Source of the DNA: an uncultured Gemmatimonadota bacterium
GTDB lineage: Bacteria; Gemmatimonadota; CAZMKB01
NCBI GenBank assembly: GCA_964654825.1
Contig: CAZZKG010000006.1
Span: forward strand, 3,478-67,477
Direction of reading: 5' to 3'
Length of the DNA: 64,000 nt
In this document: in pieces, positions 1 through 64,000 of the stretch
How positions within the stretch are numbered: position 1 is the stretch's first letter
Layout of the letters: every line of letters begins with the position of its first letter
The notes under the pieces: generated by a model
What the model was told of the DNA's origin: nothing
What the model saw: the letters and a program-made list of their open reading frames with translations, nothing else
The model's database searches: none
Made by a program: the position numbers and the translations under genes

Positions 1-313
1 AGAAGATACTCACTCTCCGGGATATCCACTATCACGACGGAATCAGAAAAGTCCGGATTCTGTGCGATGTGAATAGAGTAGTAGGTCTCATGCCCGGGGT
101 TGGGATCGACCGCATCTTCCCAATCGAGGAGAAGCGGTAATGGCAGGGTGTCCTGGGTATCTGGTGAGATGAGGGAGAATGAATCCGGCGGGAGGTTCTC
201 GAAGGTTTCGAAGGTAAATGGGGTGAAGGGGATATCCTGCACTTGCATGTCCTCAGCGAGTACTATGGTACTGTCTGTGTAGGTGAAGTTAGCAGGGTCA
301 GTACATTGCGCCA
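1..313 (-). CDS. Hypothetical protein, partial (start codon ~311-313, continues beyond window start)
   Basis: Manual translation of the minus strand from ATG at ~313 gives >100 codons without stop (MAQCTDPANFTYTD...DWEDAVDPNPGHETYYSIHIAQNPDF...). It is absent from the ORF track, presumably because it is incomplete. No recognisable family. Confidence 0.3.
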
Positions 314-315
314 TG

Positions 316-520
316 GGATAAGGGTCCTGAAAGGTTGCAGCAGCGGAAAATCCGTGCCGGATCGGTACCGATGAGAGCGGTCTATTCACAACTGCCTGGG
401 AGAGAAAAAGCTTGGAGTTGACAAGCAAAATCCCGTTGACAAAATAGGCCGGGAACACCTCGCTCCATTCGTGAAAACCTGCGATGATTTCGAAAGGGAT
501 CCCGGTTAAGGAAGGTTTTC
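316..520. repeat. Dispersed ~100-200 bp repeat, copy 1 (paralogue at 63565-63760, ~75% identity in the 95-bp core)
   Basis: Core GGGTCCTG...CGTGCCGGATCGG...TTCACAACTGC(C/T)TGGGAGA aligns between 316-410 and 63569-63662. Weaker similarity continues to ~520 / ~63760. Confidence 0.6.
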
Positions 521-770
521 AATGAAGAAGGAGGCAGCTGTCCTCCCCAAAAATCAGTACTCAGCACCGAGGGAGAAGTAGCTCCTCCCTTTACAGGGTT
601 TTTGCTAACTCGTTGACCCCTAGGAAATTGTCAACCAGAACGAAATTTCTTAAAGCACAGCACTGCTCACGATTAGATCCAGTCCTCAGAACACCTCACT
701 CTCAGCACCCCCAACATTACCCTTGCAATTTTGCATTTGAAATGCAAATTTACATGAAAAGGAGATCCTT

Positions 771-1643
771 ATGCCAGGTAAATACTTCGAGCGAACACTA
801 GAACCGATCATAATACGCGCTGCAAAAGAGTTCCCCGCAGTCGTATTAACGGGTCCTCGTCAATCGGGGAAGACCACACTCTTGAAACATCTCTTCAGCA
901 AAGCATATCACTATATATCACTGGAACCACCTGATGTCAGCATAACTGCCACAGAGGACCCCCGTGGATTCATTGAATTGTATCCGCCACCGGTAATCTT
1001 CGATGAGATTCAATACGCACCCGATCTGCTCCCTTATATAAAGGAAAAAATTGATTCAGCACGAGATAAATCAGGGCAGTTCATTCTGACTGGGTCACAG
1101 AACCTGCTCCTAATGGAACGTGTAACCGAATCTATGGCCGGACGGACTGCTATGTTGCGTCTCATGCCGCTCTCCCGGCGAGAGGCGGAGGGCCAACCTC
1201 ATGCTCTATTGCCTTGGGGGTCGAAGAAACGAAGTGCTCCACGGAAAGCTCTTTCACACAAAAACCTCTAGAAGTCCTTCTTGCGTGGTAGCTATCCCGA
1301 GTTAACCACTCAAACTAAGCGTGACGTTACACTCTGGCATGCAAGCTACGTACAGACATATCTCGAACGTGACGCTAGGACACTTCGCCAGGTCGGAGAT
1401 TTAACTCAGTTTCAGAATTTTATTCGCGCACTGGCAGCACGAAACGCTCAGCTATTACACCTCACTGACCTGTCGCGCGATCTTGGAATCGCAGTCAATA
1501 CCGCAAAGGCCTGGATCTCCCTTCTGGAAGCCACGTACCAGATAATCATACTTCGTCCTTTCTTTGTGAACATCGGCAAGCTCAGACTTTTGCAACAAAC
1601 ATATCCGCCAAGAGCTCCTGGGCCATACGAAAAATCGGTCTGA
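771..1643 (+). pseudogene. AAA+ ATPase (AAA_14 + DUF4143 family), disrupted by in-frame TAG at 1269-1271 and C-terminally truncated
   Basis: Walker A LTGPRQSGKTTLLKHLF. ORFs 771-1271 and 1281-1643 are in the same frame, separated by one TAG. The second part carries DUF4143-like sequence (LRGSYPEL...LLHLTDLSRDLGIAVNTAKAWISLLEATY) and ends ~100 aa short of typical family length. Confidence 0.6.
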
Positions 1644-2031
1644 AATACGTCGCCAGAGTGCCCGCATATCTCGACTTCTTAAACGCCTCCATGTGCACGG
1701 ACTTATAAGAAAAATACCACATTCCTATCGTTGGCGTGTAACTGTCAGAGGAGGGATGATCATGTCAATGGTCTTGAAACTCCATCATGAAGGATATCCT
1801 GAAATCCTTATGAATCAAGCTGCTTGATAATGAAAAACTTCTGCGCATTTTGCGCATAACTTACGGAGTAAGACACTAAATAGAAAATGTTTTTCGTGAA
1901 GTGTACCACCGGGCCGGGCCGCAGTTTGAGACCTCCCCAAGGCTTCAGGGGTATGATGTGGAGCTTCCTGTTTGACTTCCCCCCTTTTTGAGATTATGTT
2001 TGATGTAACTTTTTACCATGAAGGAGTACTG

Positions 2032-2343
2032 ATGAAACAGGGACAGCCGCGAAAACTGAATATCGAGCTTGGAGAGAAGGAAGCCGAAGGGATCTATTCC
2101 AACTTCGTCCTCATCACCCACAACCCTTCCGAGTTCCTTCTGGATTTTGCCAGGGTGGTGCCCGGTGTGCAGAAGGCCAAAGTGTATGCCCGGATTCTCA
2201 TGAACCCCCAGCACGTGAAATCTCTCCATAAAGTATTAAGTGACAACATCGAGCGATTCGAAAGCAAGTTCGGGAAGATCACTCTGCATGGTCAGGAAGA
2301 CAAGAACATCGGTTTCCAGTCGGGACCGAAAACTGATGAATGA
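2032..2343 (+). CDS. DUF3467 family protein
   Basis: MKQGQPRKLNIELGEKEAEGIYSNFVLITHNPSEFLLDFARVVPGVQKAKVYARILMNPQHVKSL matches the DUF3467 pattern. AGGAG RBS lies 6 nt upstream of ATG 2032. Confidence 0.6.
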   Translation: MKQGQPRKLNIELGEKEAEGIYSNFVLITHNPSEFLLDFARVVPGVQKAKVYARILMNPQHVKSLHKVLSDNIERFESKFGKITLHGQEDKNIGFQSGPKTDE

Positions 2344-2457
2344 TCATCCGGAAATCAGACCGGGATCACGAGGACGCTCAACCGGCCTCGATGCGTCATT
2401 GTATTTATGAACAGGGCCACTAAGTGGTATTCCGGAAAATCGGGATGAGGTTACGGA

Positions 2458-4185
2458 TCAAAAACGCCTCTCGGCCTGAAACTCGAAGGCTTTTTCCGCC
2501 TGCCAGCTCTCGAAATCGAAACCGGAAACATAGGTACTCTGTCTCACATTGGTCCTCAGCATCTTGCACCGCAACGTGTAATTCTTTCCCAGAGTTTTTT
2601 TAAAAACGAGCTGACATCTCTCCCCCTCACCCGACAGCTTCAACACGTGTGACCTCCCGGGAAGACCGCTCTCCACGATGTACAGTGAACCACCCTCGCT
2701 TGACCGGTAAGACGTGAACCTGATCCTGATTTCGATCCCGGCCGGCAGGGGTGATTTTACCTCCACGTACAGAAGCGAAGAACGCCATTTTTTTTTCGTC
2801 TCATTTTCCGTTTCATCCCCGACCTGAATCTGCGCCCTGGTCTTCAGGATGACGTTCGATGCGGGTCTCAGGATCCAATCCCACCGAATTTTCCAGCGAC
2901 TCTCCCGGTCACCTTCTCCTCGACTTGAATCCAGTTCACGCCCAGCCACCGAACAGATCATCGTGATCTTCCTCGCTGGCCTTGTTTTAACACATGCCGC
3001 CACTTCATCGAACCTAGCGTGGTGCGAGCCGGCCTCCGGGAAGAGCTGTCTTCCAAAATCCCGGTAGATACTGAATTCGATTTTTCCGCCTTTCCCTGCT
3101 ACCAGACCGAAATAGGCCGCTTCAAGATTTCCGATACCCGATCCACCGAGTGACATGTCAAAACCGAACGGAGCGAAGTAGTCGTGTGACAGGCGCCGAT
3201 AGAGAAATACAAACGCGGTACTCCCGTGACTTTTCTCCAGACCGGTAAGAACACCGTTGCCGGTGCCGGATTTCTTTGCGATCTCGGTGAACCAGCGCAG
3301 CTGACGCAGCAATGTGACTTCACTCATTCCGGCGACATAGGAGCAGCCCTTTCCGGTTGTGAGAAACGAACCCCGGATCCGGATTTTCTCCCGGGGACGC
3401 AGACCGAAATCGAAAGAACTCACCCGCCCCGGGTCGGTCCCTGCATCGTTCGAACCGTGTGTGAAATTCACGTCGAAGGAATCTCTCGAAAGGCTTACCG
3501 CCCCTCCCCTCAGGATCCTGTTGTCACTTGTACCGGTAGTACCCCTAACACTTCTCCCGGAGAACGGATAGACCACGGGATTCTCAGGAGACCTCAGGCT
3601 GCCGAAAGCCGACCAGGCGAGGAGCCCCTGCCCGAGTGACAGGTAGAGATCACCCGCCGTCACCGAGAGATCGGCGGAGAACGGGGGAGTCATCCGGATG
3701 TACCCGGCGGTAATTTTCTTCTGCTGGTACTTCTTTGTTACCTTGAACGCAGTCCTGAACCGACTTCCCGATCCGCTCAATCTCATTCTGAGATCGCCTC
3801 TCCCGGCCACTCTCCTGGTGTCGATTCTCGCCAGGAATTTATTTTCGGGTTCAATCTTCACGCAGGGAACAATCTCCCGGTACAGGAACTCGTTCATCCC
3901 TTCCACCTTTTTGAGCTGAGAGAGTTTTGTGAATTTTCCCCTCGTTTCTCTGAACCTGATGATCCTCCCGGCAAGGATCGAATCGATCCAAGGGATCAGG
4001 AGAAGATCTCCGGCTGTCGCTCTGTTCAATGAGACGGGATCTGTTTTCAGGTCCTCGAGTCTCTCCCAGACATCCACTCCGTTCTCCTCCGTGAGATCCT
4101 CGAGGTATCCGGAGATATCCTCCTGGGCACAGAGACCTGATATGACAAAGACGAGTAGAAGGGCAAGTAGAGCCGGTGTGCGCAT
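2458..4185 (-). CDS. Secreted helix-hairpin-helix (ComEA-like) domain protein with large C-terminal domain ending in Phe (possible outer-membrane beta-barrel)
   Basis: Signal peptide MRTPALLALLLVFVISGLCAQ. HhH region NRATAGDLLLIPWIDSILAGRIIRFRETRGKFTKLSQLKKVEGM. 1-nt overlap with the upstream gene. C-terminal ...ERRF. Confidence 0.45.
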   Translation of the reverse strand: MRTPALLALLLVFVISGLCAQEDISGYLEDLTEENGVDVWERLEDLKTDPVSLNRATAGDLLLIPWIDSILAGRIIRFRETRGKFTKLSQLKKVEGMNEFLYREIVPCVKIEPENKFLARIDTRRVAGRGDLRMRLSGSGSRFRTAFKVTKKYQQKKITAGYIRMTPPFSADLSVTAGDLYLSLGQGLLAWSAFGSLRSPENPVVYPFSGRSVRGTTGTSDNRILRGGAVSLSRDSFDVNFTHGSNDAGTDPGRVSSFDFGLRPREKIRIRGSFLTTGKGCSYVAGMSEVTLLRQLRWFTEIAKKSGTGNGVLTGLEKSHGSTAFVFLYRRLSHDYFAPFGFDMSLGGSGIGNLEAAYFGLVAGKGGKIEFSIYRDFGRQLFPEAGSHHARFDEVAACVKTRPARKITMICSVAGRELDSSRGEGDRESRWKIRWDWILRPASNVILKTRAQIQVGDETENETKKKWRSSLLYVEVKSPLPAGIEIRIRFTSYRSSEGGSLYIVESGLPGRSHVLKLSGEGERCQLVFKKTLGKNYTLRCKMLRTNVRQSTYVSGFDFESWQAEKAFEFQAERRF

Positions 4186-5048
4186 CAGTTCAAAGAAGGT
4201 GTGAAGCTGATGGAGATCGACCTCGTCTGGCCCAGATCCGAATGTTCTTCGACACCGAGATCAATCTGGAAAAATGATATCCGGATCCCCAATCCGACTG
4301 AAAAGAGGGAAGGGTCCTTTCCCATACCCACGCGAACAGAGCCCCCCCGCCACAACTCTGTCTCAACCCCAAGACAGAACTCGGGAGGATACCTGCTGCT
4401 CTCCTTCATCTCGAACAGGATGATCGTCATGGTGCTCGGAATCCTGAGCGATGCAGACAATGCCGTCACCGGTCTCACCTCCTCTTTGATAGAATCACCG
4501 AACCTCACGATGTCTCTGAGAACAGCACCGAGAACGATCGGTCCCCGATCCCTCTCACCGTAACAGAATCCGAAGGACAGCGATCCAAAGGATTTCCTGC
4601 CGAGGTTTTCGATCGCCACGCTGTTCAGGGAGAGAGAGCCACCCAGCAGAAAAAACCCGGTTTTCCTTCCTATGCTGCATGAGACTTCTTCCTCCCGGTA
4701 AAGATCATTACCAAACCGTGAGAATCCGCCCCCGATCCCGACCGACTCCCATTCCAGGGATCCCCAAAAAACGATCGAGAGAAGACCGGGGACACTGTAA
4801 GGTTGCGTACTCGCTCCGGACAGGGTCAGTTTACCCGCACCCGCGGCCTGAGCCGGGTTGCTTCTCCCCAGAAACCCCGGTCCGGGGAGGAGGACGGAAC
4901 ACCGCCCGAGACCCGTTGAAGCGGCACCAGCATCTCTCACCTCGAAGAGGGGAAGCGGGTATGCGGGGAGGATCCGGGAATTGACCATGATGATGAGGAG
5001 CAGGAATGTCCTGGCTGCTATAGCACCGGTACGCATCGGGATACTCAA
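4185..5048 (-). CDS. Putative outer-membrane protein encoded immediately downstream of the T9SS-CTD cargo gene (candidate PorP/SprF-like partner)
   Basis: N-terminal signal-like hydrophobic segment. Gly/Ser-rich alternating pattern typical of beta-barrels. Operon position. No PorP signature motif was recognised, so family assignment is inference. Confidence 0.3.
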   Translation of the reverse strand: MSIPMRTGAIAARTFLLLIIMVNSRILPAYPLPLFEVRDAGAASTGLGRCSVLLPGPGFLGRSNPAQAAGAGKLTLSGASTQPYSVPGLLSIVFWGSLEWESVGIGGGFSRFGNDLYREEEVSCSIGRKTGFFLLGGSLSLNSVAIENLGRKSFGSLSFGFCYGERDRGPIVLGAVLRDIVRFGDSIKEEVRPVTALSASLRIPSTMTIILFEMKESSRYPPEFCLGVETELWRGGSVRVGMGKDPSLFSVGLGIRISFFQIDLGVEEHSDLGQTRSISISFTPSLN

Positions 5049-5051
5049 AAC

Positions 5052-6878
5052 TCAAAAACGGGGGGCAACGACGACTGTTTTTTTCAAAAGAATTCTCTCC
5101 CTGGACACTTCTTCCTGACAGTCGAGGAGGAGGATGTACAAACCCGCAGGGAGGACAATTCCGTCTTTGGATCTCCCGTCCCACAGAAATGAACCTTCCC
5201 CGGAAGCCCTGACCCCTTTTATCACCGTGGCCACTTCGACACCTGCCATATTGAATATCCTGAGGGAGAAAGACGCAGAGAGAAACGGCACCCGGTATGA
5301 TATATAGACCCGGTCACTCTTACCATCACCGTTGGGAGTGATAACAGAGGGGTACACCGTCAGGCCCCTTCCCTCCGGAATACTTTCCAGAGCGACGCTG
5401 TTTCCCCTCCCCGGCGTCTTCCCGCTTTCATCGAGTGAGAGTGCCCAGTTAGAGGGGATAAGAGAGTGGACACCGGCACTGACCCTCTCCCATGACACGC
5501 CAACACCATCGGCCGGCGCCACTCCATATCCCACTGAATCCACCATCGTACCCCACCGATCACGGAGTACGACCGAATCTCCACTACGGTTGAAGACCGG
5601 GAACGACACAACCTCCACGACCCTGAAGGGAGGGACCGTTCCGTTGTACTTGAGAAACTCATCCCGGTTGCCGGTCAGGACCAGGCACGCATACCCCGGG
5701 ATATAGATCTCCCCTTCCGGGAACTGTGCACTGTTTTCCCCCTCATCCGCCAGCTGCCACCCGCTTATCCTGACGAGATCCGGTCCACTGTTTATGATCT
5801 CGATCCACTGTGGTTCATCACCCGATCTCCAGGCATAGATCTCATTGATCACGACGGCGGTAAGTGAAATCCCAACTCTGATGCTCGTTTTCGCGGTATC
5901 GTTGTCCCCGTAAAAGTCTCCGGCAGCGTTGACATAGGCAACGAGAGAATACAACCCGGCTCTGTTACTCGACCACCCGGTCTTCACCAGGACACTCTCG
6001 CCGGAAGCGACCCCTCCCTGCACATCGACGACTCGAAACGGTGAGAGCCCGTCGAGGTCTGCTCGAAACCCCTCGGTGGCGTAATACTCCACTGAGAGGA
6101 CAGGCAGGTTTTCACGCCCGAACCCGGCTACTGTGCAGGAGAGCTCGACCTCCTCCCCCACGTCGATCGACTGTTTCGTCGGATAAAGCTTTTGATCGAT
6201 CAGCATCGCATCCACACTGCGGTTCTGACTGTTCGCCGCGCCGGGAGTAGCCCCGGCGGAAGAGATACAGCCACCCCAGTTGGAAGGTGAATCGGGGAGA
6301 CCGGGATCCAGACGCTCGAGAGATATGCCGTCGCCGGGATCACCGGGAAAACCGTCGTCTTCGTCAGGAGTGCCGAATGTATCGACCACCCTCTCGTCGG
6401 CATCCAGGAGAAGAAGCGGATCGGTGGTCGAAAGGCCGTCTCCGAGAGTTGTGTTTGCCACGGTGAGTACCAGCGTGGACTCAGGCACAGTGAAGGGAAA
6501 CGGGGGTCCGGAATCGGTCACCTCGGGATCGACGATCAGGGCAAAACAATCCGGGGGAAGAAGTGTCGTCCCGAAAAGCACCCCATCCCACGGAAGATCC
6601 GGATCTTCCCAAGCTCTTAGCTCATCTCTCGCATCCCCGTCATCGATGAACCAGCCCCAAAGATCCACGGCTTCTTCGGAATCATTGAGGATTTCGATGA
6701 ACTCGAACCGGTCGCCGCCCGAACCACTTCCTGAGTCCTGGCCGGGGGCGTTCGCGAGCACTTCGTTTATCACCACCGTACCGGCGATGCATTCCCCGGA
6801 TGCCAGGAGAGGGAGCATCGTCAGAATGAAACCTCTCAGCCATTTTTGTGATGTGGTCTTCGACAATCTCACAATCAA
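5052..6878 (-). CDS. Secreted protein with two lamin-tail domains (LTD) and a T9SS type-B / FlgD-Ig-like C-terminal sorting domain
   Basis: LTD motifs VVINEVLANAPG...RFEFIEILN and AVVINEIYAW...QWIEIINSG. C-terminus VYPSVITPNGDGKSDRVYISY...IFNMAGVEVATV...WDGRSKDGIVLPAGLYILLL has the TPNGDGxND...WDG...G.Y pattern of T9SS type-B CTDs. Confidence 0.6.
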   Translation of the reverse strand: MIVRLSKTTSQKWLRGFILTMLPLLASGECIAGTVVINEVLANAPGQDSGSGSGGDRFEFIEILNDSEEAVDLWGWFIDDGDARDELRAWEDPDLPWDGVLFGTTLLPPDCFALIVDPEVTDSGPPFPFTVPESTLVLTVANTTLGDGLSTTDPLLLLDADERVVDTFGTPDEDDGFPGDPGDGISLERLDPGLPDSPSNWGGCISSAGATPGAANSQNRSVDAMLIDQKLYPTKQSIDVGEEVELSCTVAGFGRENLPVLSVEYYATEGFRADLDGLSPFRVVDVQGGVASGESVLVKTGWSSNRAGLYSLVAYVNAAGDFYGDNDTAKTSIRVGISLTAVVINEIYAWRSGDEPQWIEIINSGPDLVRISGWQLADEGENSAQFPEGEIYIPGYACLVLTGNRDEFLKYNGTVPPFRVVEVVSFPVFNRSGDSVVLRDRWGTMVDSVGYGVAPADGVGVSWERVSAGVHSLIPSNWALSLDESGKTPGRGNSVALESIPEGRGLTVYPSVITPNGDGKSDRVYISYRVPFLSASFSLRIFNMAGVEVATVIKGVRASGEGSFLWDGRSKDGIVLPAGLYILLLDCQEEVSRERILLKKTVVVAPRF

Positions 6879-7153
6879 CCCCTGAGTGTGGGTGGCAATA
6901 CGGCTTCTTCAGGCAAGGGGCATGCCGGAGTAGAAGAAAATGTCCGGGGGCGTATGCTCTTACATGACAATCGTTTAAATAATTCGAAAACTTGAGCTTC
7001 TAAGGCGGTAGGTATCGAATTGTACGAGGGATGCCGGGACACAGGTGGAAGTCGTTGCCGTTCACCCGATCACCCATCGGAAAGAACCGACGACCTTTCG
7101 TCGGAAGCTCCGAATTCCTTTCGCCGGGGGATTCGCGACCTGATGCAGGGATG

Positions 7154-7182
7154 TTGACACGATCTCCCCTCACCCGTATAAT
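7154..7182 (+). promoter_or_regulatory. Consensus sigma70-type promoter TTGACA-N17-TATAAT
   Basis: TTGACA at 7154-7159, 17-nt spacer, TATAAT at 7177-7182, directly upstream of the 7247 CDS. Confidence 0.6.
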
Positions 7183-7246
7183 CTGAGTGAGAGAAGGGGA
7201 ATCCTATCACATAGTTTCACCTGGCGAAGTTTCGGATCATCTTCAC

Positions 7247-7777
7247 ATGGCTCTACCAGGAAAGAAGTTTTCGTATTACAGAAACCTCTCGAGGGCCCAG
7301 CAGCGGATCTACGACAGGAGCGATGCGATCGAGACTATATCTCTGTCGCATGCCGAACGCTACCCCCGTGTCATCAAAGACTTGAGGTCCTCGCTCGAGC
7401 GCGATAGCCTGTCAGAGACGAAACAGGCGGTCGAGCGGCTTGTCAGGGGTCTCTGCCAGGATTTCAGGGTGCCGCAGCTCGCTGTGAAGGTTCTCGCCCG
7501 CCGACCGTCGGGGAGCTGGGGTGAGATGCATGGCCTCTACGAACCGGAAGAACGAAGATCTGACGTTCTGACCGTCTGGATGCGCACCGCGAAGAGGAAA
7601 CAGCCTGTCGCCTTCCGGACTTTTCTGAGAACAGTCATCCACGAGTTCATTCACCACCTCGATTTCGCGCACTTCAAACTTCCGGATTCGTTCCACACCG
7701 AGGGCTTCTTCAAACGGGAATCCAGCCTGCTCAAGCAGCTGCTCGGGGAAGAGAAGCAATCAGCCGGGGGGAGTTGA
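7247..7777 (+). CDS. MtfA-like (peptidase M90-like) zinc-dependent protein with HEFxHxLD motif
   Basis: Motif VIHEFIHHLDF resembles MtfA HEFAHKLD. The track ORF starts at a GTG inside the promoter -10/TSS region, so the first ATG (MALPGKK) downstream of the TSS is preferred. Confidence 0.35.
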   Translation: MALPGKKFSYYRNLSRAQQRIYDRSDAIETISLSHAERYPRVIKDLRSSLERDSLSETKQAVERLVRGLCQDFRVPQLAVKVLARRPSGSWGEMHGLYEPEERRSDVLTVWMRTAKRKQPVAFRTFLRTVIHEFIHHLDFAHFKLPDSFHTEGFFKRESSLLKQLLGEEKQSAGGS

Positions 7778-7902
7778 TCGATTTTCAGTCATTGATGCTT
7801 CTTCATCTGTTGATCGCCCCCCCTGATCAGCTGCAATTGGACCGACCGTTCGATCACGTGCACTCACTTCGAGATGTGCCGCACTCAAAGAGCAGATTAT
7901 TC

Positions 7903-7931
7903 TTGACAAACACATAATATTGTGGTAGCAT
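7903..7931 (+). promoter_or_regulatory. Putative sigma70-type promoter TTGACA-N17-TAGCAT
   Basis: TTGACA 7903-7908, 17-nt spacer, TAGCAT 7926-7931, ~55 nt upstream of ATG 7988. Confidence 0.3.
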
Positions 7932-7987
7932 AAAACAAAGGGATCGACAACATACCATCCCGCCATCTCCTCCTCCGGAGGTCCTCG

Positions 7988-9730
7988 ATGGACAGAAAAA
8001 CAACCTCCCTGCTTCTCCTAATCACACTCGTCATCTTCTTCGCCATCTCCTCCACCGAGAGCCGGAAGATCATCGAAGATGAATCCGGAACGAGTGCCGA
8101 CGCGGCCCTCTACCTCGGGCCCGGGGAGGGCACACCGGTTCTCGAAGGTTCATCGTTCGGCTCCTGTGATATCGCCAGGGATGACTGCGGTTCAATTACT
8201 CCGCACCCTTCTTCAGGTTATATCGCTGATGGTGCATACAATGCCATAGATGAAACCATCTTCTTTGTAAGCGTTCCCGGGACAGCTGAGGGAGTGTTCC
8301 AGTTCGATCCCCTCACCTGTACGATCGTCTCCGGAACATTCTACAGCATCAACTCCGGATTGTCGCAGCGAGGAATCGCCTTCGATCCGTCCAGGTACCA
8401 GTTCTGGGCGGGCGGTTGGATAGACTACTACATGAATCAACACGACGCAGCACCTCCTTATCCCAACATCTCATACAACTATGTTGGAATCGCAATAGCT
8501 TCCGGAGCGATAGACCCGGCGAACGATTACCTCTTCATCGGAACGAACAGCTCGTATGACATGGTATACGCCTATGACATCTCCACCGGTTCTCTCGGTG
8601 AACTTCTCGGTTCCTGGATCGTCCCATGGCAGCAGGGATGGGATGGCTGGGACATGGCCGGCATGGCCTTCGACGATGACAGCGGCCAGCTCCTCATTGT
8701 CAACCAGTATCTCGGCGGACCCGGCGAGGCGATGGAGGAATTCGATTTCGACATCGAGACCGGACTCACTCCCGCCGGATTCTGCACGCTCGACAATACG
8801 ACGTATGCCTGGGGGATAGGACTCATAGAAGACGGGGATCCCGCTCCCGGCACCTTTTCGGCATTCGTCACCGACGTCTGGCCTCTCTATGATCCGCCGT
8901 TCGATATCGATGAGTACGGTGAGCCCGATGTCGATCCACCCTACGAACTCGTGTGCACAATCGCCGGATTCGGGGTCGAGCTCACCTGGATAAACGGGGA
9001 AGAATACGACGAAGTGAACATCTCGAGAGATGGAGATCTTGTCGCCATTCTCCCGGGCGATGCCGCCTATTATCTCGATGCCGGCCCCGGTGCCGGCTTT
9101 CACACATACAGCGTCGTGGGTGAAACCGTCCAGGGGGAGAGCCCTGAAACCACCTGCGATGTCCTCGTATACCCGGGTCCAAAACAGACCTGCTTCGATT
9201 TCGAGCTCCTCGACGGCGGCTGGGCGCCGGGAGGAGTCGCCGACTGGGAGTGGGGATGGCCGAGCTATCAACTGGACGGCAAGGCGTGGGAGACCAACAT
9301 CGGAGAAAGGTATTTCAACGACTCCTGCGGATGGCTTGATTCACCTCCCTTTCAGCTCGGGCCGTCGGGAGGATGGCTCGTGTTCGACGTGTACACCTAC
9401 GTGGAGTGCTACTGGGACGGCTGGAATGTCCAGATCTCAACGGACGGCGGCACACAGTGGTCTGTCATCGAACCGCTCCACGGGTACAACCAGGGAGTGC
9501 CGGAAGGAGCATGCAGGGAAGGTCTGGGCGGCGACACGTCCTGCGGTTACCGTGAAGTGGAAACGTGGGAGTTCGATCTGAGCGATTATCCCGACGAGAC
9601 GATCAGGATCAGATTCCTCATTGAATCCGATCAGAGCATCGCCTACACCGGGGTGATCATCGACAACCTCTGCGTCTATGGAATCGCCGGGCCCGAAAGG
9701 TATCATAAGGAAGCCGTGCCGGGACTTTAG
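7988..9730 (+). CDS. Secreted protein with Fn3-like and C-terminal MAM/'choice-of-anchor'-like beta-sandwich region
   Basis: Signal peptide MDRKTTSLLLLITLVIFFAISS. Fn3-like segment PYELVCTIAGFGVELTWINGEEYDEVNISRDG. Trp/Gly-rich C-terminal ~180 aa (WEWGWPSYQLDGKAWETN...GWNVQISTDGGTQWSV). Stop is TAG. Confidence 0.4.
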   Translation: MDRKTTSLLLLITLVIFFAISSTESRKIIEDESGTSADAALYLGPGEGTPVLEGSSFGSCDIARDDCGSITPHPSSGYIADGAYNAIDETIFFVSVPGTAEGVFQFDPLTCTIVSGTFYSINSGLSQRGIAFDPSRYQFWAGGWIDYYMNQHDAAPPYPNISYNYVGIAIASGAIDPANDYLFIGTNSSYDMVYAYDISTGSLGELLGSWIVPWQQGWDGWDMAGMAFDDDSGQLLIVNQYLGGPGEAMEEFDFDIETGLTPAGFCTLDNTTYAWGIGLIEDGDPAPGTFSAFVTDVWPLYDPPFDIDEYGEPDVDPPYELVCTIAGFGVELTWINGEEYDEVNISRDGDLVAILPGDAAYYLDAGPGAGFHTYSVVGETVQGESPETTCDVLVYPGPKQTCFDFELLDGGWAPGGVADWEWGWPSYQLDGKAWETNIGERYFNDSCGWLDSPPFQLGPSGGWLVFDVYTYVECYWDGWNVQISTDGGTQWSVIEPLHGYNQGVPEGACREGLGGDTSCGYREVETWEFDLSDYPDETIRIRFLIESDQSIAYTGVIIDNLCVYGIAGPERYHKEAVPGL

Positions 9731-9755
9731 GGGGGTGATCGCATTGACTCGAGGA

Positions 9756-11462
9756 ATGTTTGTCCATCTCACGAGAGCGTTTTGCGGAATACTCTGCGTC
9801 TCAACGTATCTTCATGCGCAAGGGGAGGCATCCAGGCTCACCCGTTTCCCCGAGCTGGACGGTTTTCCCGTCTCCTTCGAAGAAGACGTGTTTCCCTCCT
9901 CCGGTATGAACGTGGGGGATATCGACGGGGACGGCGACCTCGAGATATGCTTCGGTACACGGCGCGGTGCTCTCTTCGCTTACCACCACACCGGCGCCGT
10001 TGTCGAAGGATGGCCCGTCGGTATGGAAGGTGGATGGCTTGAAGCGACCCCTGCCCTGGTCGATATCGATAACGATGGCGATCTCGAAGTTTTCGTCACG
10101 AACGGTACTTATCTTCACGCCTTCCATCACGATGGAGAACCACTGGAGGGGTGGCCGGTCGCTCTCGATCATTCCGTTCACAGTGATGCCACACCTTCGA
10201 TCGGGGACCTGGACGGTGACGGAGATTACGAGATCGTTCACGGCGCCGCCGAATATCCCTGCCTCATCTTCGCCTGGCACCACGACGGCACGCCGGTCGA
10301 CGGCTGGCCGGTGTACATCCCGCCGGGATATCTTAACCACTGCGATTGTTTCGCAGCCCCCACTCTCGCCGATCTCGACGGAAACGGAAAACTCGAAGTT
10401 GTTGTCGTAACGAGAGGAGGCCAGGTGTATGTCATCAACAACGACGGGAGTGATTTCGAGGGCTGGCCGGTCGACGGTATCCAGGGCATGCACAATTACA
10501 ATTCCCCGGTGATCGGAGACATCGATAACGATGGAGAAGTCGACATTGTCGTGGTGGCAGATTACACGGTTTTCGCGTGGGACATAAACGGCAATGATAA
10601 GCCCGGCTGGCCATGGCAGGAGGGATTCTCCAGTGGTGTCATCCTGGCCGACCTCGTTTCCGATGAAGCCCTCGAGGTCATCGCGAACACATCTAACTCC
10701 ATCTATGTGCTCGACGGTCCGACCGGCGAAGTACTCCCCGGCTGGCCCCAGCCTGTGGGAATGTCAGTCAGTATCGCCGGGACGGTGATTACAAACGATA
10801 TCGACTCCGATGGTGAGAAGGAGATCCTCGTCGAATGCTGGGGACAGCATTCCGGCGTACGCTCAACCGGGTATGTGCTCGCTTATAATGCGGATGGGAG
10901 CACGGTCGAGGGATTCCCCATCGTCCTGGATTCTGAAACCGCCTCGCTGCCGCCGTTAATCGTCGATTTCGATCTCGACGGCGACCTCGACATCTGCGGC
11001 CTCACCGGTACGTATTTTCATGCCTGGGACCTTCCCTCCTATTTCGAGGCCGATCAGGGGGACTGGCGCATGCTGAACCACGATCCTTTTCACACCAACG
11101 ATTTCGGCCTGCTGCTCCCCACCGAGCATCCGATCGATGTCGGTCTCAAACCCGACACGGTGACCGTGCACCGGGGCGAATCGGTTGATCTGATAGCATC
11201 GTTCACCAATCGAAACGTCATCTACCAGCCGTTTACCACTGCGATATTTCTCAGGATGCCGAACGGTGAGCCTTTCCCGGCCAATCCACTGCTCGGTCCC
11301 CTGTCGCTGCGTCTCAAACTTCTCTCCGGGGTGATGACCGAGAAATCCCTTGATGTTCCGATCAATGCTCCACTCGGTGATTACCGGTTGCTACTCCCCG
11401 CCTGGACATCAGTGTACAACATCATGGACGTCGATTCCACGATAGTCCACGTCATCGATTGA
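9756..11462 (+). CDS. FG-GAP/VCBS repeat (integrin-alpha-like beta-propeller) secreted protein
   Basis: Repeated DxDGDGDLE(I/V) motifs (GDIDGDGDLEI, VDIDNDGDLEV, GDLDGDGDYEI, ADLDGNGKLEV, GDIDNDGEVDI, FDLDGDLDI) alternating with GWP motifs. Start is set at MFVHL..., a signal-like stretch after the upstream stop, rather than the overlapping track start 9678. Confidence 0.6.
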   Translation: MFVHLTRAFCGILCVSTYLHAQGEASRLTRFPELDGFPVSFEEDVFPSSGMNVGDIDGDGDLEICFGTRRGALFAYHHTGAVVEGWPVGMEGGWLEATPALVDIDNDGDLEVFVTNGTYLHAFHHDGEPLEGWPVALDHSVHSDATPSIGDLDGDGDYEIVHGAAEYPCLIFAWHHDGTPVDGWPVYIPPGYLNHCDCFAAPTLADLDGNGKLEVVVVTRGGQVYVINNDGSDFEGWPVDGIQGMHNYNSPVIGDIDNDGEVDIVVVADYTVFAWDINGNDKPGWPWQEGFSSGVILADLVSDEALEVIANTSNSIYVLDGPTGEVLPGWPQPVGMSVSIAGTVITNDIDSDGEKEILVECWGQHSGVRSTGYVLAYNADGSTVEGFPIVLDSETASLPPLIVDFDLDGDLDICGLTGTYFHAWDLPSYFEADQGDWRMLNHDPFHTNDFGLLLPTEHPIDVGLKPDTVTVHRGESVDLIASFTNRNVIYQPFTTAIFLRMPNGEPFPANPLLGPLSLRLKLLSGVMTEKSLDVPINAPLGDYRLLLPAWTSVYNIMDVDSTIVHVID

Positions 11463-11633
11463 ACCGTGGGAGGAGGATCAGAGGAGAGCGGCCGGCACCC
11501 TGGTACCGTAACGGACAGGCACTGTCAGCTCTCACATCGGAATGACGACAAAACGCGGCGTCTCTGCATATTATTGGATTGACAAACCCGCGGCCTCGTG
11601 ATATTCTCCCCTTGTGAGACGGGGGTTTACACC

Positions 11634-13235
11634 ATGCGCGATCGGGGCCTTTTCCTCATCGTTCTCTTCCTCGCCCTTCTGCGATTAGTCGATCTCGATT
11701 TCGCCGAAGTGCAGGGCTGGGATGAAGCGCTCTACGCCATCAGGGCCAGGAGTATCCTGCAGTTCGGCGACTGGCTCGACCAGTCGGCTCACAGCGTCGG
11801 TGGTCTCTACTCCGCGGCCCATCCACCGCTGTACGTGTGGCTAACCGCAATCCTCATGAAGATCTTCGGTGAAAGCCCGACAACGGTGCGCTTCTGGTCC
11901 GCCGTCGCAGGTGCCGTAACGGTTCTCGCCGTCTATTACCTCCCGAAGGACCGGCTGACCGGGTTCTTCTCGGCCGTAACTCTCGGCACCTGTTCATTCT
12001 TCACGTTCTACTCGCGCCAGGGTCAGCTGGATGTGATATACACCTGTTTCATCATGCTCGGGCTGTTTTTCTTCATGAAATACGAATCGACTGGTAAGAG
12101 AAGACTGCTCTGGTTTACCGGCATCAGTTGCGGTCTCGCCCTCATGAGTAAAATCATCGTCGGTCTCTTTCTGCCTATGATCCTCGGTGTGTACATGATC
12201 CTGAAGGTTTTAAAGGGAGAGGGGGACACGAAAAGCATACTCCGCGGGTGGCTGACTGTCTTCGGTGTGGGGCTTATTATCGCAGCCCCCTGGCACATCT
12301 TCATGATCTGGAAACACGGGAGCGCCTTCACAGACTCCTACGTGGTCTTTCACATCATCGCGCGGTCCCTCCACGGTGTGGAGCTCAACGTCCGCGCCCT
12401 GGGACCGCTGTTTTTTGCCAATCAGATAATCGTCATTCTCCCTGTGGGATCGGTTTTTCTTATCCGGCTGGCGGGCAGGATCCGATCACAGAAAGAGGAC
12501 CTCCTTCCCCTCTCCTTCGCTGCATTTCTCGTCCCCTTTCTGATCTTCACATTGTCCAGAACACAGCTCCGAACCTATGCGATACCCATGCTTCCGCCGC
12601 TGGCACTCGTGGCCGGCTGCGGTTTCAGGGACATCTGGCGCGAAAACCGCGTGAGTAAGGTCTTGATCATACTTTTCGTGGTATTCAGCATCTGGGCCTC
12701 ATCACAGACCCTCCGGGATCAGACGAAGGAATTCTTCAGGTCGGGCCATCCCTCCCCGGCACTCCTCCTCGCAGCCGGTGCGGCGGTGATCCTTATCCTT
12801 TCAGCTGGAAGAAGGGTGACAGGGAGGGTTTTCACAATCATCGTGTTGTGCACACTCTTCGTCTTTTCCTTCATTCCTCCCATCCGGTACTCGCAAAGTG
12901 GCATTGCAAGGGTCGGATCGCGGTTCGAAAAGGATACCTGCCGCACCCTCATTTACATGGATGAGGTCCGGACGGTACACAATCCGCAGATAAGCTACTA
13001 TTTTCACGGGGTGGATATCGGGTGGAGGGATGGTTACCGGTTCGAGCTCATCACACCCGAAGACGCGGGGGAGTTCTCTCTCCCGATGGATACCGGAGAC
13101 TGTGCCTACATCATCATCAGCCGGCAGTATCAGCATGAAGTGTTCGATGAGATCGAGAAAGAGCTGGAAAGCGATGAACGGTCGGAGGAGGTGCTTCTGA
13201 ATGATCGGTATCACGTATTCAGACTTGGGAAATGA
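11634..13235 (+). CDS. Glycosyltransferase family 39/83 (ArnT/PMT_2-like polyprenyl-phosphate-sugar-dependent membrane glycosyltransferase)
   Basis: Multi-TM N-terminal half with DEALYA...YSAAHPPLYVWL motif typical of ArnT/PMT_2. A putative promoter TTGACA-N17-TATTCT lies at ~11579-11607. Confidence 0.55.
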   Translation: MRDRGLFLIVLFLALLRLVDLDFAEVQGWDEALYAIRARSILQFGDWLDQSAHSVGGLYSAAHPPLYVWLTAILMKIFGESPTTVRFWSAVAGAVTVLAVYYLPKDRLTGFFSAVTLGTCSFFTFYSRQGQLDVIYTCFIMLGLFFFMKYESTGKRRLLWFTGISCGLALMSKIIVGLFLPMILGVYMILKVLKGEGDTKSILRGWLTVFGVGLIIAAPWHIFMIWKHGSAFTDSYVVFHIIARSLHGVELNVRALGPLFFANQIIVILPVGSVFLIRLAGRIRSQKEDLLPLSFAAFLVPFLIFTLSRTQLRTYAIPMLPPLALVAGCGFRDIWRENRVSKVLIILFVVFSIWASSQTLRDQTKEFFRSGHPSPALLLAAGAAVILILSAGRRVTGRVFTIIVLCTLFVFSFIPPIRYSQSGIARVGSRFEKDTCRTLIYMDEVRTVHNPQISYYFHGVDIGWRDGYRFELITPEDAGEFSLPMDTGDCAYIIISRQYQHEVFDEIEKELESDERSEEVLLNDRYHVFRLGK

Positions 13236-13301
13236 GGTGGACCGGTCCGGAGGATGAGCCTATCGAACCTTCAGGAGGGGAAACCGTGGAGAGCACCCGA
13301 G

Positions 13302-15473
13302 CTATGGCAGCCCTTTCCTCCTTCTCACGATGAGTTCGACGAAGAACAGAAGGAGGAGAACGAGATAGGTAACCGGCTCACTTTTCATCTCGAAACGCAG
13401 CGGCTTTACCCCCTTATTTCCGAAGGCGGTTACGGCAGAGGCGAGGGACTCGACCTGACCGGGGTCAAACACGCTCCCCCCGGTAGTTTTCGACAGTGAT
13501 CCCATGAAGGCCGGATCCGGTCTGGGATCGTCGAACTCACGCGAGGACGCATCAACCAGAATTGTTCCTTCGCTCGCGGTAGCATAGTCAGCCGTACCTT
13601 CTTCCCGCGCCCTGTACTGATATACACCGGGGGAGAGGAATATCTCGTCGCTGTACGATGACTTCTCAGTCTCGATTACAAAAGTGTATGAGCTGTCTCT
13701 CCCCCTTTCGGATAACTGCTCGAGCTCCAGAAGAATGTCTCCACCTTTCGCCGACGATCCGCGAAATGTGACTCCATCCCCCATTCTTACCGAGTTGGTG
13801 AGCGGTTCACAGAACGAGCTCCTTAGTAACGAAGGCTCGGCGAGCCATTCGAGCATACCCTGACAAAGCTTCCGGTAATAAGGGCCTCTGCCGAACTGGA
13901 GTGGAAACATGTCCCACTGCCAGAACCCTCCCCCGAGGAGGATGAGACCGCGTGCACCGCTGAACCCCTGTTCCGTCACGACCGCCACCGGGACCTCCAC
14001 ACTCCCTGCCGCTTCAGAACTCAAAATCGACATGAAACCCTTCTCCATACTCACTCCCGTGAGGACGTACCGAAGTGGAGAGAGTTCTTCCCACTCACCG
14101 AATTCCCGTCCGAACACGGTCGATATAACGGGATGAGAGGAAACCGAGCCGCTCGCTTTCACACCCCCGGCCTGAGAAATCTTCTGTACGCCATGGGGAA
14201 AGGGACAGAGTGCTTTGATCTCACCCCAGGAACTCGCGTCTTTCCACGGCACAGACGGCAGAAGCAGGACACCGACATCCCCGCTCCTCAATCGTCCCGA
14301 CACTGTCTCCAGAACAGATCGGGGGATACGCGCGAAGTCACCCTGCAGCACGACGACACTCGAGGTCTCAACCGAACGTCGTAGATTTTCTCCGGCTTCA
14401 CTCAGGGATACGAACCGGCTTGCCTCCTCGAGGCTCGTCAGCTTTCCATTCACGGGCTCGATCACAGTCGCTGCTTCGTATTCGGGAAACGACCCCACGT
14501 GCCGCTTGAGAAAGGTGAGGTCCCAGTCGGGCGAATTCGAATACAGGAAGACCTGCCGTTTCGATCTCCTCACTTTCAGGTAGAGAGATCGGGTGTTGTT
14601 CACCGTTGTAAACTCTTCACCACCGGTCTCGACGTGAACTTCGACTAGGTGCATCCCGGGCCTCATGGCAGGAAGAAGAGAACCAATCTCCATTCTCGTT
14701 CCATTCCCGTCCAGGGTGATCACACGATTCTCAGTAATTTTCTCATCGAGCTTCACCGTGACATCCACACGTGAGCTGTCCGGACCGAATCCCGACAGGA
14801 GTATCCGAAGAGGTACTTCCTCTCCCTGAAACAGCGGTTCAGAGACATTCAGTGAAAATATGGAGGCATCGAAGATCCCGGGATCACTACCCACGAGCAA
14901 TCCGAAGACCGGAGTTTCGGCGCCTTCCACGTCATGAACGTGAATGGGCCCTGTTGTCACTCTCCCATCTGAGACCACGACGATGGGATAGGACACTCCG
15001 TCTCCGGAAGTCAAGCCGGCATCGAGGACCGAGCTGATGATATCGGTACCACCCATCACGCTCTCTTCTCCACGCGAATCACCTTCTCTCTGTACCGTTT
15101 CCCCGAACGGCAGTTTTACGATTTCCCAATCGTTTCCGAGGAGGGATACCAACCGGGTTACGGCGCTGTCGGCACGTTGGGACCGGCTGGTGGCAGAGCC
15201 CGATGAGTCAGGGAGTCCCATGCTGAGAGAGTGATCTTCGAGTACGATCACCCGCTTCTGTCCGGTCCCGTGCGGAAGGATCAGTGTGAGCCCGATCAAA
15301 CTCGAGAGTACCACCAGGAAAACCAGTCCTCTGAGCACGCCGAGTATTACCAGGAGCGATCCACCGAAGAGCTTGCGGACAGCATCCTGGGTGGTGAACA
15401 CCCATGGGAGTGCCAGGACGAGGTACAACACCAGGAGGACCTTGAATGAGAGGATCTCGGTTACAAATTTCAC
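13302..15473 (-). CDS. Large membrane protein, BatA-like N-terminal double-TM plus vWA-like region, C-terminal TM anchor
   Basis: Two N-terminal TM helices, RVIVLEDHSLSM/IVVVSDG vWA-like strands, C-terminal PVTYLVLLLLFFVELIVRRRKG anchor. Family assignment is tentative. Confidence 0.3.
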   Translation of the reverse strand: MKFVTEILSFKVLLVLYLVLALPWVFTTQDAVRKLFGGSLLVILGVLRGLVFLVVLSSLIGLTLILPHGTGQKRVIVLEDHSLSMGLPDSSGSATSRSQRADSAVTRLVSLLGNDWEIVKLPFGETVQREGDSRGEESVMGGTDIISSVLDAGLTSGDGVSYPIVVVSDGRVTTGPIHVHDVEGAETPVFGLLVGSDPGIFDASIFSLNVSEPLFQGEEVPLRILLSGFGPDSSRVDVTVKLDEKITENRVITLDGNGTRMEIGSLLPAMRPGMHLVEVHVETGGEEFTTVNNTRSLYLKVRRSKRQVFLYSNSPDWDLTFLKRHVGSFPEYEAATVIEPVNGKLTSLEEASRFVSLSEAGENLRRSVETSSVVVLQGDFARIPRSVLETVSGRLRSGDVGVLLLPSVPWKDASSWGEIKALCPFPHGVQKISQAGGVKASGSVSSHPVISTVFGREFGEWEELSPLRYVLTGVSMEKGFMSILSSEAAGSVEVPVAVVTEQGFSGARGLILLGGGFWQWDMFPLQFGRGPYYRKLCQGMLEWLAEPSLLRSSFCEPLTNSVRMGDGVTFRGSSAKGGDILLELEQLSERGRDSSYTFVIETEKSSYSDEIFLSPGVYQYRAREEGTADYATASEGTILVDASSREFDDPRPDPAFMGSLSKTTGGSVFDPGQVESLASAVTAFGNKGVKPLRFEMKSEPVTYLVLLLLFFVELIVRRRKGLP

Positions 15474-16795
15474 GATGAGTTCCTCGGCTGCGTGCCGGTT
15501 TTTTGAGTGTTCATCAAAAAACTCAACGCCTCTGAAACAGTGTAGAAGGATCCGGTTACCAGAAGGTATGAATCCCCATCCAGGGCATCAAGCCCGCGGG
15601 AGACCGCGGAAGAGATATCGGGTTCTTCACGGGATCTGCGGTTCAACCGCCTGGCAGAGTCATAGAGTTCGGCCGGTTCGGCTCGTCTCTCGTGACGGGT
15701 GAAATCTGGTTTGCTCACGATGAACTCACGAGTGACGGGGGACAGGATTTCCAATATCCCGCGGCTGTCCTTATCCGAAGACATCCCCACCACAACAATC
15801 GCTTTTTTATCCTGCATTGTCTCTCGCAGAGCCCCCGTGAGCACCGACGAGGCGGCAATGTTGTGCGCGACATCCAGGATGACGATCCCCCGAGGCGTTT
15901 CGATCACCTGAAATCTGCCCGGTACGGTTGTCTCCTTCAGACCTCTCCTTATCTTTTCTTCTGTGCAACTAAGGCCTTTGAAACATTCCTCGAGAGTAAA
16001 GAGAGCGAGTGCCGCATTCCTCACCTGGTGTGCCCCGACCATGCTTATCCTGAGCTTCTCCAGGATATTCTTCGCGGAACCGTATGAGAAGATAGAACCG
16101 CCGATCGAACACCCGGTAATCGCGATGTCCACGTGCTCATCCAGCATCAGGGCTTCACAGCCACGCTCACCTGCGACCTGGTGGATGAGAGCGACGACAT
16201 CAGGATCCGTCTCACAGGTGACGACCGGGACACCACGCTTCAGGATCCCCAGTTTTTCCCGGGTTATGTCTTCTATCGTCGGTCCGAGCTGAGCCTGGTG
16301 ATCGACTGAAATAGTTGTGATTACGGATGCGACTGGATTCAGCACGTTTGTGGCATCGAGCCTTCCTCCGAGCCCGACCTCGCACACGGCTATGTCCACG
16401 CCTATTTCCGCGAAATACGAGAATGCAATGGCTGTCGTAGCCTCGAAAAAGGTCAGCGAACCGCCCCGGATCATCTTCTCGTGTTCCCTGACCCATCCTG
16501 CGACATAAGCTCTGTCGATGTATTCCCCGTTGACCGTCACGCGTTCACCGAAATCGAGTATGTGAGGCGATGTGTAGAGGCCGACTCTTAATCCACAAGC
16601 ACCGAGGATCGATCCCAGGAAAAAACAGGTGGATCCTTTCCCGTTGGTACCAGCGACGTGAATGCTCCGGAACCTGTTCTGGGGATTCCCGATTGCGTCG
16701 AGGAACGCCGTGACTCTGTCGAGGCCGAGCTTTACTCCGAATCTCTGGAGACCGAATAAAAACCGCACTGCTTTCGTGTAAGAGGCGTTGCTCAT
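15470..16795 (-). CDS. folC: Bifunctional folylpolyglutamate synthase / dihydrofolate synthase
   Basis: HVAGTNGKGST P-loop, LGLYTSPHILDFGERV, VCEVGLGGRLDATNV (Mur ligase family FolC signature regions). Confidence 0.85.
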   Translation of the reverse strand: MSNASYTKAVRFLFGLQRFGVKLGLDRVTAFLDAIGNPQNRFRSIHVAGTNGKGSTCFFLGSILGACGLRVGLYTSPHILDFGERVTVNGEYIDRAYVAGWVREHEKMIRGGSLTFFEATTAIAFSYFAEIGVDIAVCEVGLGGRLDATNVLNPVASVITTISVDHQAQLGPTIEDITREKLGILKRGVPVVTCETDPDVVALIHQVAGERGCEALMLDEHVDIAITGCSIGGSIFSYGSAKNILEKLRISMVGAHQVRNAALALFTLEECFKGLSCTEEKIRRGLKETTVPGRFQVIETPRGIVILDVAHNIAASSVLTGALRETMQDKKAIVVVGMSSDKDSRGILEILSPVTREFIVSKPDFTRHERRAEPAELYDSARRLNRRSREEPDISSAVSRGLDALDGDSYLLVTGSFYTVSEALSFLMNTQKTGTQPRNSS

Positions 16796-16850
16796 AACAT
16801 CGTGAGGTTGTGTCCTGAGGTCGGGTACGCCCGAGCGAACATCAACCGGA

Positions 16851-17705
16851 TCAGGTCGGGTTCTTGTTCGGGGACATGAAAACGAGGAGGCTCGATATGA
16901 CTTTTTTCAAGTCCTTCCTGTTTACGATAACATCGACAAAGCCGTGGTCCAGCATGAACTCGGACAGCTGGAACCCTTCGGGTAGCTCCTGTCCGATTGT
17001 CTGTCTGATAACTCTCGGCCCAGCGAATCCGACCAGAGCTTTGGGTTCTGCCAGGATCACGTCTCCGAGAAAGGCATAACTGGCGGACACCCCACCTGTC
17101 GTCGGGTGCGTGAGCACCGAGATGAACGGCACACCCGCTTCGGAAAGCCGGGCCAGCCAGGAACTCGTCTTCGCCATCTGCATCAGCGACAGGATGCCCT
17201 CCTGCATCCGCGCCCCACCTGATTTGGATATGATGATGATGGGTGTGCGGCTCTCGATGGCCCCCTTGATACATCTCGCCACTTTTTCACCCACCACCGA
17301 TCCCATGCTACCGCCCATGAAGCTGAAATCCATGACAGCGAGACTGACGGGCTGCTCATCCAGTCGACCAAGTCCGGTGATGATGGCTTCACGCAAACCC
17401 GTTTTCTCCATATTCTCCCTGATCCTGTCCTGGTACCTCTTCGAATCTTTGAAATCGAGAGGATCCGTTGCAGTCAGGTTGGCATCCTTCTCTTCGAACG
17501 TGTCCGCATCGATGAGCATCTCGATGTAGTCTTTCGCGGAGATGGGGAAGTGATAACCGCACTTCGAGCAGACCCAGAAACTTCTCGAAAGTTCCAACCG
17601 GTAGATTATCTCCCCGCACTCTTTGCACTTGAGCCACAACCCGTCTGGAACCGCCCGCCTGGGTTGTCCGGCACGTTTCTTCTTCTCTTTTCGAAACCAG
17701 GCCAT
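16851..17705 (-). CDS. accD: Acetyl-CoA carboxylase carboxyltransferase subunit beta
   Basis: N-terminal Zn-ribbon CKECGEIIY...CSKCGYHF followed by carboxyltransferase domain (MDFSFMGGSMGSVVGEK...). accD-folC adjacency matches the classical operon. Confidence 0.9.
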   Translation of the reverse strand: MAWFRKEKKKRAGQPRRAVPDGLWLKCKECGEIIYRLELSRSFWVCSKCGYHFPISAKDYIEMLIDADTFEEKDANLTATDPLDFKDSKRYQDRIRENMEKTGLREAIITGLGRLDEQPVSLAVMDFSFMGGSMGSVVGEKVARCIKGAIESRTPIIIISKSGGARMQEGILSLMQMAKTSSWLARLSEAGVPFISVLTHPTTGGVSASYAFLGDVILAEPKALVGFAGPRVIRQTIGQELPEGFQLSEFMLDHGFVDVIVNRKDLKKVISSLLVFMSPNKNPT

Positions 17706-17871
17706 GGTTTATCCCCAAGTCGGTCACCAGTGCGATCGTGTGAACCGGAACGCATTATTGCGATGATCCACCACCGGAGAGTGGCGAGTCTATCACTCTG
17801 ATTGATCATTTCGGTAAAAATATCAATACTATTGTATCTCACCACTTAGCCCGTGTCAATGCTAAATGTTG

Positions 17872-17935
17872 TAAATAGGGACAGTCACCGTTTAATTGTC
17901 ACAATTTTAAATAGGGACAGTCACCGTTTAATTAA
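17872..17935. repeat. Two direct REP copies (TAAATAGGGACAGTCACCGTTTAATT) at the 3' side of the RAYT gene
   Basis: Copies at ~17872-17897 and ~17907-17935. The same core recurs at 18773-18800 (inverted), 21870-21897, 50515-50591 (doublet) and 63818-63847. Confidence 0.8.
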
Positions 17936-17940
17936 ATAGA

Positions 17941-18612
17941 TTACTCTCGCTTCCAGGGACGCCCCTTGGGCATAGCCCGTAATCGCCGGTTTAAATTTCT
18001 CTCCAGCTCGGAGATAAACCCATCACTCCCCAACGGACGACCTGTCCGGTTGGAATTACGTATTTGAATCAATTCATCCACATCCTCTGTGGATTGTAAC
18101 GTTGTCTTCCAGTCTTTCCTGATATTTTCATCGCACCAAGTCGACATATCGAGTAATCCTGTTGAGTCATGACCCGTCACATGCGCCTTCGCACTCGACC
18201 ACGGATAACACCAGGCATCTCGTACGATACCGGCTCTTACTGGATTCCTTTCTACGTATCGGACCGTGGCCCAATAGTGCATTGCATCGAGAGGACAAGA
18301 GTAAAATCGGGCTTGCCAAAGATGGCCACTCCGATTATTAAGACGATTAAAGTATTGCGCATATGAAAAGTGCGTTCGGCCGAGGGTTTTCGACAGAGAG
18401 TCCTCGTTTGCCGGGACAACAACAAGGTGAACATGATTGGACATTAGACAGTACGAGTGAACAGTGAGATGATAACGTTTAGATTGTTCTTTCAAATACG
18501 ATATATATCGTTCCCTTTCACCATCGATAGCGAAAACGTCCTGGCGGTTATTCCCGCGTTGCGTGACGTGATGTGGTACACCAATAGCCACTGCTCTTGC
18601 TATTCTGACCAT
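17941..18612 (-). mobile_element. IS200/IS605-like Y1 transposase of the REP-associated tyrosine transposase (RAYT) type
   Basis: HxH motif CLMSNHVHLVV, catalytic Tyr region HYWATVRYVERNPVRAGIV, ~220 aa. Flanked by REPs in inverted orientation. Confidence 0.8.
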
Positions 18613-18772
18613 ATGGGAAACCTGTTCTTGAGAAACGAGTCGGAAAACAGGGAGGATGAAGGGAGCACGTTACAGATATCTAGTCACAGACTCAGATGAA
18701 TCTCGGAGGGGGCAAGGATAACTATCTCTAATATCTATAAAAAAAGGGTACTGTCAAGTAGTAAATCTAAAT

Positions 18773-18800
18773 AATAAACGGTGACTGTCCCTATTTAATT
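18773..18800. repeat. REP copy (inverted orientation) at the 5' side of the RAYT gene, overlapping the stop codon of the 18795-20078 gene
   Basis: AATAAACGGTGACTGTCCCTATTTAATT is the reverse complement of the 17872 repeat. Confidence 0.8.
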
Positions 18801-20078
18801 TGGGCGAGAAGCGACTGCGAGATAGGTGCGCCTCTTCCAGGGCTCGTTGACATCGTGTCCCGCGTTGTATGCTAGGATGTATCGGCCGTGTTCTTCATCG
18901 ATCATGAGGGTCGGCGTACGCTGGAAGCCTTCAGGCGGTACGCCGTCGGGAAACTGCCCCGGTGCGATGATCGGGTTATCCGGATGGCCGATCCAGGTGT
19001 CGCCCCAGTCGGGTGACCAGTAATAGGCGATGTGTCCGTAACCGGCGTAGTTCTGATTTGAAACCATTAAAACCATGTGGACGCCGTCAGCGATTGAATC
19101 ACCCGTACAGTGGGCCTGCCAGGCGCCGCGAAATGAAAACCCCTCCGGCCACGGCAGCGTCCACCGATAGGCGGGATTGTCCGGGTCGGAAGGATCGAAC
19201 GTCGGCTCCGGATTCTTCACCCAGCCGGTCTTGCCATCCTCGCTGTCCGCGTAGGAAATTCGCCAGTTCCAGTAGGAGCCGGGGGATCCGTGCAACCCCC
19301 GGTAGAAAAGCCTAACCTTTCCCTGTGTGCCCAGGCGAGGCACCCAGACCGGTGTCGGTTCACTCAGGCCACCCTTTATCACACCGTTCTGATCCCAGCC
19401 CTCCTCCCACCAGTATTCAGCAACTAGCATGTTCTCGTAAGTCTGATCGAATGGGACTCCGATCGCAGGCGGCGTCTCGCTCGTCGCCACCTGGATTGCA
19501 GTCTCCGATCCCGGTAGACCATCCCACTCCGGATGCAGATACTTCGTGCCGGGTCTCACGGTGTTGTAGAGCAGATGCTCACCGGTTACAGGATGTTGAA
19601 TGTAACCGGGCGTATCGGTGTGTTCCCACGCGGGACCCGGGTTTTGTCCTCCGGGACTGACGAGGGGCGTGTATTTGATTTTCGTAACCGGATCGTAGCC
19701 CAGGGCCCAGTCGTGAAGCACTTCTTCCTGGTAGGGGTGCTCGGTCATGTATGTCGCGTGATAGCTGTGATACAGCAGCTTTATCATGCCACCCTCGAGA
19801 AAAATGAACTCTTCACCGACGATACCTCCCCAGTCGCCGTACAGGTGTGTCTGAGAATCAGGATAATCAGGATGGGGGGCTGTTATGAAACCGATGGGCG
19901 TGAAATCCGGCCATTCCCCCAGCGGACCGTCTTCGCCGAAGTTATGCGGTATGGCCAACCTGGGGGTGAGGAACTCATTGGAATCATTTGAATCCGCACC
20001 GTTCTGGGGCCGTAACGGGGAGAACAGGAGAAGACAGATCGAGAAGAAAGCAGTGATGATTATCGTGATGCGGTACAT
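18795..20078 (-). CDS. Secreted Trp-rich hypothetical protein (possible glycoside-hydrolase-like beta-propeller)
   Basis: Signal peptide MYRITIIITAFFSICLLLFSPL. No confident family. Last codon and stop lie within the REP. Confidence 0.35.
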   Translation of the reverse strand: MYRITIIITAFFSICLLLFSPLRPQNGADSNDSNEFLTPRLAIPHNFGEDGPLGEWPDFTPIGFITAPHPDYPDSQTHLYGDWGGIVGEEFIFLEGGMIKLLYHSYHATYMTEHPYQEEVLHDWALGYDPVTKIKYTPLVSPGGQNPGPAWEHTDTPGYIQHPVTGEHLLYNTVRPGTKYLHPEWDGLPGSETAIQVATSETPPAIGVPFDQTYENMLVAEYWWEEGWDQNGVIKGGLSEPTPVWVPRLGTQGKVRLFYRGLHGSPGSYWNWRISYADSEDGKTGWVKNPEPTFDPSDPDNPAYRWTLPWPEGFSFRGAWQAHCTGDSIADGVHMVLMVSNQNYAGYGHIAYYWSPDWGDTWIGHPDNPIIAPGQFPDGVPPEGFQRTPTLMIDEEHGRYILAYNAGHDVNEPWKRRTYLAVASRPN

Positions 20079-20567
20079 TGAAAGCCGAACTCCGTGTGAA
20101 GTGTGTGGTAAACAACTTCCGGCATGACATATCCCGAATCGAGTTCATTATACCAGAGAAAATCTGTCGTGTCAAGCTCAGGCAGTTCTTTTCCCTGATC
20201 AGAACCCGAGGTCGACCGACACTTTCGAAAAAGGATATCAATTCTGCCATGAAGAACTACCTTCACCGGTTGTCTGGGGATTTCCTGGATGAGGACATGA
20301 CCAGCTCTGCGGCTTCATAAAGCGAGCCATAGATCAAACAGGTCCCGCCCCTTCTTTCGTTGATAGAGAGCACACAACTTGGTGCCGAGTAACTATTCCA
20401 GTTGGTAGCTGATGATATCGGTTTGACCCGTGAATCAGGAGAGAATGCTTTTTAAAGGATTTTCTTCAGCTCAATAACAGGATAAATTAGGAATGCGAAA
20501 TTCGAAGGCATGTGATTTGTTATTTAATGATTGTGAATTACATTTCTTTCAACAAGGAGACTTCATG

Positions 20568-21459
20568 TATGAAAGCACCTGAGGATTTCAGATCCATCGA
20601 TCTTCAAGAAATTGTAATGCTCGCACAGAAAGCACTTACAGTGAATGGCATCAGCGAAAAAAACGCGGCTGCTATTGTGCGAGCTTACCTGGAGGCTGAA
20701 AAATGCCAGAAACGATCTCACGGATTTAAGCTGATTCCCTGGATTTAGGAACAATTCAAGAATATTGAGCCAGGCATTCCCACTGTGTTATCGAAGACTT
20801 CCAGTTCAATACTTCTTGATGGTGCAGCAAACCCGGGCCCACCTGTTGCTGAATTACTGGTCGATGAATTGCTTGATCTTACCGAGAAGACAGCGGTTGC
20901 AATCGGGGGCATTTGTAATGCAGGGCACATCGGTGTGCTTGCCTATTATGCACAAATGTTTTCCCAAAAAAACCGAATTGCATTGATTTTTGCAACCACA
21001 CCTTCTGTTACCGTGCCAATGGATGGAAAACTACATGTCTTGGGAACTAACCCGCTGTGCATTGCTGTTCCAACCAAAAACGATCCAATCATATTGGATA
21101 TGGGAACCACAGCCATTACATACCATGCATTGCTGAATTCCAAAACGAATGGGCATGAGCTGCCGGACAATGTGGCGCTTGATAAAGAAGGAAATCCAAC
21201 GAAAAATCCTGAGATTGCCGATCCGACCCGGTTGTTGACCTTTGGAGGATATAAAGGGTTCGGCATTTCCTTGATGATCGAAATATTGACGGGAGCATTG
21301 ACTGGTTGGCGAATCGGCGCTCAGAAAGCGAGGGAAATCAAGAACGACAGATTCGCAACTACTATGATCGTGGTTCGAGCAGATGCGTTTGTCGATGAAA
21401 AATTGTTTATAGAACTAGTGCTCTGTCATGTAAGAAGTGGCGTAAAGATTACGAAGTAA
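20568..21459 (+). pseudogene. Ldh_2 family (malate/L-lactate/sulfolactate dehydrogenase-like) oxidoreductase interrupted by in-frame TAG (20749-20751), within a low-GC island
   Basis: SHGFKLIPWI-TAG-EQFKNIEPG...LLDGAANPGPP spans the conserved SHG...DG.NG.G Ldh_2 region. Both ORFs share a frame. AAGGAGA RBS before ATG 20568. Local GC is visibly lower (~42%) than the flanks. Confidence 0.55.
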
Positions 21460-21505
21460 TTTTGTCTGCCTGCAAGGCTCGACTGAAGGAGCATAGCAGG
21501 GCTAT

Positions 21506-21757
21506 GTGACTGATGGAGCAACGCTGCAGGCAGATAAAAGAACAAGTAAGATACGTCAGTTGTTACATGACAGGGCACTAGTTGAATTGCTCAAGAAGGA
21601 TATCGCAGAGTCTCAAGAGATTGCAATTCCACGGCTTCCACACAGTGAGTCGATCTCAGCAAAAAGAATGCATGAAAAATCTGACACTATTGATATTCCC
21701 GTTGAACTACTTGAAACTCTGAAGTCTTTAACGGGACAGCATTCAAGCGACAACTGA
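21506..21757 (+). CDS. Small hypothetical protein in low-GC island
   Basis: 83-aa ORF, no recognisable domain. Same low-GC segment as the Ldh_2 pseudogene. Confidence 0.2.
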   Translation: MTDGATLQADKRTSKIRQLLHDRALVELLKKDIAESQEIAIPRLPHSESISAKRMHEKSDTIDIPVELLETLKSLTGQHSSDN

Positions 21758-21869
21758 ATCCGGCATTATCTTTTATTGACTATCAATAAAAATCAGTCCG
21801 AACGAACTGCGCGCTCGAGGAGCCTTGTGAGCATGTCAGTACTCCTTTCAACCGCTTCCAGCACCTCGC

Positions 21870-21897
21870 AATAAATGGTGACTGTCCCTATTTAGAG
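21870..21897. repeat. REP copy inserted at the 3' end of the PNP gene, supplying its last two codons and the TAG stop
   Basis: AATAAATGGTGACTGTCCCTATTTAGAG. It is flanked by two diverged ~60-bp copies of the gene's 3' coding end (21813-21870 and 21903-21963). Confidence 0.75.
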
Positions 21898-22925
21898 TGA
21901 ACTGCACGCTTGAGGAGGCAGGTGAGCTTGCCGGCGCTTCTTTCAACCGCGTCGAGTACCTCGCGGTGGGTGGTCCGGTGCCCGGGCCCGGAAGTGGGAT
22001 TTTCCGAAGAAGCCGTACCGGTGGACTTCGATGAGCCTGTTTCCTCGACAGGGGAGATTGAGAGATCCCGGCTCTCATATCGGTAGACGTGTGAATAGGT
22101 GTTGGTGATGAGGGAGATACAGGCCGTCTTCAGTCCGATGTGATTCGCGATGATCGTTTCAGGGATACTCGACATGGTGACCGCGTCGATTCCCATATTC
22201 CTGAGAGCGGCGATCTCGGCGATGGTCTCATACCCCGGGCCCGGTAGCGCGGCCAGGACACCGCGGGAGAGGGGGACACCTTCGTCCACTGCGGCACGCT
22301 CGATCCTACGCATGAGCCCGGGATCGAACGGTTCGACCATATCTACGAACCTCCCTATCCCTCTCACCCACATTTCTCTGAGCGGGCTTCGCCAGGATAG
22401 GTTCACATGATCACGAACGAGGAGGATATCACCGGGATCTAGACGAGGAGAAACACCTCCGGAGGCGCAGGTCATAATGATCTCGTTCACTCCGAGAGAT
22501 CTAACGAGACACAATGGATAGGCAATGTCCTCCGCGGCGATCCCCTCGTAGTAGTGGACTCGGCCGTCCAAGACGAGCACACGCGTGTCCCCCAGGGTGC
22601 CCCAGTGGAGCAGGCCGGCGTGTCCTTCGACACCCGGGACTGACATCCCGGGGATGTCCCGGTAGGAAAAGGTGTGGGAATTTTTCATCTCTCGGGGGAT
22701 CGCACCGAATCCGGACCCGAGGACCAGGCAGACATCCGCCCCGCCCATCCCTCTCTGCTTCAGATCAGCCGCCGCGGCTCTGCTGATTTTCAGAAGATGC
22801 TCCAGGCCGTCCCCGACACTCCTGCCTTTAACGCCGAATGTCGAGCCGGTATACAAGAGCGCCTTCCCGAGGAGAGTGGTAATAGTCCTTCTGAACCATG
22901 ACAAATGTGAACCCATTTTTTTCAT
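21888..22925 (-). CDS. Purine nucleoside phosphorylase family protein (PNP/MTAP type)
   Basis: CLVLGSGFG, HAGLLHWG, MTCASGG, ETIAEIAALRNMGIDAVTMSSIPE motifs of PNP_UDP_1. The true start is probably internal, because the track start overlaps rimI by ~100 nt. Confidence 0.75.
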   Translation of the reverse strand: MKKMGSHLSWFRRTITTLLGKALLYTGSTFGVKGRSVGDGLEHLLKISRAAAADLKQRGMGGADVCLVLGSGFGAIPREMKNSHTFSYRDIPGMSVPGVEGHAGLLHWGTLGDTRVLVLDGRVHYYEGIAAEDIAYPLCLVRSLGVNEIIMTCASGGVSPRLDPGDILLVRDHVNLSWRSPLREMWVRGIGRFVDMVEPFDPGLMRRIERAAVDEGVPLSRGVLAALPGPGYETIAEIAALRNMGIDAVTMSSIPETIIANHIGLKTACISLITNTYSHVYRYESRDLSISPVEETGSSKSTGTASSENPTSGPGHRTTHREVLDAVERSAGKLTCLLKRAVHSK

Positions 22926-23301
22926 AGAGGTTTATCGCGGGATGGTTCGATTCACGCACCTGGAGAAAGAGTGACGCGACACCCATTTCACGGCACTGAT
23001 CGATCACGAAGTGCAGCATGCTCTCTCCGATACCCGTTCTCCTGGCCCGCTCATCGACGGCGATGTTCCACAACTCCGCGTAATCATCGATTGCACCGAA
23101 GATCGTGTAGGCGATGATCCGGCCCTCGAGTACACCAACGTAACTGAAGGAAAATTCGTCATCGAGCACATTGAGAAAACTCTGCTCCGACCAGGGTATT
23201 GAAAAATTCTTCCGCTCGAGTTCCGCGACGACCGGGATGTTCTCCCTCGTCATGGATGCGATTCTGAGTCGGTCGGGATTCTCTACACGCTTTTCTTCCA
23301 T
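22828..23301 (-). CDS. rimI: Ribosomal-protein-alanine N-acetyltransferase (GNAT)
   Basis: GNAT motifs LWNIAVDERARRTGIGESML...NHPAINLYEKNGF. Located next to tsaB/tsaE as in the canonical tsaB-rimI arrangement. Start chosen at MEEKR. Confidence 0.75.
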   Translation of the reverse strand: MEEKRVENPDRLRIASMTRENIPVVAELERKNFSIPWSEQSFLNVLDDEFSFSYVGVLEGRIIAYTIFGAIDDYAELWNIAVDERARRTGIGESMLHFVIDQCREMGVASLFLQVRESNHPAINLYEKNGFTFVMVQKDYYHSPREGALVYRLDIRR

Positions 23302-23990
23302 TTCACCACTGCCTCGGGCGATCTGATGTACGACGGTTCGAACGACGCCGGATCCTTGACGAGGTATGCATCTCCGGTGACACAAACGCGGTGTCCCAGA
23401 ACACTCGCCCGCGGGACCCCCGCCGCTCCGGGCGCGAAACGGGCTCTGTCTCCAAGCCTGTCCGCGATCAACTCCCGATATGTCACACTCCCCTCACCGG
23501 CGAACAGGCAGACCTTGTCCACGTCGATCGTGTCCAGAAACTCCTCCGGAGGAAGCGACACCGGGGCCAGGAGTGTATCGAGTTTTGAGTTGTCCCATCG
23601 ATATACGGCGGCATACACTTCACCCTTCCTGGCGTCTAGTAACGAGCAGACAGGAATATTACAGAACATGAAACCGGCGGCGATGGTCTCGAGCGTGCTC
23701 ACCGCGTAGAGTTTTCTGCCCGTGCTTTGAATGAAGCCTTTCGCGAATCCAACCCCAACCCGGAGGCCCGTGAAGGAACCGGGACCTCCCGATACAGCGA
23801 TCGCCCGGATATCCTCCATGTTGAGACCGGAATCCCTGATGAGGTATTCGATCCGGCTCACCAGGGGACCGGAGTGATCCCTCCTGATCAGCGTCCCGGT
23901 TTCAGCAATGAGTGAGGTGCCTCGAAGCAGACTCGCCGAGCTCCACATGGTCGCCGTCTCCAGGGCGAGTAGAACTGTCGATCCATTCAC
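23283..23990 (-). CDS. tsaB: tRNA threonylcarbamoyladenosine biosynthesis protein TsaB
   Basis: LALETATMWSSASL...AVSGGPGSFTGLRVGVGFAKG, the inactive Kae1/YeaZ paralogue signature. Confidence 0.85.
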   Translation of the reverse strand: MNGSTVLLALETATMWSSASLLRGTSLIAETGTLIRRDHSGPLVSRIEYLIRDSGLNMEDIRAIAVSGGPGSFTGLRVGVGFAKGFIQSTGRKLYAVSTLETIAAGFMFCNIPVCSLLDARKGEVYAAVYRWDNSKLDTLLAPVSLPPEEFLDTIDVDKVCLFAGEGSVTYRELIADRLGDRARFAPGAAGVPRASVLGHRVCVTGDAYLVKDPASFEPSYIRSPEAVVKWKKSV

Positions 23991-24472
23991 GCGACGACCT
24001 CCAGGTTCTCGAGAAGATCCCGGGCCTCATCACCACGGGCCACGAGAGTCAGTTTCCTCTCCAACTCATTTATATAGTTGAAAGATACATCGAGGCCGGG
24101 AGGTGGGATCCTGCCTTCTGCTTTTTCAGCCCACTCAAGGATGCTCACGGATTCTCTTCTGCCGAGGATATCATCGAAACCGATACTCTCGAGCTCTTCT
24201 TCGGTATCGACACGGTAGAGATCCAGGTGATAAACAGGCAATCTGCCCTGGTACTCGTTGACGATGATGAAACTCGGACTTGTCATGATATCAATAACCC
24301 CGAGCCCCCGACCGATACCGCCGGCGAGGACGGTTTTTCCACTTCCGAGCTCTCCCGTGAGGGCGATATTGAACCGGCCCTTGATCAGGCGGCCGATGGC
24401 ATCTCCGAAACGAGCCGTCTCATCAGATCCTCTGGTTACGATACTGAATTCCTTCAATTCTGACTTCCCCAT
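23987..24472 (-). CDS. tsaE: tRNA threonylcarbamoyladenosine biosynthesis ATPase TsaE
   Basis: [23 protein letters not shown]-loop, VYHLDLYR motif, ~160 aa. Confidence 0.85.
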
Positions 24473-26508
24473 CCACTCTTCCGGGAATGCCTCCCGTCGC
24501 CTGCACTTTTTCCACTCACCTTCCCCCTCCCGAGTTCTGCTTTTACCTCGAGATACTGGTCCCGGAGGATCGCCGCTCTCTCGAACTCGAGATTTTTCGC
24601 AGCTTCTTCCATCTCCGATTCGATAACTTTGAGAAATTCCCCGAGCTCCATTTCTCCCCTGAGATCGATCCGGGATCCTGAGGGTGCCTCGGGTGTCTTC
24701 GAATCAGCTACCGATGTAGTCAGAAGCACCTGCTCCTTCGATTTTCTTATTGTTCGAGGAGTGATTCCGTGCTTCCTGTTGTACTCGAACTGGATTTCCC
24801 TCCTCCTCACTGTTTCCTCTATTGCCCTCTTCATGGACCCTGTTTCGGAGTCTGCGTACATGATCACCTTACCGTTGACATTCCGGGCCGTCCTCCCCAT
24901 GGTCTGGATGAGTGCAGTCTCGGACCGGAGAAACCCTTCCTTATCGGCATCGAGTATAGCCACGAGGGAAACTTCCGGAAGATCGAGCCCTTCCCTGAGC
25001 AGGTTGATACCGATGAGACAGTCGAATACTCCGAGCCGGAGATCACGGATGATTTCCATTCTCTCGATGGCACCGACCTCGGCGTGCATGTATCTCACTC
25101 TCACACCAACATCCCCGAGGTACTCGGTGAGATCCTCGGCCATTCTCTTGGTAAGGGTGGTCACCAGTACCCTCTCACTTTTCGCAGCCCGTTTTCTTAT
25201 CTGACCGATGAGGTCATCGATCTGACCACGTACCGGTTTTATCTCGACCTCGGGATCGATGAGCCCGGTGGGTCGAATGATCTGTTCGACAACCATCTTG
25301 TAGGAATTTCTCAATTCGTACTCTCCCGGAGTTGCAGAGACGAAGATAACACTGTCGATGAGTGATTCGAACTCGTCGAAGACAAGTGGGCGGTTGTCGA
25401 GGGCGCTGGGTAGCCTGAAGCCATGCTCCACGAGCGTACTCTTTCGGGAACGATCCCCTCTATACATTCCACGGATCTGGGGAACTGTGACATGGGATTC
25501 ATCGATGACCATCAGGAAATCATCGGGAAAATAGTCAATTAGGCATGCCGGCCGTTCTCCCGGCTCCCTTCCCGAGAGGTACCGGGCATAGTTCTCTATA
25601 CCGGTACAGTAACCCATCTCGAGCATCATCTCGATATCGTATCTGGTCCGCATTTCGAGCCGCTGGGCCTCGAGCAGCTTCCCTAGGGACTTCAGCTCAC
25701 CGAGACGCTCCTTCAACTCGACTCGTATCTGTTCCACGGCCACCTTGAGTCGGGGATAGGTCGTGACGAAGTGTTTGGCGGGGTAAATACCACAGGATTC
25801 CATTTCCCTGATTGCCGTCCCGGTGAGAGGATCAAACCGGGAGATCCGTTCGACTTCGTCACCGAGGAACTCGATACGAATCGCGGTCTCGTCATAACTC
25901 GGAAAGATCTCCATAACATCACCGCGCACCCGGAACCTCCCCCGCTCGAAGGCCAGGTCATTCCTGTCATACTGCATATCGACGAGCCTTCTGATCACGT
26001 TGTCCCGGCCGATGGTTTCACCCCGCCGGCAGTAAAGCAGCATCTCCCTGTATTCTTTCGGCGATCCGAGCCCGTATATGGCCGACACGCTCGCCACGAC
26101 GATGACATCTTCTCTCTCAATGAGAGATGATGTAGCCTTGAGACGGAGTCTGTCAATGTCCTCGTTGATTGATGCGTCCTTCTCGATATAGGTGTCGGTG
26201 GAGGGGACGTAGGCTTCCGGCTGATAATAATCGTAGTAGGAGATAAAATATTCGACGGCGTTCTCGGGGAAGAACTGTTTGAGCTCACCATAGAGCTGAG
26301 CGGCGAGTGTCTTGTTGTGAGACATGACGAGGGCGGGCCTCCCGTATGCTGCGATCACATGAGCAATCGTGAACGTTTTTCCTGATCCCGTAACCCCGAG
26401 CAGAGTCTGATACCTGGCCCTGTTTTTCAGATTACGAGTGAGCTGCTCGATCGCGGCAGGCTGGTCACCCTTCGGTTCATGGATGGTTTCCAACTGGAAC
26501 AGGCTCAT
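24454..26508 (-). CDS. uvrB: Excinuclease ABC subunit B
   Basis: [19 protein letters not shown], helicase motifs, C-terminal UVR domain. 684 aa. Confidence 0.95.
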
Positions 26509-28655
26509 TTTTTCAATCTCACTGAATATCCGCTTCGGTGGACGCTGACAACACCTTTTATTTTATTTATCCGTTTTACGATATCCCGGAGTTTTTTGAT
26601 GTCTTCGACATCGACGAGAAAAGTCGCTACGAATTGAAAACCTTTTGTTTTCACGACGGCACTGCCGATGTTCGTCGATGTTTCGGCGATGACACCGGCA
26701 ATGTCCGCGACCAGCCCCTTCCTGTCATCCGCCGTTACGATAAGCTTCGCGAGGTAGAGCACCCCCTTCTCTCCATGCCAATCGACATCGACGACACGCT
26801 GAGAATCCATATCGCTCCGGTTGATATTGGGGCAGTCGGCCCTGTGGATGGATATACCCTGCCCCCGGGTGATATAACCTTTGACCTCATCACCGGGAAT
26901 GGGCTGACAACACTGGGAATAACGAACCAGGATATCATCGATACCACCCACTCTGATCGGAGCTCTCGGTGGTTTTGTGCCCGTAAGTATCTTATGTACA
27001 GATGGGATCTTTGCCCGGGGAGTTTGAAAGCAGTCCTTGAAGGCTAGCTTCAAAACAGACAGTGTGGACACATCACCTCTCCCGACCGCAGCGATCAGGT
27101 TTCTGGCGGACTTGTACCGCATTGCTCTGGCCGCTGCTTCGAGAGTACGATCGTTCGGCTTTGGAGTACCCAGCCTGCGCCCCTCCCGTTCGAGCATATT
27201 CCTCCCGAGACTCATGGCCTTTCGAGACTCATCTTTCTTGAGGACCTGGCGGATCTTACTTCTCGCGCTGGATGTTTTGACTAGCAGCAGCCAGTCCCGC
27301 TTCGGTTTCGCTCTCGGGCTGGTCAGGATCTCGACTGTGTCACCGCTTTTGAGCTTCCGGGAAAGAGGAGCGATTACTCCGTTCACTTTCGCACCTGAGC
27401 ACCGCAGACCGACCTCCGTGTGCACGGTGAAAGCGAAATCTATCGGGGTCGATCCGGCTGGAAGTTCTTTGAGTTCCCCTTTCGGTGTGAAAACGAAGAT
27501 CTCTCTCTGGAACACATCGATCTTGAGGAAATCCATGAAATCCTTCGGGTCGGTCATCTCGTGGAGCAGCTGAATAACCTGCCTGAACCACGACAGTTTT
27601 TCATCCAGTGGATCGGAGCCTTCTCTCCCTTCCTTGTACTTCCAGTGGGCGGCGATTCCGTACTCCGCCGTTCTGTGCATCTCGTGAGTCCGGATCTGGA
27701 ACTCGAAGAGGTTGCCTTCGGTACCGAATATGGTCGTGTGAAGCGACTGGTACATATTGGGTTTCGGGGTTGCTATGAAGTCCTTGAACCTCTCCCCGAG
27801 TGGTGTCCACAGTGAATGAATGATACCGAGAACGTGGTAACACTCTTTGATGGTGTTGACGAGAATACGGATAGCCATGAGATCGTAGATCTCATCGAAC
27901 GCCAGGTTGTCCTTCTTCATTTTCCTGTAGATGCTGTAGAGGTGCTTCATGCGGCTCTTGATGTCGGCGTTTATGCCTGCTCCCCTCAACTCTTTTACGA
28001 GGGATTGTGTGACCAACCGGATGAGCCTGTCTTTCTCCAGGGTCTTGATGCCGACGAGTTCTTCGAGCTTCTGGTACTCCTGTGGCTCGAGGTGCTTGAA
28101 CGACAGGTCCTCCAGCTCGGCTTTCATCGTAGCGATACCGAAGCGGTGAGCCAGCGGCGCGTATATTTCTCTCGTCTCCATCGCGATGCGCTCTCTCCTT
28201 GTCGACGGCAGCGAATCGAGCGTCCGCATGTTGTGAAGCCGATCAGCCAGCTTGATGAGCATAATTCTGATATCCTTGGAAATGGAGAGGAGCATTTTCC
28301 GGTAGTTTTCGACCTGGCGCCGCTCGAGGGAGGAAATCTGAAATTTGGATATATTGGTGAGCCCGTCGACGATCCTGGCTATCTCATCACCGAAGGCGGC
28401 CTGCACATCAGTGAGTGTCCTTGCGGTATCCTCGACAACATCATGGATGAGAGCGCTGGCGATCGTGACGCTGTCGAGATTGAGTCCGAGGAGAATCTCC
28501 ACAACACCGGCAGGATGCGAGATATATTTATCCCCGGACTCCCGCCGCTGTCCCTGGTGGGCCTCCTCGCTGAAAAGGTAGGCCTTCTCGATCAGATCCA
28601 TATCGAGATGGTCCCCCCCCGCCCTGATTTTCGTCATCAATGAATCCACGGACAC
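26505..28655 (-). CDS. relA: Bifunctional (p)ppGpp synthetase / hydrolase (RelA/SpoT family)
   Basis: HD domain [15 protein letters not shown]...HDVVEDT, synthetase domain, TGS and ACT regions. 716 aa. Confidence 0.9.
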
Positions 28656-28679
28656 CGCACTCCTCGATATGACAGCGAA

Positions 28680-29369
28680 TCAGATACTGCCCATCTCTTT
28701 GAAGCTGATAAAACTGTCCTCACCGATAATGACGTGATCGAACACCTCGATACCAAGAACCTCACCGGCCTGTTTGAGCTGGCTGGTGACCCGGTGATCC
28801 TCACTGCTCGGGAACGGATTACCGCTCGGGTGATTGTGAACGAGCACGAGCGCTGCCGACGATTCGACGATCGCCTCTCTGAACACCTCTCTCGGATGAA
28901 TGACGCTGCTCGTCAAACCACCCTTCGATACTACTAACTCCTTAACGAGTTCGTTCTGTCCGTTGAGGAGAAGGACAACGAACATCTCCTGTTTCATGCC
29001 TGTCAGGAGGGGCGAAAGAAGGTCAAACACATCCTCAGGGGAGCTGATCCTGCGTCTCTTCTTGCCCTTCTCACGCACCAGCCGCTTACCGATTTCCAGC
29101 GCCGCCTTGATCCTCACGGCTCTCACCCGGCCCATCCCGGTCAACCCGGTGAGTTCGGTCAAACTTCTGCTGTCTAATTCCCTGAGGGAACCGAATGTAT
29201 TCAGAAGTTCTCTTGCAACATCGACAGCGCTTCCGGGAGAACTGCCGGTATCCAGGAGCAGGGCCAGGAGTTCAGATAATGACAAGGCCCCTGGTCCCAG
29301 ACCCTCGAACCTCTCCCTCGGGCCATCCTCCAGGGGCAGGAATTGATTTTTCCCTCTCTCCTTCTTCAT
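28680..29369 (-). CDS. radC: DNA repair protein RadC (JAB/MPN domain, UPF0758)
   Basis: PRERFEGLGPGALSLSELLALLLDTGS N-terminal HhH, HNHPSG JAMM motif. Confidence 0.85.
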   Translation of the reverse strand: MKKERGKNQFLPLEDGPRERFEGLGPGALSLSELLALLLDTGSSPGSAVDVARELLNTFGSLRELDSRSLTELTGLTGMGRVRAVRIKAALEIGKRLVREKGKKRRRISSPEDVFDLLSPLLTGMKQEMFVVLLLNGQNELVKELVVSKGGLTSSVIHPREVFREAIVESSAALVLVHNHPSGNPFPSSEDHRVTSQLKQAGEVLGIEVFDHVIIGEDSFISFKEMGSI

Positions 29370-29551
29370 CTCACCACCTCCACCCACAAAATCACCACCT
29401 ACAGATGGCTATCAGGGTCCTCAACTGTCCTAGCGTGCCATCGGACTTCCACCTCATCGGAGAGAGAACTCACTTGCAAATTTATCAGATCCGTGCAAAA
29501 AAATCAAGCTGTGGCTACCGATATATGGTGATCGGTACCACGTTGAAATGA

Positions 29552-31504
29552 TCAGTCGAGATACCCGAGAGCTTTGAGCCGCTCCTTGATCTCATCATCC
29601 ACACGTGATGAAACGGCAACAGGGACCCTCCTCTCACCGGATTCATAGGTGTTGACGTAACGTACCGGGTGAGCCTGCATGAAACCGTCCTCGATCGCCT
29701 CGGTCAATGGCCTCCCGTCCATGTCCAGGGCGACAGGCATGCCGAACAGAGTTAGCACAGTCGGAGTAATATCGAAAAGCTCGGGATTGTCAAGTTGTAT
29801 ACCTCTTTTTATATTCTTCCCCGCCATGATGATGATACCTTCCTTCCGGTGTTTACCGGAGTATGTCGGATGGTACATATCACGGATGACACCGGGTTCA
29901 TCCTCATGCCAGACTCCGAAACCATGATCCGACAGAATAATGTAGGTGGCATCGAGGCCGTACACCTCGACATGTTTACCGACGACCTCGTCGAGGAAAG
30001 AATAGTATTTAAAGATAATATCACCGAACAGTTTCGCGTCTTCCTCTCTCACGCCCTCGAAAAGGGTCGGTTCCATATGCTTCCAGAAGAGGTGGCAGAC
30101 GAAATCCGGCCCGCTGAAGTATGTGGCGAACAACGGGGTGGGATGATCTTTCATCAGGTAGAGCCCGAGGGCGGCAATGAAATTGTCTCTCTTGAAGTGC
30201 CGTCTGAACTCATCGAAATTCTGGTTTATGTCGCTTGTATGTAAAATAGTCCTCAGACTGTCGATAGTGAGACCTTCCCACCTGTTCAGAAAAAGTTTCA
30301 CCGGCTTTTCATCCGTGAAATACTCATCTTTCGGATACTCCTCGAGCAGGTCCTCCGGGTAGAGCGCCTTTTCCATGTCAGCCCACCTGATCCTGCTCGA
30401 TACTACGTACCCGTTATCGACAGGCCGTACCGGCCACAGATTCCACCAGCCAAGAATCCCCACATCCACCCCGGCCCGACTCAGTATGTCCCAGTACCTC
30501 AGCGACTTTCCTACTGTACTCGTGGTGGGGATCGTCTCGAGTAAACCATCGAAAAAAGGTATTCGAAAAGGAAAATCCGATTTCATGAACGGTACCCGCA
30601 TGACGGAAAAGTCGAGTATCCCATGTTTTTTTTCTACCTTCCCGGTAGCAACGGATTCCCACAGCGCAGGGCTCCTCATTCCCATGCTTGCGCTGCTGGC
30701 GAAAGCCTGAGTCATGGAGACGTTGGACGCGAGGGGGCCATACGTACCATTATCCATCAGATACTTGATGTTCGGCAGTTCACCATCGGCAATCATCGAT
30801 TCCATGATGTCCAGTGTTGCACCATCCAGTCCTATAATCACCAGCCTGGTAGCTGTTTCCTCACGTGATGCCGTCGGGGCAATTGCCGCTCGTGAGCCAC
30901 GGTTTCTGAGACCGGACCCAACGTGTATGAGCACGGCAACAATAATCGACAGGAGTATAAAGAGGAAAAAGTTGCCTGTCGAACGCGCGAGACCTGCCCC
31001 CCGGAACAGCCGTTTTATACCGAGTGCAGTGTCCTTTAACATGAAACCCACTCCGACACCCACAACACAGAATGCGATGCAAACGGGGATGAACCATGGG
31101 CTGCTGAAGTCGAAGGGCCTGTCGATGAGCACCCACCCGGAGAGGAGGATGAGGAAAACTACCGGTACCGACAGGATGACGGTGAAAAGCGGTACCAGGC
31201 CGAACACCCTGCCTGCTTTCGAAATGAGTCTGTCGATACCCACGCCGGGCAGCCACAGGATAGTTGCCGCAAAAAGAAACATGATCACGGAAATGATCAG
31301 AAAATAGATCTGCAGGATCACAGTATCGTAAAGCAGGACAGGAATCCCGATGACGTACACCGTGAACAGGTACATGATGAGGGAGAACGGAATGCTGAAT
31401 CCCAGCCCGCAGTGAAGCGAACTCCGGAGGTACTTAAACAGCGATACCTTCTCTTCGTTCCGCGTCCTACCGGTCTTCCTGGATGAGCTTCCTGTAGACA
31501 TCAA
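29552..31504 (-). CDS. Polytopic membrane domain fused to alkaline-phosphatase-superfamily (PF01663-like phosphodiesterase/phosphotransferase) domain; C-terminal ...RLKALGYLD tail
   Basis: ~6 N-terminal TM helices, then LVIIGLDGATLDIMESMIADGELPN... (AP-superfamily core), DHGFG metal site. Last gene of the polysaccharide block. Confidence 0.55.
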   Translation of the reverse strand: MMSTGSSSRKTGRTRNEEKVSLFKYLRSSLHCGLGFSIPFSLIMYLFTVYVIGIPVLLYDTVILQIYFLIISVIMFLFAATILWLPGVGIDRLISKAGRVFGLVPLFTVILSVPVVFLILLSGWVLIDRPFDFSSPWFIPVCIAFCVVGVGVGFMLKDTALGIKRLFRGAGLARSTGNFFLFILLSIIVAVLIHVGSGLRNRGSRAAIAPTASREETATRLVIIGLDGATLDIMESMIADGELPNIKYLMDNGTYGPLASNVSMTQAFASSASMGMRSPALWESVATGKVEKKHGILDFSVMRVPFMKSDFPFRIPFFDGLLETIPTTSTVGKSLRYWDILSRAGVDVGILGWWNLWPVRPVDNGYVVSSRIRWADMEKALYPEDLLEEYPKDEYFTDEKPVKLFLNRWEGLTIDSLRTILHTSDINQNFDEFRRHFKRDNFIAALGLYLMKDHPTPLFATYFSGPDFVCHLFWKHMEPTLFEGVREEDAKLFGDIIFKYYSFLDEVVGKHVEVYGLDATYIILSDHGFGVWHEDEPGVIRDMYHPTYSGKHRKEGIIIMAGKNIKRGIQLDNPELFDITPTVLTLFGMPVALDMDGRPLTEAIEDGFMQAHPVRYVNTYESGERRVPVAVSSRVDDEIKERLKALGYLD

Positions 31505-32642
31505 TCACCTCCATCGCACTATTTCGCCAGGTGAATTTTTTCGCTCTTTCGAGTCCTCTCGCCGTCAAGTTACTTTTGAGATCTTCACTCGTCAGAAGCG
31601 TCTCCATCGAATGTTTCATCCCCTCTACATCCGACGGATCAAAATAGAGTGCGGCATCACCCAGCACCTCGGGGAGACTCCCGCCGGTCGAGCTTGCAAC
31701 CACCGTCCCGCAGGCCATGGCTTCCATGGGAGGGAGACCGAACCCCTCGTACCAGGATGGAAAGACGAAAAGCTCCGCACCACTGTAAAGAGCGGGCATA
31801 TCCTCTTCCTTCGTATACCCAGTAAACCTCACCCGGTTGCGAAGGTCGAGTTCGTCGATGGTTCTGGTGACTTCCTCAGAACCCCAACCCAGGTGACCCG
31901 AGATGACGAGACAGACCTCCTCCCTGAGGCCTGCGAAAGCTCTGAGAAGAGTGACCAGATTCTTCCGGGGTTCAACCGTGCCGACAAAGAGGATGTAAGG
32001 TTTCCCGTCACTCACCGTCTGCCGGATCGCAGCGGCACCCACCGGCCGGTAGTGAGATGAAATACCATTATAGACAACACTGATATCATCTTCCCGCACT
32101 CCGAGATATTCGATCATGTCTTCCTTCGTCTTCAGGGAAACAGATATGAAATGATCCACTCTGTGAATTTTTTTGAGTAATTCCTGCATTTCCCACCTGA
32201 TCCTCTTCGTGCTCATCTTTTCAAAGATAAGCGGGACCAGGTCGTGAAAGGTCATTACGGATACGATTCCGCGCAATCGGTACGGCCTTTCGAGGTGTGT
32301 GGGATAATGCAGTATGTCGATGTCACTCCGCCTGATCGTTCTTCCTTTGAGATAATCTTTCAGCATGAGTCTCATGGCGGAAGGGGGATAAAACCTTCCA
32401 TCCCCACCGCCGCGGGTTCCTTCATGTGTTTTCCCTCTGACGAGCGGAAGATCACGGGGTGAAGGAAACCGCACCAGATGGAATCTCCCGAACTCTCCGG
32501 TCTCTTTGTACTTGTCCTGGAAGAGAAGGACTTCGATTCCTTCCAGGTCGGCAAGTTCCCGGATGGTGTGGTAACACACCTTGTCGATACCGGGGAGACC
32601 CGGTCCGATGATGAATTTATCCAGGGTGAATCCTATCTTCAT
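31467..32642 (-). CDS. Glycosyltransferase family 4
   Basis: C-terminal GT4 signature FVFPSWYEGFGLPPMEAMACGTVV. Confidence 0.8.
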   Translation of the reverse strand: MKIGFTLDKFIIGPGLPGIDKVCYHTIRELADLEGIEVLLFQDKYKETGEFGRFHLVRFPSPRDLPLVRGKTHEGTRGGGDGRFYPPSAMRLMLKDYLKGRTIRRSDIDILHYPTHLERPYRLRGIVSVMTFHDLVPLIFEKMSTKRIRWEMQELLKKIHRVDHFISVSLKTKEDMIEYLGVREDDISVVYNGISSHYRPVGAAAIRQTVSDGKPYILFVGTVEPRKNLVTLLRAFAGLREEVCLVISGHLGWGSEEVTRTIDELDLRNRVRFTGYTKEEDMPALYSGAELFVFPSWYEGFGLPPMEAMACGTVVASSTGGSLPEVLGDAALYFDPSDVEGMKHSMETLLTSEDLKSNLTARGLERAKKFTWRNSAMEVIDVYRKLIQEDR

Positions 32643-32648
32643 GATATC

Positions 32649-33851
32649 TCAGTATTCCCCGGACCCTCTTATGTGGATACCTTTTCCCCGAGCGTAGTCT
32701 TCGATGACCTTAACGGTTTTCTCTACACGGGCATCCCAGGTGTTCTGTCGGGCGACATCCACCCGTGCCTTGACCCTCTCAACTCCTTCACCGAGAGCTT
32801 GTTCCAGCGCTTCGATAAAATTCTCTTTTCCATTGACCATGTAGATTACATCCTCGAGATCTTCGAGAGCCGGGATATGAACGGTTACAACGGTCTTTCC
32901 GCCCGCGAGATATTCGAATGTCTTGGTGGGGAAGGCATGTTTACTCCACTCCCCCTGCAGATACGGCATGTAACAGACATCCAATCCCTTGATGTATGAC
33001 GGGAGTGCATCGAGCGGTTTCTTGCCGAGAAAATGGATATTGTCCATTTCTTTCATGACTGTGGGGATCGGATCGTAGTTGGGTCCGATCAATACCTGTT
33101 GCCAATCGGGATGTCTCCTCGAAATCTCAGTGAGCAGATCCCAGTCCATCCTGAGATTGTCGATATTCCCGGTGAATCCGATGCGGGGTCGCCGGATTGC
33201 TTCGAGCTCGGCAGGAACCGGGAGCTCCGGGCTGAGGGCCTGCTCGAAGAGTTCGGTATCGACACCTGGTGCAAAACGATAGGTACGGGGATGCAGTTTG
33301 CTCCGTACGTCGTACAACGATCTCGTTGTTGTAAATACGAGGTCCGCATTCTCGATGAATTCCCTCTCGAGACGCATGAGACCCTTTTTCCGCCGTTCGG
33401 GATTGACAAATGCCGCCACTTCGTCGTGGCAGCCGTAGATGACAAGCTTGCTCCCCAGGTCGGGAGAGGGACACACCAGAAATGGCGCATAGACCCAGAG
33501 AATCGGATCTTCGAAACCGATTTCCCTGAATACTTTCTTCAATGCCACCTCGACGCGGTGTCTGTTCAGCCTGTCGTTCGATTCGAGGATTCCGTACTGG
33601 AGGAGTAACGGCGGCGGGGTGTAGAGATACATTCCCGTGTCCATTTTCTGTACACCCGATCTCCAGTTCTTCCACTGTTTCTTGAGGTTGGGATGTAATG
33701 ACGGATGGATCAGGAACGTCGCAAGGGCGATGGGTGGGTCCACGAAAAGGACCCTGTTGTCCCGGCTCAATTTGTTCATCATGTGATGCATGAGGAGAGG
33801 GACAAAATCATACGTCACCCAGGAAAGACAGACGATGTTCTCGCCTTTCAT
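32649..33851 (-). CDS. Glycosyltransferase family 4-like
   Basis: GT-B C-terminal half PTKTFEYLAGGKTVV and HFLGKKPLDALPSYIKGLDVCYMPY. Confidence 0.65.
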   Translation of the reverse strand: MKGENIVCLSWVTYDFVPLLMHHMMNKLSRDNRVLFVDPPIALATFLIHPSLHPNLKKQWKNWRSGVQKMDTGMYLYTPPPLLLQYGILESNDRLNRHRVEVALKKVFREIGFEDPILWVYAPFLVCPSPDLGSKLVIYGCHDEVAAFVNPERRKKGLMRLEREFIENADLVFTTTRSLYDVRSKLHPRTYRFAPGVDTELFEQALSPELPVPAELEAIRRPRIGFTGNIDNLRMDWDLLTEISRRHPDWQQVLIGPNYDPIPTVMKEMDNIHFLGKKPLDALPSYIKGLDVCYMPYLQGEWSKHAFPTKTFEYLAGGKTVVTVHIPALEDLEDVIYMVNGKENFIEALEQALGEGVERVKARVDVARQNTWDARVEKTVKVIEDYARGKGIHIRGSGEY

Positions 33852-35062
33852 CTCCGGCTCCTTTCGTACAGCGAATCGACGTTCCGGATCAGGTCGTCCA
33901 TAAGTAAACCCCAGTCGAATTTTGAAGCTCCCCTGATCCCGTTCCCGGCCATTTTCTCGACTTCATCACGGTGGGAGAAGAGATCCACTACAGTATCTAC
34001 GTAGGTTTCCGTTTCAAAGGGTATGGCAACGCCACTGTCGAACTTTTTCAGGACGATCTCGGTCTCGGTCCCCCTGGTGCCGATGACAGCCAGTCCCCCG
34101 GCCATGTATTCGATCACCTTGAGCGGAAAGGCATAGATTCTCAATTGATTGGGAGGAAACAGAGCATAGCCGATATCCGCCCTCCTGATGTAATACGGCA
34201 GCTCGATGTAAGGAACGGCCTCCATCTTCGTGACCCACTCATCGATGCCGAGCGATTTGATCTGTCCGCTCAGGCTTCCGTCCGGATCGGGGCCGATCAG
34301 GATCATGTGCGCGTCCGGAATCTTCTCCCTGATCCTTCTGAATCCTTCGAGAGCAATCGAGATCCCGGAGTACCTCTCATCGAAGTTTCCGAAATAGATA
34401 ATCGTGGGAGGGTGCACTTCCTTCACCCCCCCGGCGCTGAACGCGTGATAATTGACTCCGTTGTGAATCACCACAGGTCGTATCCCGAGGTCCCTCTCCC
34501 GTTTCGCCGCGAGCAGATTCCCCGTACAGATGACGAGGTCAGCCTGCTGAATGAAGAAGTTCTCTACGGCCATGGTCACGGAAACTCTCAGGGGTCTCAC
34601 CTGAAATGCGGGAACGTAATCGATATCTCCGTAAACGATGCCGCCCACCCGCCCGAAGGCTTTGAGCACGACCGCGACGAGCATCTCCCAGGGCCCTTCC
34701 GCATAACAGAGAGAAAATGGCCTGCGGATGTTCGTGAGAAAGAGGAGGAGCATGGAGATCGCAACAAGTATTTCCGAAACGGGTCCCAGAAGACGAAACG
34801 GCCTCGCGAAGGACTGGTTGAGAATAGGATTCAGGTCATACACCTTCACAGCACCGTGACGATAGACATTGACACCAGGTATAAGTTTCCTCAGTCTTTC
34901 GGACGATCTCACCGAGACATTTCTGTGTTTGGAGATTACCACCACGCCGCCGTACCTTTCAGCAAGTGCCCTCGCGATGTGCTGACACCGCTGGTTCTTC
35001 TCGACGGTGTAATCGAGAGTGGTGATGACCAGGACATCCTCGCATCTGTTCGAACCTTTCAT
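33848..35062 (-). CDS. Glycosyltransferase family 4-like
   Basis: FPLKVIEYMAGGLAVIGT EX7E-type region. 4-nt overlaps with both neighbours. Confidence 0.65.
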   Translation of the reverse strand: MKGSNRCEDVLVITTLDYTVEKNQRCQHIARALAERYGGVVVISKHRNVSVRSSERLRKLIPGVNVYRHGAVKVYDLNPILNQSFARPFRLLGPVSEILVAISMLLLFLTNIRRPFSLCYAEGPWEMLVAVVLKAFGRVGGIVYGDIDYVPAFQVRPLRVSVTMAVENFFIQQADLVICTGNLLAAKRERDLGIRPVVIHNGVNYHAFSAGGVKEVHPPTIIYFGNFDERYSGISIALEGFRRIREKIPDAHMILIGPDPDGSLSGQIKSLGIDEWVTKMEAVPYIELPYYIRRADIGYALFPPNQLRIYAFPLKVIEYMAGGLAVIGTRGTETEIVLKKFDSGVAIPFETETYVDTVVDLFSHRDEVEKMAGNGIRGASKFDWGLLMDDLIRNVDSLYERSRR

Positions 35063-36324
35063 CTGGAAAATGTCCTTTCGATGTGCACGAGCATCTTCTC
35101 GACCATACCTTCCCAGGAATTATCTTCGGCCTCTCTGATCCTTTTCTCGACTTTCTCCTCGGTGTCTTCCGAGAGAGCGCGCTCAGCGGCTTCTATGAAC
35201 TCATCCGGAGTACCCGCTATCTCTACTATCCCTGAAAAGAGATCGATCACATCTGGGATCGGGGCCGAAATGACGGGTTTGCCGGAAGCGAAATATTCTA
35301 GAAGCTTCGTCGGGTTGATGTTGCGCGTGTTGTCATTCAATACAAAAGGGATCAGACAAATGTCGAACGCTTTCAGGTACCCGGGTAGTTCATGGTACTC
35401 TCTTCTCCCGATCATGTGGATGTTCGGTGCTTTCTTCTCGATGTGCGATGGCCCGATCAGGAGTATGTTCCAATCGGGTTTTCTCGCCGCGACGGTTTCG
35501 AGCATGTCGATGTCCGTCCTGGTGTCGACGAGACCAAAATAGCCGAGGACCGGTTTCCCGAGCCCGGCAGCGTCGGACGGTATGACGGTGGTTTCTTCCC
35601 TGGATCTCCCGAAGTGACTGCTCTCGACACCACACTGGATGAAGTGCATGTTTGGATTGTGCCTTTTTTTCCTCTTCCAGAGCTGGAGTGTGCCGGTGAA
35701 CACGAGGTCGCATTTTCGGATGAGGTTGATTTCCCTCTCCTCGGTGTCGGCCGGGAACCAGGAGAACGAGCTGTACTCATCCTGAATATCGTAGAGGACA
35801 AGATCTTCATCCAGATGCCCCACAAGCGATTCATAGGTTGGATAGTAAAACCAGAGAACCCGTCTGTTCCCCACCATCCCGTTCAGGGAAGTAAACCACT
35901 TCAGGTAATTTCTCAAAATCAGTCTGTTGAGAATCCTCACCAGAGACAATTTACTATCCCCCCATAGCATGAGGGGTCTGAAGGTGAGCAGATTGTCGTT
36001 GTGTTTATGAGCAGTGAGTGAGCCGGTTGTAGTACCTTCTTTCGCAGCACTGAGAGTCGGAATGGGACAGCAGTAGAGGACTTTGCTCTTCTCCGAAATG
36101 CGGGACTGGGTGTGGTGGTTTCTCTGCCAGAGATAATCCCAGGGTACCTGGGAGATGACGACAAACTCGAGGTCCGTGCTGCGCCTGGAAGTCACAGCCT
36201 TATGTCCCGAGGCACAAACAATCCTTCGAAACAGGGTGATCACAGAATCGATCAGCACCCACGCCGACAGGGACAGGGTTCTCAGCATGACTTCGGTTGA
36301 CGATAATTCTTTCTGCATCACCAA
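35059..36324 (-). CDS. Glycosyltransferase family 4-like
   Basis: NPTKLLEYFASGKPVIS, LGYFGLVDTRTDIDML GT-B features. Confidence 0.65.
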   Translation of the reverse strand: MVMQKELSSTEVMLRTLSLSAWVLIDSVITLFRRIVCASGHKAVTSRRSTDLEFVVISQVPWDYLWQRNHHTQSRISEKSKVLYCCPIPTLSAAKEGTTTGSLTAHKHNDNLLTFRPLMLWGDSKLSLVRILNRLILRNYLKWFTSLNGMVGNRRVLWFYYPTYESLVGHLDEDLVLYDIQDEYSSFSWFPADTEEREINLIRKCDLVFTGTLQLWKRKKRHNPNMHFIQCGVESSHFGRSREETTVIPSDAAGLGKPVLGYFGLVDTRTDIDMLETVAARKPDWNILLIGPSHIEKKAPNIHMIGRREYHELPGYLKAFDICLIPFVLNDNTRNINPTKLLEYFASGKPVISAPIPDVIDLFSGIVEIAGTPDEFIEAAERALSEDTEEKVEKRIREAEDNSWEGMVEKMLVHIERTFSR

Positions 36325-36346
36325 TTCTACTCAGGGGTGGATTATA

Positions 36347-37693
36347 TCAGATTCCGGTAACATATGTGCTTTCCTCCCCACCATCGGTGAGCCTGTTCAC
36401 CAGCTCCACTCCCTGCATCAAGGAGTGATCCATATTCCCCACCTCGTATTTCCAGCCACCGAATCTTCCCCTGGAGAAAATACTCTTTCCTTCGAAGAAA
36501 GAATGAATCGTACGCATCGCATCATCGCGTCCGAGTGAAGGAACCGGCAGGAGGGAGGGAACATCGATAAGATATGTGGAAACGATGTCTTTTCTGTCTC
36601 CATCCCGGATAATGCCGGAGTTGACAAGACCGGTCACGGTCTCTTCGGTGATTGTGTCACGATTCACCTGCTTAAACGGTGAGTGGGAAATTTCACAGAG
36701 AAGCGAATAATAATCCCCTTTCGGTGTCATGTTCGGGGAGTAATTCGAGAGGTAGGTAACCCGGTAGAATGGAGAGTTGCCTTCGGGGAAATACATCCAG
36801 TTCTTGTCGCTCGGACATGGCTGAGCCAACCCCAGACCGATGATGAAGCCGCCCGCCTTCCTGAGATTGTTTGCCGCTTCTTTTACTTCATCAGGAACAT
36901 CATCCGTGATGCCGACGAGCTCATCAGCGGGAATCGTTGTAATCAACGAACCGAACTCCGTCTCGCTCCCATTCTCGAAAGTGACCTTCCTGTCACGGAG
37001 AGAAATCTTCACGGCTCTGTGTGACAGTTTGATGCGCTCCCCGAGAACAGGTGCAAAAGCACCGAACAGGCCCCCTGTCCCGCCGTGGAGCGGAAACAGA
37101 AACAGATTGTTTGGACCCCATGAGCTGTCATCCTGACCGTAGACGATGTTTTTCATCACATGTTTGATGTCGACGACGCTCACTCTTTCCCCTATCCAGT
37201 TATAATCCATCATGGTTAAAGGATGCGACCACACTTTCTGGTTATACGGTATGAGGAAATACTTTGCGATCCCGTCGCCGAAGACCATCCTGATCCAATC
37301 TTCGAAGTTGTTGGGTTTCCCGCCTTTCTCTCTCGCCTCGATCAGGCCAAGGATGCAATCGAGGACTACCTCTCTCGGCAGGAAGTGAAAATTGTTCTGA
37401 AAAGGATATCTCACGAACTTCCCCATCAGGCGTACCCAGCTTTCCCGCTCGTGGGAAACGACATCTTCAGCCAGGAGTTTCTTGATGATTTCATCGTAGT
37501 ATGGATAGTGAGAAAACATGATGTGGCCGCCGATATCCCAGGTGAAACCCTTGTCGTCCACGAAACTCGCCGACAGACCACCCACATAGGAGTTCATCTC
37601 GTACATATCCCAGTCTTCGTGGCCGATTTCGTTAAGCCGATAACCGGCACCCAGCCCTGTCGGTCCGGCTCCAAGAACAACAATTCTCTTCAT
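36347..37693 (-). CDS. FAD-dependent oxidoreductase of the amine-oxidase superfamily, UDP-galactopyranose-mutase-like
   Basis: Rossmann motif MKRIVVLGAGPTGLGAGYRL, C-terminal GRFGGWKYEVGNMDHSLMQG. Position within the glycan locus suggests a sugar-nucleotide mutase role (inference). Confidence 0.5.
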   Translation of the reverse strand: MKRIVVLGAGPTGLGAGYRLNEIGHEDWDMYEMNSYVGGLSASFVDDKGFTWDIGGHIMFSHYPYYDEIIKKLLAEDVVSHERESWVRLMGKFVRYPFQNNFHFLPREVVLDCILGLIEAREKGGKPNNFEDWIRMVFGDGIAKYFLIPYNQKVWSHPLTMMDYNWIGERVSVVDIKHVMKNIVYGQDDSSWGPNNLFLFPLHGGTGGLFGAFAPVLGERIKLSHRAVKISLRDRKVTFENGSETEFGSLITTIPADELVGITDDVPDEVKEAANNLRKAGGFIIGLGLAQPCPSDKNWMYFPEGNSPFYRVTYLSNYSPNMTPKGDYYSLLCEISHSPFKQVNRDTITEETVTGLVNSGIIRDGDRKDIVSTYLIDVPSLLPVPSLGRDDAMRTIHSFFEGKSIFSRGRFGGWKYEVGNMDHSLMQGVELVNRLTDGGEESTYVTGI

Positions 37694-37791
37694 CTGATTT
37701 CCTTCCACCTGCCTTTTTGTGTATGTTCGACTGATCTCACACTGGTATCGGTATGTCTATCATCCATTCCCATCCTGCAGCAGATCCGGGA

Positions 37792-39975
37792 TCAGTCGAC
37801 ATAACCAAGTGCCTTCAGGAGTTCTCTCGTTTCTTTGTCCATCTCCGGAATTTCTTCGGTTTCCCGGAGCAGTGCCGGGAGGGAGCCTTTCCACTGCAGA
37901 AGACTGTCCCTCATCCCGGTGATCTGCAAATCTCCCGATTCCTTCAGGTCGACTTCTTCCCCCGGATCGGTGGAGATCCGGTACAGCTCATCCCGGCCAT
38001 CGGATGACCAGATGTATTTCAACGTGTCATTTCGAACCGACTTTAGTCTCCGGTCGAAAAAACTCAAGAATTCCGAATCGACGCCTTTCGCTTCAGCCCA
38101 GCTCTGGACTCTCTTGAATTGATCCCTGGGACTCATGTATTCTGAGTATGCGGTCACCCGCGTATCCTCTCCCCTGATGCTGGACAGCAGGTTCTTGCCG
38201 GCAACGGTGTAACCTACATTGTCATTCGACAGACTTGCGACATCGAGAATCGTGGTGAATACATCGACGGACTGTGCGATTGCTTTTATCCTCACACCGC
38301 TCGGGACGAGGGAAGGATACCGTATGATGAGCGGGATCCTGAGAGTCGTATCGTACAAGCTCAACTGGTGATCCAGAAGATTGTGTTCTCCGATGTTTTC
38401 CCCGTGATCCGCGGTCAGTATCAGGAAAGTGTTTTCCAGGTATCCCTGATCGCCCAGGTATTTCACCAACTCCCCGATCCTCATGTCGAGATACGCGATT
38501 TCCGCCTCATAGAGCCCCCGGAGAGCACTGATTTCTTCGGCCGAGAGAGCCAGACCCTCTTTCGATTCATCCGCAAGCATCCGGTAGAGGGTACGAACAT
38601 TCATCTTCCGCATTTTCATTACGGTTTCACTGTCCTCGATGAATTTTCTTCTCCAATCTTCGGGTGGATTATACAAGAGATGCGGTTCGAAGTAGTTTAC
38701 GAACATGAAAAACGGTTTCGAGCTATCATGTCTGCGTTCCAGCCAGCCCTGAATAACTTCGTTTGTGGATCTTGCCCCGGCATCCGCTCTGTCACAGAGG
38801 GAAAGGAGGTGGCCCTTGATCTGACTGCAGGTGGTCGGGAACCTGGACGACCCCTTCCACATGCCGTAGAAATCATTGAATCCCTGGACGAGGTTTGTTG
38901 CCGGACCAACCAGTGCGTTATTCGAGATCGCCACCGTCTGATATCCGTCATCACGGAGAAGTTCTGCAACCGTAGTGATGGGATCATCCAGGTACAGATG
39001 CTCCCAGCTGGCACCGTGGCTGCTCGTATAAAGCCCAGTGAACATCGAGCAGTGAGTGGGAACGGTCCATGGCGCGGTAGCAACCATATTCTGGAAGAGT
39101 GCACCCTCCTCCGCGAGACCATCGATGTTCGGTGAAGTCTCTATCGTGTGCCCATAACAGGAGAGAAAGTCACTCCTGCAGGTATCCATCACGATGAGGA
39201 GGATATTGGGCTTCCCGTTCGAGACAGCCGAAGAAGGGTGGACATCGCCCCCCATATACACAAGCGCCGTTACTACGAGGAGCAGGACAATCCCGCCGAC
39301 CCCCTCGATCTTCCCGACGGCCGCCTGGAATGGACGTGAACTGAAGATCTTGAAACACAGATAGTAGGCCGGGAAGAACAGGATCACAAGTCCTGCATTA
39401 TAGATACCTGCAGGCGGCTCGAAGAAAATCGTAGTGTCGTAAAGGTAATGGTTGATGAGTCTTAAAAAAAGAAAGCCCAGTTGGATCACTACGATCGATG
39501 AGAGGAAAAAAGGGAACGGTTTACCGATCTTCCGACTGAGACACTGTAACATAAGAAAAACGAGGAGTGCGGCGACGATGGACAATACGAACAGAAGCGC
39601 TCCGCCCCCGATCCGCCCCATCAGATAAGGAGTCCTCCGGATCAGGACGGCCGTGTCGAAGAAGACGAGAAGAGAAGTGAAGAGCGTAAGAGCCGTATGA
39701 ATTCTGCTGTCCCGGCGAGCAAGGCCGCCGGTAACAACAGGGTAGAGAAGCGTACCTGCTAAGAGAGCGAAGAGCACATAGGCAACGAAAGCCCGTGACA
39801 CGCCTGAGACAGGAATTACGTCAAATGTGAGGAGACTGAAGAGCCCTTCGATGATGGCGAGGACAACAGCACCGATCAGCCAGTAAAAAATGTGGCATCG
39901 CAGGTCATAGTGCTTGTTGATCTTCAATTCCTCAGTCATAGAGCGTATCCTCCCTGGTATGACTCGTTTCTGCAC
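37792..39975 (-). CDS. LtaS/EptA/OpgB-like membrane phosphotransferase (polytopic N-domain + sulfatase-fold domain, Thr nucleophile); C-terminal ...LLKALGYVD tail
   Basis: ILLIVMDTCRSDF metal site. APWTVPTHCSMFTGLY occupies the position of the sulfatase C-x-P-x-R motif with Thr/His instead of Cys/Arg. ~9 TM helices at the N-terminus. Confidence 0.6.
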   Translation of the reverse strand: MQKRVIPGRIRSMTEELKINKHYDLRCHIFYWLIGAVVLAIIEGLFSLLTFDVIPVSGVSRAFVAYVLFALLAGTLLYPVVTGGLARRDSRIHTALTLFTSLLVFFDTAVLIRRTPYLMGRIGGGALLFVLSIVAALLVFLMLQCLSRKIGKPFPFFLSSIVVIQLGFLFLRLINHYLYDTTIFFEPPAGIYNAGLVILFFPAYYLCFKIFSSRPFQAAVGKIEGVGGIVLLLVVTALVYMGGDVHPSSAVSNGKPNILLIVMDTCRSDFLSCYGHTIETSPNIDGLAEEGALFQNMVATAPWTVPTHCSMFTGLYTSSHGASWEHLYLDDPITTVAELLRDDGYQTVAISNNALVGPATNLVQGFNDFYGMWKGSSRFPTTCSQIKGHLLSLCDRADAGARSTNEVIQGWLERRHDSSKPFFMFVNYFEPHLLYNPPEDWRRKFIEDSETVMKMRKMNVRTLYRMLADESKEGLALSAEEISALRGLYEAEIAYLDMRIGELVKYLGDQGYLENTFLILTADHGENIGEHNLLDHQLSLYDTTLRIPLIIRYPSLVPSGVRIKAIAQSVDVFTTILDVASLSNDNVGYTVAGKNLLSSIRGEDTRVTAYSEYMSPRDQFKRVQSWAEAKGVDSEFLSFFDRRLKSVRNDTLKYIWSSDGRDELYRISTDPGEEVDLKESGDLQITGMRDSLLQWKGSLPALLRETEEIPEMDKETRELLKALGYVD

Positions 39976-40023
39976 CCGTGAGCACAGGAGAGACTAGAGG
40001 GCACCATTGCCCCGATTACCCCA

Positions 40024-41868
40024 TCAGTGAATGTATCCGAGGCTTCTGAGCCTTTCGCTCTCTTCAGGATCCAGGGGAACCACATCCCGAAGTCCCACGC
40101 GTTCCGTCCAGGTCAGGAGAGCATCCTCGAGTGAATCCGTGACGACCGTGTCACCCTGGGTAGCCGCGGGCAGGCACTCGATAGTCCTCTCCCCACTCTC
40201 CAGATCCATTCGGAGTATCGAGCTTTTGCTCCTCACCGAAACGAGGCCACACGGACCACAGTCGGAAAAGGCGAATCGATTTTCTTCCGGCGTCGACAGC
40301 AGAGAGGTCCCCTCGAGACCCTGTGGAACGGGCAACATAACAATTTGAAGAATGGTCGGCATGATGTCAACAATCTCCGCAAGAGGGCCGTCTCCGGTGC
40401 CGCCCAGCCATCCGTTCGGATCGACCATGATGAGCGGCACATTCAGTACCTCTCTGCGTAAACCCCCGTGCATGAAATAGGATCCGTTCTCTCCGAAGTA
40501 CTCTCCGTGGTCGGCTACGACGACGACGAGCATGTTTTTGAGCCTCCCCATCGCAGATAGTTCAGCAAGAAGTCTGCCTAACTCCCTGTCAGCATAAGAG
40601 ATTTCCCCACCATACAGAGCCCAGGCGTGCTGCTTCTCCCGCTCGGTAATCCCTATCGTGTTGTCGAAGATCTTCTGGGGTGTAGCCAGGTAATCGTAAG
40701 GTCTGAAAATTCCTTCGAAGCCGGGGTCATACAGGTCCGTGAATGGAGGAGGCGGGAGATAGGTGAAATGCGGATCGAAATAATGGACCCAGAGGAATAC
40801 ATTTCCATCCATTTTCCTCAACCAGCGGAGAGCACAATCCGTGGTTTCGGATGCCTTTCTCTCCTGCAGGCTCCGGAAGAAGACAGCGAAGGAACCGGGA
40901 GCGAGTTTCTTTAAAAACCGCCACGTGAACTCACCCAGGGATGTTCTCATAAATCCTTCCATGGAAGTGAACACATCATCGTAGGCCATAAACCCGGCGT
41001 TGAGTCCGCACACATCATGAGACAGGGAAGATCCGCTCAACACTGCAGCCGACCCGTACCCGTATCGCGCGAGCAGTGCCGGAAGGGTCAGCGTACCTTC
41101 TTTGAGCTGTATCCCGTTTGTTCTTATCCGGTGAGACGACGGGTACAGTGAAGTCAGCAGCGAGGCGTGAGACGGAGCCGTAAATGGACTCTGGCTGACG
41201 GCTTCGGTGAACAGGACTCCGGTTCGGGCGAGGCTGTCGAGCGTTGGTGTTTTGAAGATCGGATTGCCGTAGCATCCGAGTGCGTCCTTTCGAACCGTAT
41301 CGAGGCTTATGATCAGGATATCCTTCCGGTCCCCATTTTCCGCCGCCGGAAAGTCCTTAGCGTTTCGGGAAGGAAGAATAGAACACAGGATGGTCATTAG
41401 AACGAGGAGGACGAGGCAGACGGGTACAAACGATCGGGGAGTAACTCTTTGAAGCGGGCTCTTTTGCAGTATGAGAAAGAGGAAAAGTGCGGAAACCATC
41501 AGAAGAGCAGTGGCGAAGACACTTTTCCAGTCCAGCAGACCGATACCCTTCAGAATATCCAGATGAACCCAGAGACCTGTGTAGAAAAGGAAAACAAGCA
41601 CCAGATTGAAACTGATGAAAAACACAAACCTGCCCTCGGAACCGGCTTTTTCTCCTACGGGCAAGAGGAGAAACAACACACCGATCACAGCCCCCGGTAT
41701 CATTGAGAGAAGAGCCGGAACAAGGATCAACCCGGTGAAAGGGTAACAACGTAGTACTTCGGGCGGCCCGAAGGAGTGGAAGACAGTGATCCTCGTGATG
41801 AGTTCTCCTAAAAAAGCAAGTACCCAGATAAGTACTCCGGCAATCAGAAAGTAGAAGCTTCTCCTCAC
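40024..41868 (-). CDS. LtaS/EptA/OpgB-like membrane phosphotransferase (sulfatase-fold, Thr nucleophile); C-terminal ...RLRSLGYIH tail
   Basis: ILIISLDTVRKDALGCYG, SPFTAPSHASLLTSLYPSSH (Thr/His at the sulfatase Cys/Arg positions), multi-TM N-domain. Confidence 0.6.
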   Translation of the reverse strand: MRRSFYFLIAGVLIWVLAFLGELITRITVFHSFGPPEVLRCYPFTGLILVPALLSMIPGAVIGVLFLLLPVGEKAGSEGRFVFFISFNLVLVFLFYTGLWVHLDILKGIGLLDWKSVFATALLMVSALFLFLILQKSPLQRVTPRSFVPVCLVLLVLMTILCSILPSRNAKDFPAAENGDRKDILIISLDTVRKDALGCYGNPIFKTPTLDSLARTGVLFTEAVSQSPFTAPSHASLLTSLYPSSHRIRTNGIQLKEGTLTLPALLARYGYGSAAVLSGSSLSHDVCGLNAGFMAYDDVFTSMEGFMRTSLGEFTWRFLKKLAPGSFAVFFRSLQERKASETTDCALRWLRKMDGNVFLWVHYFDPHFTYLPPPPFTDLYDPGFEGIFRPYDYLATPQKIFDNTIGITEREKQHAWALYGGEISYADRELGRLLAELSAMGRLKNMLVVVVADHGEYFGENGSYFMHGGLRREVLNVPLIMVDPNGWLGGTGDGPLAEIVDIMPTILQIVMLPVPQGLEGTSLLSTPEENRFAFSDCGPCGLVSVRSKSSILRMDLESGERTIECLPAATQGDTVVTDSLEDALLTWTERVGLRDVVPLDPEESERLRSLGYIH

Positions 41869-43556
41869 CGGTTTCCCTCCTTTACAAATATTTCGACGCC
41901 AGGCATGAATGTGTCTCTGTATGTCGGATCGAGTCTCCCGTACAATCCACTGTGCATGAAATCCCTCCGATAGTCAGCCACCCGCCTGTACCCGTAGATC
42001 CCCGACCGCAGCCCGTCGATGAATTCCCTCCCCTCTTCGGTCCCTTCGCTGCCCCGTTCGAACCCGACGGTGATGAGCCTCGAAGTGATAATGACATCCG
42101 GTTGCTGCTCTTTGAGCCACGTACGTGTAAATTGATCGGGTCTCATGAGGGACAGGTCGTAGGTTTCACCCGAGAGAGGAGGTGTGAAGTGAGTGGCGGC
42201 GATCGTGCTGCCCACCGCGACATTTTCACTGACCCATCTCAGACCCTCATCGAGTGTCGAACGACCCCGGGGCATATACCGTTCGATCGACCAGGTAAAC
42301 ACACCGGTATACACGATGACAGCTGCCGCGACGAGGCAGGCCAGTTTTCCTGCTACTCCCCGTCGTCTGGTGAGGAGAGAAAATGCATATCCTGCTGTTA
42401 TGCAGAATCCGATCACAAGCGGTATGTAGTATCTGAGAAAAACCACTTTCATCACCGACGTGAGCAGAAAATAGGGAATTGCATAGAACAGGATCCAGAC
42501 AAAGCCCTCTTCTTTCTTCCAGATGCCTGCGACAATCCCCACGAGGGAAACGAGGTACAACGGCAGCCCGAGGGAGAAGGGAAATGCAGCGAGAATCTGA
42601 TAGAGAATACGATGGTAGACGATACCATCCCCGGCCAGGTCGAAACCAGGGTGCCCCTTTTCTGATACATGGAACATCTCATACGCGAAATCGGTACTGA
42701 ACCGCTCGTAATCGAGGGCTATGAACGGTGAGCAGGCCAGAAAAATGAGAATCGCCAGCAACACGGTCCTGATCGGACCCTTTCCGAGAAAGCTGGCGAG
42801 GATGAACCGCCTACCCTTCCTGAACAACATCGGCAGAATCGACAGGACGAGCGCTCCGTTGTACTTGACCGAGGCCGCGATTCCGGCGGCCACCCCCACC
42901 AGTACCGAGGAACCGCGTTTTTGTCCGGCCTCTCCCCTGACACCCGCGTAAAGCGCGAGCGTCATGAAAAAGGTCATGAGGACCTCCTGTTTGATATAAT
43001 GCGACTCGAGGACGTGCAGGGGTGTGACCGCAAGTGCAAGTGAAGCGAACGCGGCTGCCCGCCGGGAAAAGAGTCTTTTCACGAGGAAGTACAGAAGGAT
43101 CACCGTGAGCACTCCGATCAGGGCAATGGAACACCTGCCGAGCAGGTACAGATCGGCCTGGGCGGCATCGAACGAGAGCTTGAATGCAGTGAGTGTCGGT
43201 ACCTTTCCCGAGACGATCGAACCCAAGGCGAAGGGCACGAAGTGGACTGAATAGTAAATCACCACGAGCCCGCAGAGATAATAGAAGATGAAAGAAGGGT
43301 AGTGAAAAAAATGCGGATTCAGGTCACCGGTAGACACCATCTTCACCACCCTGCTCATCACCCTTGTCTCATCGATGTGGTAATGGAGCGGGAGACCGAA
43401 ATCAATCCCGTATATCCTCAACAGGAGAGCCACGAGAGCGATCAGAGACAGAACAATATAATCCCCTCGACCTGTCCTTCCTTCTTCTGCTCTGTATCGT
43501 TCGGAGTTCAACACGTGATAAACCTCAATCTGTCGATTCCCGTTCTGTCTATCCAT
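41865..43556 (-). CDS. Glycosyltransferase family 39 (ArnT/PMT_2-like)
   Basis: Multi-TM protein with YHIDETRVMS...FFHYPSFIFY ArnT-like N-terminus and a periplasmic C-terminal domain. Start chosen at MDRQNG, since the track start overlaps the upstream LmbE gene by ~250 nt. Confidence 0.5.
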   Translation of the reverse strand: MDRQNGNRQIEVYHVLNSERYRAEEGRTGRGDYIVLSLIALVALLLRIYGIDFGLPLHYHIDETRVMSRVVKMVSTGDLNPHFFHYPSFIFYYLCGLVVIYYSVHFVPFALGSIVSGKVPTLTAFKLSFDAAQADLYLLGRCSIALIGVLTVILLYFLVKRLFSRRAAAFASLALAVTPLHVLESHYIKQEVLMTFFMTLALYAGVRGEAGQKRGSSVLVGVAAGIAASVKYNGALVLSILPMLFRKGRRFILASFLGKGPIRTVLLAILIFLACSPFIALDYERFSTDFAYEMFHVSEKGHPGFDLAGDGIVYHRILYQILAAFPFSLGLPLYLVSLVGIVAGIWKKEEGFVWILFYAIPYFLLTSVMKVVFLRYYIPLVIGFCITAGYAFSLLTRRRGVAGKLACLVAAAVIVYTGVFTWSIERYMPRGRSTLDEGLRWVSENVAVGSTIAATHFTPPLSGETYDLSLMRPDQFTRTWLKEQQPDVIITSRLITVGFERGSEGTEEGREFIDGLRSGIYGYRRVADYRRDFMHSGLYGRLDPTYRDTFMPGVEIFVKEGNR

Positions 43557-44290
43557 TCGAGGTACCGAGAGACAGAAAAACAGAGAAATGCTTCGGCATA
43601 CCCGGATGATCCCATCTCGAGCGCTCTCCTCTTCGAGAGTGCCAGGGAAGTCCGCATGTAGTCGACCTGTTCGAGCTGAGATGCAAAACAGAGGAGCGCC
43701 TCCCGTTTTGCCCGCGCGTAAGGTGAAATGTCCAGATACAGATTGGGTGGTAGAGGCGTCCACACTTCATATCCGAGAATGAGGGTCTCCGGGGCCGATG
43801 ACTGAATGATCCTCTTCAGTAACCGGTTGGTCTCTATGTGATCAACGTGGTTGTCGAAGAACCAGGGGAGGAAGATGAGTTCGGGTGCAAAATCTCTCAG
43901 GAGCTGTTTCAATCGATTCAGTATCCGGGGCTCAGGTCTGAGGAGCGTTTCCGGAGCTGACAAGTGTTCCGTCTCTGTCACTCCCAGTATCTCGAGCGCA
44001 CGAGCCGATTCCGCCTTCCTGATCCGTTCCACCTCCGACCTGTCATCCATCCGGGGGATACCCTCCCTACCGTCGGTGAGATAGATAACCTTGACTCTGT
44101 GTCCCCGTTCGAGCTGCATCAGAATGGTCCCACCCATACCGATCACATCGTCATCGTAGTGCGGAGACAGAACCAGAGTCCTGCCTCCCGGAAGTTCATT
44201 GATGACCACCCGTCCACGGCGATTGCACAGCTGCAGAATGGATCTCTTGTACCGGTTAAAAATTATATTACCGGGCATTCCCCTCTCCAC
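43508..44290 (-). CDS. PIG-L/LmbE family N-acetylglucosaminyl deacetylase
   Basis: LVLSPHYDDDVIGMGGT and HVDH motifs of the LmbE-like zinc deacetylases. Confidence 0.8.
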   Translation of the reverse strand: MERGMPGNIIFNRYKRSILQLCNRRGRVVINELPGGRTLVLSPHYDDDVIGMGGTILMQLERGHRVKVIYLTDGREGIPRMDDRSEVERIRKAESARALEILGVTETEHLSAPETLLRPEPRILNRLKQLLRDFAPELIFLPWFFDNHVDHIETNRLLKRIIQSSAPETLILGYEVWTPLPPNLYLDISPYARAKREALLCFASQLEQVDYMRTSLALSKRRALEMGSSGYAEAFLCFSVSRYLEWIDRTGIDRLRFITC

Positions 44291-44969
44291 GTAAAACGAA
44301 ATCGGAGGGTGTCATGATCCCCTCATCACAGGAGATGAATGACTCATACCAGCCGCGCCCACCCCCCGCCATTGCGCTCCCGTAAGCCATAGCCGATTGC
44401 GAAAGCTGAAGTTCTCCCCCGCAGCCGAGTGCATGGAGCGCCAGGAATTTTGATCGGACGGCCTGATCGACACAAAGCTGATATTCGGGGAGCACAAGCA
44501 TTCTTGACTGGTAATAAAAACTCCCGAGGTGAAGCTTCTTTTCCAATTCATCGATCTTCGGCTTCTCATCCGCGGTGAGCGGAAACGGATAGAACAGGAT
44601 CGCTTCGTGGGGGACTGCCGGGCTTCCATCCTGTTCCCAGCAGCTCAACCGGGGAGTAACAATTACGGTGCCCAGCTTACGGATCGCCGTCTTTTCGCGA
44701 TCAGTGTAAGGTTTCTCTACCACCGCGAGACACTCCCCATCCACCGCTGCGTGCCCCGCCAGAAGTCCCCCACAGCCTGATATTACCTCCCGCACGTCCC
44801 TTCCGTATACTATCAGGATGGTCCCGTGACCTGGCTTGAGAGGAGTGGGGATCACCACGAGGTTCAGGGGTCGGGGTAAGATGTTTCCGGTGATCCTGCC
44901 AATACCGGCAATCGCCCTTTTGATAAATGCTTTTGCCATGAATCTACACCAATCTCGAGATAGATTCAT
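44268..44969 (-). CDS. Hypothetical soluble protein in polysaccharide locus
   Basis: 233-aa ORF, no recognised domain. Overlaps neighbours by ~25 nt on each side. Confidence 0.3.
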   Translation of the reverse strand: MNLSRDWCRFMAKAFIKRAIAGIGRITGNILPRPLNLVVIPTPLKPGHGTILIVYGRDVREVISGCGGLLAGHAAVDGECLAVVEKPYTDREKTAIRKLGTVIVTPRLSCWEQDGSPAVPHEAILFYPFPLTADEKPKIDELEKKLHLGSFYYQSRMLVLPEYQLCVDQAVRSKFLALHALGCGGELQLSQSAMAYGSAMAGGGRGWYESFISCDEGIMTPSDFVLRGEGNAR

Positions 44970-46164
44970 CGATTCGTAAGCCGGCAGTCTTCGTGTAGAC
45001 TTCGCCGAGCTGCTGCATGTGAATCTCCGATGTAAATGTACGCCGCACTACTTCTCTGCCGTTTTTTCCCATCCGGTCTGCTCCCGCTCCGTCCTCGAGG
45101 ATCCGGACAAGTGCCCGGGCGAGTGCGGGTGAATCACCGTAAGGTACGAGTAAACCGGTGGTCTCTTCCTGCACCAGCTCGGGTATCCCGCCGAGCCTGG
45201 ATGCGACGACAGGTCTCCCGGCCGCCATCGCCTCGAGGATTACGAGAGGGCAATTTTCCTTGACGACTGATGGCAGAACCACGACCCTCGAGGCCCCGAA
45301 AAGAGGACGGAGTCTCTCCTCGTCGAGCTGACCGTGAAACTTCACTGCTCCGCCCACGCCAAGCTCACTGGCGGATCGTTGAAGATCGTTCATCTCAGGA
45401 CCGACGCCTACGATGTCGAGAATCGCGCTGGGCACTCCATCGAGGACTTCACGAAAAGAACGGAGGAGGTGATCAACCCCCTTACTCGGATACAGGGAAC
45501 CTACGAAAAGGATACTCCGTGAGGCACCGGGAAGTATACCTCCTTCGAAATAATGAGTATGTACAAAGTTGGGGACAAGTACCGGTTCGATCCCGAAGTG
45601 AGTGACGTTCTCGGCGAGTGCCCTGCTCGGCGTAATGAGAGTCCAGTCCTCCCGTGAGAAGAGCCTCCTGACGAGCTTGCGGGACGGGACCTGGGCGATG
45701 TACTTACTGATCGGGATACATCCTTCACTGACGCAGACGGTCCCGAAGGACCAGGGGCAGACGAGCCCGTTCTTTCTCACACCTCTCTCATTCGGGCACA
45801 CGATCCGTATGTCGTGTGCGGTCTGAACCAGAGGAGGACCTTTGGAACAGGCCAGATATACTGTGTGCGAGTAGAGACAGTTCCCCTGAACATGAATGAG
45901 ATCGGGTCTCTCTTTGTCTATCACCTTCCGCAGCATCCGAAAGAGCTTCGGATTGAACAGATGCTGTTTCATCCTCCCGGTGAGAGCTCCATTACCGTGG
46001 AAGGGGAAGATTGTGACTTTGCCCTCTTCAGACGAGTCTCCCTGATTGAACGTGAAAAGAGAGACCTCAACTCCCCTTTCCCTGAGCATCCTCGTGAGCT
46101 CCATCCTGTATCGGTTCGCTCCACCGCGGACGTCCGCGAAATCGTGGAACATCAGCACTTTCAT
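44944..46164 (-). CDS. Glycosyltransferase family 4
   Basis: GGANRY N-terminal motif, VVLPSVVKENCPLVILEAMAAGRPVVASRLGGIPE C-terminal GT4 signature. Confidence 0.8.
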   Translation of the reverse strand: MKVLMFHDFADVRGGANRYRMELTRMLRERGVEVSLFTFNQGDSSEEGKVTIFPFHGNGALTGRMKQHLFNPKLFRMLRKVIDKERPDLIHVQGNCLYSHTVYLACSKGPPLVQTAHDIRIVCPNERGVRKNGLVCPWSFGTVCVSEGCIPISKYIAQVPSRKLVRRLFSREDWTLITPSRALAENVTHFGIEPVLVPNFVHTHYFEGGILPGASRSILFVGSLYPSKGVDHLLRSFREVLDGVPSAILDIVGVGPEMNDLQRSASELGVGGAVKFHGQLDEERLRPLFGASRVVVLPSVVKENCPLVILEAMAAGRPVVASRLGGIPELVQEETTGLLVPYGDSPALARALVRILEDGAGADRMGKNGREVVRRTFTSEIHMQQLGEVYTKTAGLRIDESISRLV

Positions 46165-47624
46165 ACCGACCTCCGTCCAAAAACGTAGGAGGTGATCTTT
46201 AACAACGGCTCCTTGATGAACCGGTTTATCTCATCCCGGTCGTAAACCCCGAGCACCTTCAACATGTAACAGTAGGGTACGAGGGCAAGGAGTATTCTGA
46301 GGGGCAGAAACAAGCCGTCGAGGAGGATGAGCACAACCAGCATAGTGGAAAGTGCCAGGAGCGGCCGGGGTAACATACCGAGGTAATCGATTTTGTGGCC
46401 GAGAACTTTCCTCACGAAGTAAATCCGTATAAAAAGATCGATAACGGTCGAGTTGAGCGAAACCCATGCGGCACCGATATGCTGATACTTTGGAATGAAA
46501 ATGAAGTTGAGGACAATGTTGATGCACATGTTTACGGCGACGATGGGGGCAAAACTCGACAGGAGATTCGACTGGAGGATGATAACTCTCATCGGTGTGG
46601 TGAAGAAGAGCAGCGCGCACGCCCAGCTGAGTATGAACAGTACCCGGGCGGATTCCTCGTACTGTTGTCCGAAGATGAACAGCGTGATCTCGCGGTGATA
46701 GAGGATGAGGACGCTGAAAACCGGCAGCGCCATGGTCAGGAAGAACTTCTGCAGTTTCTGATAAATGAGGACCAGTCTTTCCTTCGCGTGTACATAGAGA
46801 GCGGAAATAGTCGGCTGCATCGCGACGTTTATCAGAACACCGGCCATGGCGATGTGTTCGAGAATCTTGTACGGAGCGGCATAAATGCCCACTGACTCTT
46901 CACCGACCATCTTCGAAAGCATGAAGAAATCAACGCGGATATGGATCATCATGATGAGACCGAGTACCGCGAAAAACATGGCATCCTTGAATATTTTCCT
47001 GCAGAAGACAGTGTCGATCTCGGGTTTGAAAGAGGGAACCACCCGTTTAACGAACCACATGAGGATGATCAGTTTCACCCCACTCCAGAAGCCGAAGGCG
47101 AGCAGGATGGTTTTAATACCGAATCCGAGCCAGATCAGAACGATGCCCGAGGCTGCTGGGAGAAAGCCGACGGCCACCTCGATTGCGGAGGTTATGTCCA
47201 TGCGCTCGTGGGCCTTCAGCATCGAGATGAAGGGACCGGACAGTGTAGAGAAAATCAGGAAGGGTATTCCGGCATAGAAGAGCCCTACGATCTCACCCCG
47301 GTAGCCGACTGCATGGATGAGAAGAATCATGAGGACGGAAACGATTATTGATGTGATTATCTTGATACCGAGGATGTTCCTGATGTACTTGCTGGAACGA
47401 GAGTAATCCCTCGCCACGTCCCTCACCGTGAGCGTGTCGAGCCCGCAGTCACTGAAGATGCCGAAGAAAGCGAGAAACAGAAAGACGAGGGACCATTGAC
47501 CGAACCCTTTCGTCCCGAAGTAACGAGCTGCAATAGCAACGAAGGTGATGCTGATGACCTTTGTGAGGATCTGGGCGATTTGGAGGGAGACGACATTTCT
47601 CAGTATGGTAAATCTTTTGTCCAT
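46161..47624 (-). CDS. wzx: Polysaccharide flippase (Wzx, MOP superfamily)
   Basis: 12-14 TM helices. N-terminus KVISITFVAIAARYFGTKGFGQWSL... typical of PF01943/PF13440 flippases. Confidence 0.7.
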   Translation of the reverse strand: MDKRFTILRNVVSLQIAQILTKVISITFVAIAARYFGTKGFGQWSLVFLFLAFFGIFSDCGLDTLTVRDVARDYSRSSKYIRNILGIKIITSIIVSVLMILLIHAVGYRGEIVGLFYAGIPFLIFSTLSGPFISMLKAHERMDITSAIEVAVGFLPAASGIVLIWLGFGIKTILLAFGFWSGVKLIILMWFVKRVVPSFKPEIDTVFCRKIFKDAMFFAVLGLIMMIHIRVDFFMLSKMVGEESVGIYAAPYKILEHIAMAGVLINVAMQPTISALYVHAKERLVLIYQKLQKFFLTMALPVFSVLILYHREITLFIFGQQYEESARVLFILSWACALLFFTTPMRVIILQSNLLSSFAPIVAVNMCINIVLNFIFIPKYQHIGAAWVSLNSTVIDLFIRIYFVRKVLGHKIDYLGMLPRPLLALSTMLVVLILLDGLFLPLRILLALVPYCYMLKVLGVYDRDEINRFIKEPLLKITSYVFGRRSV

Positions 47625-47643
47625 TCCACTCTGGGGGGAAGAT

Positions 47644-49320
47644 TCAGCTCAGATAACCGAGACCCTGGAGGGTTTTCCGAATTTCTTCCTCCTCGTCGGT
47701 GGTATAGCCATCAACAGTTTTCTCGGGTACGGAGCCTGGTTCCAGTTTCACGAACCTGAGTTCATTCGACTTCTTGTAATCTTCGGTAAAACACTCGAGC
47801 AAGACCTTTCCATCCATCTCCTCGGGGACGGGCATACCGAACATGTGAATGATCGTCGGGGCCAGGTCTTCGATGCGGGCATCCTGCACAACATGAGCTT
47901 GTCTGACCCCCTCCCCCCGCATGAAAAGTATTCCATTCTCACGATGCAACGCAGGTGTAAACTCGAACGGGTCTCTATAGATCTGATCGACGAAGAAATC
48001 GGCTCTCGGAAGGATGCTCAGGTCCCTGGTGAGGAACTGGATATCGGGAGCGAGCTCCATGTAAGGTCCCCTGTAGAGTTCTTCCCTCCGGTAGGCTTTC
48101 TCTACAACCCGTTCCCCGTCTGGATCAAGAATCTCTTCGAGGCCGCTGATGATTTCGTCTCTCAGTTGCTCGTACTCGGCCCCGGGTCGGATGATGCCTT
48201 CCGGTTCCCTCCCCTGCAGATTGATGATGATGATTTCTTCTCCCCCGCTGAAGCTCGAGAAAGCCTTCGTACGTGACCAGTCGATCATCGACATATACAG
48301 TCTGTCCAGAGTGACACCGAGAAGCCGGGGTTTCAGCAATCTCGCAGCCCTCCTGCCGAAGGCCCTGAGAAGTCTATCGAGACTCTGGTAGCTGCTGTCA
48401 CCATCGAGCTGATCTCTGCCGACTCCCAGCAGTTTCGCCAGGAGTTTCGAACCGGATTTCAATTTCAGGTAACCGCGTTCCAGCAGCCATTTGTTGATGT
48501 AGAACCTGCCCTCGATCGGACCGCACCCGTGATCAGACATGACGATGACGGACACATCTTCCCCGGCGGCAGAGATGAGTTTCCCGAGGTAATCATCGAG
48601 GACCGCGTAGCACATTTCGATGATGCCGCCGTACTTTTTATTCTCCACCGGATGCTTGTCTCTGTACTCAGGTACCTTTATCCGCCAGGCCCTGTGCTGT
48701 ACGAGGTCGACGGTCCTGAAGACAGTCATGAAGAAATCCCAGTCGAATTTCCTCATGAGGTACAGATTTGCATCCAGTATCTTCCTGGTAGTGTAGAGCA
48801 TGTGCATGAAAGCTTTTTTCTCATCACCACCCCAGAATATTTTTTCTGAATCACTGTCGAGCGGGTAGTCTCCGAGAGCACAGAGGAGATCGAGATGCAG
48901 ATCGGCCGGGTGGGTGAAGATATGGTCGGTACTCGGAGTGAGCAATCCACTTACCAGATAACCATTGACCTCTTCCGGAGGGTAGGTCAGGGGAACGTTT
49001 ACCACCCCCACTTTTTTCCCTCTGTCACTCAGTATCTTCCAGACACTCCTCGCTTTTATCGAATTATAGGTGATAAAAGGACGGTAGTACGTACCATCTT
49101 TTCTCTCACGAAAGTAGAACACGCCGTGTCCACCGGGATTCATACCGGTGATGAAAGATGACCACGCGACGGAACTGTTGGGAGGTATCGTGGAGAGTAG
49201 CGTGCCGGAGGCGCCTTCCTGACAAATTTTCGAGAGGTTCGGGAGTTTTCCTGCTTCCATCATGGGAGATGCGATGTCGAGTGTTGCTCCATCGAATCCG
49301 ACGACCAGCACCTTTTTCAT
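47644..49320 (-). CDS. Alkaline phosphatase family protein (PF01663-type), soluble; C-terminal ...LQGLGYLS tail
   Basis: MKKVLVVGFDGATLDIASPMMEAGKLPNL...TIPPNSSVAWSSFITGMNPGGHGV, DHGCGP metal site. Start set at MKKVL (GGGGAG ~11 nt upstream) rather than the track start. Confidence 0.65.
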   Translation of the reverse strand: MKKVLVVGFDGATLDIASPMMEAGKLPNLSKICQEGASGTLLSTIPPNSSVAWSSFITGMNPGGHGVFYFRERKDGTYYRPFITYNSIKARSVWKILSDRGKKVGVVNVPLTYPPEEVNGYLVSGLLTPSTDHIFTHPADLHLDLLCALGDYPLDSDSEKIFWGGDEKKAFMHMLYTTRKILDANLYLMRKFDWDFFMTVFRTVDLVQHRAWRIKVPEYRDKHPVENKKYGGIIEMCYAVLDDYLGKLISAAGEDVSVIVMSDHGCGPIEGRFYINKWLLERGYLKLKSGSKLLAKLLGVGRDQLDGDSSYQSLDRLLRAFGRRAARLLKPRLLGVTLDRLYMSMIDWSRTKAFSSFSGGEEIIIINLQGREPEGIIRPGAEYEQLRDEIISGLEEILDPDGERVVEKAYRREELYRGPYMELAPDIQFLTRDLSILPRADFFVDQIYRDPFEFTPALHRENGILFMRGEGVRQAHVVQDARIEDLAPTIIHMFGMPVPEEMDGKVLLECFTEDYKKSNELRFVKLEPGSVPEKTVDGYTTDEEEEIRKTLQGLGYLS

Positions 49321-49404
49321 TCTCAACTGCTCCCCTGATAAAAATTTTCCCCCTCCCTCCGATGAAGGCAGAGGGGGAAGTGATACGAGAACTCTTTCCC
49401 GCAC

Positions 49405-50205
49405 TTACTCGAGGAACACATCCTCAACTCTCGGCTCGATGGCTATCCCGCGCTCTAGCTGAAGAACGGGTCGGACGACTATCTGCAAGGTCTTGAAGAA
49501 ATCCCGTATATCACCCACGAAGCTCCTTGGAACGTACAGGACATCCCCCGCCTCCAGATTGATGTTCTCTCCACCGGAACCCTTCACGAGAAAGTCCTGG
49601 AGATCGAGCCTCTCGAGATAGGGATCATCAATATCTCCCCGTATAAGAATAACGGAAGACTTGTTGCCGTCATTTGTAAAACCGCCGGCTTTCGCGATCG
49701 CTTCGACCGCCGATGTCGCGCTGTTCAGCACAAAGACACCGGGCTTCTCGACCTCCCCGAGGACGAAAATCTTCTGGCTCCTGAGTGAAATAACCTCAAC
49801 TCCGACCTGAGGATTGACGTAGTACCGAGCAAGACCATCCTGAACTGTCCGTCTCAATTCTTTGATGTCTACCCCTCCTGCTCTGATATATCCGAGGAAG
49901 GGGTAATAGAACTCACCCGAGACATCGAGCTTCACCTTCTTGTTGAGGTCTTCATGACCCCATACTCGGATCGCAAGCTCATCGCCGGTTCCGAGGATGA
50001 ACTCGGTAATGTGTGGGGGTGCCTCATCCAGTATCCGACCTTCCGGTTGATCACTGCCCGGGAGAGAACCGGCACTATTTGTTCCACCACTGCATGAAAC
50101 AGACATCAGACCTACACAGAAAAGGAGCAAAAGTTCTCTGAATATTGAATTGAAGGTGTTGAATAGAGGCGGAATCGAAACGTTAAAATTCCTGAAAATT
50201 TTCAT
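49405..50205 (-). CDS. wza: Polysaccharide export outer-membrane protein Wza (Poly_export + SLBB)
   Basis: Lipoprotein-like signal LLLLFCVGLMSVSCSG, GDELAIRVWGHEDL...YYPFLGYIRAGG (Poly_export), GDVLYVP SLBB. Confidence 0.8.
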   Translation of the reverse strand: MKIFRNFNVSIPPLFNTFNSIFRELLLLFCVGLMSVSCSGGTNSAGSLPGSDQPEGRILDEAPPHITEFILGTGDELAIRVWGHEDLNKKVKLDVSGEFYYPFLGYIRAGGVDIKELRRTVQDGLARYYVNPQVGVEVISLRSQKIFVLGEVEKPGVFVLNSATSAVEAIAKAGGFTNDGNKSSVILIRGDIDDPYLERLDLQDFLVKGSGGENINLEAGDVLYVPRSFVGDIRDFFKTLQIVVRPVLQLERGIAIEPRVEDVFLE

Positions 50206-50514
50206 AAATACACCCCCAGAGGCCAAGAAAACAGTTACAATATTACCCACAATCTGAATGTGTTTAGTCGAAGATACGGTTCACTATTTACTTGTGCATA
50301 ACCCGTACCACATTAAAGAAAATTTACTCTTTATTTAGACCCTGTCAAGTCTCATACCATCTAGGGGTTCCCTTGAATTCACCAATCGATTGGATAGTTA
50401 AAAGACGAAAATTTGATTCACCGTTCGCAGTGGTAATAAGAAAGACTATTCCCGTCACGATGGATCAGTCAAAGCGTACATTCCTTCACAATTTTTCCGG
50501 CGGGATCGACATTT

Positions 50515-50591
50515 ATAAATAGGGACAGTCACCATTTATTTAAAAATAACATAACGGTGACAAAAAAATAAATGGTGACTGTCCCTATTTA
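50515..50591. repeat. REP doublet: perfect 25-bp inverted repeat (ATAAATAGGGACAGTCACCATTTAT / ATAAATGGTGACTGTCCCTATTTAT) with 27-bp spacer, between the priming transferase and wza
   Basis: Arms at 50515-50539 and 50567-50591 are exact reverse complements, with the same core as the RAYT-flanking REPs. Confidence 0.85.
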
Positions 50592-50734
50592 TCGTAGACA
50601 ATGACAGCGGGTAGTCGAGGTTCCTGGCCAGGCGAGACGACGCAAGGAGTATCTTTAGTTACTCCGAGGAGTAGCAACGCAGCCAGGGGACTTGAGAGTC
50701 GCCTGAATTGGTGATGAATTTCTGGGACGGGACA

Positions 50735-51610
50735 CTAGATATTGATACAGTGGAGCATCCACCTCACGGTGGACAGGAGGAGTTTGACATCCAGCCAGAG
50801 AGACCAGTTTCTGATATACTCCAGGTCGAAATTCAGATTCTCGTGAATCAGTTTTTCTCTCGAAGCCTGGAGCTGCCAGATACCGGTGACACCGGGTTTC
50901 ATCTGCAGGCGGATTTCGTGAAGCTTGTTGTAGCCGATAACGATATACGGCATTTCCGGGCGAGGTCCTACGAGACTCATGTCACCTCTGAGCACGTTGA
51001 TGAGCTGGGGGAGTTCATCGAGTGATACCTTCCGGAGAAATCTGCCAAATCCGGTGAGTCGATCATCATCATGTGTCTTCGGGGAGAAATCATATTTGGG
51101 ACTGTCGATCTTCATCGTCCTGAATTTGAAAATTTTGAACGGCTTCCCTTTCAGATCATGAACGCGTCTGTCACCGGTCCTTCTGTTGAAAATGAAGGTT
51201 GTCTTGTTGCCGATACTTTCGATCTCTCTCCGGTCAAGCCTTCTCCTGTTCTGACCGATACGCTGCTGGGTAAAAAAGATCGGTCCCCTCGAATCGAGCT
51301 TGATCAGGAGTGCAACGAGGATAAAGAGTGGTGAGGTGATTATGACGAGACCTGTCGCGAAGGTGATGTCCATAGCACGCTTGATGAACCTCCGCCATGT
51401 CAGTGTAAGCGCCTGGATATAGGAACCGAATACAGCATACTTGCCTGATGATTCGATCGGTTTGTCGTATCCCCTCTCGACGAGACTCCGCTGATAGAGC
51501 TGGAGTATATCCCTGAAGCCTTCACCGGGACCAATCCACTTGAAGCGTTCTTTCGTCTCTATTGCCTGCATGTAATATTCACTGTCTTTTGTCTGCAGTC
51601 TTTTCTTCAT
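50735..51610 (-). CDS. Polyprenyl-phosphate sugar phosphotransferase (bacterial sugar transferase, WbaP/PglC-like initiating enzyme)
   Basis: RGPIFFTQQRIG...GKPFKIFKFRTM...LDELPQLINVLRGDMSLVGPRPE (PF02397), with an unusual ~40-aa insertion before the KFRTM motif. Confidence 0.8.
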   Translation of the reverse strand: MKKRLQTKDSEYYMQAIETKERFKWIGPGEGFRDILQLYQRSLVERGYDKPIESSGKYAVFGSYIQALTLTWRRFIKRAMDITFATGLVIITSPLFILVALLIKLDSRGPIFFTQQRIGQNRRRLDRREIESIGNKTTFIFNRRTGDRRVHDLKGKPFKIFKFRTMKIDSPKYDFSPKTHDDDRLTGFGRFLRKVSLDELPQLINVLRGDMSLVGPRPEMPYIVIGYNKLHEIRLQMKPGVTGIWQLQASREKLIHENLNFDLEYIRNWSLWLDVKLLLSTVRWMLHCINI

Positions 51611-52393
51611 ACACCTAATACACCTATCCGTTGGAGAGACTCAAGAAGTATGGGAGCTACTATCATAAGAGAGGAAAGACCTGGTTTATGGTTGATAGTA
51701 TGTTAAAAAAAATCATCTTCTGAACCCTGGTGAAACTTATTGTATCAGATTTTGAAGGTTTTGTCAAGTTAAAAAATTCCGGCATGGGAAAATTTATTCG
51801 GTCCAATTCCTACCCATTGAAAACCGGGGGGAAATGGTGCCCTGAACAGTGCATTTATCTCCTGAATTGTTATAGAAATATCCGGATGAAAAAACAAGAC
51901 CTGCCGGCTAACTCTCTTTAAAAAAAGGGGGGTTGGATCGGACACCTGATACCTCCCCCGGCACAGTCGAGCGTATCTTCCCCACTTCCTGGAAATTGCA
52001 ATTCTCATGCCAGCGACAACCATATTCCGGATTTGAGTTTTTCCTGATTTCTGATCAGACAGAGAAACAGGGGGTCACGGGGAGCGATTCCGCATATCAC
52101 GGTAAAGACAACCCCTGCCACCATCGCAGAACTGGTTGAAAGAAGGGCGCCAATCAGGCAGACATTTAGCGTGCGGCATGCCGTCCTGACATACAATGCG
52201 AAGGGTGCCCCGGGGCAGGTCGTTCGAACGAAGTCTCCATATTTGCCTTATCTGATTGGAATACAATGAGATAGAAACATCGCCCCGGGACAGAAGAACC
52301 ATGGCATAATCCTTGCCCTTCTGCACGGTATTATTGTGATCGCCGGCTTTCGGCGGGAGTATCTGATCCACGAGGCAAAAAGGAGTGATTTTT

Positions 52394-54298
52394 ATGAGTA
52401 AAGTCATCGGTATTGATCTCGGCACAACGAACTCATGCGTCGCAGTCATGGAAGGTGGAGATCCTGTGGTCATTGCCAACGCGGAAGGAGGCCGGACGAC
52501 ACCATCCGTCGTTGCTTTTACCAAGGATGGAGAACGGCTGACAGGGCAGGTTGCGAAGAGGCAGGCGATCACGAATCCTGAGAACACCGTGTTTTCCATC
52601 AAGCGGTTCATGGGCAGGAAGTTCAGTGAAGTCAGTGATGAAATCACGAAGGTGCCGTACGAGGTGGTTTCCGGGCCGAACGGTGATGCCCGGGTGAAGG
52701 CCGGCGGGCAGGAATACTCACCTCCTGAGATTTCCGCTATGGTCCTGCAGAAGATGAAACAGACTGCAGAGGACTACCTCGGTACGAAGATAACGAAAGC
52801 CGTCATTACGGTGCCTGCTTATTTCAACGACAGTCAGCGTCAGGCGACGAAGGACGCGGGCAGGATCGCGGGCCTGGAGGTACTGAGGATCATCAACGAA
52901 CCGACAGCTGCTTCCCTCGCGTATGGACTCGAGAAAAAGTCCGACGAGAAGATCGCGGTATTCGATCTGGGCGGTGGGACATTCGATATATCGATACTCG
53001 AGCTGGGAGACGGAGTTTTTGAGGTAAAGGCGACCAACGGTGATACCCATCTGGGTGGGGACGACCTCGACCAGAGAGTCATCGACTGGCTGGTGGGAGA
53101 GTTTAAAAAACAGGAAGGTATCGATCTCAAAAAGGATCCGATGGCACTCCAGCGACTCAAGGAGGCGGCCGAGAAAGCAAAATGCGAACTCTCGACGGTA
53201 CTCAAGACTGACATTAATCTTCCGTTCGTCACGGCTGACGCGAGCGGGCCAAAGCACCTCAATCTCACACTCACCCGGGCGAAGCTTGAGGAACTCATCG
53301 ATGACCTCATCGAACGCACCGTCAATCCCTGTAAACAGGCCATGGCGGATGCAGGGTTGAAACCGGGTGACATGGACGAAGTCATCCTGGTGGGTGGTGC
53401 AACGAGGATGCCCAAGGTTCAGGAACTCGTGAAGGAAATCTTCGGGAAGGAACCCCACAAAGGTGTCAATCCCGACGAGGTCGTTGCCGTGGGCGCCGCT
53501 ATCCAGGGTGGAGTACTCGCCGGTGAGGTTAAGGATGTCCTGCTGCTGGACGTGACACCGCTCTCCCTGGGGATCGAAACTCTCGGAGGAGTTTTTACCA
53601 GGCTCATCGAGCGCAACACCACAATCCCCACAAAGAAGAGTGAGATCTTCAGTACAGCGGAAGACAATCAAACAACCGTGGAGATACACGTGCTCCAGGG
53701 GGAGCGTGAGATGGCAATCTACAACAAGACGATAGGCAGATTCCAGCTCACAGGTATCCCCCCGGCACCCCGCGGGATTCCTCAGGTCGAGGTGGCCTTC
53801 GACATCGACGCGAACGGCATCATGAATGTATCCGCGAAAGACAAAGCTACCGGGAAAGAGCAGTCGATTAAGATCGAGGCTTCCAGCGGCCTGACCGAAG
53901 AAGAGATCCAACGGATGGTGAGAGATTCGGAGACCCACTCTGCCGAGGACGGTCTGAAGAGGGAAGAAGTCGAAACAAGGAACAGGGCTGACTCGCTCAT
54001 TTACGAAACGGAAAAGAACATCCGGGAAATGGGCGACAAGATCGGCGCGGATGAAAAAGCGAAAATGGAGACAGCGATGGAACGGGTGAAATCCGCCCTG
54101 AAGGGGACCGACATGAGTGAGATAAAGAAAGCTACGGAAGACCTGACGCAGACCTGGCATCAGGTGGCCAGCACACTCTATCAGCAGTCTCAAGCCTCTG
54201 ATACAGCACAGTCGACTGAATCTCAATCACCCGAACCTCCCAAGGAAGAGGTTGTGGACGCGGAATACGAAGTGGTGGATGAAGAAAAGAAAGATTGA
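52394..54298 (+). CDS. dnaK: Molecular chaperone DnaK (Hsp70)
   Basis: [29 protein letters not shown] Hsp70 signatures. AGGAG RBS 8 nt upstream of ATG 52394. Confidence 0.97.
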
Positions 54299-54318
54299 TT
54301 CCCCGACTGAGAAGTAAT

Positions 54319-55827
54319 ATGAAAAAAAACAAAAATATGAGAAGGATGGGCTCCGTGACAGGGTTCATCCTTCTCATCCTGATCTGGCTCCATACTGGCA
54401 CGGGTTCGTATTGCCATGCAGATCAGCAGACACCGGACGAATACCCGGTATTCGGTACCGGGGAGACTGTGGCCGGTGTGTCCGATCACTCCAGCTTCGC
54501 CGAGATCGCCAGGAAGGTGAAACCCTACGTGGTGAACATCAGTGCAAAACGCACGATCGAGCATCCGGTTATCGATGATGCACCGTTTTTCAAGGGACCC
54601 TTCGAAAAATATTTCAGGAATCCACATGAAGAGAAGTTCGAGATGGAGGGGCTTGGAAGCGGAGTGATCGTTCGCGAAGACGGCTACATCCTCACGAACA
54701 ATCACGTCATCGAGAATGCCGAAGAGATCCAGGTGTCCATGTTCGACAACCAGGTTTTCACTGCGGAGATCGTCGGGCGGGATCCAACGACCGATATCGC
54801 CGTGATAAAAATCGACGCCGAGAGACTGCCAGAGGCCCGTCTCGGGAACTCCGACGAAGTCGAGGTGGGAGAATGGGTTCTGGCGGTGGGAAACCCCATG
54901 CGACTCCCGTACACCGTGACAGCGGGGATCATCAGCGCAAAAGGAAGGAACATCGACATTATACCGGGGAGCTACAGTATCGAAAGTTTTATCCAGACGG
55001 ATGCGGCGATCAACCCCGGGAATTCGGGTGGCCCACTCATCGATCTGAAGGGCGAAGTCGTAGGGATCAACACAGCAATATCGACGAATACCGGCTACTA
55101 TCAGGGATATGGATTTGCAATCCCCGTAAACCTTGCGAAAAGAGTCCTGGGGGACCTGATCGAAAGAGGAAGAGTTGTTCGAGCCATCCTGGGCGTGTCG
55201 ATCCAGAATGTGAATCCTGAAATTGCCGAGGAAATGGGACTGGAGGAAACGAAAGGTGTCCGTGTAGAAGGTTTCATACCGGAAGACAGCCCGGCACTTC
55301 TGGCCGGAGTACGTGAGGGAGATGTTATCATCGCTATCGACGGTGTCAGGGTAGCGAGAGTGAATGAGCTGCAGACACTGGTCGCCCAGCAGAATCCGGG
55401 TGACGAGATCACCCTGACTGTCATCAGGGAGGGGAAGACACGGACCTTCGATGTGACTCTCACGGAACGACCCGAAGAAACACCTCAGCTGGCAAGCCGT
55501 GATGCCGTACTCGAGGCCCATCCATTCGGCGTTCTCCTCATCGACATCGACGAGCAGGTGAGAGCTGCCCACCATCTCAGTGAGGCTATAGGTGTTCTGG
55601 TTCAGGCAGTCGATCCTGATGGCCCAGGGGCCGCAGCGAAACCTCACCCCCTAATGGAGGGCGATATCATACTGGAAGTCGATAACGGCATGGAAGTTGC
55701 TTCTGTCGAAGATATGGAGGACGGGTTGATCGCTATCGAGCACAAGGATGAATTGCTTCTCTTCGTATCCAGATACCAGGACGGGGGGGCCTCTACGTTT
55801 TACACGGTCATCAATCCCCAGTGGTGA
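54319..55827 (+). CDS. htrA: Do/DegP/HtrA family periplasmic serine endoprotease with two PDZ domains
   Basis: Catalytic triad context TNNHVI...DIAV...GNSGGPL, two PDZ-like segments, signal peptide. Confidence 0.9.
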   Translation: MKKNKNMRRMGSVTGFILLILIWLHTGTGSYCHADQQTPDEYPVFGTGETVAGVSDHSSFAEIARKVKPYVVNISAKRTIEHPVIDDAPFFKGPFEKYFRNPHEEKFEMEGLGSGVIVREDGYILTNNHVIENAEEIQVSMFDNQVFTAEIVGRDPTTDIAVIKIDAERLPEARLGNSDEVEVGEWVLAVGNPMRLPYTVTAGIISAKGRNIDIIPGSYSIESFIQTDAAINPGNSGGPLIDLKGEVVGINTAISTNTGYYQGYGFAIPVNLAKRVLGDLIERGRVVRAILGVSIQNVNPEIAEEMGLEETKGVRVEGFIPEDSPALLAGVREGDVIIAIDGVRVARVNELQTLVAQQNPGDEITLTVIREGKTRTFDVTLTERPEETPQLASRDAVLEAHPFGVLLIDIDEQVRAAHHLSEAIGVLVQAVDPDGPGAAAKPHPLMEGDIILEVDNGMEVASVEDMEDGLIAIEHKDELLLFVSRYQDGGASTFYTVINPQW

Positions 55828-55943
55828 TCACCACGGTTATCCCTAAGAGAATGTGCTTGACGACCTTTTCCAGTGACGGTATATTCTCAACATGATCAGG
55901 ATACCGGAGTCTTGCAAGGCAGAGGGACGAGCAGGTTGAATAT

Positions 55944-56029
55944 GCGAGAGTGGCGGAACTGGTAGACGCGCTGGACTTAGGATCCTGTGGGCATGACCCG
56001 TGGGGGTTCAAGTCCCCCCTCTCGCACCA
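55944..56029 (+). tRNA. tRNA-Leu (anticodon TAG), type II with long variable arm, CCA encoded
   Basis: Acceptor GCGAGAG/CTCTCGC, D-arm GCGG-AACTGGTAGA-CGCG, anticodon loop CTTAGGA, T-arm GGGGG-TTCAAGT-CCCCC, 3' ACCA. Confidence 0.85.
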
Positions 56030-56048
56030 TCTGGAAACAAAGAGATCG

Positions 56049-57338
56049 ATGAGCATGAATGAAATCAATGTAACAGTCAGAGAAGAGGGTGATTCCCACC
56101 GCATTCTGTCGATCCGGGTTGCCGGTTCGAAGATGCAGAGGGAGAGAGAGAAGATCATAAAACGGTTCCAGAAAAAGGCCAAGATTCCCGGCTTTCGTCC
56201 CGGCAGGATCCCAAAACAGATCATCGAAAAAAATTTCCAGGACGACATCAAACTCGAATTGATGGAAACGGTTATTAAGGATGCGTACCGGGAAGCACTC
56301 AAAGAACAGGATCTCAATCCCATATCACAGCCACGATTTTCCAATGTCGAAACTTCACCCGATTCAACCATGTCATTCGATGCCACGTTCGATGTCAAAC
56401 CGAACGTGGAGGTGAGGCGATACACCGGTTTCAAGATCGAGAAGAAAGTGAGCACGGTATCCGATTCGGAGACAGAGAGGGTACTGGAGAGGTTGAGGAG
56501 AGAGCGGGCCGTCTCGAGTCCGGTCGATCGGCCGGCCCAGACAGGAGACCTCGTCAGCATGTCGTATATTTCGCTGAATGAGGATGGTACACCGATCAAG
56601 GACGAACCCACGAAGAGTATCGATGTTAACCTGGGCGATGGTGGAGTACTCAATGAGATAGAGAATGGAATTATCGGAATGAGCCCAACAGAAGAGAAGG
56701 AAATCACAGTTACTTATCCTGGAGATTACTTCGTCGAGAGTCTCCGGCGGGCCACCCGAAAACTCATCATCACGGTGTCGGAAGTTAAGGAGGTTGTTCT
56801 GCCGCCTCTCGATGATGAGTTCGCAAAGAGTATCGATCCCGGCAAGGACCTGGAATCCCTCAGGGAGGAGATCAAAACACGACTCACGGAGGAAAAAGTA
56901 CGGAAGGCAGAGAGAGATGTGACCGAGAAGCTGATCGACCTCGTGATCGAGGCGAATCCCTTCGAATCACCGAAGATTATTGTCGAAGGCTACCTCGATG
57001 AGTTTCTCCACAGACTTGCCGAAGAGCGGAAAGCAGCCGGGCAGGATTTCGATCCTGAAAAAGTGAGAGACGCCTATCGACCGGCAGCCGAGAGGGTTTT
57101 CAAGAAGAACTTCTTACTCGAGTCGATTGCCAGAGCCGAGAGCATAGATGTGACCGAAGACGACATGGAGAAAGAGCTTTTGAGTATTTCCCAGGGGTCA
57201 GAACCATACCTCGAATCGCTGAGAAGAGGATTGGAAAAGGACTCCGGTGCGATGGAGAATTTTAAGTCTGATATCAAACACAAAAAAGTGACTGAATTCC
57301 TGAAAAACAATTCGGAAGTGAGAGAACAATATGAGTGA
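56049..57338 (+). CDS. tig: Trigger factor
   Basis: [18 protein letters not shown] ribosome-binding signature, PPIase and C-terminal domains. The track ORF start lies inside the tRNA, so the start is set at MSMNEINV. Confidence 0.9.
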
Positions 57339-57963
57339 ATCCAGGTTCGATCATCGTAATGAGAACCAGGCACCCCGAGTGCAGCACCTCGTTCCTATCG
57401 TCGTCGAAAAAACGGGTATGGGGGAGAGGGCGTATGACATCTTCTCGAGGCTCTTGAAGGATAGAATCATTTTCCTGGGGAGTCCTATCGACGATACCGT
57501 TGCCAATCTTGTTATCGCCCAGATGCTCTTTCTGGAAGCTGAAGATTCGACGAAAGACATCTACCTGTATATCAACAGTCCCGGTGGAGTAGCTTCCGCC
57601 GGTCTTGCGATATATGACACTGTTCAGTTCCTCAAGTGTGATGTGGCGACCATATGCATGGGGCTTGCTGCAAGCGCTGCGGCTATATTACTCGCCGCCG
57701 GGGCAAAGGGAAAGAGATCGGCTCTCCCACATTCCCGCATCATGATCCATCAGCCGCATGGAGGTATCCAGGGACAGGCGGCCGACATCGAGATACACGC
57801 AAAAGAAATCCTTGGACTTCGGGAACAGCTCAACCATATCCTGGCAAAGCACACCGGTCAGAAGATCGACCGCATTGCCAAGGATACCGACCGCAACTAT
57901 TTTATGTCGGCCGCTGAAGCTAAGAAGTACGGGATTCTCGATGAAGTGATCGAGAAACATTGA
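57331..57963 (+). CDS. clpP: ATP-dependent Clp protease proteolytic subunit
   Basis: [43 protein letters not shown]. Confidence 0.95.
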
Positions 57964-58035
57964 TGTATTTATCAGGGGAACAATATCGCTCCCTAATAAT
58001 ATATACTAGAGGAGACATAAACAGAGGGTATCAGG

Positions 58036-59295
58036 ATGAAAGATAAATCCGGAAAAGAATCGTACCGAGATTTTCGATGTTCATTCTGCGGGAAACCGCA
58101 GAACAAGGTTGAGAAACTCATATCCGGGCCGTCGGTATTCATCTGCTCGGACTGCATACACCTGTGCAATGAGATCCTGAAAGAGGAAGAACTTCAGGAA
58201 TCGAAACTGGGTACCAAGTCCGTACCTTCGCCTCAGGAAATTCACACGGTTCTGGACGATTATGTTATCGGACAGGAAAAAGCGAAGAGGGTCCTGTCCG
58301 TCGCCGTTTACAATCATTACAAACGTATCCTTTCTCCAAAATTCACTGATGATGTGGAGATCGACAAATCCAACATCCTCCTGGTCGGCCCTACCGGCGT
58401 CGGTAAAACCCTCCTTGCACAGACACTCGCAAAATTTCTCAGGGTTCCCTTTGCAATCGCTGATGCGACGACGCTCACCGAAGCGGGATACGTCGGTGAA
58501 GACGTCGAGAACATCCTCGTGAGACTTCTCCAGGCGGCCGATTACAACATTCATGAGGCCGAACGCGGAATCGTCTACATCGACGAGATCGACAAGATAT
58601 CGAGGAAATCCGAGAATCCATCAATCACTCGTGATGTTTCCGGTGAAGGTGTCCAGCAGGCACTCCTGAAGATCCTGGAAGGGACCGTTGCCTCGGTCCC
58701 ACCACAGGGGGGGAGAAAACATCCCCAGCAGGAGTACATCAGCATCAACACGCGGGACATCCTCTTTATCTGCGGCGGTGCATTCAACGGGCTCGACAGG
58801 TTGATCGAACGCCGTGTGGGGATGCAGGGGATCGGCTTCGGCGTGGAGATGAAGAGGAGGGAACAGGAGAGCCAGGTTCAGGTAATAGCGATGGCGGAGC
58901 CGGATGATTTCATCAAATACGGTCTCATACCCGAGCTCATCGGCAGGTTGCCTGTCTACTCTCACCTCAGTGAGCTCGACAGGAGTGCTCTCATCAGTAT
59001 ACTCACTTATCCCAAGAACGCAATCATCAAGCAGTACGTCAAGATCTTCAAGATGGAAAATGTCAAACTCACGTTCAAAGACGATGCCATCGAAGAGATC
59101 GCAATTCTGGCTATTAAACGAGGGACCGGCGCTCGAGGACTCAGGTCGGTTGTCGAGGATATCATGCTGGACCTCATGTATGATATTCCCTCGCGGAAGG
59201 ACATCAAAGAGATCATCATGACTCCTGAAGCCGTCCGCAAGGAAAAACCTCCTGTCGTGATCCTGGAGGAGAAGAGGAAGAAGAAAGAGGCCTGA
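58036..59295 (+). CDS. clpX: ATP-dependent Clp protease ATP-binding subunit ClpX
   Basis: Zn-finger CSFCGK...CSDC, Walker [20 protein letters not shown]. Confidence 0.95.
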
Positions 59296-61704
59296 ATGAA
59301 GCTCAGTATAAACAAAGAGGGCGAGATCATCGAACTCGAAGACATGTTACCGGTCATCCCGTTGCGGGATGTGGTCATCTATCCCAACATGGTCGTACCA
59401 CTTCTGGTCGGACGGGAGGCTTCGGTCGCCGCCCTCGAATTATCCATGCTGGGTGACAAACTACTGTTCCTGGCTCCCCAGCTCGAGAGTGACATAAGCG
59501 AACCCGAACCGGCGGACCTGTATGACATCGGGACCATATCCAGGATTCTCCAGATGGTAAAACTCCCGAATGGGACAGTGAAAGTTCTTGTCGAGGGGAT
59601 CGAACGGGCAATCCCGGTTGCCTACACGCAGGAGAAGGAGTATCTGAATGTTCAGATAGAGTTATTCTCGATGGGAGAGAAAAAGGGGAAGAAGATCGAA
59701 GCCATAGCCAGAAGATCCATGGCGCTGTTCGAAGATTATGTGAAATTCAACAATCGTCTTCCCGAAGAGCTCCTCGCAACTCTCCAAAACGTCTCGGGCA
59801 ACGTCCGGCTTCTCTATCTCATTGCGAGTCACCTGCTGCTCAAGCTTTCCGACAAGGTGGCACTCCTCGAGATTCCTACACTCTATGAAGCGTTCGAAGA
59901 GACGAACCGCATCATGGTTTCAGAGATCGAGATCCTCAAGCTCGAGAAGAAGATCGAGGGCGAAGTCAAGAGCCAGGTTCTCAAGAACCAGAAGGAATTC
60001 TACCTCCAGGAACAGCTGAAAGCCATCTACAAAGAACTGGGGGACGCGGAGGATCAAGGGGATGAGATACTCGAGCTTCAGGAAAAAGCCGAGAAGGTAG
60101 GCCTACCCAAGGATGTAATGGAAAAAGCTGAAAAAGAGATAAGAAAGCTTTCGAAAATGGCTCCCCTCTCACCCGAAGCCACTGTCATCAGGAATTATCT
60201 CGACTGGATCCTGGGTATACCCTGGAAGAAGAGGACACGAGACAATCTCTCGATCGAAGAGGCCGAGCGGATCCTCGACGAAGACCACTACGGCCTGGAA
60301 AAAGCGAAGGAAAGGATACTCGAATACATCGCGGTTCTCAAGCTTGTAGGGAAGATGAAGGGCCCGATCCTCTGTCTGGTCGGTCCCCCCGGTGTCGGCA
60401 AGACATCCCTGGCCCGATCGATCGGGAGGGCGCTCGGACGGAAAATCGTCAGGATCTCACTGGGGGGTATACGGGACGAGGCTGAGATCAGGGGACACAG
60501 GAAGACATACATCGGAGCCCTCCCGGGCAGGATCATCCAGGCGATGAAGAAAGCCGGTACGGTCAATCCGGTGATGCTGCTCGATGAGGTTGACAAGATG
60601 AGCGTCGACTTCCGGGGCGATCCATCGGCAGCCCTCCTCGAAGCCCTCGACCCCGAACAGAACCACGCATTCAGCGATCACTACCTCGAGGTCGACTACG
60701 ATCTCTCGAAAGTCATGTTTATAACTACGGCGAATGTCCTCTATTCCATCCATCCCGCTCTGAAGGACAGGATGGAGATCATCCGCCTCCCGGGCTACCT
60801 GGAAAACGAAAAGATCGAGATTGCCCGGCAGTTTCTGATTCCGAAGCAGTTGAAATCCCACGGGCTGAGTGCCGATCACGTGCAGTTCAGTAAAAAGGCA
60901 ATCAGTACTATAGTCACCAAATATACACGAGAGGCCGGTGTCCGAAATCTCGAGAGGGAGATCAGCAGGATATGCAGGAAAATAGCCCGGAGGGTGGCGG
61001 CGAAAGGACAACCCAGAAAGATGAAGATCGGCGAGAAAGAGATCTACCGGTACCTCGGTACGATCAAATTCTTCGAAGCGGAACTCGAAAAAACCGATGA
61101 AGTGGGAGTGGCGACGGGACTCGCCTGGACAGAAGCCGGTGGAGAAATCCTCTCGATCGAAGTGTCCGTCGTGCCCGGCAAAGGCGTCCTCACCCTCACC
61201 GGGAAACTCGGTGATGTGATGAAGGAGTCGGCCGAGGCCGCACTGTCATACATCAGGTCACGGGCCAAGCTGCTGAGTCTCGAAGACAACTTCCACAAAA
61301 AATACGACGTCCACGTTCACATCCCCGAGGGAGCAATACCGAAAGACGGCCCTTCCGCCGGGATAACAATAGCCACAGCCCTTATCTCAGCACTCGTCAA
61401 GCTGCCGGTGAAAAGAGACATCGCTCTCACCGGCGAGATCACCTTGCGGGGGAGGGTGCTTCCCATCGGCGGTCTCAAAGAAAAATCCGTTGCTGCCCTT
61501 CGAGCCGGTGCCAGGGTACTCGTTGCACCGGCAAAAAACGGAAAAGACCTCGAAGACCTGCCGGGCGAGGTGCGGAAGAACATGAAGATCACCCTCGTCG
61601 ACACTATGGATGACGTTCTCTCGATAGCGATTCCGGGTCTGGCCGCTCGGGGCGGCAAGAAAAAGAAAGTGCCCTCCGAGAGAGGACACGCGTACCCCCA
61701 CTAA
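59296..61704 (+). CDS. lon: Lon protease
   Basis: LON N-domain, Walker [12 protein letters not shown], catalytic [10 protein letters not shown]. Confidence 0.95.
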
Positions 61705-61744
61705 TCCATAAGATTTCGATAAACACCTGGGCTGAACGACGCCA

Positions 61745-62332
61745 TTGAAAATCAGCACCGTCAAGCTCGTCAAGAAGATCCGTATCCAGGCGGACATCCC
61801 TGCGCGGGGCCCGGCCGAGGTCTGTTTCGTCGGCAGGTCGAACGTTGGAAAATCCTCAGCGATGAACACGCTCGTCGGCAGACATGTTCTCTCACCGGTG
61901 AGCAAGAATCCCGGGCGAACCAGACAACTCCTCTACTACCTGATCAATGAGAAATTCTATTTCGTCGATCTGCCCGGTTACGGGTTCGCCAGGCGGAACC
62001 AGGCCGATAGGGACAGGTGGCATGCGTTGCTGGATGCATATCTCGCTCGAGATACCAACCCGAAAGGGATTATCCACATCCTGGACATCAGGCACGATCC
62101 GAGTGAGCTCGACATGGAGATGATCTCCTGGCTTGCAGAGAGCGGCAAGCCGACTTTGATCCTCTTGACGAAAGCCGACAAGCTCTCGAAGGGAAAAATA
62201 AAAACGAGAGTCCTTCAGATCGCCCATGACATTCCGGGCATCGACCCTGGAAGTCTCATCTCCTTCTCGGCCAAGACAGGGGATGGGAAGAAAGACGTGT
62301 GGGGGGCAATCTCGTCGCTCCTTCGGATATAA
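61745..62332 (+). CDS. engB: Ribosome biogenesis GTP-binding protein YsxC/EngB
   Basis: GRSNVGKSSAMNTL G1, DLPGYGF G3, TKADK G4. Confidence 0.85.
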   Translation: MKISTVKLVKKIRIQADIPARGPAEVCFVGRSNVGKSSAMNTLVGRHVLSPVSKNPGRTRQLLYYLINEKFYFVDLPGYGFARRNQADRDRWHALLDAYLARDTNPKGIIHILDIRHDPSELDMEMISWLAESGKPTLILLTKADKLSKGKIKTRVLQIAHDIPGIDPGSLISFSAKTGDGKKDVWGAISSLLRI

Positions 62333-62585
62333 ATCAGAGCTCTCTTCCCTCAGATCGAATGTGCATCAGTGCCCTTCAAAACTCGATGGTTTGCTCGTGT
62401 GGTGCAAATATTCTAACGAACGTAAAGCGGCCGTATTGTTTCAGATAATAACGTATACCTGGATGAAATTCGGCTGAAAGTGTAGACATGTAATCATCAA
62501 AGTGATGAAATGACTGACGTGGATGGACCGCTCTTGATTGATCTTTATCAAATGAACACGTTAGTAATATATTCAAAGACCAGGA

Positions 62586-63502
62586 TCAGGCAGCCTGGCG
62601 ATAGTAAAACCGAAGCAGACCACCCAGGCGTTCCCGACATCGGATATCCTCATCAGTATCAACAGGTGTTGGTTCAGGATCAATGATCTGATTCGCAAGT
62701 CCTTGGTGATTCCGTTCCCGGTGGTAATGATCCAGGTAATTTCGAATAGTTCGCTGCAGTGATCCAACGCCGAAGAAGATCATCTTGTTCAGGCATTCAT
62801 GTTTTATGGATTTCACAAAGCGTTCAGCAAAAGCATTGCAATTCGGGGCTCTTACGGGGAGTGCGTGATTCCTGCAAGATAGACTTTTCGGGTCGAAAGC
62901 TCCATGAAGAATAGGATATAGAACGTTACAAGGCTACTGAGTGTCCACACCTCGACGGTGAAGAAATCGGCTGCAGTAAAGGTCTCCCAATGGACCTTCA
63001 AGAATGTGTTCCAGGTTGTTCGTTTCATACGCTCAGGTGCTGGCTCGATGCCATGACGCTTCAAGATATTTGCAATGGAGGTGGGAGCGACCTTGTGGCC
63101 GAGATTCTTCAGGGTACCTTGGATTCTATCATATCCCCAGCTCGAATTTTCGGTAGCCATGCGAACTACCAACTCGGTAATCTTCTTCATGACCGGTGGC
63201 CGTCCAGGACCCTTTCTCGGACAGGTCCATTTCAAGGCTGTGAGCTTTCGATGCCAGGCGATCAGGGTATCGGGAGTCACGATGGTGGCAAACCTGAATA
63301 GGAGCTTATGACCCAGTATCTTACTCTTCCTTGCAAGCCTGCGGCGCTGGTCATCGTTCAGCCTGAGACGTCTTCCTTTGTGGAGTTCCTTTAAAACTCG
63401 GTTTTCCTCGATAAGGTAATCAATGATATTCTGCTGATGCCTGTTGACCCAGCCAGAGAAGACCATCAGGAGCAGTTGTAGGGGTTGAAGTGTCGTTTTC
63501 AT
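62586..63502 (-). pseudogene. Degraded DDE (rve/integrase-core) transposase: N-terminal HTH + start of catalytic domain (62852-63502) and C-terminal fragment (62586-62816) in different frames, with the middle of the catalytic core missing
   Basis: N-part has the HTH and early rve region (TAADFFTVEVW...MELSTRKVYLAGITH). C-part has the rve C-terminal signature ...HYHRERNHQGL. The two parts are in different frames, and the combined length is ~100 aa short. Confidence 0.6.
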
Positions 63503-63564
63503 AGTCCGGAGATATTATACTCAACCGTCTGCAAAGCAAGCTTTATGTTTCGGTCCAATAAATG

Positions 63565-63760
63565 GACCCTTCGGGGTCCTGTTGAGAAACAGCAGTGAAA
63601 TGTTCGTGCCGGATCGGCACTGATGGGAGCACACGATTCACAACTGCTTGGGAGATAAAGGATCGGGAGATTATCCAGGAAATATCTGGTGGTGGGATGG
63701 ACACGGAACACTGTACTTCGATCGTGGAAAACCACGAACGGGAACGGTGACAATAATACC
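63565..63760. repeat. Dispersed repeat copy 2 (paralogue of 316-520), in the leader region of the degraded transposase
   Basis: See copy 1. Confidence 0.6.
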
Positions 63761-63817
63761 CGACCTTCCCGGGCATCAGCCGGCTACAGCACCCCTACTC
63801 ATGCCGGATCGCGTCCA

Positions 63818-63847
63818 CCGTAAATGGTGACTATCCCTGTTTATACT
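63818..63847. repeat. Degenerate REP copy (CCGTAAATGGTGACTATCCCTGTTTATAC)
   Basis: Two mismatches to the REP core GGTGACTGTCCC. Confidence 0.5.
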
Positions 63848-64000
63848 TCGCTGCTCGTGGTGCAGGCGGTTAAAACCGGATCCGGGCCGCGCAGGTGAAG
63901 CTTGTGAAGTACTTCGTCCACATGGTGTCTGTGGATCGATATTCATTATCGTATAAAAGATAATCCACCAGTGATTCCCTGACCCGCATCAGTTCCCGAA

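What the first reader, a model, noticed from the sequence alone, without database searches (positions are those of the whole stretch)
37792..41868. The two 'sulfatase' genes have Thr/His in place of the formylglycine Cys/Arg, so they are phosphotransferases, not sulfatases
At the position of the sulfatase signature C-x-P-x-R the proteins read T-V-P-T-H and T-A-P-S-H. These follow the conserved Asp-rich metal site (MDTCRSDF / LDTVRKDA). Thr nucleophiles characterise LtaS, EptA and OpgB-type phospho-head-group transferases. Combined with the large polytopic N-domains, this argues for lipid-donor-dependent transfer onto the glycan.
Basis: partly seen in the sequence, partly recalled or inferred. 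Interest (0 to 1): 0.5.

Follow-up and report, generated by a model that had tools for sequence, protein, structure and literature searches.

The report
Membrane sulfatase look-alikes with threonine nucleophile
Two neighbouring membrane proteins in a bacterial sugar-polymer gene cluster look like sulfatases but carry a threonine where sulfatases need a modified cysteine, so they most likely handle phosphate groups on the cell-surface polymer; they belong to a very large, unstudied branch of this enzyme superfamily.

Summary
ORF A (37792-39975, minus strand) reads T304-V-P-T-H308 and ORF B (40024-41868, minus strand) reads T230-A-P-S-H234. Both motifs sit exactly on the formylglycine (FGly) Cys-x-P-x-Arg of solved sulfatases. 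The substitution is conserved in 240 relatives (nucleophile Thr 85%, otherwise mostly Ser; His 86%).

"Not FGly sulfatases" is supported:
- The sulfate-binding Lys/His/Lys are also lost.
- The metal ligands (Asp, Thr, Asp-His) and His432 are invariant.
- No FGly-making enzyme is encoded in the window.

"LtaS/EptA/OpgB-type" is only a functional analogy:
- In sequence and fold the domains are far closer to FGly arylsulfatases and phosphonate monoester hydrolases.
- The curated LtaS/EptA/CptA models score far below their cut-offs.
- Many relatives, possibly most, are soluble.
- The 7-helix membrane domain of A has no detectable relative outside its own orthologue group.

Topology predicts periplasmic catalytic domains. 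Both genes lie directly after a GT-C glycosyltransferase in a 16-gene Wzx-type polysaccharide cluster, which is syntenic in Candidatus Glassbacteria-like genomes.

Best reading: these are periplasmic Thr-nucleophile metallo-phosphoryl-transfer enzymes that decorate or process the polymer. Whether they act as transferases or hydrolases, and what the donor is, remains open.

Extra finding: all four alkaline-phosphatase-superfamily proteins of the cluster share a C-terminal ...L-x-x-L-G-Y tail.

The parts
37792..39975 (-). Gene A: 7-TM membrane domain plus periplasmic sulfatase-fold domain with a Thr nucleophile. The ORF is 727 aa; the probable start is Met13 at 39939, giving 715 aa.
   Evidence: ORF. 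PF00884 at 1.6e-47, PF01663 at 1e-12, SGSH_C at 1.3e-8. AF2 model with pLDDT 85. Shine-Dalgarno sequence and start codon. A 100% identical database protein of 715 aa.
39241..39975 (-). A, residues 1-245: N-in membrane domain with 7 TM helices (25-50, 56-82, 88-114, 125-150, 153-178, 189-211, 226-243). In 9 orthologues, the invariant polar motifs R113-x-T115-x-Y117 and R172..N175-H176-Y177..P188-A189..N193 lie in loops predicted to be periplasmic.
39169..39189 (-). A M263-D269 (MDTCRSD), the first metal-ligand strand. D264 corresponds to PAS D13 and MCR-1 E246. T265 replaces PAS D14 / PMH Gln.
   Evidence: D264 and R267 are 100% conserved in 240 relatives.
39052..39066 (-). A T304-V-P-T-H308: the nucleophile motif at the N-terminus of helix 304-313, at the position of the FGly C-x-P-x-R.
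38680..38682 (-). A His432 (motif E-P-H), equivalent to PAS His211. Invariant.
38368..38409 (-). A D523-H524-G-E...H531...H536: the second metal-ligand block. The D-to-H536 spacing of 13 equals MCR-1 D465-to-H478. PMH enzymes carry Lys at this position.
37795..37833 (-). A C-terminal tail ETRELLKALGYVD (helix 714-722 followed by G-Y-V-D).
40024..41868 (-). Gene B: about 5 TM helices plus a periplasmic sulfatase-fold domain with a Thr nucleophile (614 aa). Its start overlaps the stop of the upstream GT-C gene by 4 bases.
   Evidence: ORF. PF00884 at 2.1e-38, PF01663 at 1.6e-13. Hydropathy. Orthologues lie next to A orthologues in three fetched loci, L081-L083, and a fourth A/B orthologue pair shares a contig length.
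41359..41868 (-). B residues 1-170: membrane domain, about 5 TM helices, N-in by the positive-inside rule.
41284..41304 (-). B L189-D195 (LDTVRKD), with metal ligand D190.
41167..41181 (-). B T230-A-P-S-H234 nucleophile motif. It is followed by H246 (+16) and N251 (+21), as in NPP and PMH.
40468..40512 (-). B D453-H454-G-E-Y-F-G-E-N-G-S-Y-F-M-H467. This is close to MCR-1 DHGESLGENGVYLHG, with the His one residue later.
40027..40062 (-). B C-terminal tail ESERLRSLGYIH.
41865..43763 (-). GT-C glycosyltransferase (PMT_2/ArnT-like) directly upstream of B. It probably acts on the periplasmic face.
   Evidence: PF13231 at 3.1e-15 and PF02366 at 3.6e-13. At least 8 TM segments. The order GT-C, B, A is conserved.
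29552..51610 (-). The enclosing polysaccharide cluster, in order: Bac_transf, Wza-like, PF01663 (N2), Wzx, GT4, unknown, PIG-L, GT-C, B, A, FAD oxidoreductase, four GT4/GT1-type glycosyltransferases (35059-36324, 33848-35062, 32649-33851, 31467-32642), TM-PF01663 (N1).
   Evidence: The same gene order is found at about 50% identity in L081-L083.

Best explanation
[quoted passage not shown] The domain keeps the fold of formylglycine (FGly) arylsulfatases and phosphonate monoester hydrolases (PMH), but the chemistry-defining residues have been exchanged:
- The FGly Cys is Thr (A T304, B T230).
- The Arg is His.
- The sulfate-binding Lys, His and Lys are Asn, Ala and His.

The metal site is invariant: A D264, T304, D523, H524; B D190, T230, D453, H454. 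So are H432 (A) and H367 (B).

The most likely mechanism is a metal-activated Thr alkoxide that attacks a phosphate (di)ester. This gives a covalent phospho-Thr intermediate, which is resolved by an acceptor hydroxyl (transfer) or by water (hydrolysis).

The genes directly follow a GT-C glycosyltransferase, and B's start overlaps that gene's stop. They lie inside a conserved Wzx-type polysaccharide cluster. The substrate is therefore most likely the flipped lipid-linked repeat unit or the nascent polymer.

The favoured role is adding phospho-substituents taken from a membrane phosphodiester donor, as GacH, OpgB and BcsG do. Removing or trimming such groups is the next most likely role.

Shown here: motif, conservation, fold, predicted topology and synteny. 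Inferred: phosphoryl chemistry, donor, acceptor, and transferase versus hydrolase.
For: - Thr/His sits on the FGly Cys/Arg.
- Conservation in 240 relatives: D264, R267, H432 and D523-H524-G525 at 100%; T304 at 85% (otherwise mostly Ser); H308 86%; H320 95%; H531 92%; H536 95%.
- PAS K113, H115 and K375 are replaced.
- The nucleophile lies at the N-terminus of helix 304-313, after strand 292-298, in a confident model.
- D523-to-H536 spacing equals MCR-1 D465-to-H478, a Zn2 ligand (PMC5175174).
- The first strand D-T-x-R-A-D-H aligns with MCR-1 E-T-A-R-A-D-H.
- The block T-x-P-x-H...T-G...H-G(...N in the B clade) equals ENPP1 T-F-P-N-H...T-G...H-G...N.
- N-in/C-out topology: for A, 11 Lys/Arg in loops assigned to the cytoplasm against 3-4 in loops assigned outside.
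- The cluster is syntenic, with GT-C, B, A adjacent.
- Other TM-fused members lie next to an AlgX-like SGNH protein, GT2/GT87/DegT genes, or polysaccharide lyase and glycoside hydrolase genes.
- Precedent: GacH is a polytopic membrane protein with an extracellular AP-superfamily domain that uses Thr530 to put glycerol-phosphate on a polysaccharide.
- No FGE or anSME gene in the window.
Against: - No biochemical data exist for any member of this clade that I could find.
- Overall sequence and fold are closest to sulfate and phosphonate hydrolases, not to transferases.
- In the genome sample roughly 45 of the 85 scorable family ORFs have no predicted membrane helix, and many lack a signal peptide. 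The family's ancestral activity is therefore probably a soluble hydrolase or mutase-like reaction.
- The TM domain of A is an orphan. It is unrelated in sequence to those of B, N1 or MCR-1, so it may be no more than an anchor.
- The cluster encodes no gene that makes an obvious phospho-donor.
- The topology is predicted, not measured.
Confidence: 0.5

Rival explanations
1. A and B are purely hydrolytic periplasmic phosphodiesterases or pyrophosphatases tethered to the membrane. Possible roles are cleaving the polyprenyl-(pyro)phosphate linkage, trimming phosphodiester-linked substituents, or scavenging phosphate. There would be no transfer to the glycan, and the TM domain would be only an anchor.
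For: - The nucleophile block is the NPP phosphodiesterase motif.
- PF01663 hits lie above the gathering score.
- The nearest structures are all hydrolases.
- Many relatives are soluble.
- The TM domain of A is an orphan with no conserved counterpart.
- L040 relatives sit among glycoside hydrolase and lyase genes.
Against: - The position inside a biosynthetic operon, directly behind a GT-C gene, is conserved at about 50% identity.
- The TM domain is 40% identical among orthologues and has invariant polar motifs in predicted periplasmic loops, which is more than an anchor needs.
Confidence: 0.27
2. A and B act as polymerases or ligases. The Thr attacks the pyrophosphate of the flipped undecaprenyl-PP-repeat unit, releases undecaprenyl phosphate, and passes the glycosyl-1-phosphate to a hydroxyl of the growing chain or of an anchor. 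This would build a phosphodiester-linked polymer, in an LtaS-like or LCP-like logic.
For: - The cluster has an initiating phosphoglycosyl transferase, Wzx and Wza but no recognisable Wzy or Wzc. The only polytopic proteins are Wzx, GT-C, A, B and N1.
- Four AP-superfamily enzymes are conserved together.
- LtaS shows that this fold can polymerise through a phospho-Thr intermediate.
Against: - This is entirely inferential.
- A polymerase could lie outside the cluster or be the GT-C protein.
- No known AP-superfamily enzyme uses a polyprenyl-PP-glycan donor.
Confidence: 0.1
3. A and B are catalytically silent membrane scaffolds or regulators, as has been argued for PbgA/YejM.
For: - Two paralogues in tandem could mean that one has lost activity. 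B deviates at H531 (Asn) and has its last His shifted by one residue.
Against: Every metal ligand, the nucleophile and His432/His367 are intact in both proteins and invariant across 240 relatives.
Confidence: 0.05
4. A and B are true sulfatases (or sulfuryl-transferases) that use Thr or a novel modification instead of formylglycine.
For: - The best Pfam, NCBIfam, PDB and fold matches are sulfatases.
- L040 relatives neighbour a heparinase-II/III-like lyase.
Against: - Arg55, Lys113, His115 and Lys375, which bind sulfate and work the FGly diol, are all replaced.
- Oxidising Thr would give a ketone, not FGly (SulfAtlas paper PMC5066984).
- No FGE or anSME gene in the window.
- From general knowledge, Ser/Thr AP-superfamily enzymes have only trace sulfatase activity.
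Confidence: 0.03

Closest known systems
Dimeric arylsulfatase / phosphonate monoester hydrolase / choline sulfatase group of FGly enzymes (SpAS1 4upi, SpAS2 4upl, ArPMH 4uph, RlPMH 2vqr, SmCS 6fny, EfAS 9koq)
   Same: - Best sequence matches (phmmer 1e-31 to 1e-25) and best fold matches (Foldseek 3e-21 to 5e-20).
- Same two-subdomain fold, including the SGSH_C-type C-terminal subdomain.
- Same first strand D-x-x-R-x-D...YG.
- His as the fourth metal ligand (D-H-G), as in PMH, SpAS2 and EfAS.
- The H-G at +16/+17 after the nucleophile, and (in B) Asn at +21.
- His432 corresponds to PAS H211.
   Different: - The nucleophile is Thr, not Cys/FGly.
- Arg is replaced by His.
- The Lys at D+13 is replaced by His.
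- The Lys/His (or Tyr/Thr) pair on the third strand is lost.
- N-terminal polytopic membrane domains are present.
- A conserved L-x-x-L-G-Y C-terminal tail is present.
EptA / MCR-1 phosphoethanolamine transferases
   Same: - Architecture: N-terminal TM domain plus a periplasmic AP-superfamily domain.
- A Thr nucleophile.
- Ligand pattern [E/D]-T-x-R-A-D-H ... T ... D-H-G-E-x-x-G-E-x-x-x-x-x-H, with identical D-to-H spacing.
   Different: - The family HMM scores MCR-1 at only 49 bits, against 110 for PAS.
- NCBIfam EptA, MCR and CptA models score 14.5-26.5 bits against cut-offs of 404-1200.
- No profile similarity between the TM domains.
- The nucleophile motif is T-x-P-x-H, not G-T-S-T.
- The acceptor here would be a polysaccharide, not lipid A.
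LtaS / GacH / OpgB glycerol-phosphate transferases
   Same: A polytopic membrane domain, an extracytoplasmic AP-superfamily domain, a Thr nucleophile and a [E/D]-T-D-H metal site. GacH sits in a polysaccharide cluster and decorates the polymer.
   Different: - LtaS scores only 22.7 bits against a cut-off of 970 and 28 bits with the family HMM, and only the C-terminal block aligns.
- None of them appears in the fold top 50.
- The number of TM helices differs (5 in LtaS, 11 in GacH).
Nucleotide pyrophosphatase/phosphodiesterases (NPP, PF01663)
   Same: The N-terminal half-site pattern is identical: D-G/T-x-R...T-x-P-x-H-x-S-x-x-T-G-L-Y-P-x-x-H-G...N (the Asn in the B clade). Pfam PF01663 scores above the gathering threshold.
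   Different: - The overall score is much lower than for PF00884 (49-52 against 133-163 bits).
- The NPP second-zinc motif D-x-x-x-H is not evident; the family has E-P-H.
- The C-terminal subdomain is sulfatase-like.
PbgA / YejM / LapC

Membership tests
Formylglycine (S1) sulfatases | Sulfatase fold / PF00884 domain | tested here: met
   PF00884 at 1.6e-47 (A) and 2.1e-38 (B). The Foldseek top 50 are all S1 sulfatases or PMHs.
Formylglycine (S1) sulfatases | C/S-x-P/A-x-R signature that is converted to formylglycine | tested here: not met
   T304-V-P-T-H308 and T230-A-P-S-H234 align on the C-x-P-x-R of 4upl, 4upi and 1hdh. In 240 relatives the nucleophile column is 85% Thr, the rest mostly Ser with a single Cys noted, and His is 86%.
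Formylglycine (S1) sulfatases | Sulfate-binding and FGly-diol residues Lys113, His115, Lys375 (PAS numbering); His211 | tested here: not met
   K113->N352, H115->A354, K375->H536/Q537. Only H211 is kept, as H432.
Formylglycine (S1) sulfatases | An FGly-generating enzyme (FGE or anSME) in the genome | tested here: inconclusive
   No PF03781 or radical-SAM/SPASM protein among about 46 plausible genes of the 64-kb window. The rest of the genome is not available.
LtaS / EptA / OpgB-type lipid head-group phosphotransferases | N-terminal polytopic membrane domain with an extracytoplasmic AP-superfamily domain | tested here: met
   7 TM helices (A) and about 5 (B), N-in/C-out by the positive-inside rule and the AF2 model. 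This is a prediction only.
LtaS / EptA / OpgB-type lipid head-group phosphotransferases | Thr nucleophile with the metal ligands [E/D], Thr, Asp, His, plus the distal His (MCR-1 H478) | tested here: met
   D264/T304/D523/H524/H536 in A. D190/T230/D453/H454/H467 in B, where the His is shifted by one residue.
LtaS / EptA / OpgB-type lipid head-group phosphotransferases | Sequence membership (curated family models) | tested here: not met
   NCBIfam scores against cut-offs: LtaS 22.7 vs 970; EptA 19.2 vs 660 and 14.5-23.6 vs 561; CptA 26.5 vs 404-900; MCR-12 about 18 vs 1200. The family HMM prefers PAS (110 bits) over MCR-1 (49) and LtaS (28).
LtaS / EptA / OpgB-type lipid head-group phosphotransferases | Homologous membrane domain that binds the lipid donor | tested here: inconclusive
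LtaS / EptA / OpgB-type lipid head-group phosphotransferases | Use of a membrane phospholipid as donor and transfer to an acceptor | not testable with these tools
   This needs biochemistry.
NPP-type phosphodiesterases (PF01663) | PF01663 match above the gathering score and the T-x-P-x-H...H-G...N nucleophile block | tested here: met
   PF01663 scores 48.8 and 51.5 bits against a cut-off of 23. The motif matches the verified ENPP1 sequence column by column; B has the Asn at +21, while A has Glu-His.
NPP-type phosphodiesterases (PF01663) | Second zinc site D-x-x-x-H plus a distal His (bimetallo core) | tested here: inconclusive
   The family has E-P-H432 rather than D-x-x-x-H. H536 could serve as a second-site ligand. 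No coordinates were available to measure geometry.

The most novel reading that the evidence does not exclude
The four alkaline-phosphatase-superfamily proteins of the cluster are A and B (PF00884, Thr-x-P-x-His) and N1 and N2 (PF01663, Ser-x-x-x-Trp). All end in the same L-x-x-L-G-Y tail. They could assemble through that tail into a membrane-associated machine that links or decorates repeat units through phosphodiester bonds. Such a machine would replace the missing Wzy polymerase. It would define a widespread bacterial and archaeal Thr/Ser branch that arose from within the sulfatase/PMH fold, with its own dedicated partner family.
Probability: 0.08. Interest if true: 0.8.

Novelty: new variant of a known kind. 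Interest (0 to 1): 0.45.

Why it matters
- Annotation. This clade is labelled "sulfatase" or "arylsulfatase A-like enzyme" in public databases. It is present in at least 594 species-representative genomes from Planctomycetota, Acidobacteriota, Myxococcota, Chloroflexota, haloarchaea and others. Counting these genes as sulfatases inflates estimates of sulfated-glycan degradation in environmental genomics.
- Enzyme evolution. The clade keeps the fold and most of the sequence of FGly sulfatases and PMHs. Its active-site residues, however, are those of Thr-type phosphoryl-transfer enzymes (NPP-like first half, EptA-like second half). That makes it a natural experiment on how the nucleophile and charge-binding residues are exchanged within the alkaline-phosphatase superfamily.
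- Biology. A conserved polysaccharide cluster with three membrane-anchored and one soluble AP-superfamily enzyme suggests a heavily phospho-modified or phosphodiester-linked surface polymer in Candidatus Glassbacteria-like bacteria. This is directly testable by 31P-NMR of the polymer and by simple esterase assays.

Tried and rejected
- Looked for a Cys/Ser-x-P-x-R elsewhere in the domain. The alignments to 4upl, 4upi and 1hdh leave no alternative position.
- Tested filing A and B under LtaS, EptA, CptA or YejM with the NCBIfam models. All score far below their cut-offs.
- Looked for the full-length architecture in the PDB. Foldseek on the whole model is dominated by the catalytic domain and returns only soluble sulfatases and PMHs.
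- Compared the TM domains of A, B, N1 and MCR-1 with hhalign. No similarity was found; the best was A against B at P 0.02.
- Searched the TM-domain profile against 1.84 billion representatives. Only its own cluster hit.
- Searched the literature for a characterised member or a description of a T-x-P-x-H sulfatase-like clade. The only relevant result was the general SulfAtlas remark that Thr-containing PF00884 proteins are not FGly sulfatases. The Mn-arylsulfatase EfAS, which gave a weak NCBIfam hit, turned out to be a Cys/FGly enzyme.
- Tried to find the window's own contig by exact protein look-up.
- Looked for homologues of the window's GT-C and TM domains near family members in 80 genomes. 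None was found at E below 1e-5.

Full report
**What is there**

The finding spans two adjacent minus-strand ORFs.
- A: 37792-39975, 727 aa.
- B: 40024-41868, 614 aa.

A most likely starts at Met13 (ATG at 39939). That codon is preceded by GGGAGGA, and the identical database protein P0001 has 715 residues. I keep the 727-residue numbering throughout.

- A: MDTCRSD (39169-39189) and TVPTH (39052-39066).
- B: LDTVRKD (41284-41304) and TAPSH (41167-41181).

**Is the Thr/His really at the formylglycine position?**

Yes.
- phmmer against all PDB sequences aligns A "APWTVPTHCSMFTGLY" with SpAS2 (4upl) "SPICGSSRMSTYTGRY". B aligns in the same way.
- I recovered reference sequences through the PDB search tool: *Pseudomonas* arylsulfatase 1hdh, *S. 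aureus* LtaS 2w5q and human ENPP1 6wet match the recalled sequences over the aligned range, and MCR-1 9nww does so apart from one residue that I corrected.
- I then aligned these to an HMM built from the catalytic domains of A, B and 120 relatives.

The resulting residue map, PAS to A, is:

| PAS | A |
|---|---|
| D13 | D264 |
| D14 | T265 |
| C51 | T304 |
| R55 | H308 |
| K113 | N352 |
| H115 | A354 |
| H211 | H432 |
| D317 | D523 |
| N318 | H524 |
| K375 | H536/Q537 |

The B equivalents are D190, T230, H234, H367, D453, H454 and H467.

So it is not only the Cys and Arg that are exchanged. The three further residues that bind sulfate and operate the formylglycine diol are exchanged too. The metal ligands and His211 are kept.

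**More than chance?**

- Among 120 relatives of A the nucleophile column is Thr 88 / Ser 34 (122 aligned rows including A and B), and the +4 column is His in 119.
- Over 240 relatives of A and B, D264, R267, H432, D523, H524 and G525 are 100% conserved. T304 is 85% (otherwise mostly Ser, one Cys noted), H308 86%, H320 95%, H531 92% and H536 95%.
- The scan of one genome per species was capped at 600 pattern matches; 594 of them encode a relative. They come from Chloroflexota, Planctomycetota, Acidobacteriota, Myxococcota, Gemmatimonadota, Nitrospirota, haloarchaea, Bathyarchaeia and Woesearchaeota.

This is a large, conserved clade and not a pair of decayed sulfatases.

**What the domains resemble**

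Pfam:

| Model | A | B |
|---|---|---|
| PF00884 (Sulfatase) | 1.6e-47 | 2.1e-38 |
| PF01663 (Phosphodiest) | 1e-12 | 1.6e-13 |

The PF01663 hits are still above the gathering score. A also has the sulfatase C-terminal subdomain SGSH_C.

NCBIfam:
- The best models are arylsulfatase PRK13759 (168 bits for A, 126 for B), PehA and choline sulfatase.
- LtaS, EptA, CptA, MCR and YejM models reach only 14.5-35.5 bits, against cut-offs of 404-1200.

The family HMM scores:

| Reference | Bits |
|---|---|
| PAS (1hdh) | 110 |
| MCR-1 | 49 |
| ENPP1 | 29 |
| LtaS | 28 |

An AlphaFold2 model of full-length A (pLDDT 85, pTM 0.87) was searched against the PDB with Foldseek. The top matches are SpAS1, ArPMH, SpAS2, choline sulfatase and RlPMH (E 3e-21 to 5e-20). 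There is no LtaS or EptA entry in the top 50.

By descent, therefore, the catalytic domain belongs with the formylglycine arylsulfatase / phosphonate monoester hydrolase group.

**What the active site resembles**

At residue level the picture is a mosaic.
- *First half, NPP-like.* The nucleophile block T-x-P-x-H-x-S-x-x-T-G-L-Y-P-x-x-H-G equals ENPP1 T-F-P-N-H-Y-S-I-V-T-G-L-Y-P-E-S-H-G column by column. In B and in 79 of its 120 relatives it is followed by Asn at +21. This is the NPP (and PMH) phosphoryl-oxygen ligand position, as I know it from general knowledge of those families.
- *First strand, MCR-1-like.* D-T-x-R-A-D-H aligns with MCR-1 E246-T-A-R-A-D-H.
- *Second ligand block, MCR-1-like.* D523-H-G-E-x-x-G-E-x-x-x-x-x-H536 has the same spacing as MCR-1 D465-H-G-E-S-L-G-E-N-G-V-Y-L-H478. 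In MCR-1, E246/T285/D465/H466 bind Zn1 and H395/H478 bind Zn2 (PMC5175174). FGly-type PMH/AS enzymes have Lys at this D+13 position; the 4upl alignment shows "GEK".

In the model the Thr sits at the N-terminus of helix 304-313, after strand 292-298. That is the canonical nucleophile position of the superfamily.

The residue set is thus that of a metal-dependent Thr-nucleophile phosphoryl-transfer enzyme, grafted onto a sulfatase/PMH scaffold. This supports "works like" the Thr-type enzymes. It does not support membership of LtaS, EptA or OpgB.

**Membrane domains and topology**

- A has seven TM helices: 25-50, 56-82, 88-114, 125-150, 153-178, 189-211 and 226-243.
- Loops assigned to the cytoplasm carry 11 Lys/Arg, against 3-4 in loops assigned outside. 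This gives N-in and a catalytic domain that faces out.
- B has about five TM helices with the same orientation, though the charge bias is weaker.
- Among nine orthologues the TM domain of A is 40% identical, against 61% for the catalytic domain. Invariant polar motifs R113-x-T115-x-Y117 and R172..N175-H176-Y177..P188-A189..N193 lie in predicted periplasmic loops. That is more than a plain anchor needs.

The domain is nevertheless an orphan.
- A profile search of 1.84 billion representatives finds only its own cluster.
- hhalign finds no similarity to the TM domains of B, N1 or MCR-1.
- Foldseek on a TM-only model (pLDDT 80) finds nothing.

I treat the PbgA hit as a hint only.

**Genomic context**

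The window is bacterial: it encodes UvrB, RelA/SpoT, TsaB/E, DnaK, HtrA, trigger factor, ClpP/X and Lon. DnaK is 89% identical to a *Candidatus* Glassbacteria MAG, and the top-scoring named hit is a Gemmatimonadales MAG.

A and B lie in a minus-strand polysaccharide cluster, 29552-51610. The gene order is:
1. Bac_transf
2. Wza-like
3. PF01663 protein N2
4. Wzx
5. GT4
6. unknown
7. PIG-L deacetylase
8. GT-C (PMT_2)
9. B
10. A
11. FAD amine-oxidase-like protein
12. four GT4/GT1-type glycosyltransferases (35059-36324, 33848-35062, 32649-33851, 31467-32642)
13. TM-anchored PF01663 protein N1

Further points:
- The GT-C stop overlaps the B start by 4 bases.
- The gene order is preserved at about 50% protein identity, complete in L081 and as far as the shorter contigs reach in L082 and L083 (GCA_046760905.1).
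- No FGE (PF03781) or radical-SAM maturase is among the plausible genes of the window.
- No Wzy-like or Wzc-like protein is present.

Elsewhere, TM-fused members neighbour:
- an AlgX-like SGNH protein (L016);
- GH39 and heparinase-II/III-like genes (L040);
- GT2, GT87 and DegT (L085);
- a PF01663 partner (L084);
- in one case, Aas/LplT-like lipid-recycling genes (L086).

In the 80-genome sample, roughly 45 of the 85 family ORFs whose N-terminal region could be scored have no predicted TM helix, and many of these start only 10-20 residues before the first strand, so they lack a signal peptide as well. The family is therefore not intrinsically a membrane-lipid-dependent one.

**Most likely mechanism**

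The catalytic domains sit at the outer face of the inner membrane. There they would meet the Wzx-flipped lipid-linked repeat unit or the nascent polymer, together with the GT-C enzyme.

A divalent metal bound by D264/T304/D523/H524 lowers the pKa of Thr304. The alkoxide attacks a phosphodiester, and His432 and His536 (perhaps with a second metal) stabilise the transferred phosphoryl group and the leaving group. The covalent phospho-Thr intermediate is then resolved by a glycan hydroxyl or by water.

GacH is the closest functional precedent. It is a polytopic membrane protein whose extracellular AP-superfamily domain uses Thr530 to place glycerol-phosphate from phosphatidylglycerol on a cell-wall polysaccharide.

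- Shown here: motifs, conservation, fold, predicted topology and synteny.
- Inferred: phosphate rather than sulfate chemistry (strongly); action on the cluster's polymer (moderately); lipid donor and transfer rather than hydrolysis (weakly).

"Not sulfatases" is supported, and as a general point it is already in the literature. The SulfAtlas paper notes that 30 of 59 PF00884 seed sequences have Thr and cannot be regarded as FGly sulfatases (PMC5066984). NCBI names some relatives "sulfatase-like hydrolase/transferase".

[quoted passage not shown] is a reasonable hypothesis by analogy. The family membership was tested and not met. The argument from the TM domain is weak.

**Novelty**

I found no characterised member of this T/S-x-P-x-H clade. 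It is a new variant of a known kind: a Thr-nucleophile branch that sits inside the sulfatase/PMH fold rather than in the LtaS/EptA branch. Here it is fused to lineage-specific membrane domains and embedded in a conserved polysaccharide cluster.

**An unexpected extra**

All four AP-superfamily proteins of the cluster end in the same tail:

| Protein | C-terminal tail |
|---|---|
| A | ETRELLKALGYVD |
| B | ESERLRSLGYIH |
| N1 | DEIKERLKALGYLD |
| N2 | EEIRKTLQGLGYLS |

Distribution of the tail:
- 94 of 120 relatives of A;
- 74 of 129 family ORFs in the 80 fetched genomes;
- 9 of 16 neighbouring PF01663 ORFs;
- about 18 of roughly 3400 other ORFs, several of which look like AP-type fragments.

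PF01663 partners lie next to family members in 12 of 80 loci.

In FGly AS/PMH/choline sulfatases the C-terminal region mediates oligomerisation (PMC5870055). A docking or oligomerisation role, possibly between the two families, is therefore the simplest idea, but it is untested.

Noticed in passing
window 37795-37833, 40027-40062, 29555-29596, 47647-47688 (all minus strand): All four alkaline-phosphatase-superfamily proteins of the cluster end in the same C-terminal tail, [ED]-x-x-[KR]-x-x-L-[KRQ]-[AGS]-L-G-Y-[VIL]-x. The four are two PF00884 Thr-x-P-x-His proteins and two PF01663 proteins. The tail is found in most relatives, including haloarchaeal ones, and in 9 of 16 neighbouring PF01663 ORFs, but almost nowhere else in 3552 ORFs. 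Its function is unknown; oligomerisation or docking is my guess.
   Followed up: partly
window 29552-31504 (-) and 47644-49404 (-): The same cluster holds two further AP-superfamily genes. N1 (650 aa) has about 5 TM helices plus PF01663. N2 (586 aa) is soluble PF01663. Both have Ser at the nucleophile position and Trp at the Arg/His position (S-x-x-x-W...T-G...H-G). N2 has no significant relative by sequence among solved structures. Both are conserved in the syntenic clusters L081-L083.
   Followed up: partly
window 29552-51610: The polysaccharide cluster has an initiating phosphoglycosyl transferase, Wzx and a Wza-like exporter, but no recognisable Wzy polymerase or Wzc co-polymerase. The only polytopic proteins are Wzx, GT-C, A, B and N1.
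   Followed up: partly
window 44268-44969 (-): A 233-aa protein with no Pfam hit lies immediately upstream of the PIG-L deacetylase and overlaps it. By eye, its segment LIVYGRDVREVISGCGGLL resembles the PIG-L/LmbE motif with the metal-binding His-Pro-Asp-Asp lost. It could be a degenerate PIG-L paralogue. It is conserved in L081.
   Followed up: no
window 52718-54226 (-): A 502-aa ORF antisense to dnaK (52385-54298 +) matches PF10712 'NAD-specific glutamate dehydrogenase' at 3.5e-131. From general knowledge, this Pfam family is the known shadow ORF on the opposite strand of dnaK. It is not a real gene here.
   Followed up: no
window 39937-39975: The longest ORF of gene A starts at GTG 39975. 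A GGGAGGA Shine-Dalgarno sequence precedes ATG 39939 (Met13), and the database copy is 715 aa, so the real protein is probably 12 residues shorter.
   Followed up: yes
window 11598-13235 (+) and 5052-6878 (-): A second GT-C (PMT_2) glycosyltransferase lies outside the cluster. A secreted protein with lamin-tail and CHU_C type-IX-secretion sorting domains is also present. The latter fits an FCB-group / Gemmatimonadota-related organism.
   Followed up: no
L072, L040, L035, L022, L053 (whole loci); P0133-P0240: Relatives often occur in tandem arrays: up to 7 paralogues in L072, and 4 TM-fused ones in L040 with His, Thr or Leu at the +4 position. A large sub-branch near B is fused to C-terminal TPR repeats.
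   Followed up: no
L086 3700-10121: One TM-fused relative (P0104) sits directly after an MFS transporter and an AMP-binding/PP-binding/acyltransferase fusion. By the listed domains these look like the LplT/Aas lysophospholipid recycling pair. This is a single anecdotal link to membrane-lipid turnover.
   Followed up: no

Follow-up and report, generated by a model that had tools for sequence, protein, structure and literature searches.

The gap between a priming sugar transferase gene and wza in an uncultured bacterium's polysaccharide locus holds a perfect inverted repeat, which raises the question of whether this element is a regulatory device belonging to the locus or a member of a dispersed repeat family that came to rest there. 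A first-pass annotation had taken the former view, describing a REP doublet that could act as an intra-operon attenuator and so decouple the transferase from export. Here, we examine the element within the window (the whole stretch of DNA that was analysed, 64 kb in length) and across other genomes. Our preferred answer, to which we assign a probability of about 80%, is that the doublet belongs, as a REPIN-like and non-autonomous repeat, to the RAYT/TIRYT-type transposase encoded at 17941–18612 in the same window; if it influences the glycan genes, it most likely does so incidentally.

The doublet and its place in the polysaccharide locus

An inverted-repeat search delimited two arms of 27 nt each, 100% complementary and 24 nt apart: a left arm at 50515–50541 on the plus strand, consisting of one full repeat unit (ATAAATAGGGACAGTCACCATTTATTT); an A/T-rich spacer of 24 nt at 50542–50565, read from the sequence; and a right arm at 50566–50592 on the minus strand, a full repeat unit in inverted orientation. 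The inverted repeat reported in the first-pass annotation is therefore real and perfect, although its dimensions had to be corrected from ~25 bp, a 27-nt loop and an end at 50591 to 27 bp, 24 nt and 50592. No other perfect long inverted repeat with arms <150 nt apart occurs in the window. When folded as RNA from the transcribed (minus) strand, the doublet reaches −48.4 kcal/mol (z = −9.3), a stability equalled by none of 200 shuffles, and as single-stranded DNA it reaches ~−26 kcal/mol on either strand (z = −10 to −11.5). The doublet recurs unchanged in L110–L112, three more assemblies made independently from the same population, so it is not an assembly artefact. A search for presence/absence polymorphism among assemblies encoding an identical transferase found the doublet in all of them; these near-identical strains thus revealed no transposition event and give no sign of recent mobility.

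The spacer itself contains a half unit, AACGGTGAC, at 50553–50561, which is identical to nucleotides 1–9 of the unit core in minus orientation; by our own estimate, the chance of such a 9-mer match within a 24-nt spacer is ~1e-4. This half unit ends at GGTGAC, and partial units in other genomes at GGGAC.

Several other identities for the element were considered. At the gathering score, Rfam 15 returned tRNA-Leu alone for the whole window, and permissive thresholds yielded nothing in the gap between the two genes except miRNA-hairpin look-alikes far below threshold. An integron attC site was rejected, as the ends of the doublet (ATAAATAGG and CCTATTTAT) have no RYYYAAC or GTTRRRY core sites, and a sigma-54 or ECF promoter reading was likewise rejected on sequence grounds. 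A second, imperfect hairpin lies at ~50612–50690, between the stop codon of the transferase gene and the doublet; the idea that it forms a repeat family with another hairpin at 21455–21535 was dropped, given ~60% identity and an unconvincing pattern search.

The gene context given in the first-pass annotation held up. The priming sugar transferase (Bac_transf, PF02397) is encoded on the minus strand at 50735–51610, with its stop codon 143 nt before the doublet, and the downstream neighbour, also on the minus strand, is a Wza-type export protein with Poly_export and SLBB domains (49405–50250). The two genes are separated by 484 nt, and wza is the first in a series of closely packed polysaccharide genes on the minus strand, with few or no nucleotides between them. 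Between the doublet and wza, ~170 nt downstream of the doublet, lies a promoter-like box on the minus strand (TTGACA-16-TAAATT, 50321–50348), which belongs to the context of the element and not to the element itself.

Comparison of DnaK puts the source organism near Candidatus Glassbacteria, Gemmatimonadota and Zixibacteria, with the best named match at 89% identity. The HSP70 gene in question (52385–54298, plus strand; 9e-274) overlaps a 502-aa open reading frame on the opposite strand (52718–54226), antisense to dnaK, which matches Pfam NAD-GH (PF10712) at 3.5e-131 and is most likely a shadow ORF, not a gene. Four relatives (L115, L199, L201 and L203) keep the synteny of Bac_transf and wza; identity to the window's transferase is 79% in L115 (62% for Wza), 73% in L199, a Glassbacteria MAG, and 74% in L201. 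In the comparison of related loci that the annotation had proposed as a check, the doublet proved absent from all four, and a search of ~55 kb from these relatives, gap included, found no unit at all. Such an absence was one of the two findings that the annotation had named as refuting its proposal. By contrast, the motif CTTGACA-N16-TAnATT occurs upstream of wza in 5/5 genomes (the window and the four relatives). In L199, the promoter-like box follows the Bac_transf stop codon by only ~130 nt; that contig begins ~166 nt after the stop codon, just past the box, and wza is missing from the assembly.

This conserved box between the doublet and wza suggests that wza probably starts its own transcription unit, and the doublet would therefore sit at a boundary, where the Bac_transf unit ends and the wza-led unit starts. 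Together with the absence of the doublet from four syntenic relatives, it marks the doublet, on the sequence record, as a lineage-specific insertion in a gene gap and not as a conserved intra-operon device; loss in the relatives, instead of gain in this lineage, is formally possible. The proposal of an attenuator that decouples the transferase from export finds no support in this comparison.

A version of that proposal in which the doublet is a selected attenuator, terminator or RNase barrier, setting the ratio of transferase expression to that of the export and modification genes, draws on the very stable RNA hairpin and on its layout: on the Bac_transf transcript, a 12-bp G+C-containing stem core stands between an A-tract and the U-rich tail UAUUUAU, which, together with its position after a gene, recalls a bidirectional intrinsic terminator. 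REPs, which in E. coli occur after genes, have been reported to terminate transcription and to stabilise mRNA (PMC6006769). However, the stem is 27 bp long, the loop measures 24 nt (compared with 3–8 nt in intrinsic terminators) and UAUUUAU is base-paired inside the stem. A consensus terminator scan of 50150–50850 called no terminator-like site, the doublet being passed over because of its 24-nt loop and the want of a free U-run after the stem. With the doublet missing from relatives that share the gene order, and with wza already provided with its own start by the conserved box, we judge selection for such a role improbable. Nevertheless, by analogy with REPs, the doublet could plausibly stop read-through transcription or shield the Bac_transf message at its 3′ end, although a measurable transcriptional effect at this site seems to us somewhat doubtful.

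A repeat family and a transposase gene in the same window

The sequence of the doublet arm has six matches in the window at ≤3 mismatches, against none in 100 shuffles, so the element belongs to a repeat family and is not a chance palindrome. The repeat unit (consensus TAAATAGGGACAGTCACCRTTTA) spans ~23–27 nt around a 17-nt core, AAATAGGGACAGTCACC, and has seven copies in the window, all of them extragenic or at stop codons, where 0 to 0.35 would be expected. Apart from the two arms of the doublet, these comprise two direct copies on the plus strand (17871–17897 and 17907–17933) and three on the minus strand: one at 18772–18798, which overlaps the stop codon of an ORF at 18795–20078; a solo unit at 21869–21895, which overlaps the stop codon of a PNP_UDP_1 gene (21888–22925); and a degenerate solo unit at 63820–63843 (TAAACAGGGATAGTCACCATTTAC). 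A literal literature search for the 12-mer core returned only unrelated human primer matches.

Two further features of this neighbourhood may be recorded. The degenerate unit lies ~320 nt from a fragment of an IS3/IS481-like transposase (62852–63502), recognised through HTH domains only, far below the model cut-offs. An Ldh_2 (malate/L-lactate dehydrogenase) gene is seemingly spread over three frames (20512–20748, 20785–21459 and 21506–21757), and an inverted repeat with 32-nt arms, 88% complementary (21413–21444 and 21552–21583), spans the second break; it may be a separate miniature insertion in an Ldh_2 pseudogene.

The two direct copies lie directly 3′ of the stop codon of a gene on the minus strand (17941–18612), ~32 kb from the doublet, and the unit at 18772–18798 lies upstream of it, so that the gene is bracketed by inverted units in a REPtron/TIRtron arrangement; a promoter-like TTGACA-16-GATATT follows the upstream unit at 18757–18730. 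The same sequence is thus found around this gene and at unrelated loci as well as in the doublet, which counts against an attenuator selected at the glycan locus and also separates the doublet from an ordinary intrinsic terminator.

The gene encodes a 223-aa HUH/Y1 tyrosine transposase of the RAYT/TIRYT type, with a match to Pfam Y1_Tnp (PF01797, IS200-like transposase) at 2.2e-13; the best NCBIfam model is REP_Tyr_transpos, at 66 bits under its cut-off of 80. Its motifs comprise N59-H60-V-H62 (the HUH site), W99 Q100, Y119 within YVERNP, and S139 S140 within PWSS, all of them invariant across an alignment of 29 homologues, and motif assignment points to Y119 as the catalytic residue. A C-terminal tail, TGRPLGSD.F..LE...GRR...GRP, is also conserved among homologues. 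When a family profile built on the 29-homologue alignment was compared with solved structures, E. coli TnpAREP (4ER8) came first (E = 3.7e-6) and the transposases of ISDra2 and IS608 next; a search with the 223-aa sequence alone gave E = 0.11 against 4ER8.

The label "REP doublet" from the first-pass annotation therefore needs qualification. It is apt insofar as an inverted pair of dispersed repeats shares its unit with a flanked IS200-like transposase gene. However, single units remain unfolded in the source genome (−1.9 to 0 kcal/mol; z from −1.1 to +1), and neither GTAG nor GTGG adjoins any unit in the window; on both counts, this is not a canonical REP with its GT[AG]G tag.

The unit and the transposase in other genomes

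We scanned 596 Gb of sequence, in which each species was represented by a single genome, for the 17-mer AAATAGGGACAGTCACC and found at least 109 loci. As ~70 chance 17-mer matches are expected in a dataset of this size, single matches without flanks, seen in Bacillota, Bacteroidota and Pseudomonadota, were treated as chance. Among the matches listed, 122 of 142 occurrences of the 17-mer carried an extended palindromic flank, and flanked units were found in assemblies labelled Planctomycetota (29), Hydrogenedentota (9) and Acidobacteriota (4), as well as Verrucomicrobiota, Nitrospirota, Fischerbacteria and others. Assemblies bearing the labels of at least eight phyla share an identical 17-nt core, and the unit consensus in these other genomes, AAATAGG-N8-CCTATTT, is a 7-bp palindrome. 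The unit has variants of the form ACC-T/G/A-ATTT. One full unit with extended flank lies on a contig labelled Candidatus Bathyarchaeia (L063), which could reflect a mis-binned bacterial contig or a transfer.

The association between unit and transposase gene recurs in these genomes. A homologue of the transposase (39–59% identity) was present in 13 of the 109 loci found by the 17-mer alone, among the matches listed, and most of these homologues lay directly between inverted units (L021, L029, L038, L045, L054, L082 and L105 among them). Two more homologues, recovered through protein search (62% and 55% identity), were likewise flanked by inverted units. The unit at L197 reads GGGGACAG, agreeing with 8/8 positions of the GGGGWSAS motif described for a known class of terminal repeats, the unit in the window reads AGGGACAG, agreeing with 7/8, and one homologue locus from the protein search carries GGGGACAGTCACC. 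No recognisable unit was found around the homologue in L195, a complete 3.8-Mb Phycisphaerales genome. One Holophagales contig, DCUZ01000099 (L029 and L045), holds two homologues ~24 kb apart, each between inverted units, which shows that genomes in this lineage carry multiple copies. Protein search returned at least 7,978 homologues in all, mostly labelled only "transposase". Many of those listed as P0001–P0120 sit on contigs of only ~0.9–1.5 kb, which, we infer, would fit with assemblies that break off at the repeats on either side of the gene.

These patterns bear on a reading in which the Y1 gene plays no part and a classical DDE-type transposase has mobilised the doublet as a miniature element (MITE) of its insertion sequence. 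The structure would suit such an element, a short stretch without coding capacity lying between inverted terminal repeats, and the IS3/IS481-like fragment has a degenerate unit close by. However, it is Y1 transposase genes, and not DDE genes, that accompany the unit from phylum to phylum; solo units and direct tandem units exist, and the doublet is bordered by no unambiguous target-site duplication. We accordingly find a DDE origin barely credible.

Doublets elsewhere resemble that in the window. Among the matches listed, close pairs of units were oriented "+ then −" in 41 cases and "− then +" in one; 41/46 thus share the orientation of the window doublet, which is also that of the units around the transposase gene, and all close pairs fold into long hairpins. 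Where the context could be classified, 32/34 doublets were extragenic (19 between tandem genes, 10 between convergent genes and three between divergent genes), often 0–15 nt from a stop codon; this preference for sites after tandem or convergent genes is one that a selected attenuator or terminator could share.

The same survey informs a further alternative, in which the doublet is a pair of inverted double-stranded protein-binding sites, bound by the C-terminal tail of the transposase or by a host regulator and serving neighbouring promoters. In several genomes the unit does abut the TTGACA −35 box of the transposase gene, and the invariance of its core over phyla is what would be expected of a protein recognition site. 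Against this, the two sites may be as little as 12 or as much as 139 nt apart, they are also found 3′ of stop codons and where genes converge, the nearest promoter-like box to the window doublet is ~170 nt away, and Pfam detects no HTH domain (nor a DnaA_C match) in the transposase, even at E = 10. An operator pair is therefore, in our assessment, very unlikely.

The distances between unit cores are less easily accommodated. Across genomes, they cluster at 30–37, 59–65 and 99–102 nt (~32, 62 and 101 nt), with L018, L035, L058 and others in the ~62-nt class and L011, L024, L032, L041, L075, L088, L091, L101 and L103 in the ~100-nt class; the window doublet, with a core distance of 52 nt, falls outside all three modes. 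Centres of the ~100-nt class are unrelated to each other, even within one assembly, and have a host-like G+C content. Tested as native terminator hairpins, these long centres gave a folding z of ~0, and a search for a shared motif among them found no k-mer above shuffles. Homology between centres from one genome was seen in a few pairs (CBDVBS and JAPLKX), and a few ~60-nt doublets share centres. Fixed length combined with unique centre sequence is not predicted by a model in which all doublets are copies of one master, and units may instead be inserted at a measured distance from one already in place. In L010, L036, L054, L071, L072, L073, L095 and L103, partial units (AAATAGG or AAATAGGGAC) immediately precede full ones; these, like the half unit in the spacer of the window doublet, may mark where units were broken or joined close to their centres.

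A broader reading of these observations would make the unit the transposase-recognised end of a pan-bacterial RAYT-like clade, whose doublets, set at ruler-like distances of ~32, 62 and 101 nt around unique host DNA and preferring the 3′ ends of genes, act as portable bidirectional terminators or insulators; the window copy would then be an insulator installed by the transposase between Bac_transf and the wza promoter. We regard this as unlikely.

Under the REPIN-like reading that we prefer, a HUH transposase of the RAYT/TIRYT type would use the unit as its terminal inverted repeat. By analogy with IS200/IS605 TnpA and TnpAREP, the enzyme would recognise a single-stranded DNA hairpin formed by the unit or doublet, such as might arise on the lagging-strand template, and would cleave and rejoin it via Y119 and the HUH metal site, so seeding copies into gene gaps. 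The window copy would have landed between the stop codon of Bac_transf and the promoter of wza.

Relation to known systems and significance

RAYT-like genes flanked by long terminal inverted repeats, as opposed to GTAG REPs, have been described before (Di Nocera 2013, PMC3733652), the arrangement being named TIRtron and the protein TIRYT; many of the terminal repeats share GGGGWSAS and are dispersed as singles, dimers and clusters (PMC3733652). Most TIRYTs have been placed in TnpAY1 subclass 2.1 (Quentin 2018, PMC6006769), which corresponds to RAYT group 1 (Bertels 2017, PMC5581495) and is marked by the signature NHVH / W[EQ] / Y[IV]xxNP / SS and by a C-terminal extension, with proteins of 238 aa at the median (PMC6006769); the extension is described as having HTH- or Bac_DnaA_C-like similarity.

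The system in the window matches this class in most respects. Its protein of 223 aa falls within the ~220–240 aa typical of the class, with NHVH, WQ, Y..NP, SS and a conserved tail, and its gene is bracketed by inverted GGGGWSAS-type repeats that have dispersed copies and a wide, patchy taxonomic spread. It differs in that the 17-nt core is identical over at least eight labelled phyla, a conservation not stated in those papers, and in its host, a Glassbacteria-like organism of the FCB group. Moreover, whereas no REP-like sequences were found next to subclass 2.1 genes in the earlier survey (Quentin 2018, PMC6006769), the subclass 2.1-type gene in the window does have flanking repeats.

Likeness to the REPIN–RAYT systems of Pseudomonas and enterobacteria (RAYT groups 2 and 3; Bertels and Rainey 2011, PMC3116915) extends to the hairpin doublet of inverted units, the presence of these units on both sides of a cognate tyrosine transposase gene and the extragenic location. 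However, canonical REP units are self-palindromic and bear a 5′ GT[AG]G tag, neither of which applies to the units in the window, and descriptions of REPIN families have them inherited vertically and specific to a lineage, whereas the unit core here is common to phyla. Similarly, TnpAREP (4ER8), which acts with the REP/BIME elements of E. coli, is the closest relative of the transposase with a solved structure, but sequence similarity is distant, the repeats differ in sequence and architecture, and the window protein has an extra C-terminal tail. The doublet is thus closest, by the features compared here, to the TIRtron/TIRYT class and is not a canonical GTAG REP; as far as sequence allows such an assignment, it adds a member to a class that has been described but little studied.

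For the glycan locus, this makes the doublet a passenger repeat at a transcription-unit boundary and removes a regulatory story that was tempting but unsupported, although its hairpin may end or stabilise the Bac_transf message, which is relevant when transcript data are interpreted. For the family, the repeat AAATAGGGACAGTCACC and its cognate gene give a sequence-defined handle on a very large and poorly annotated set of "transposases", and recognising the unit would aid the annotation and assembly of MAGs. A protein of 223 aa and a DNA of 27 nt make a tractable pair for the study of how group 1 RAYTs act.
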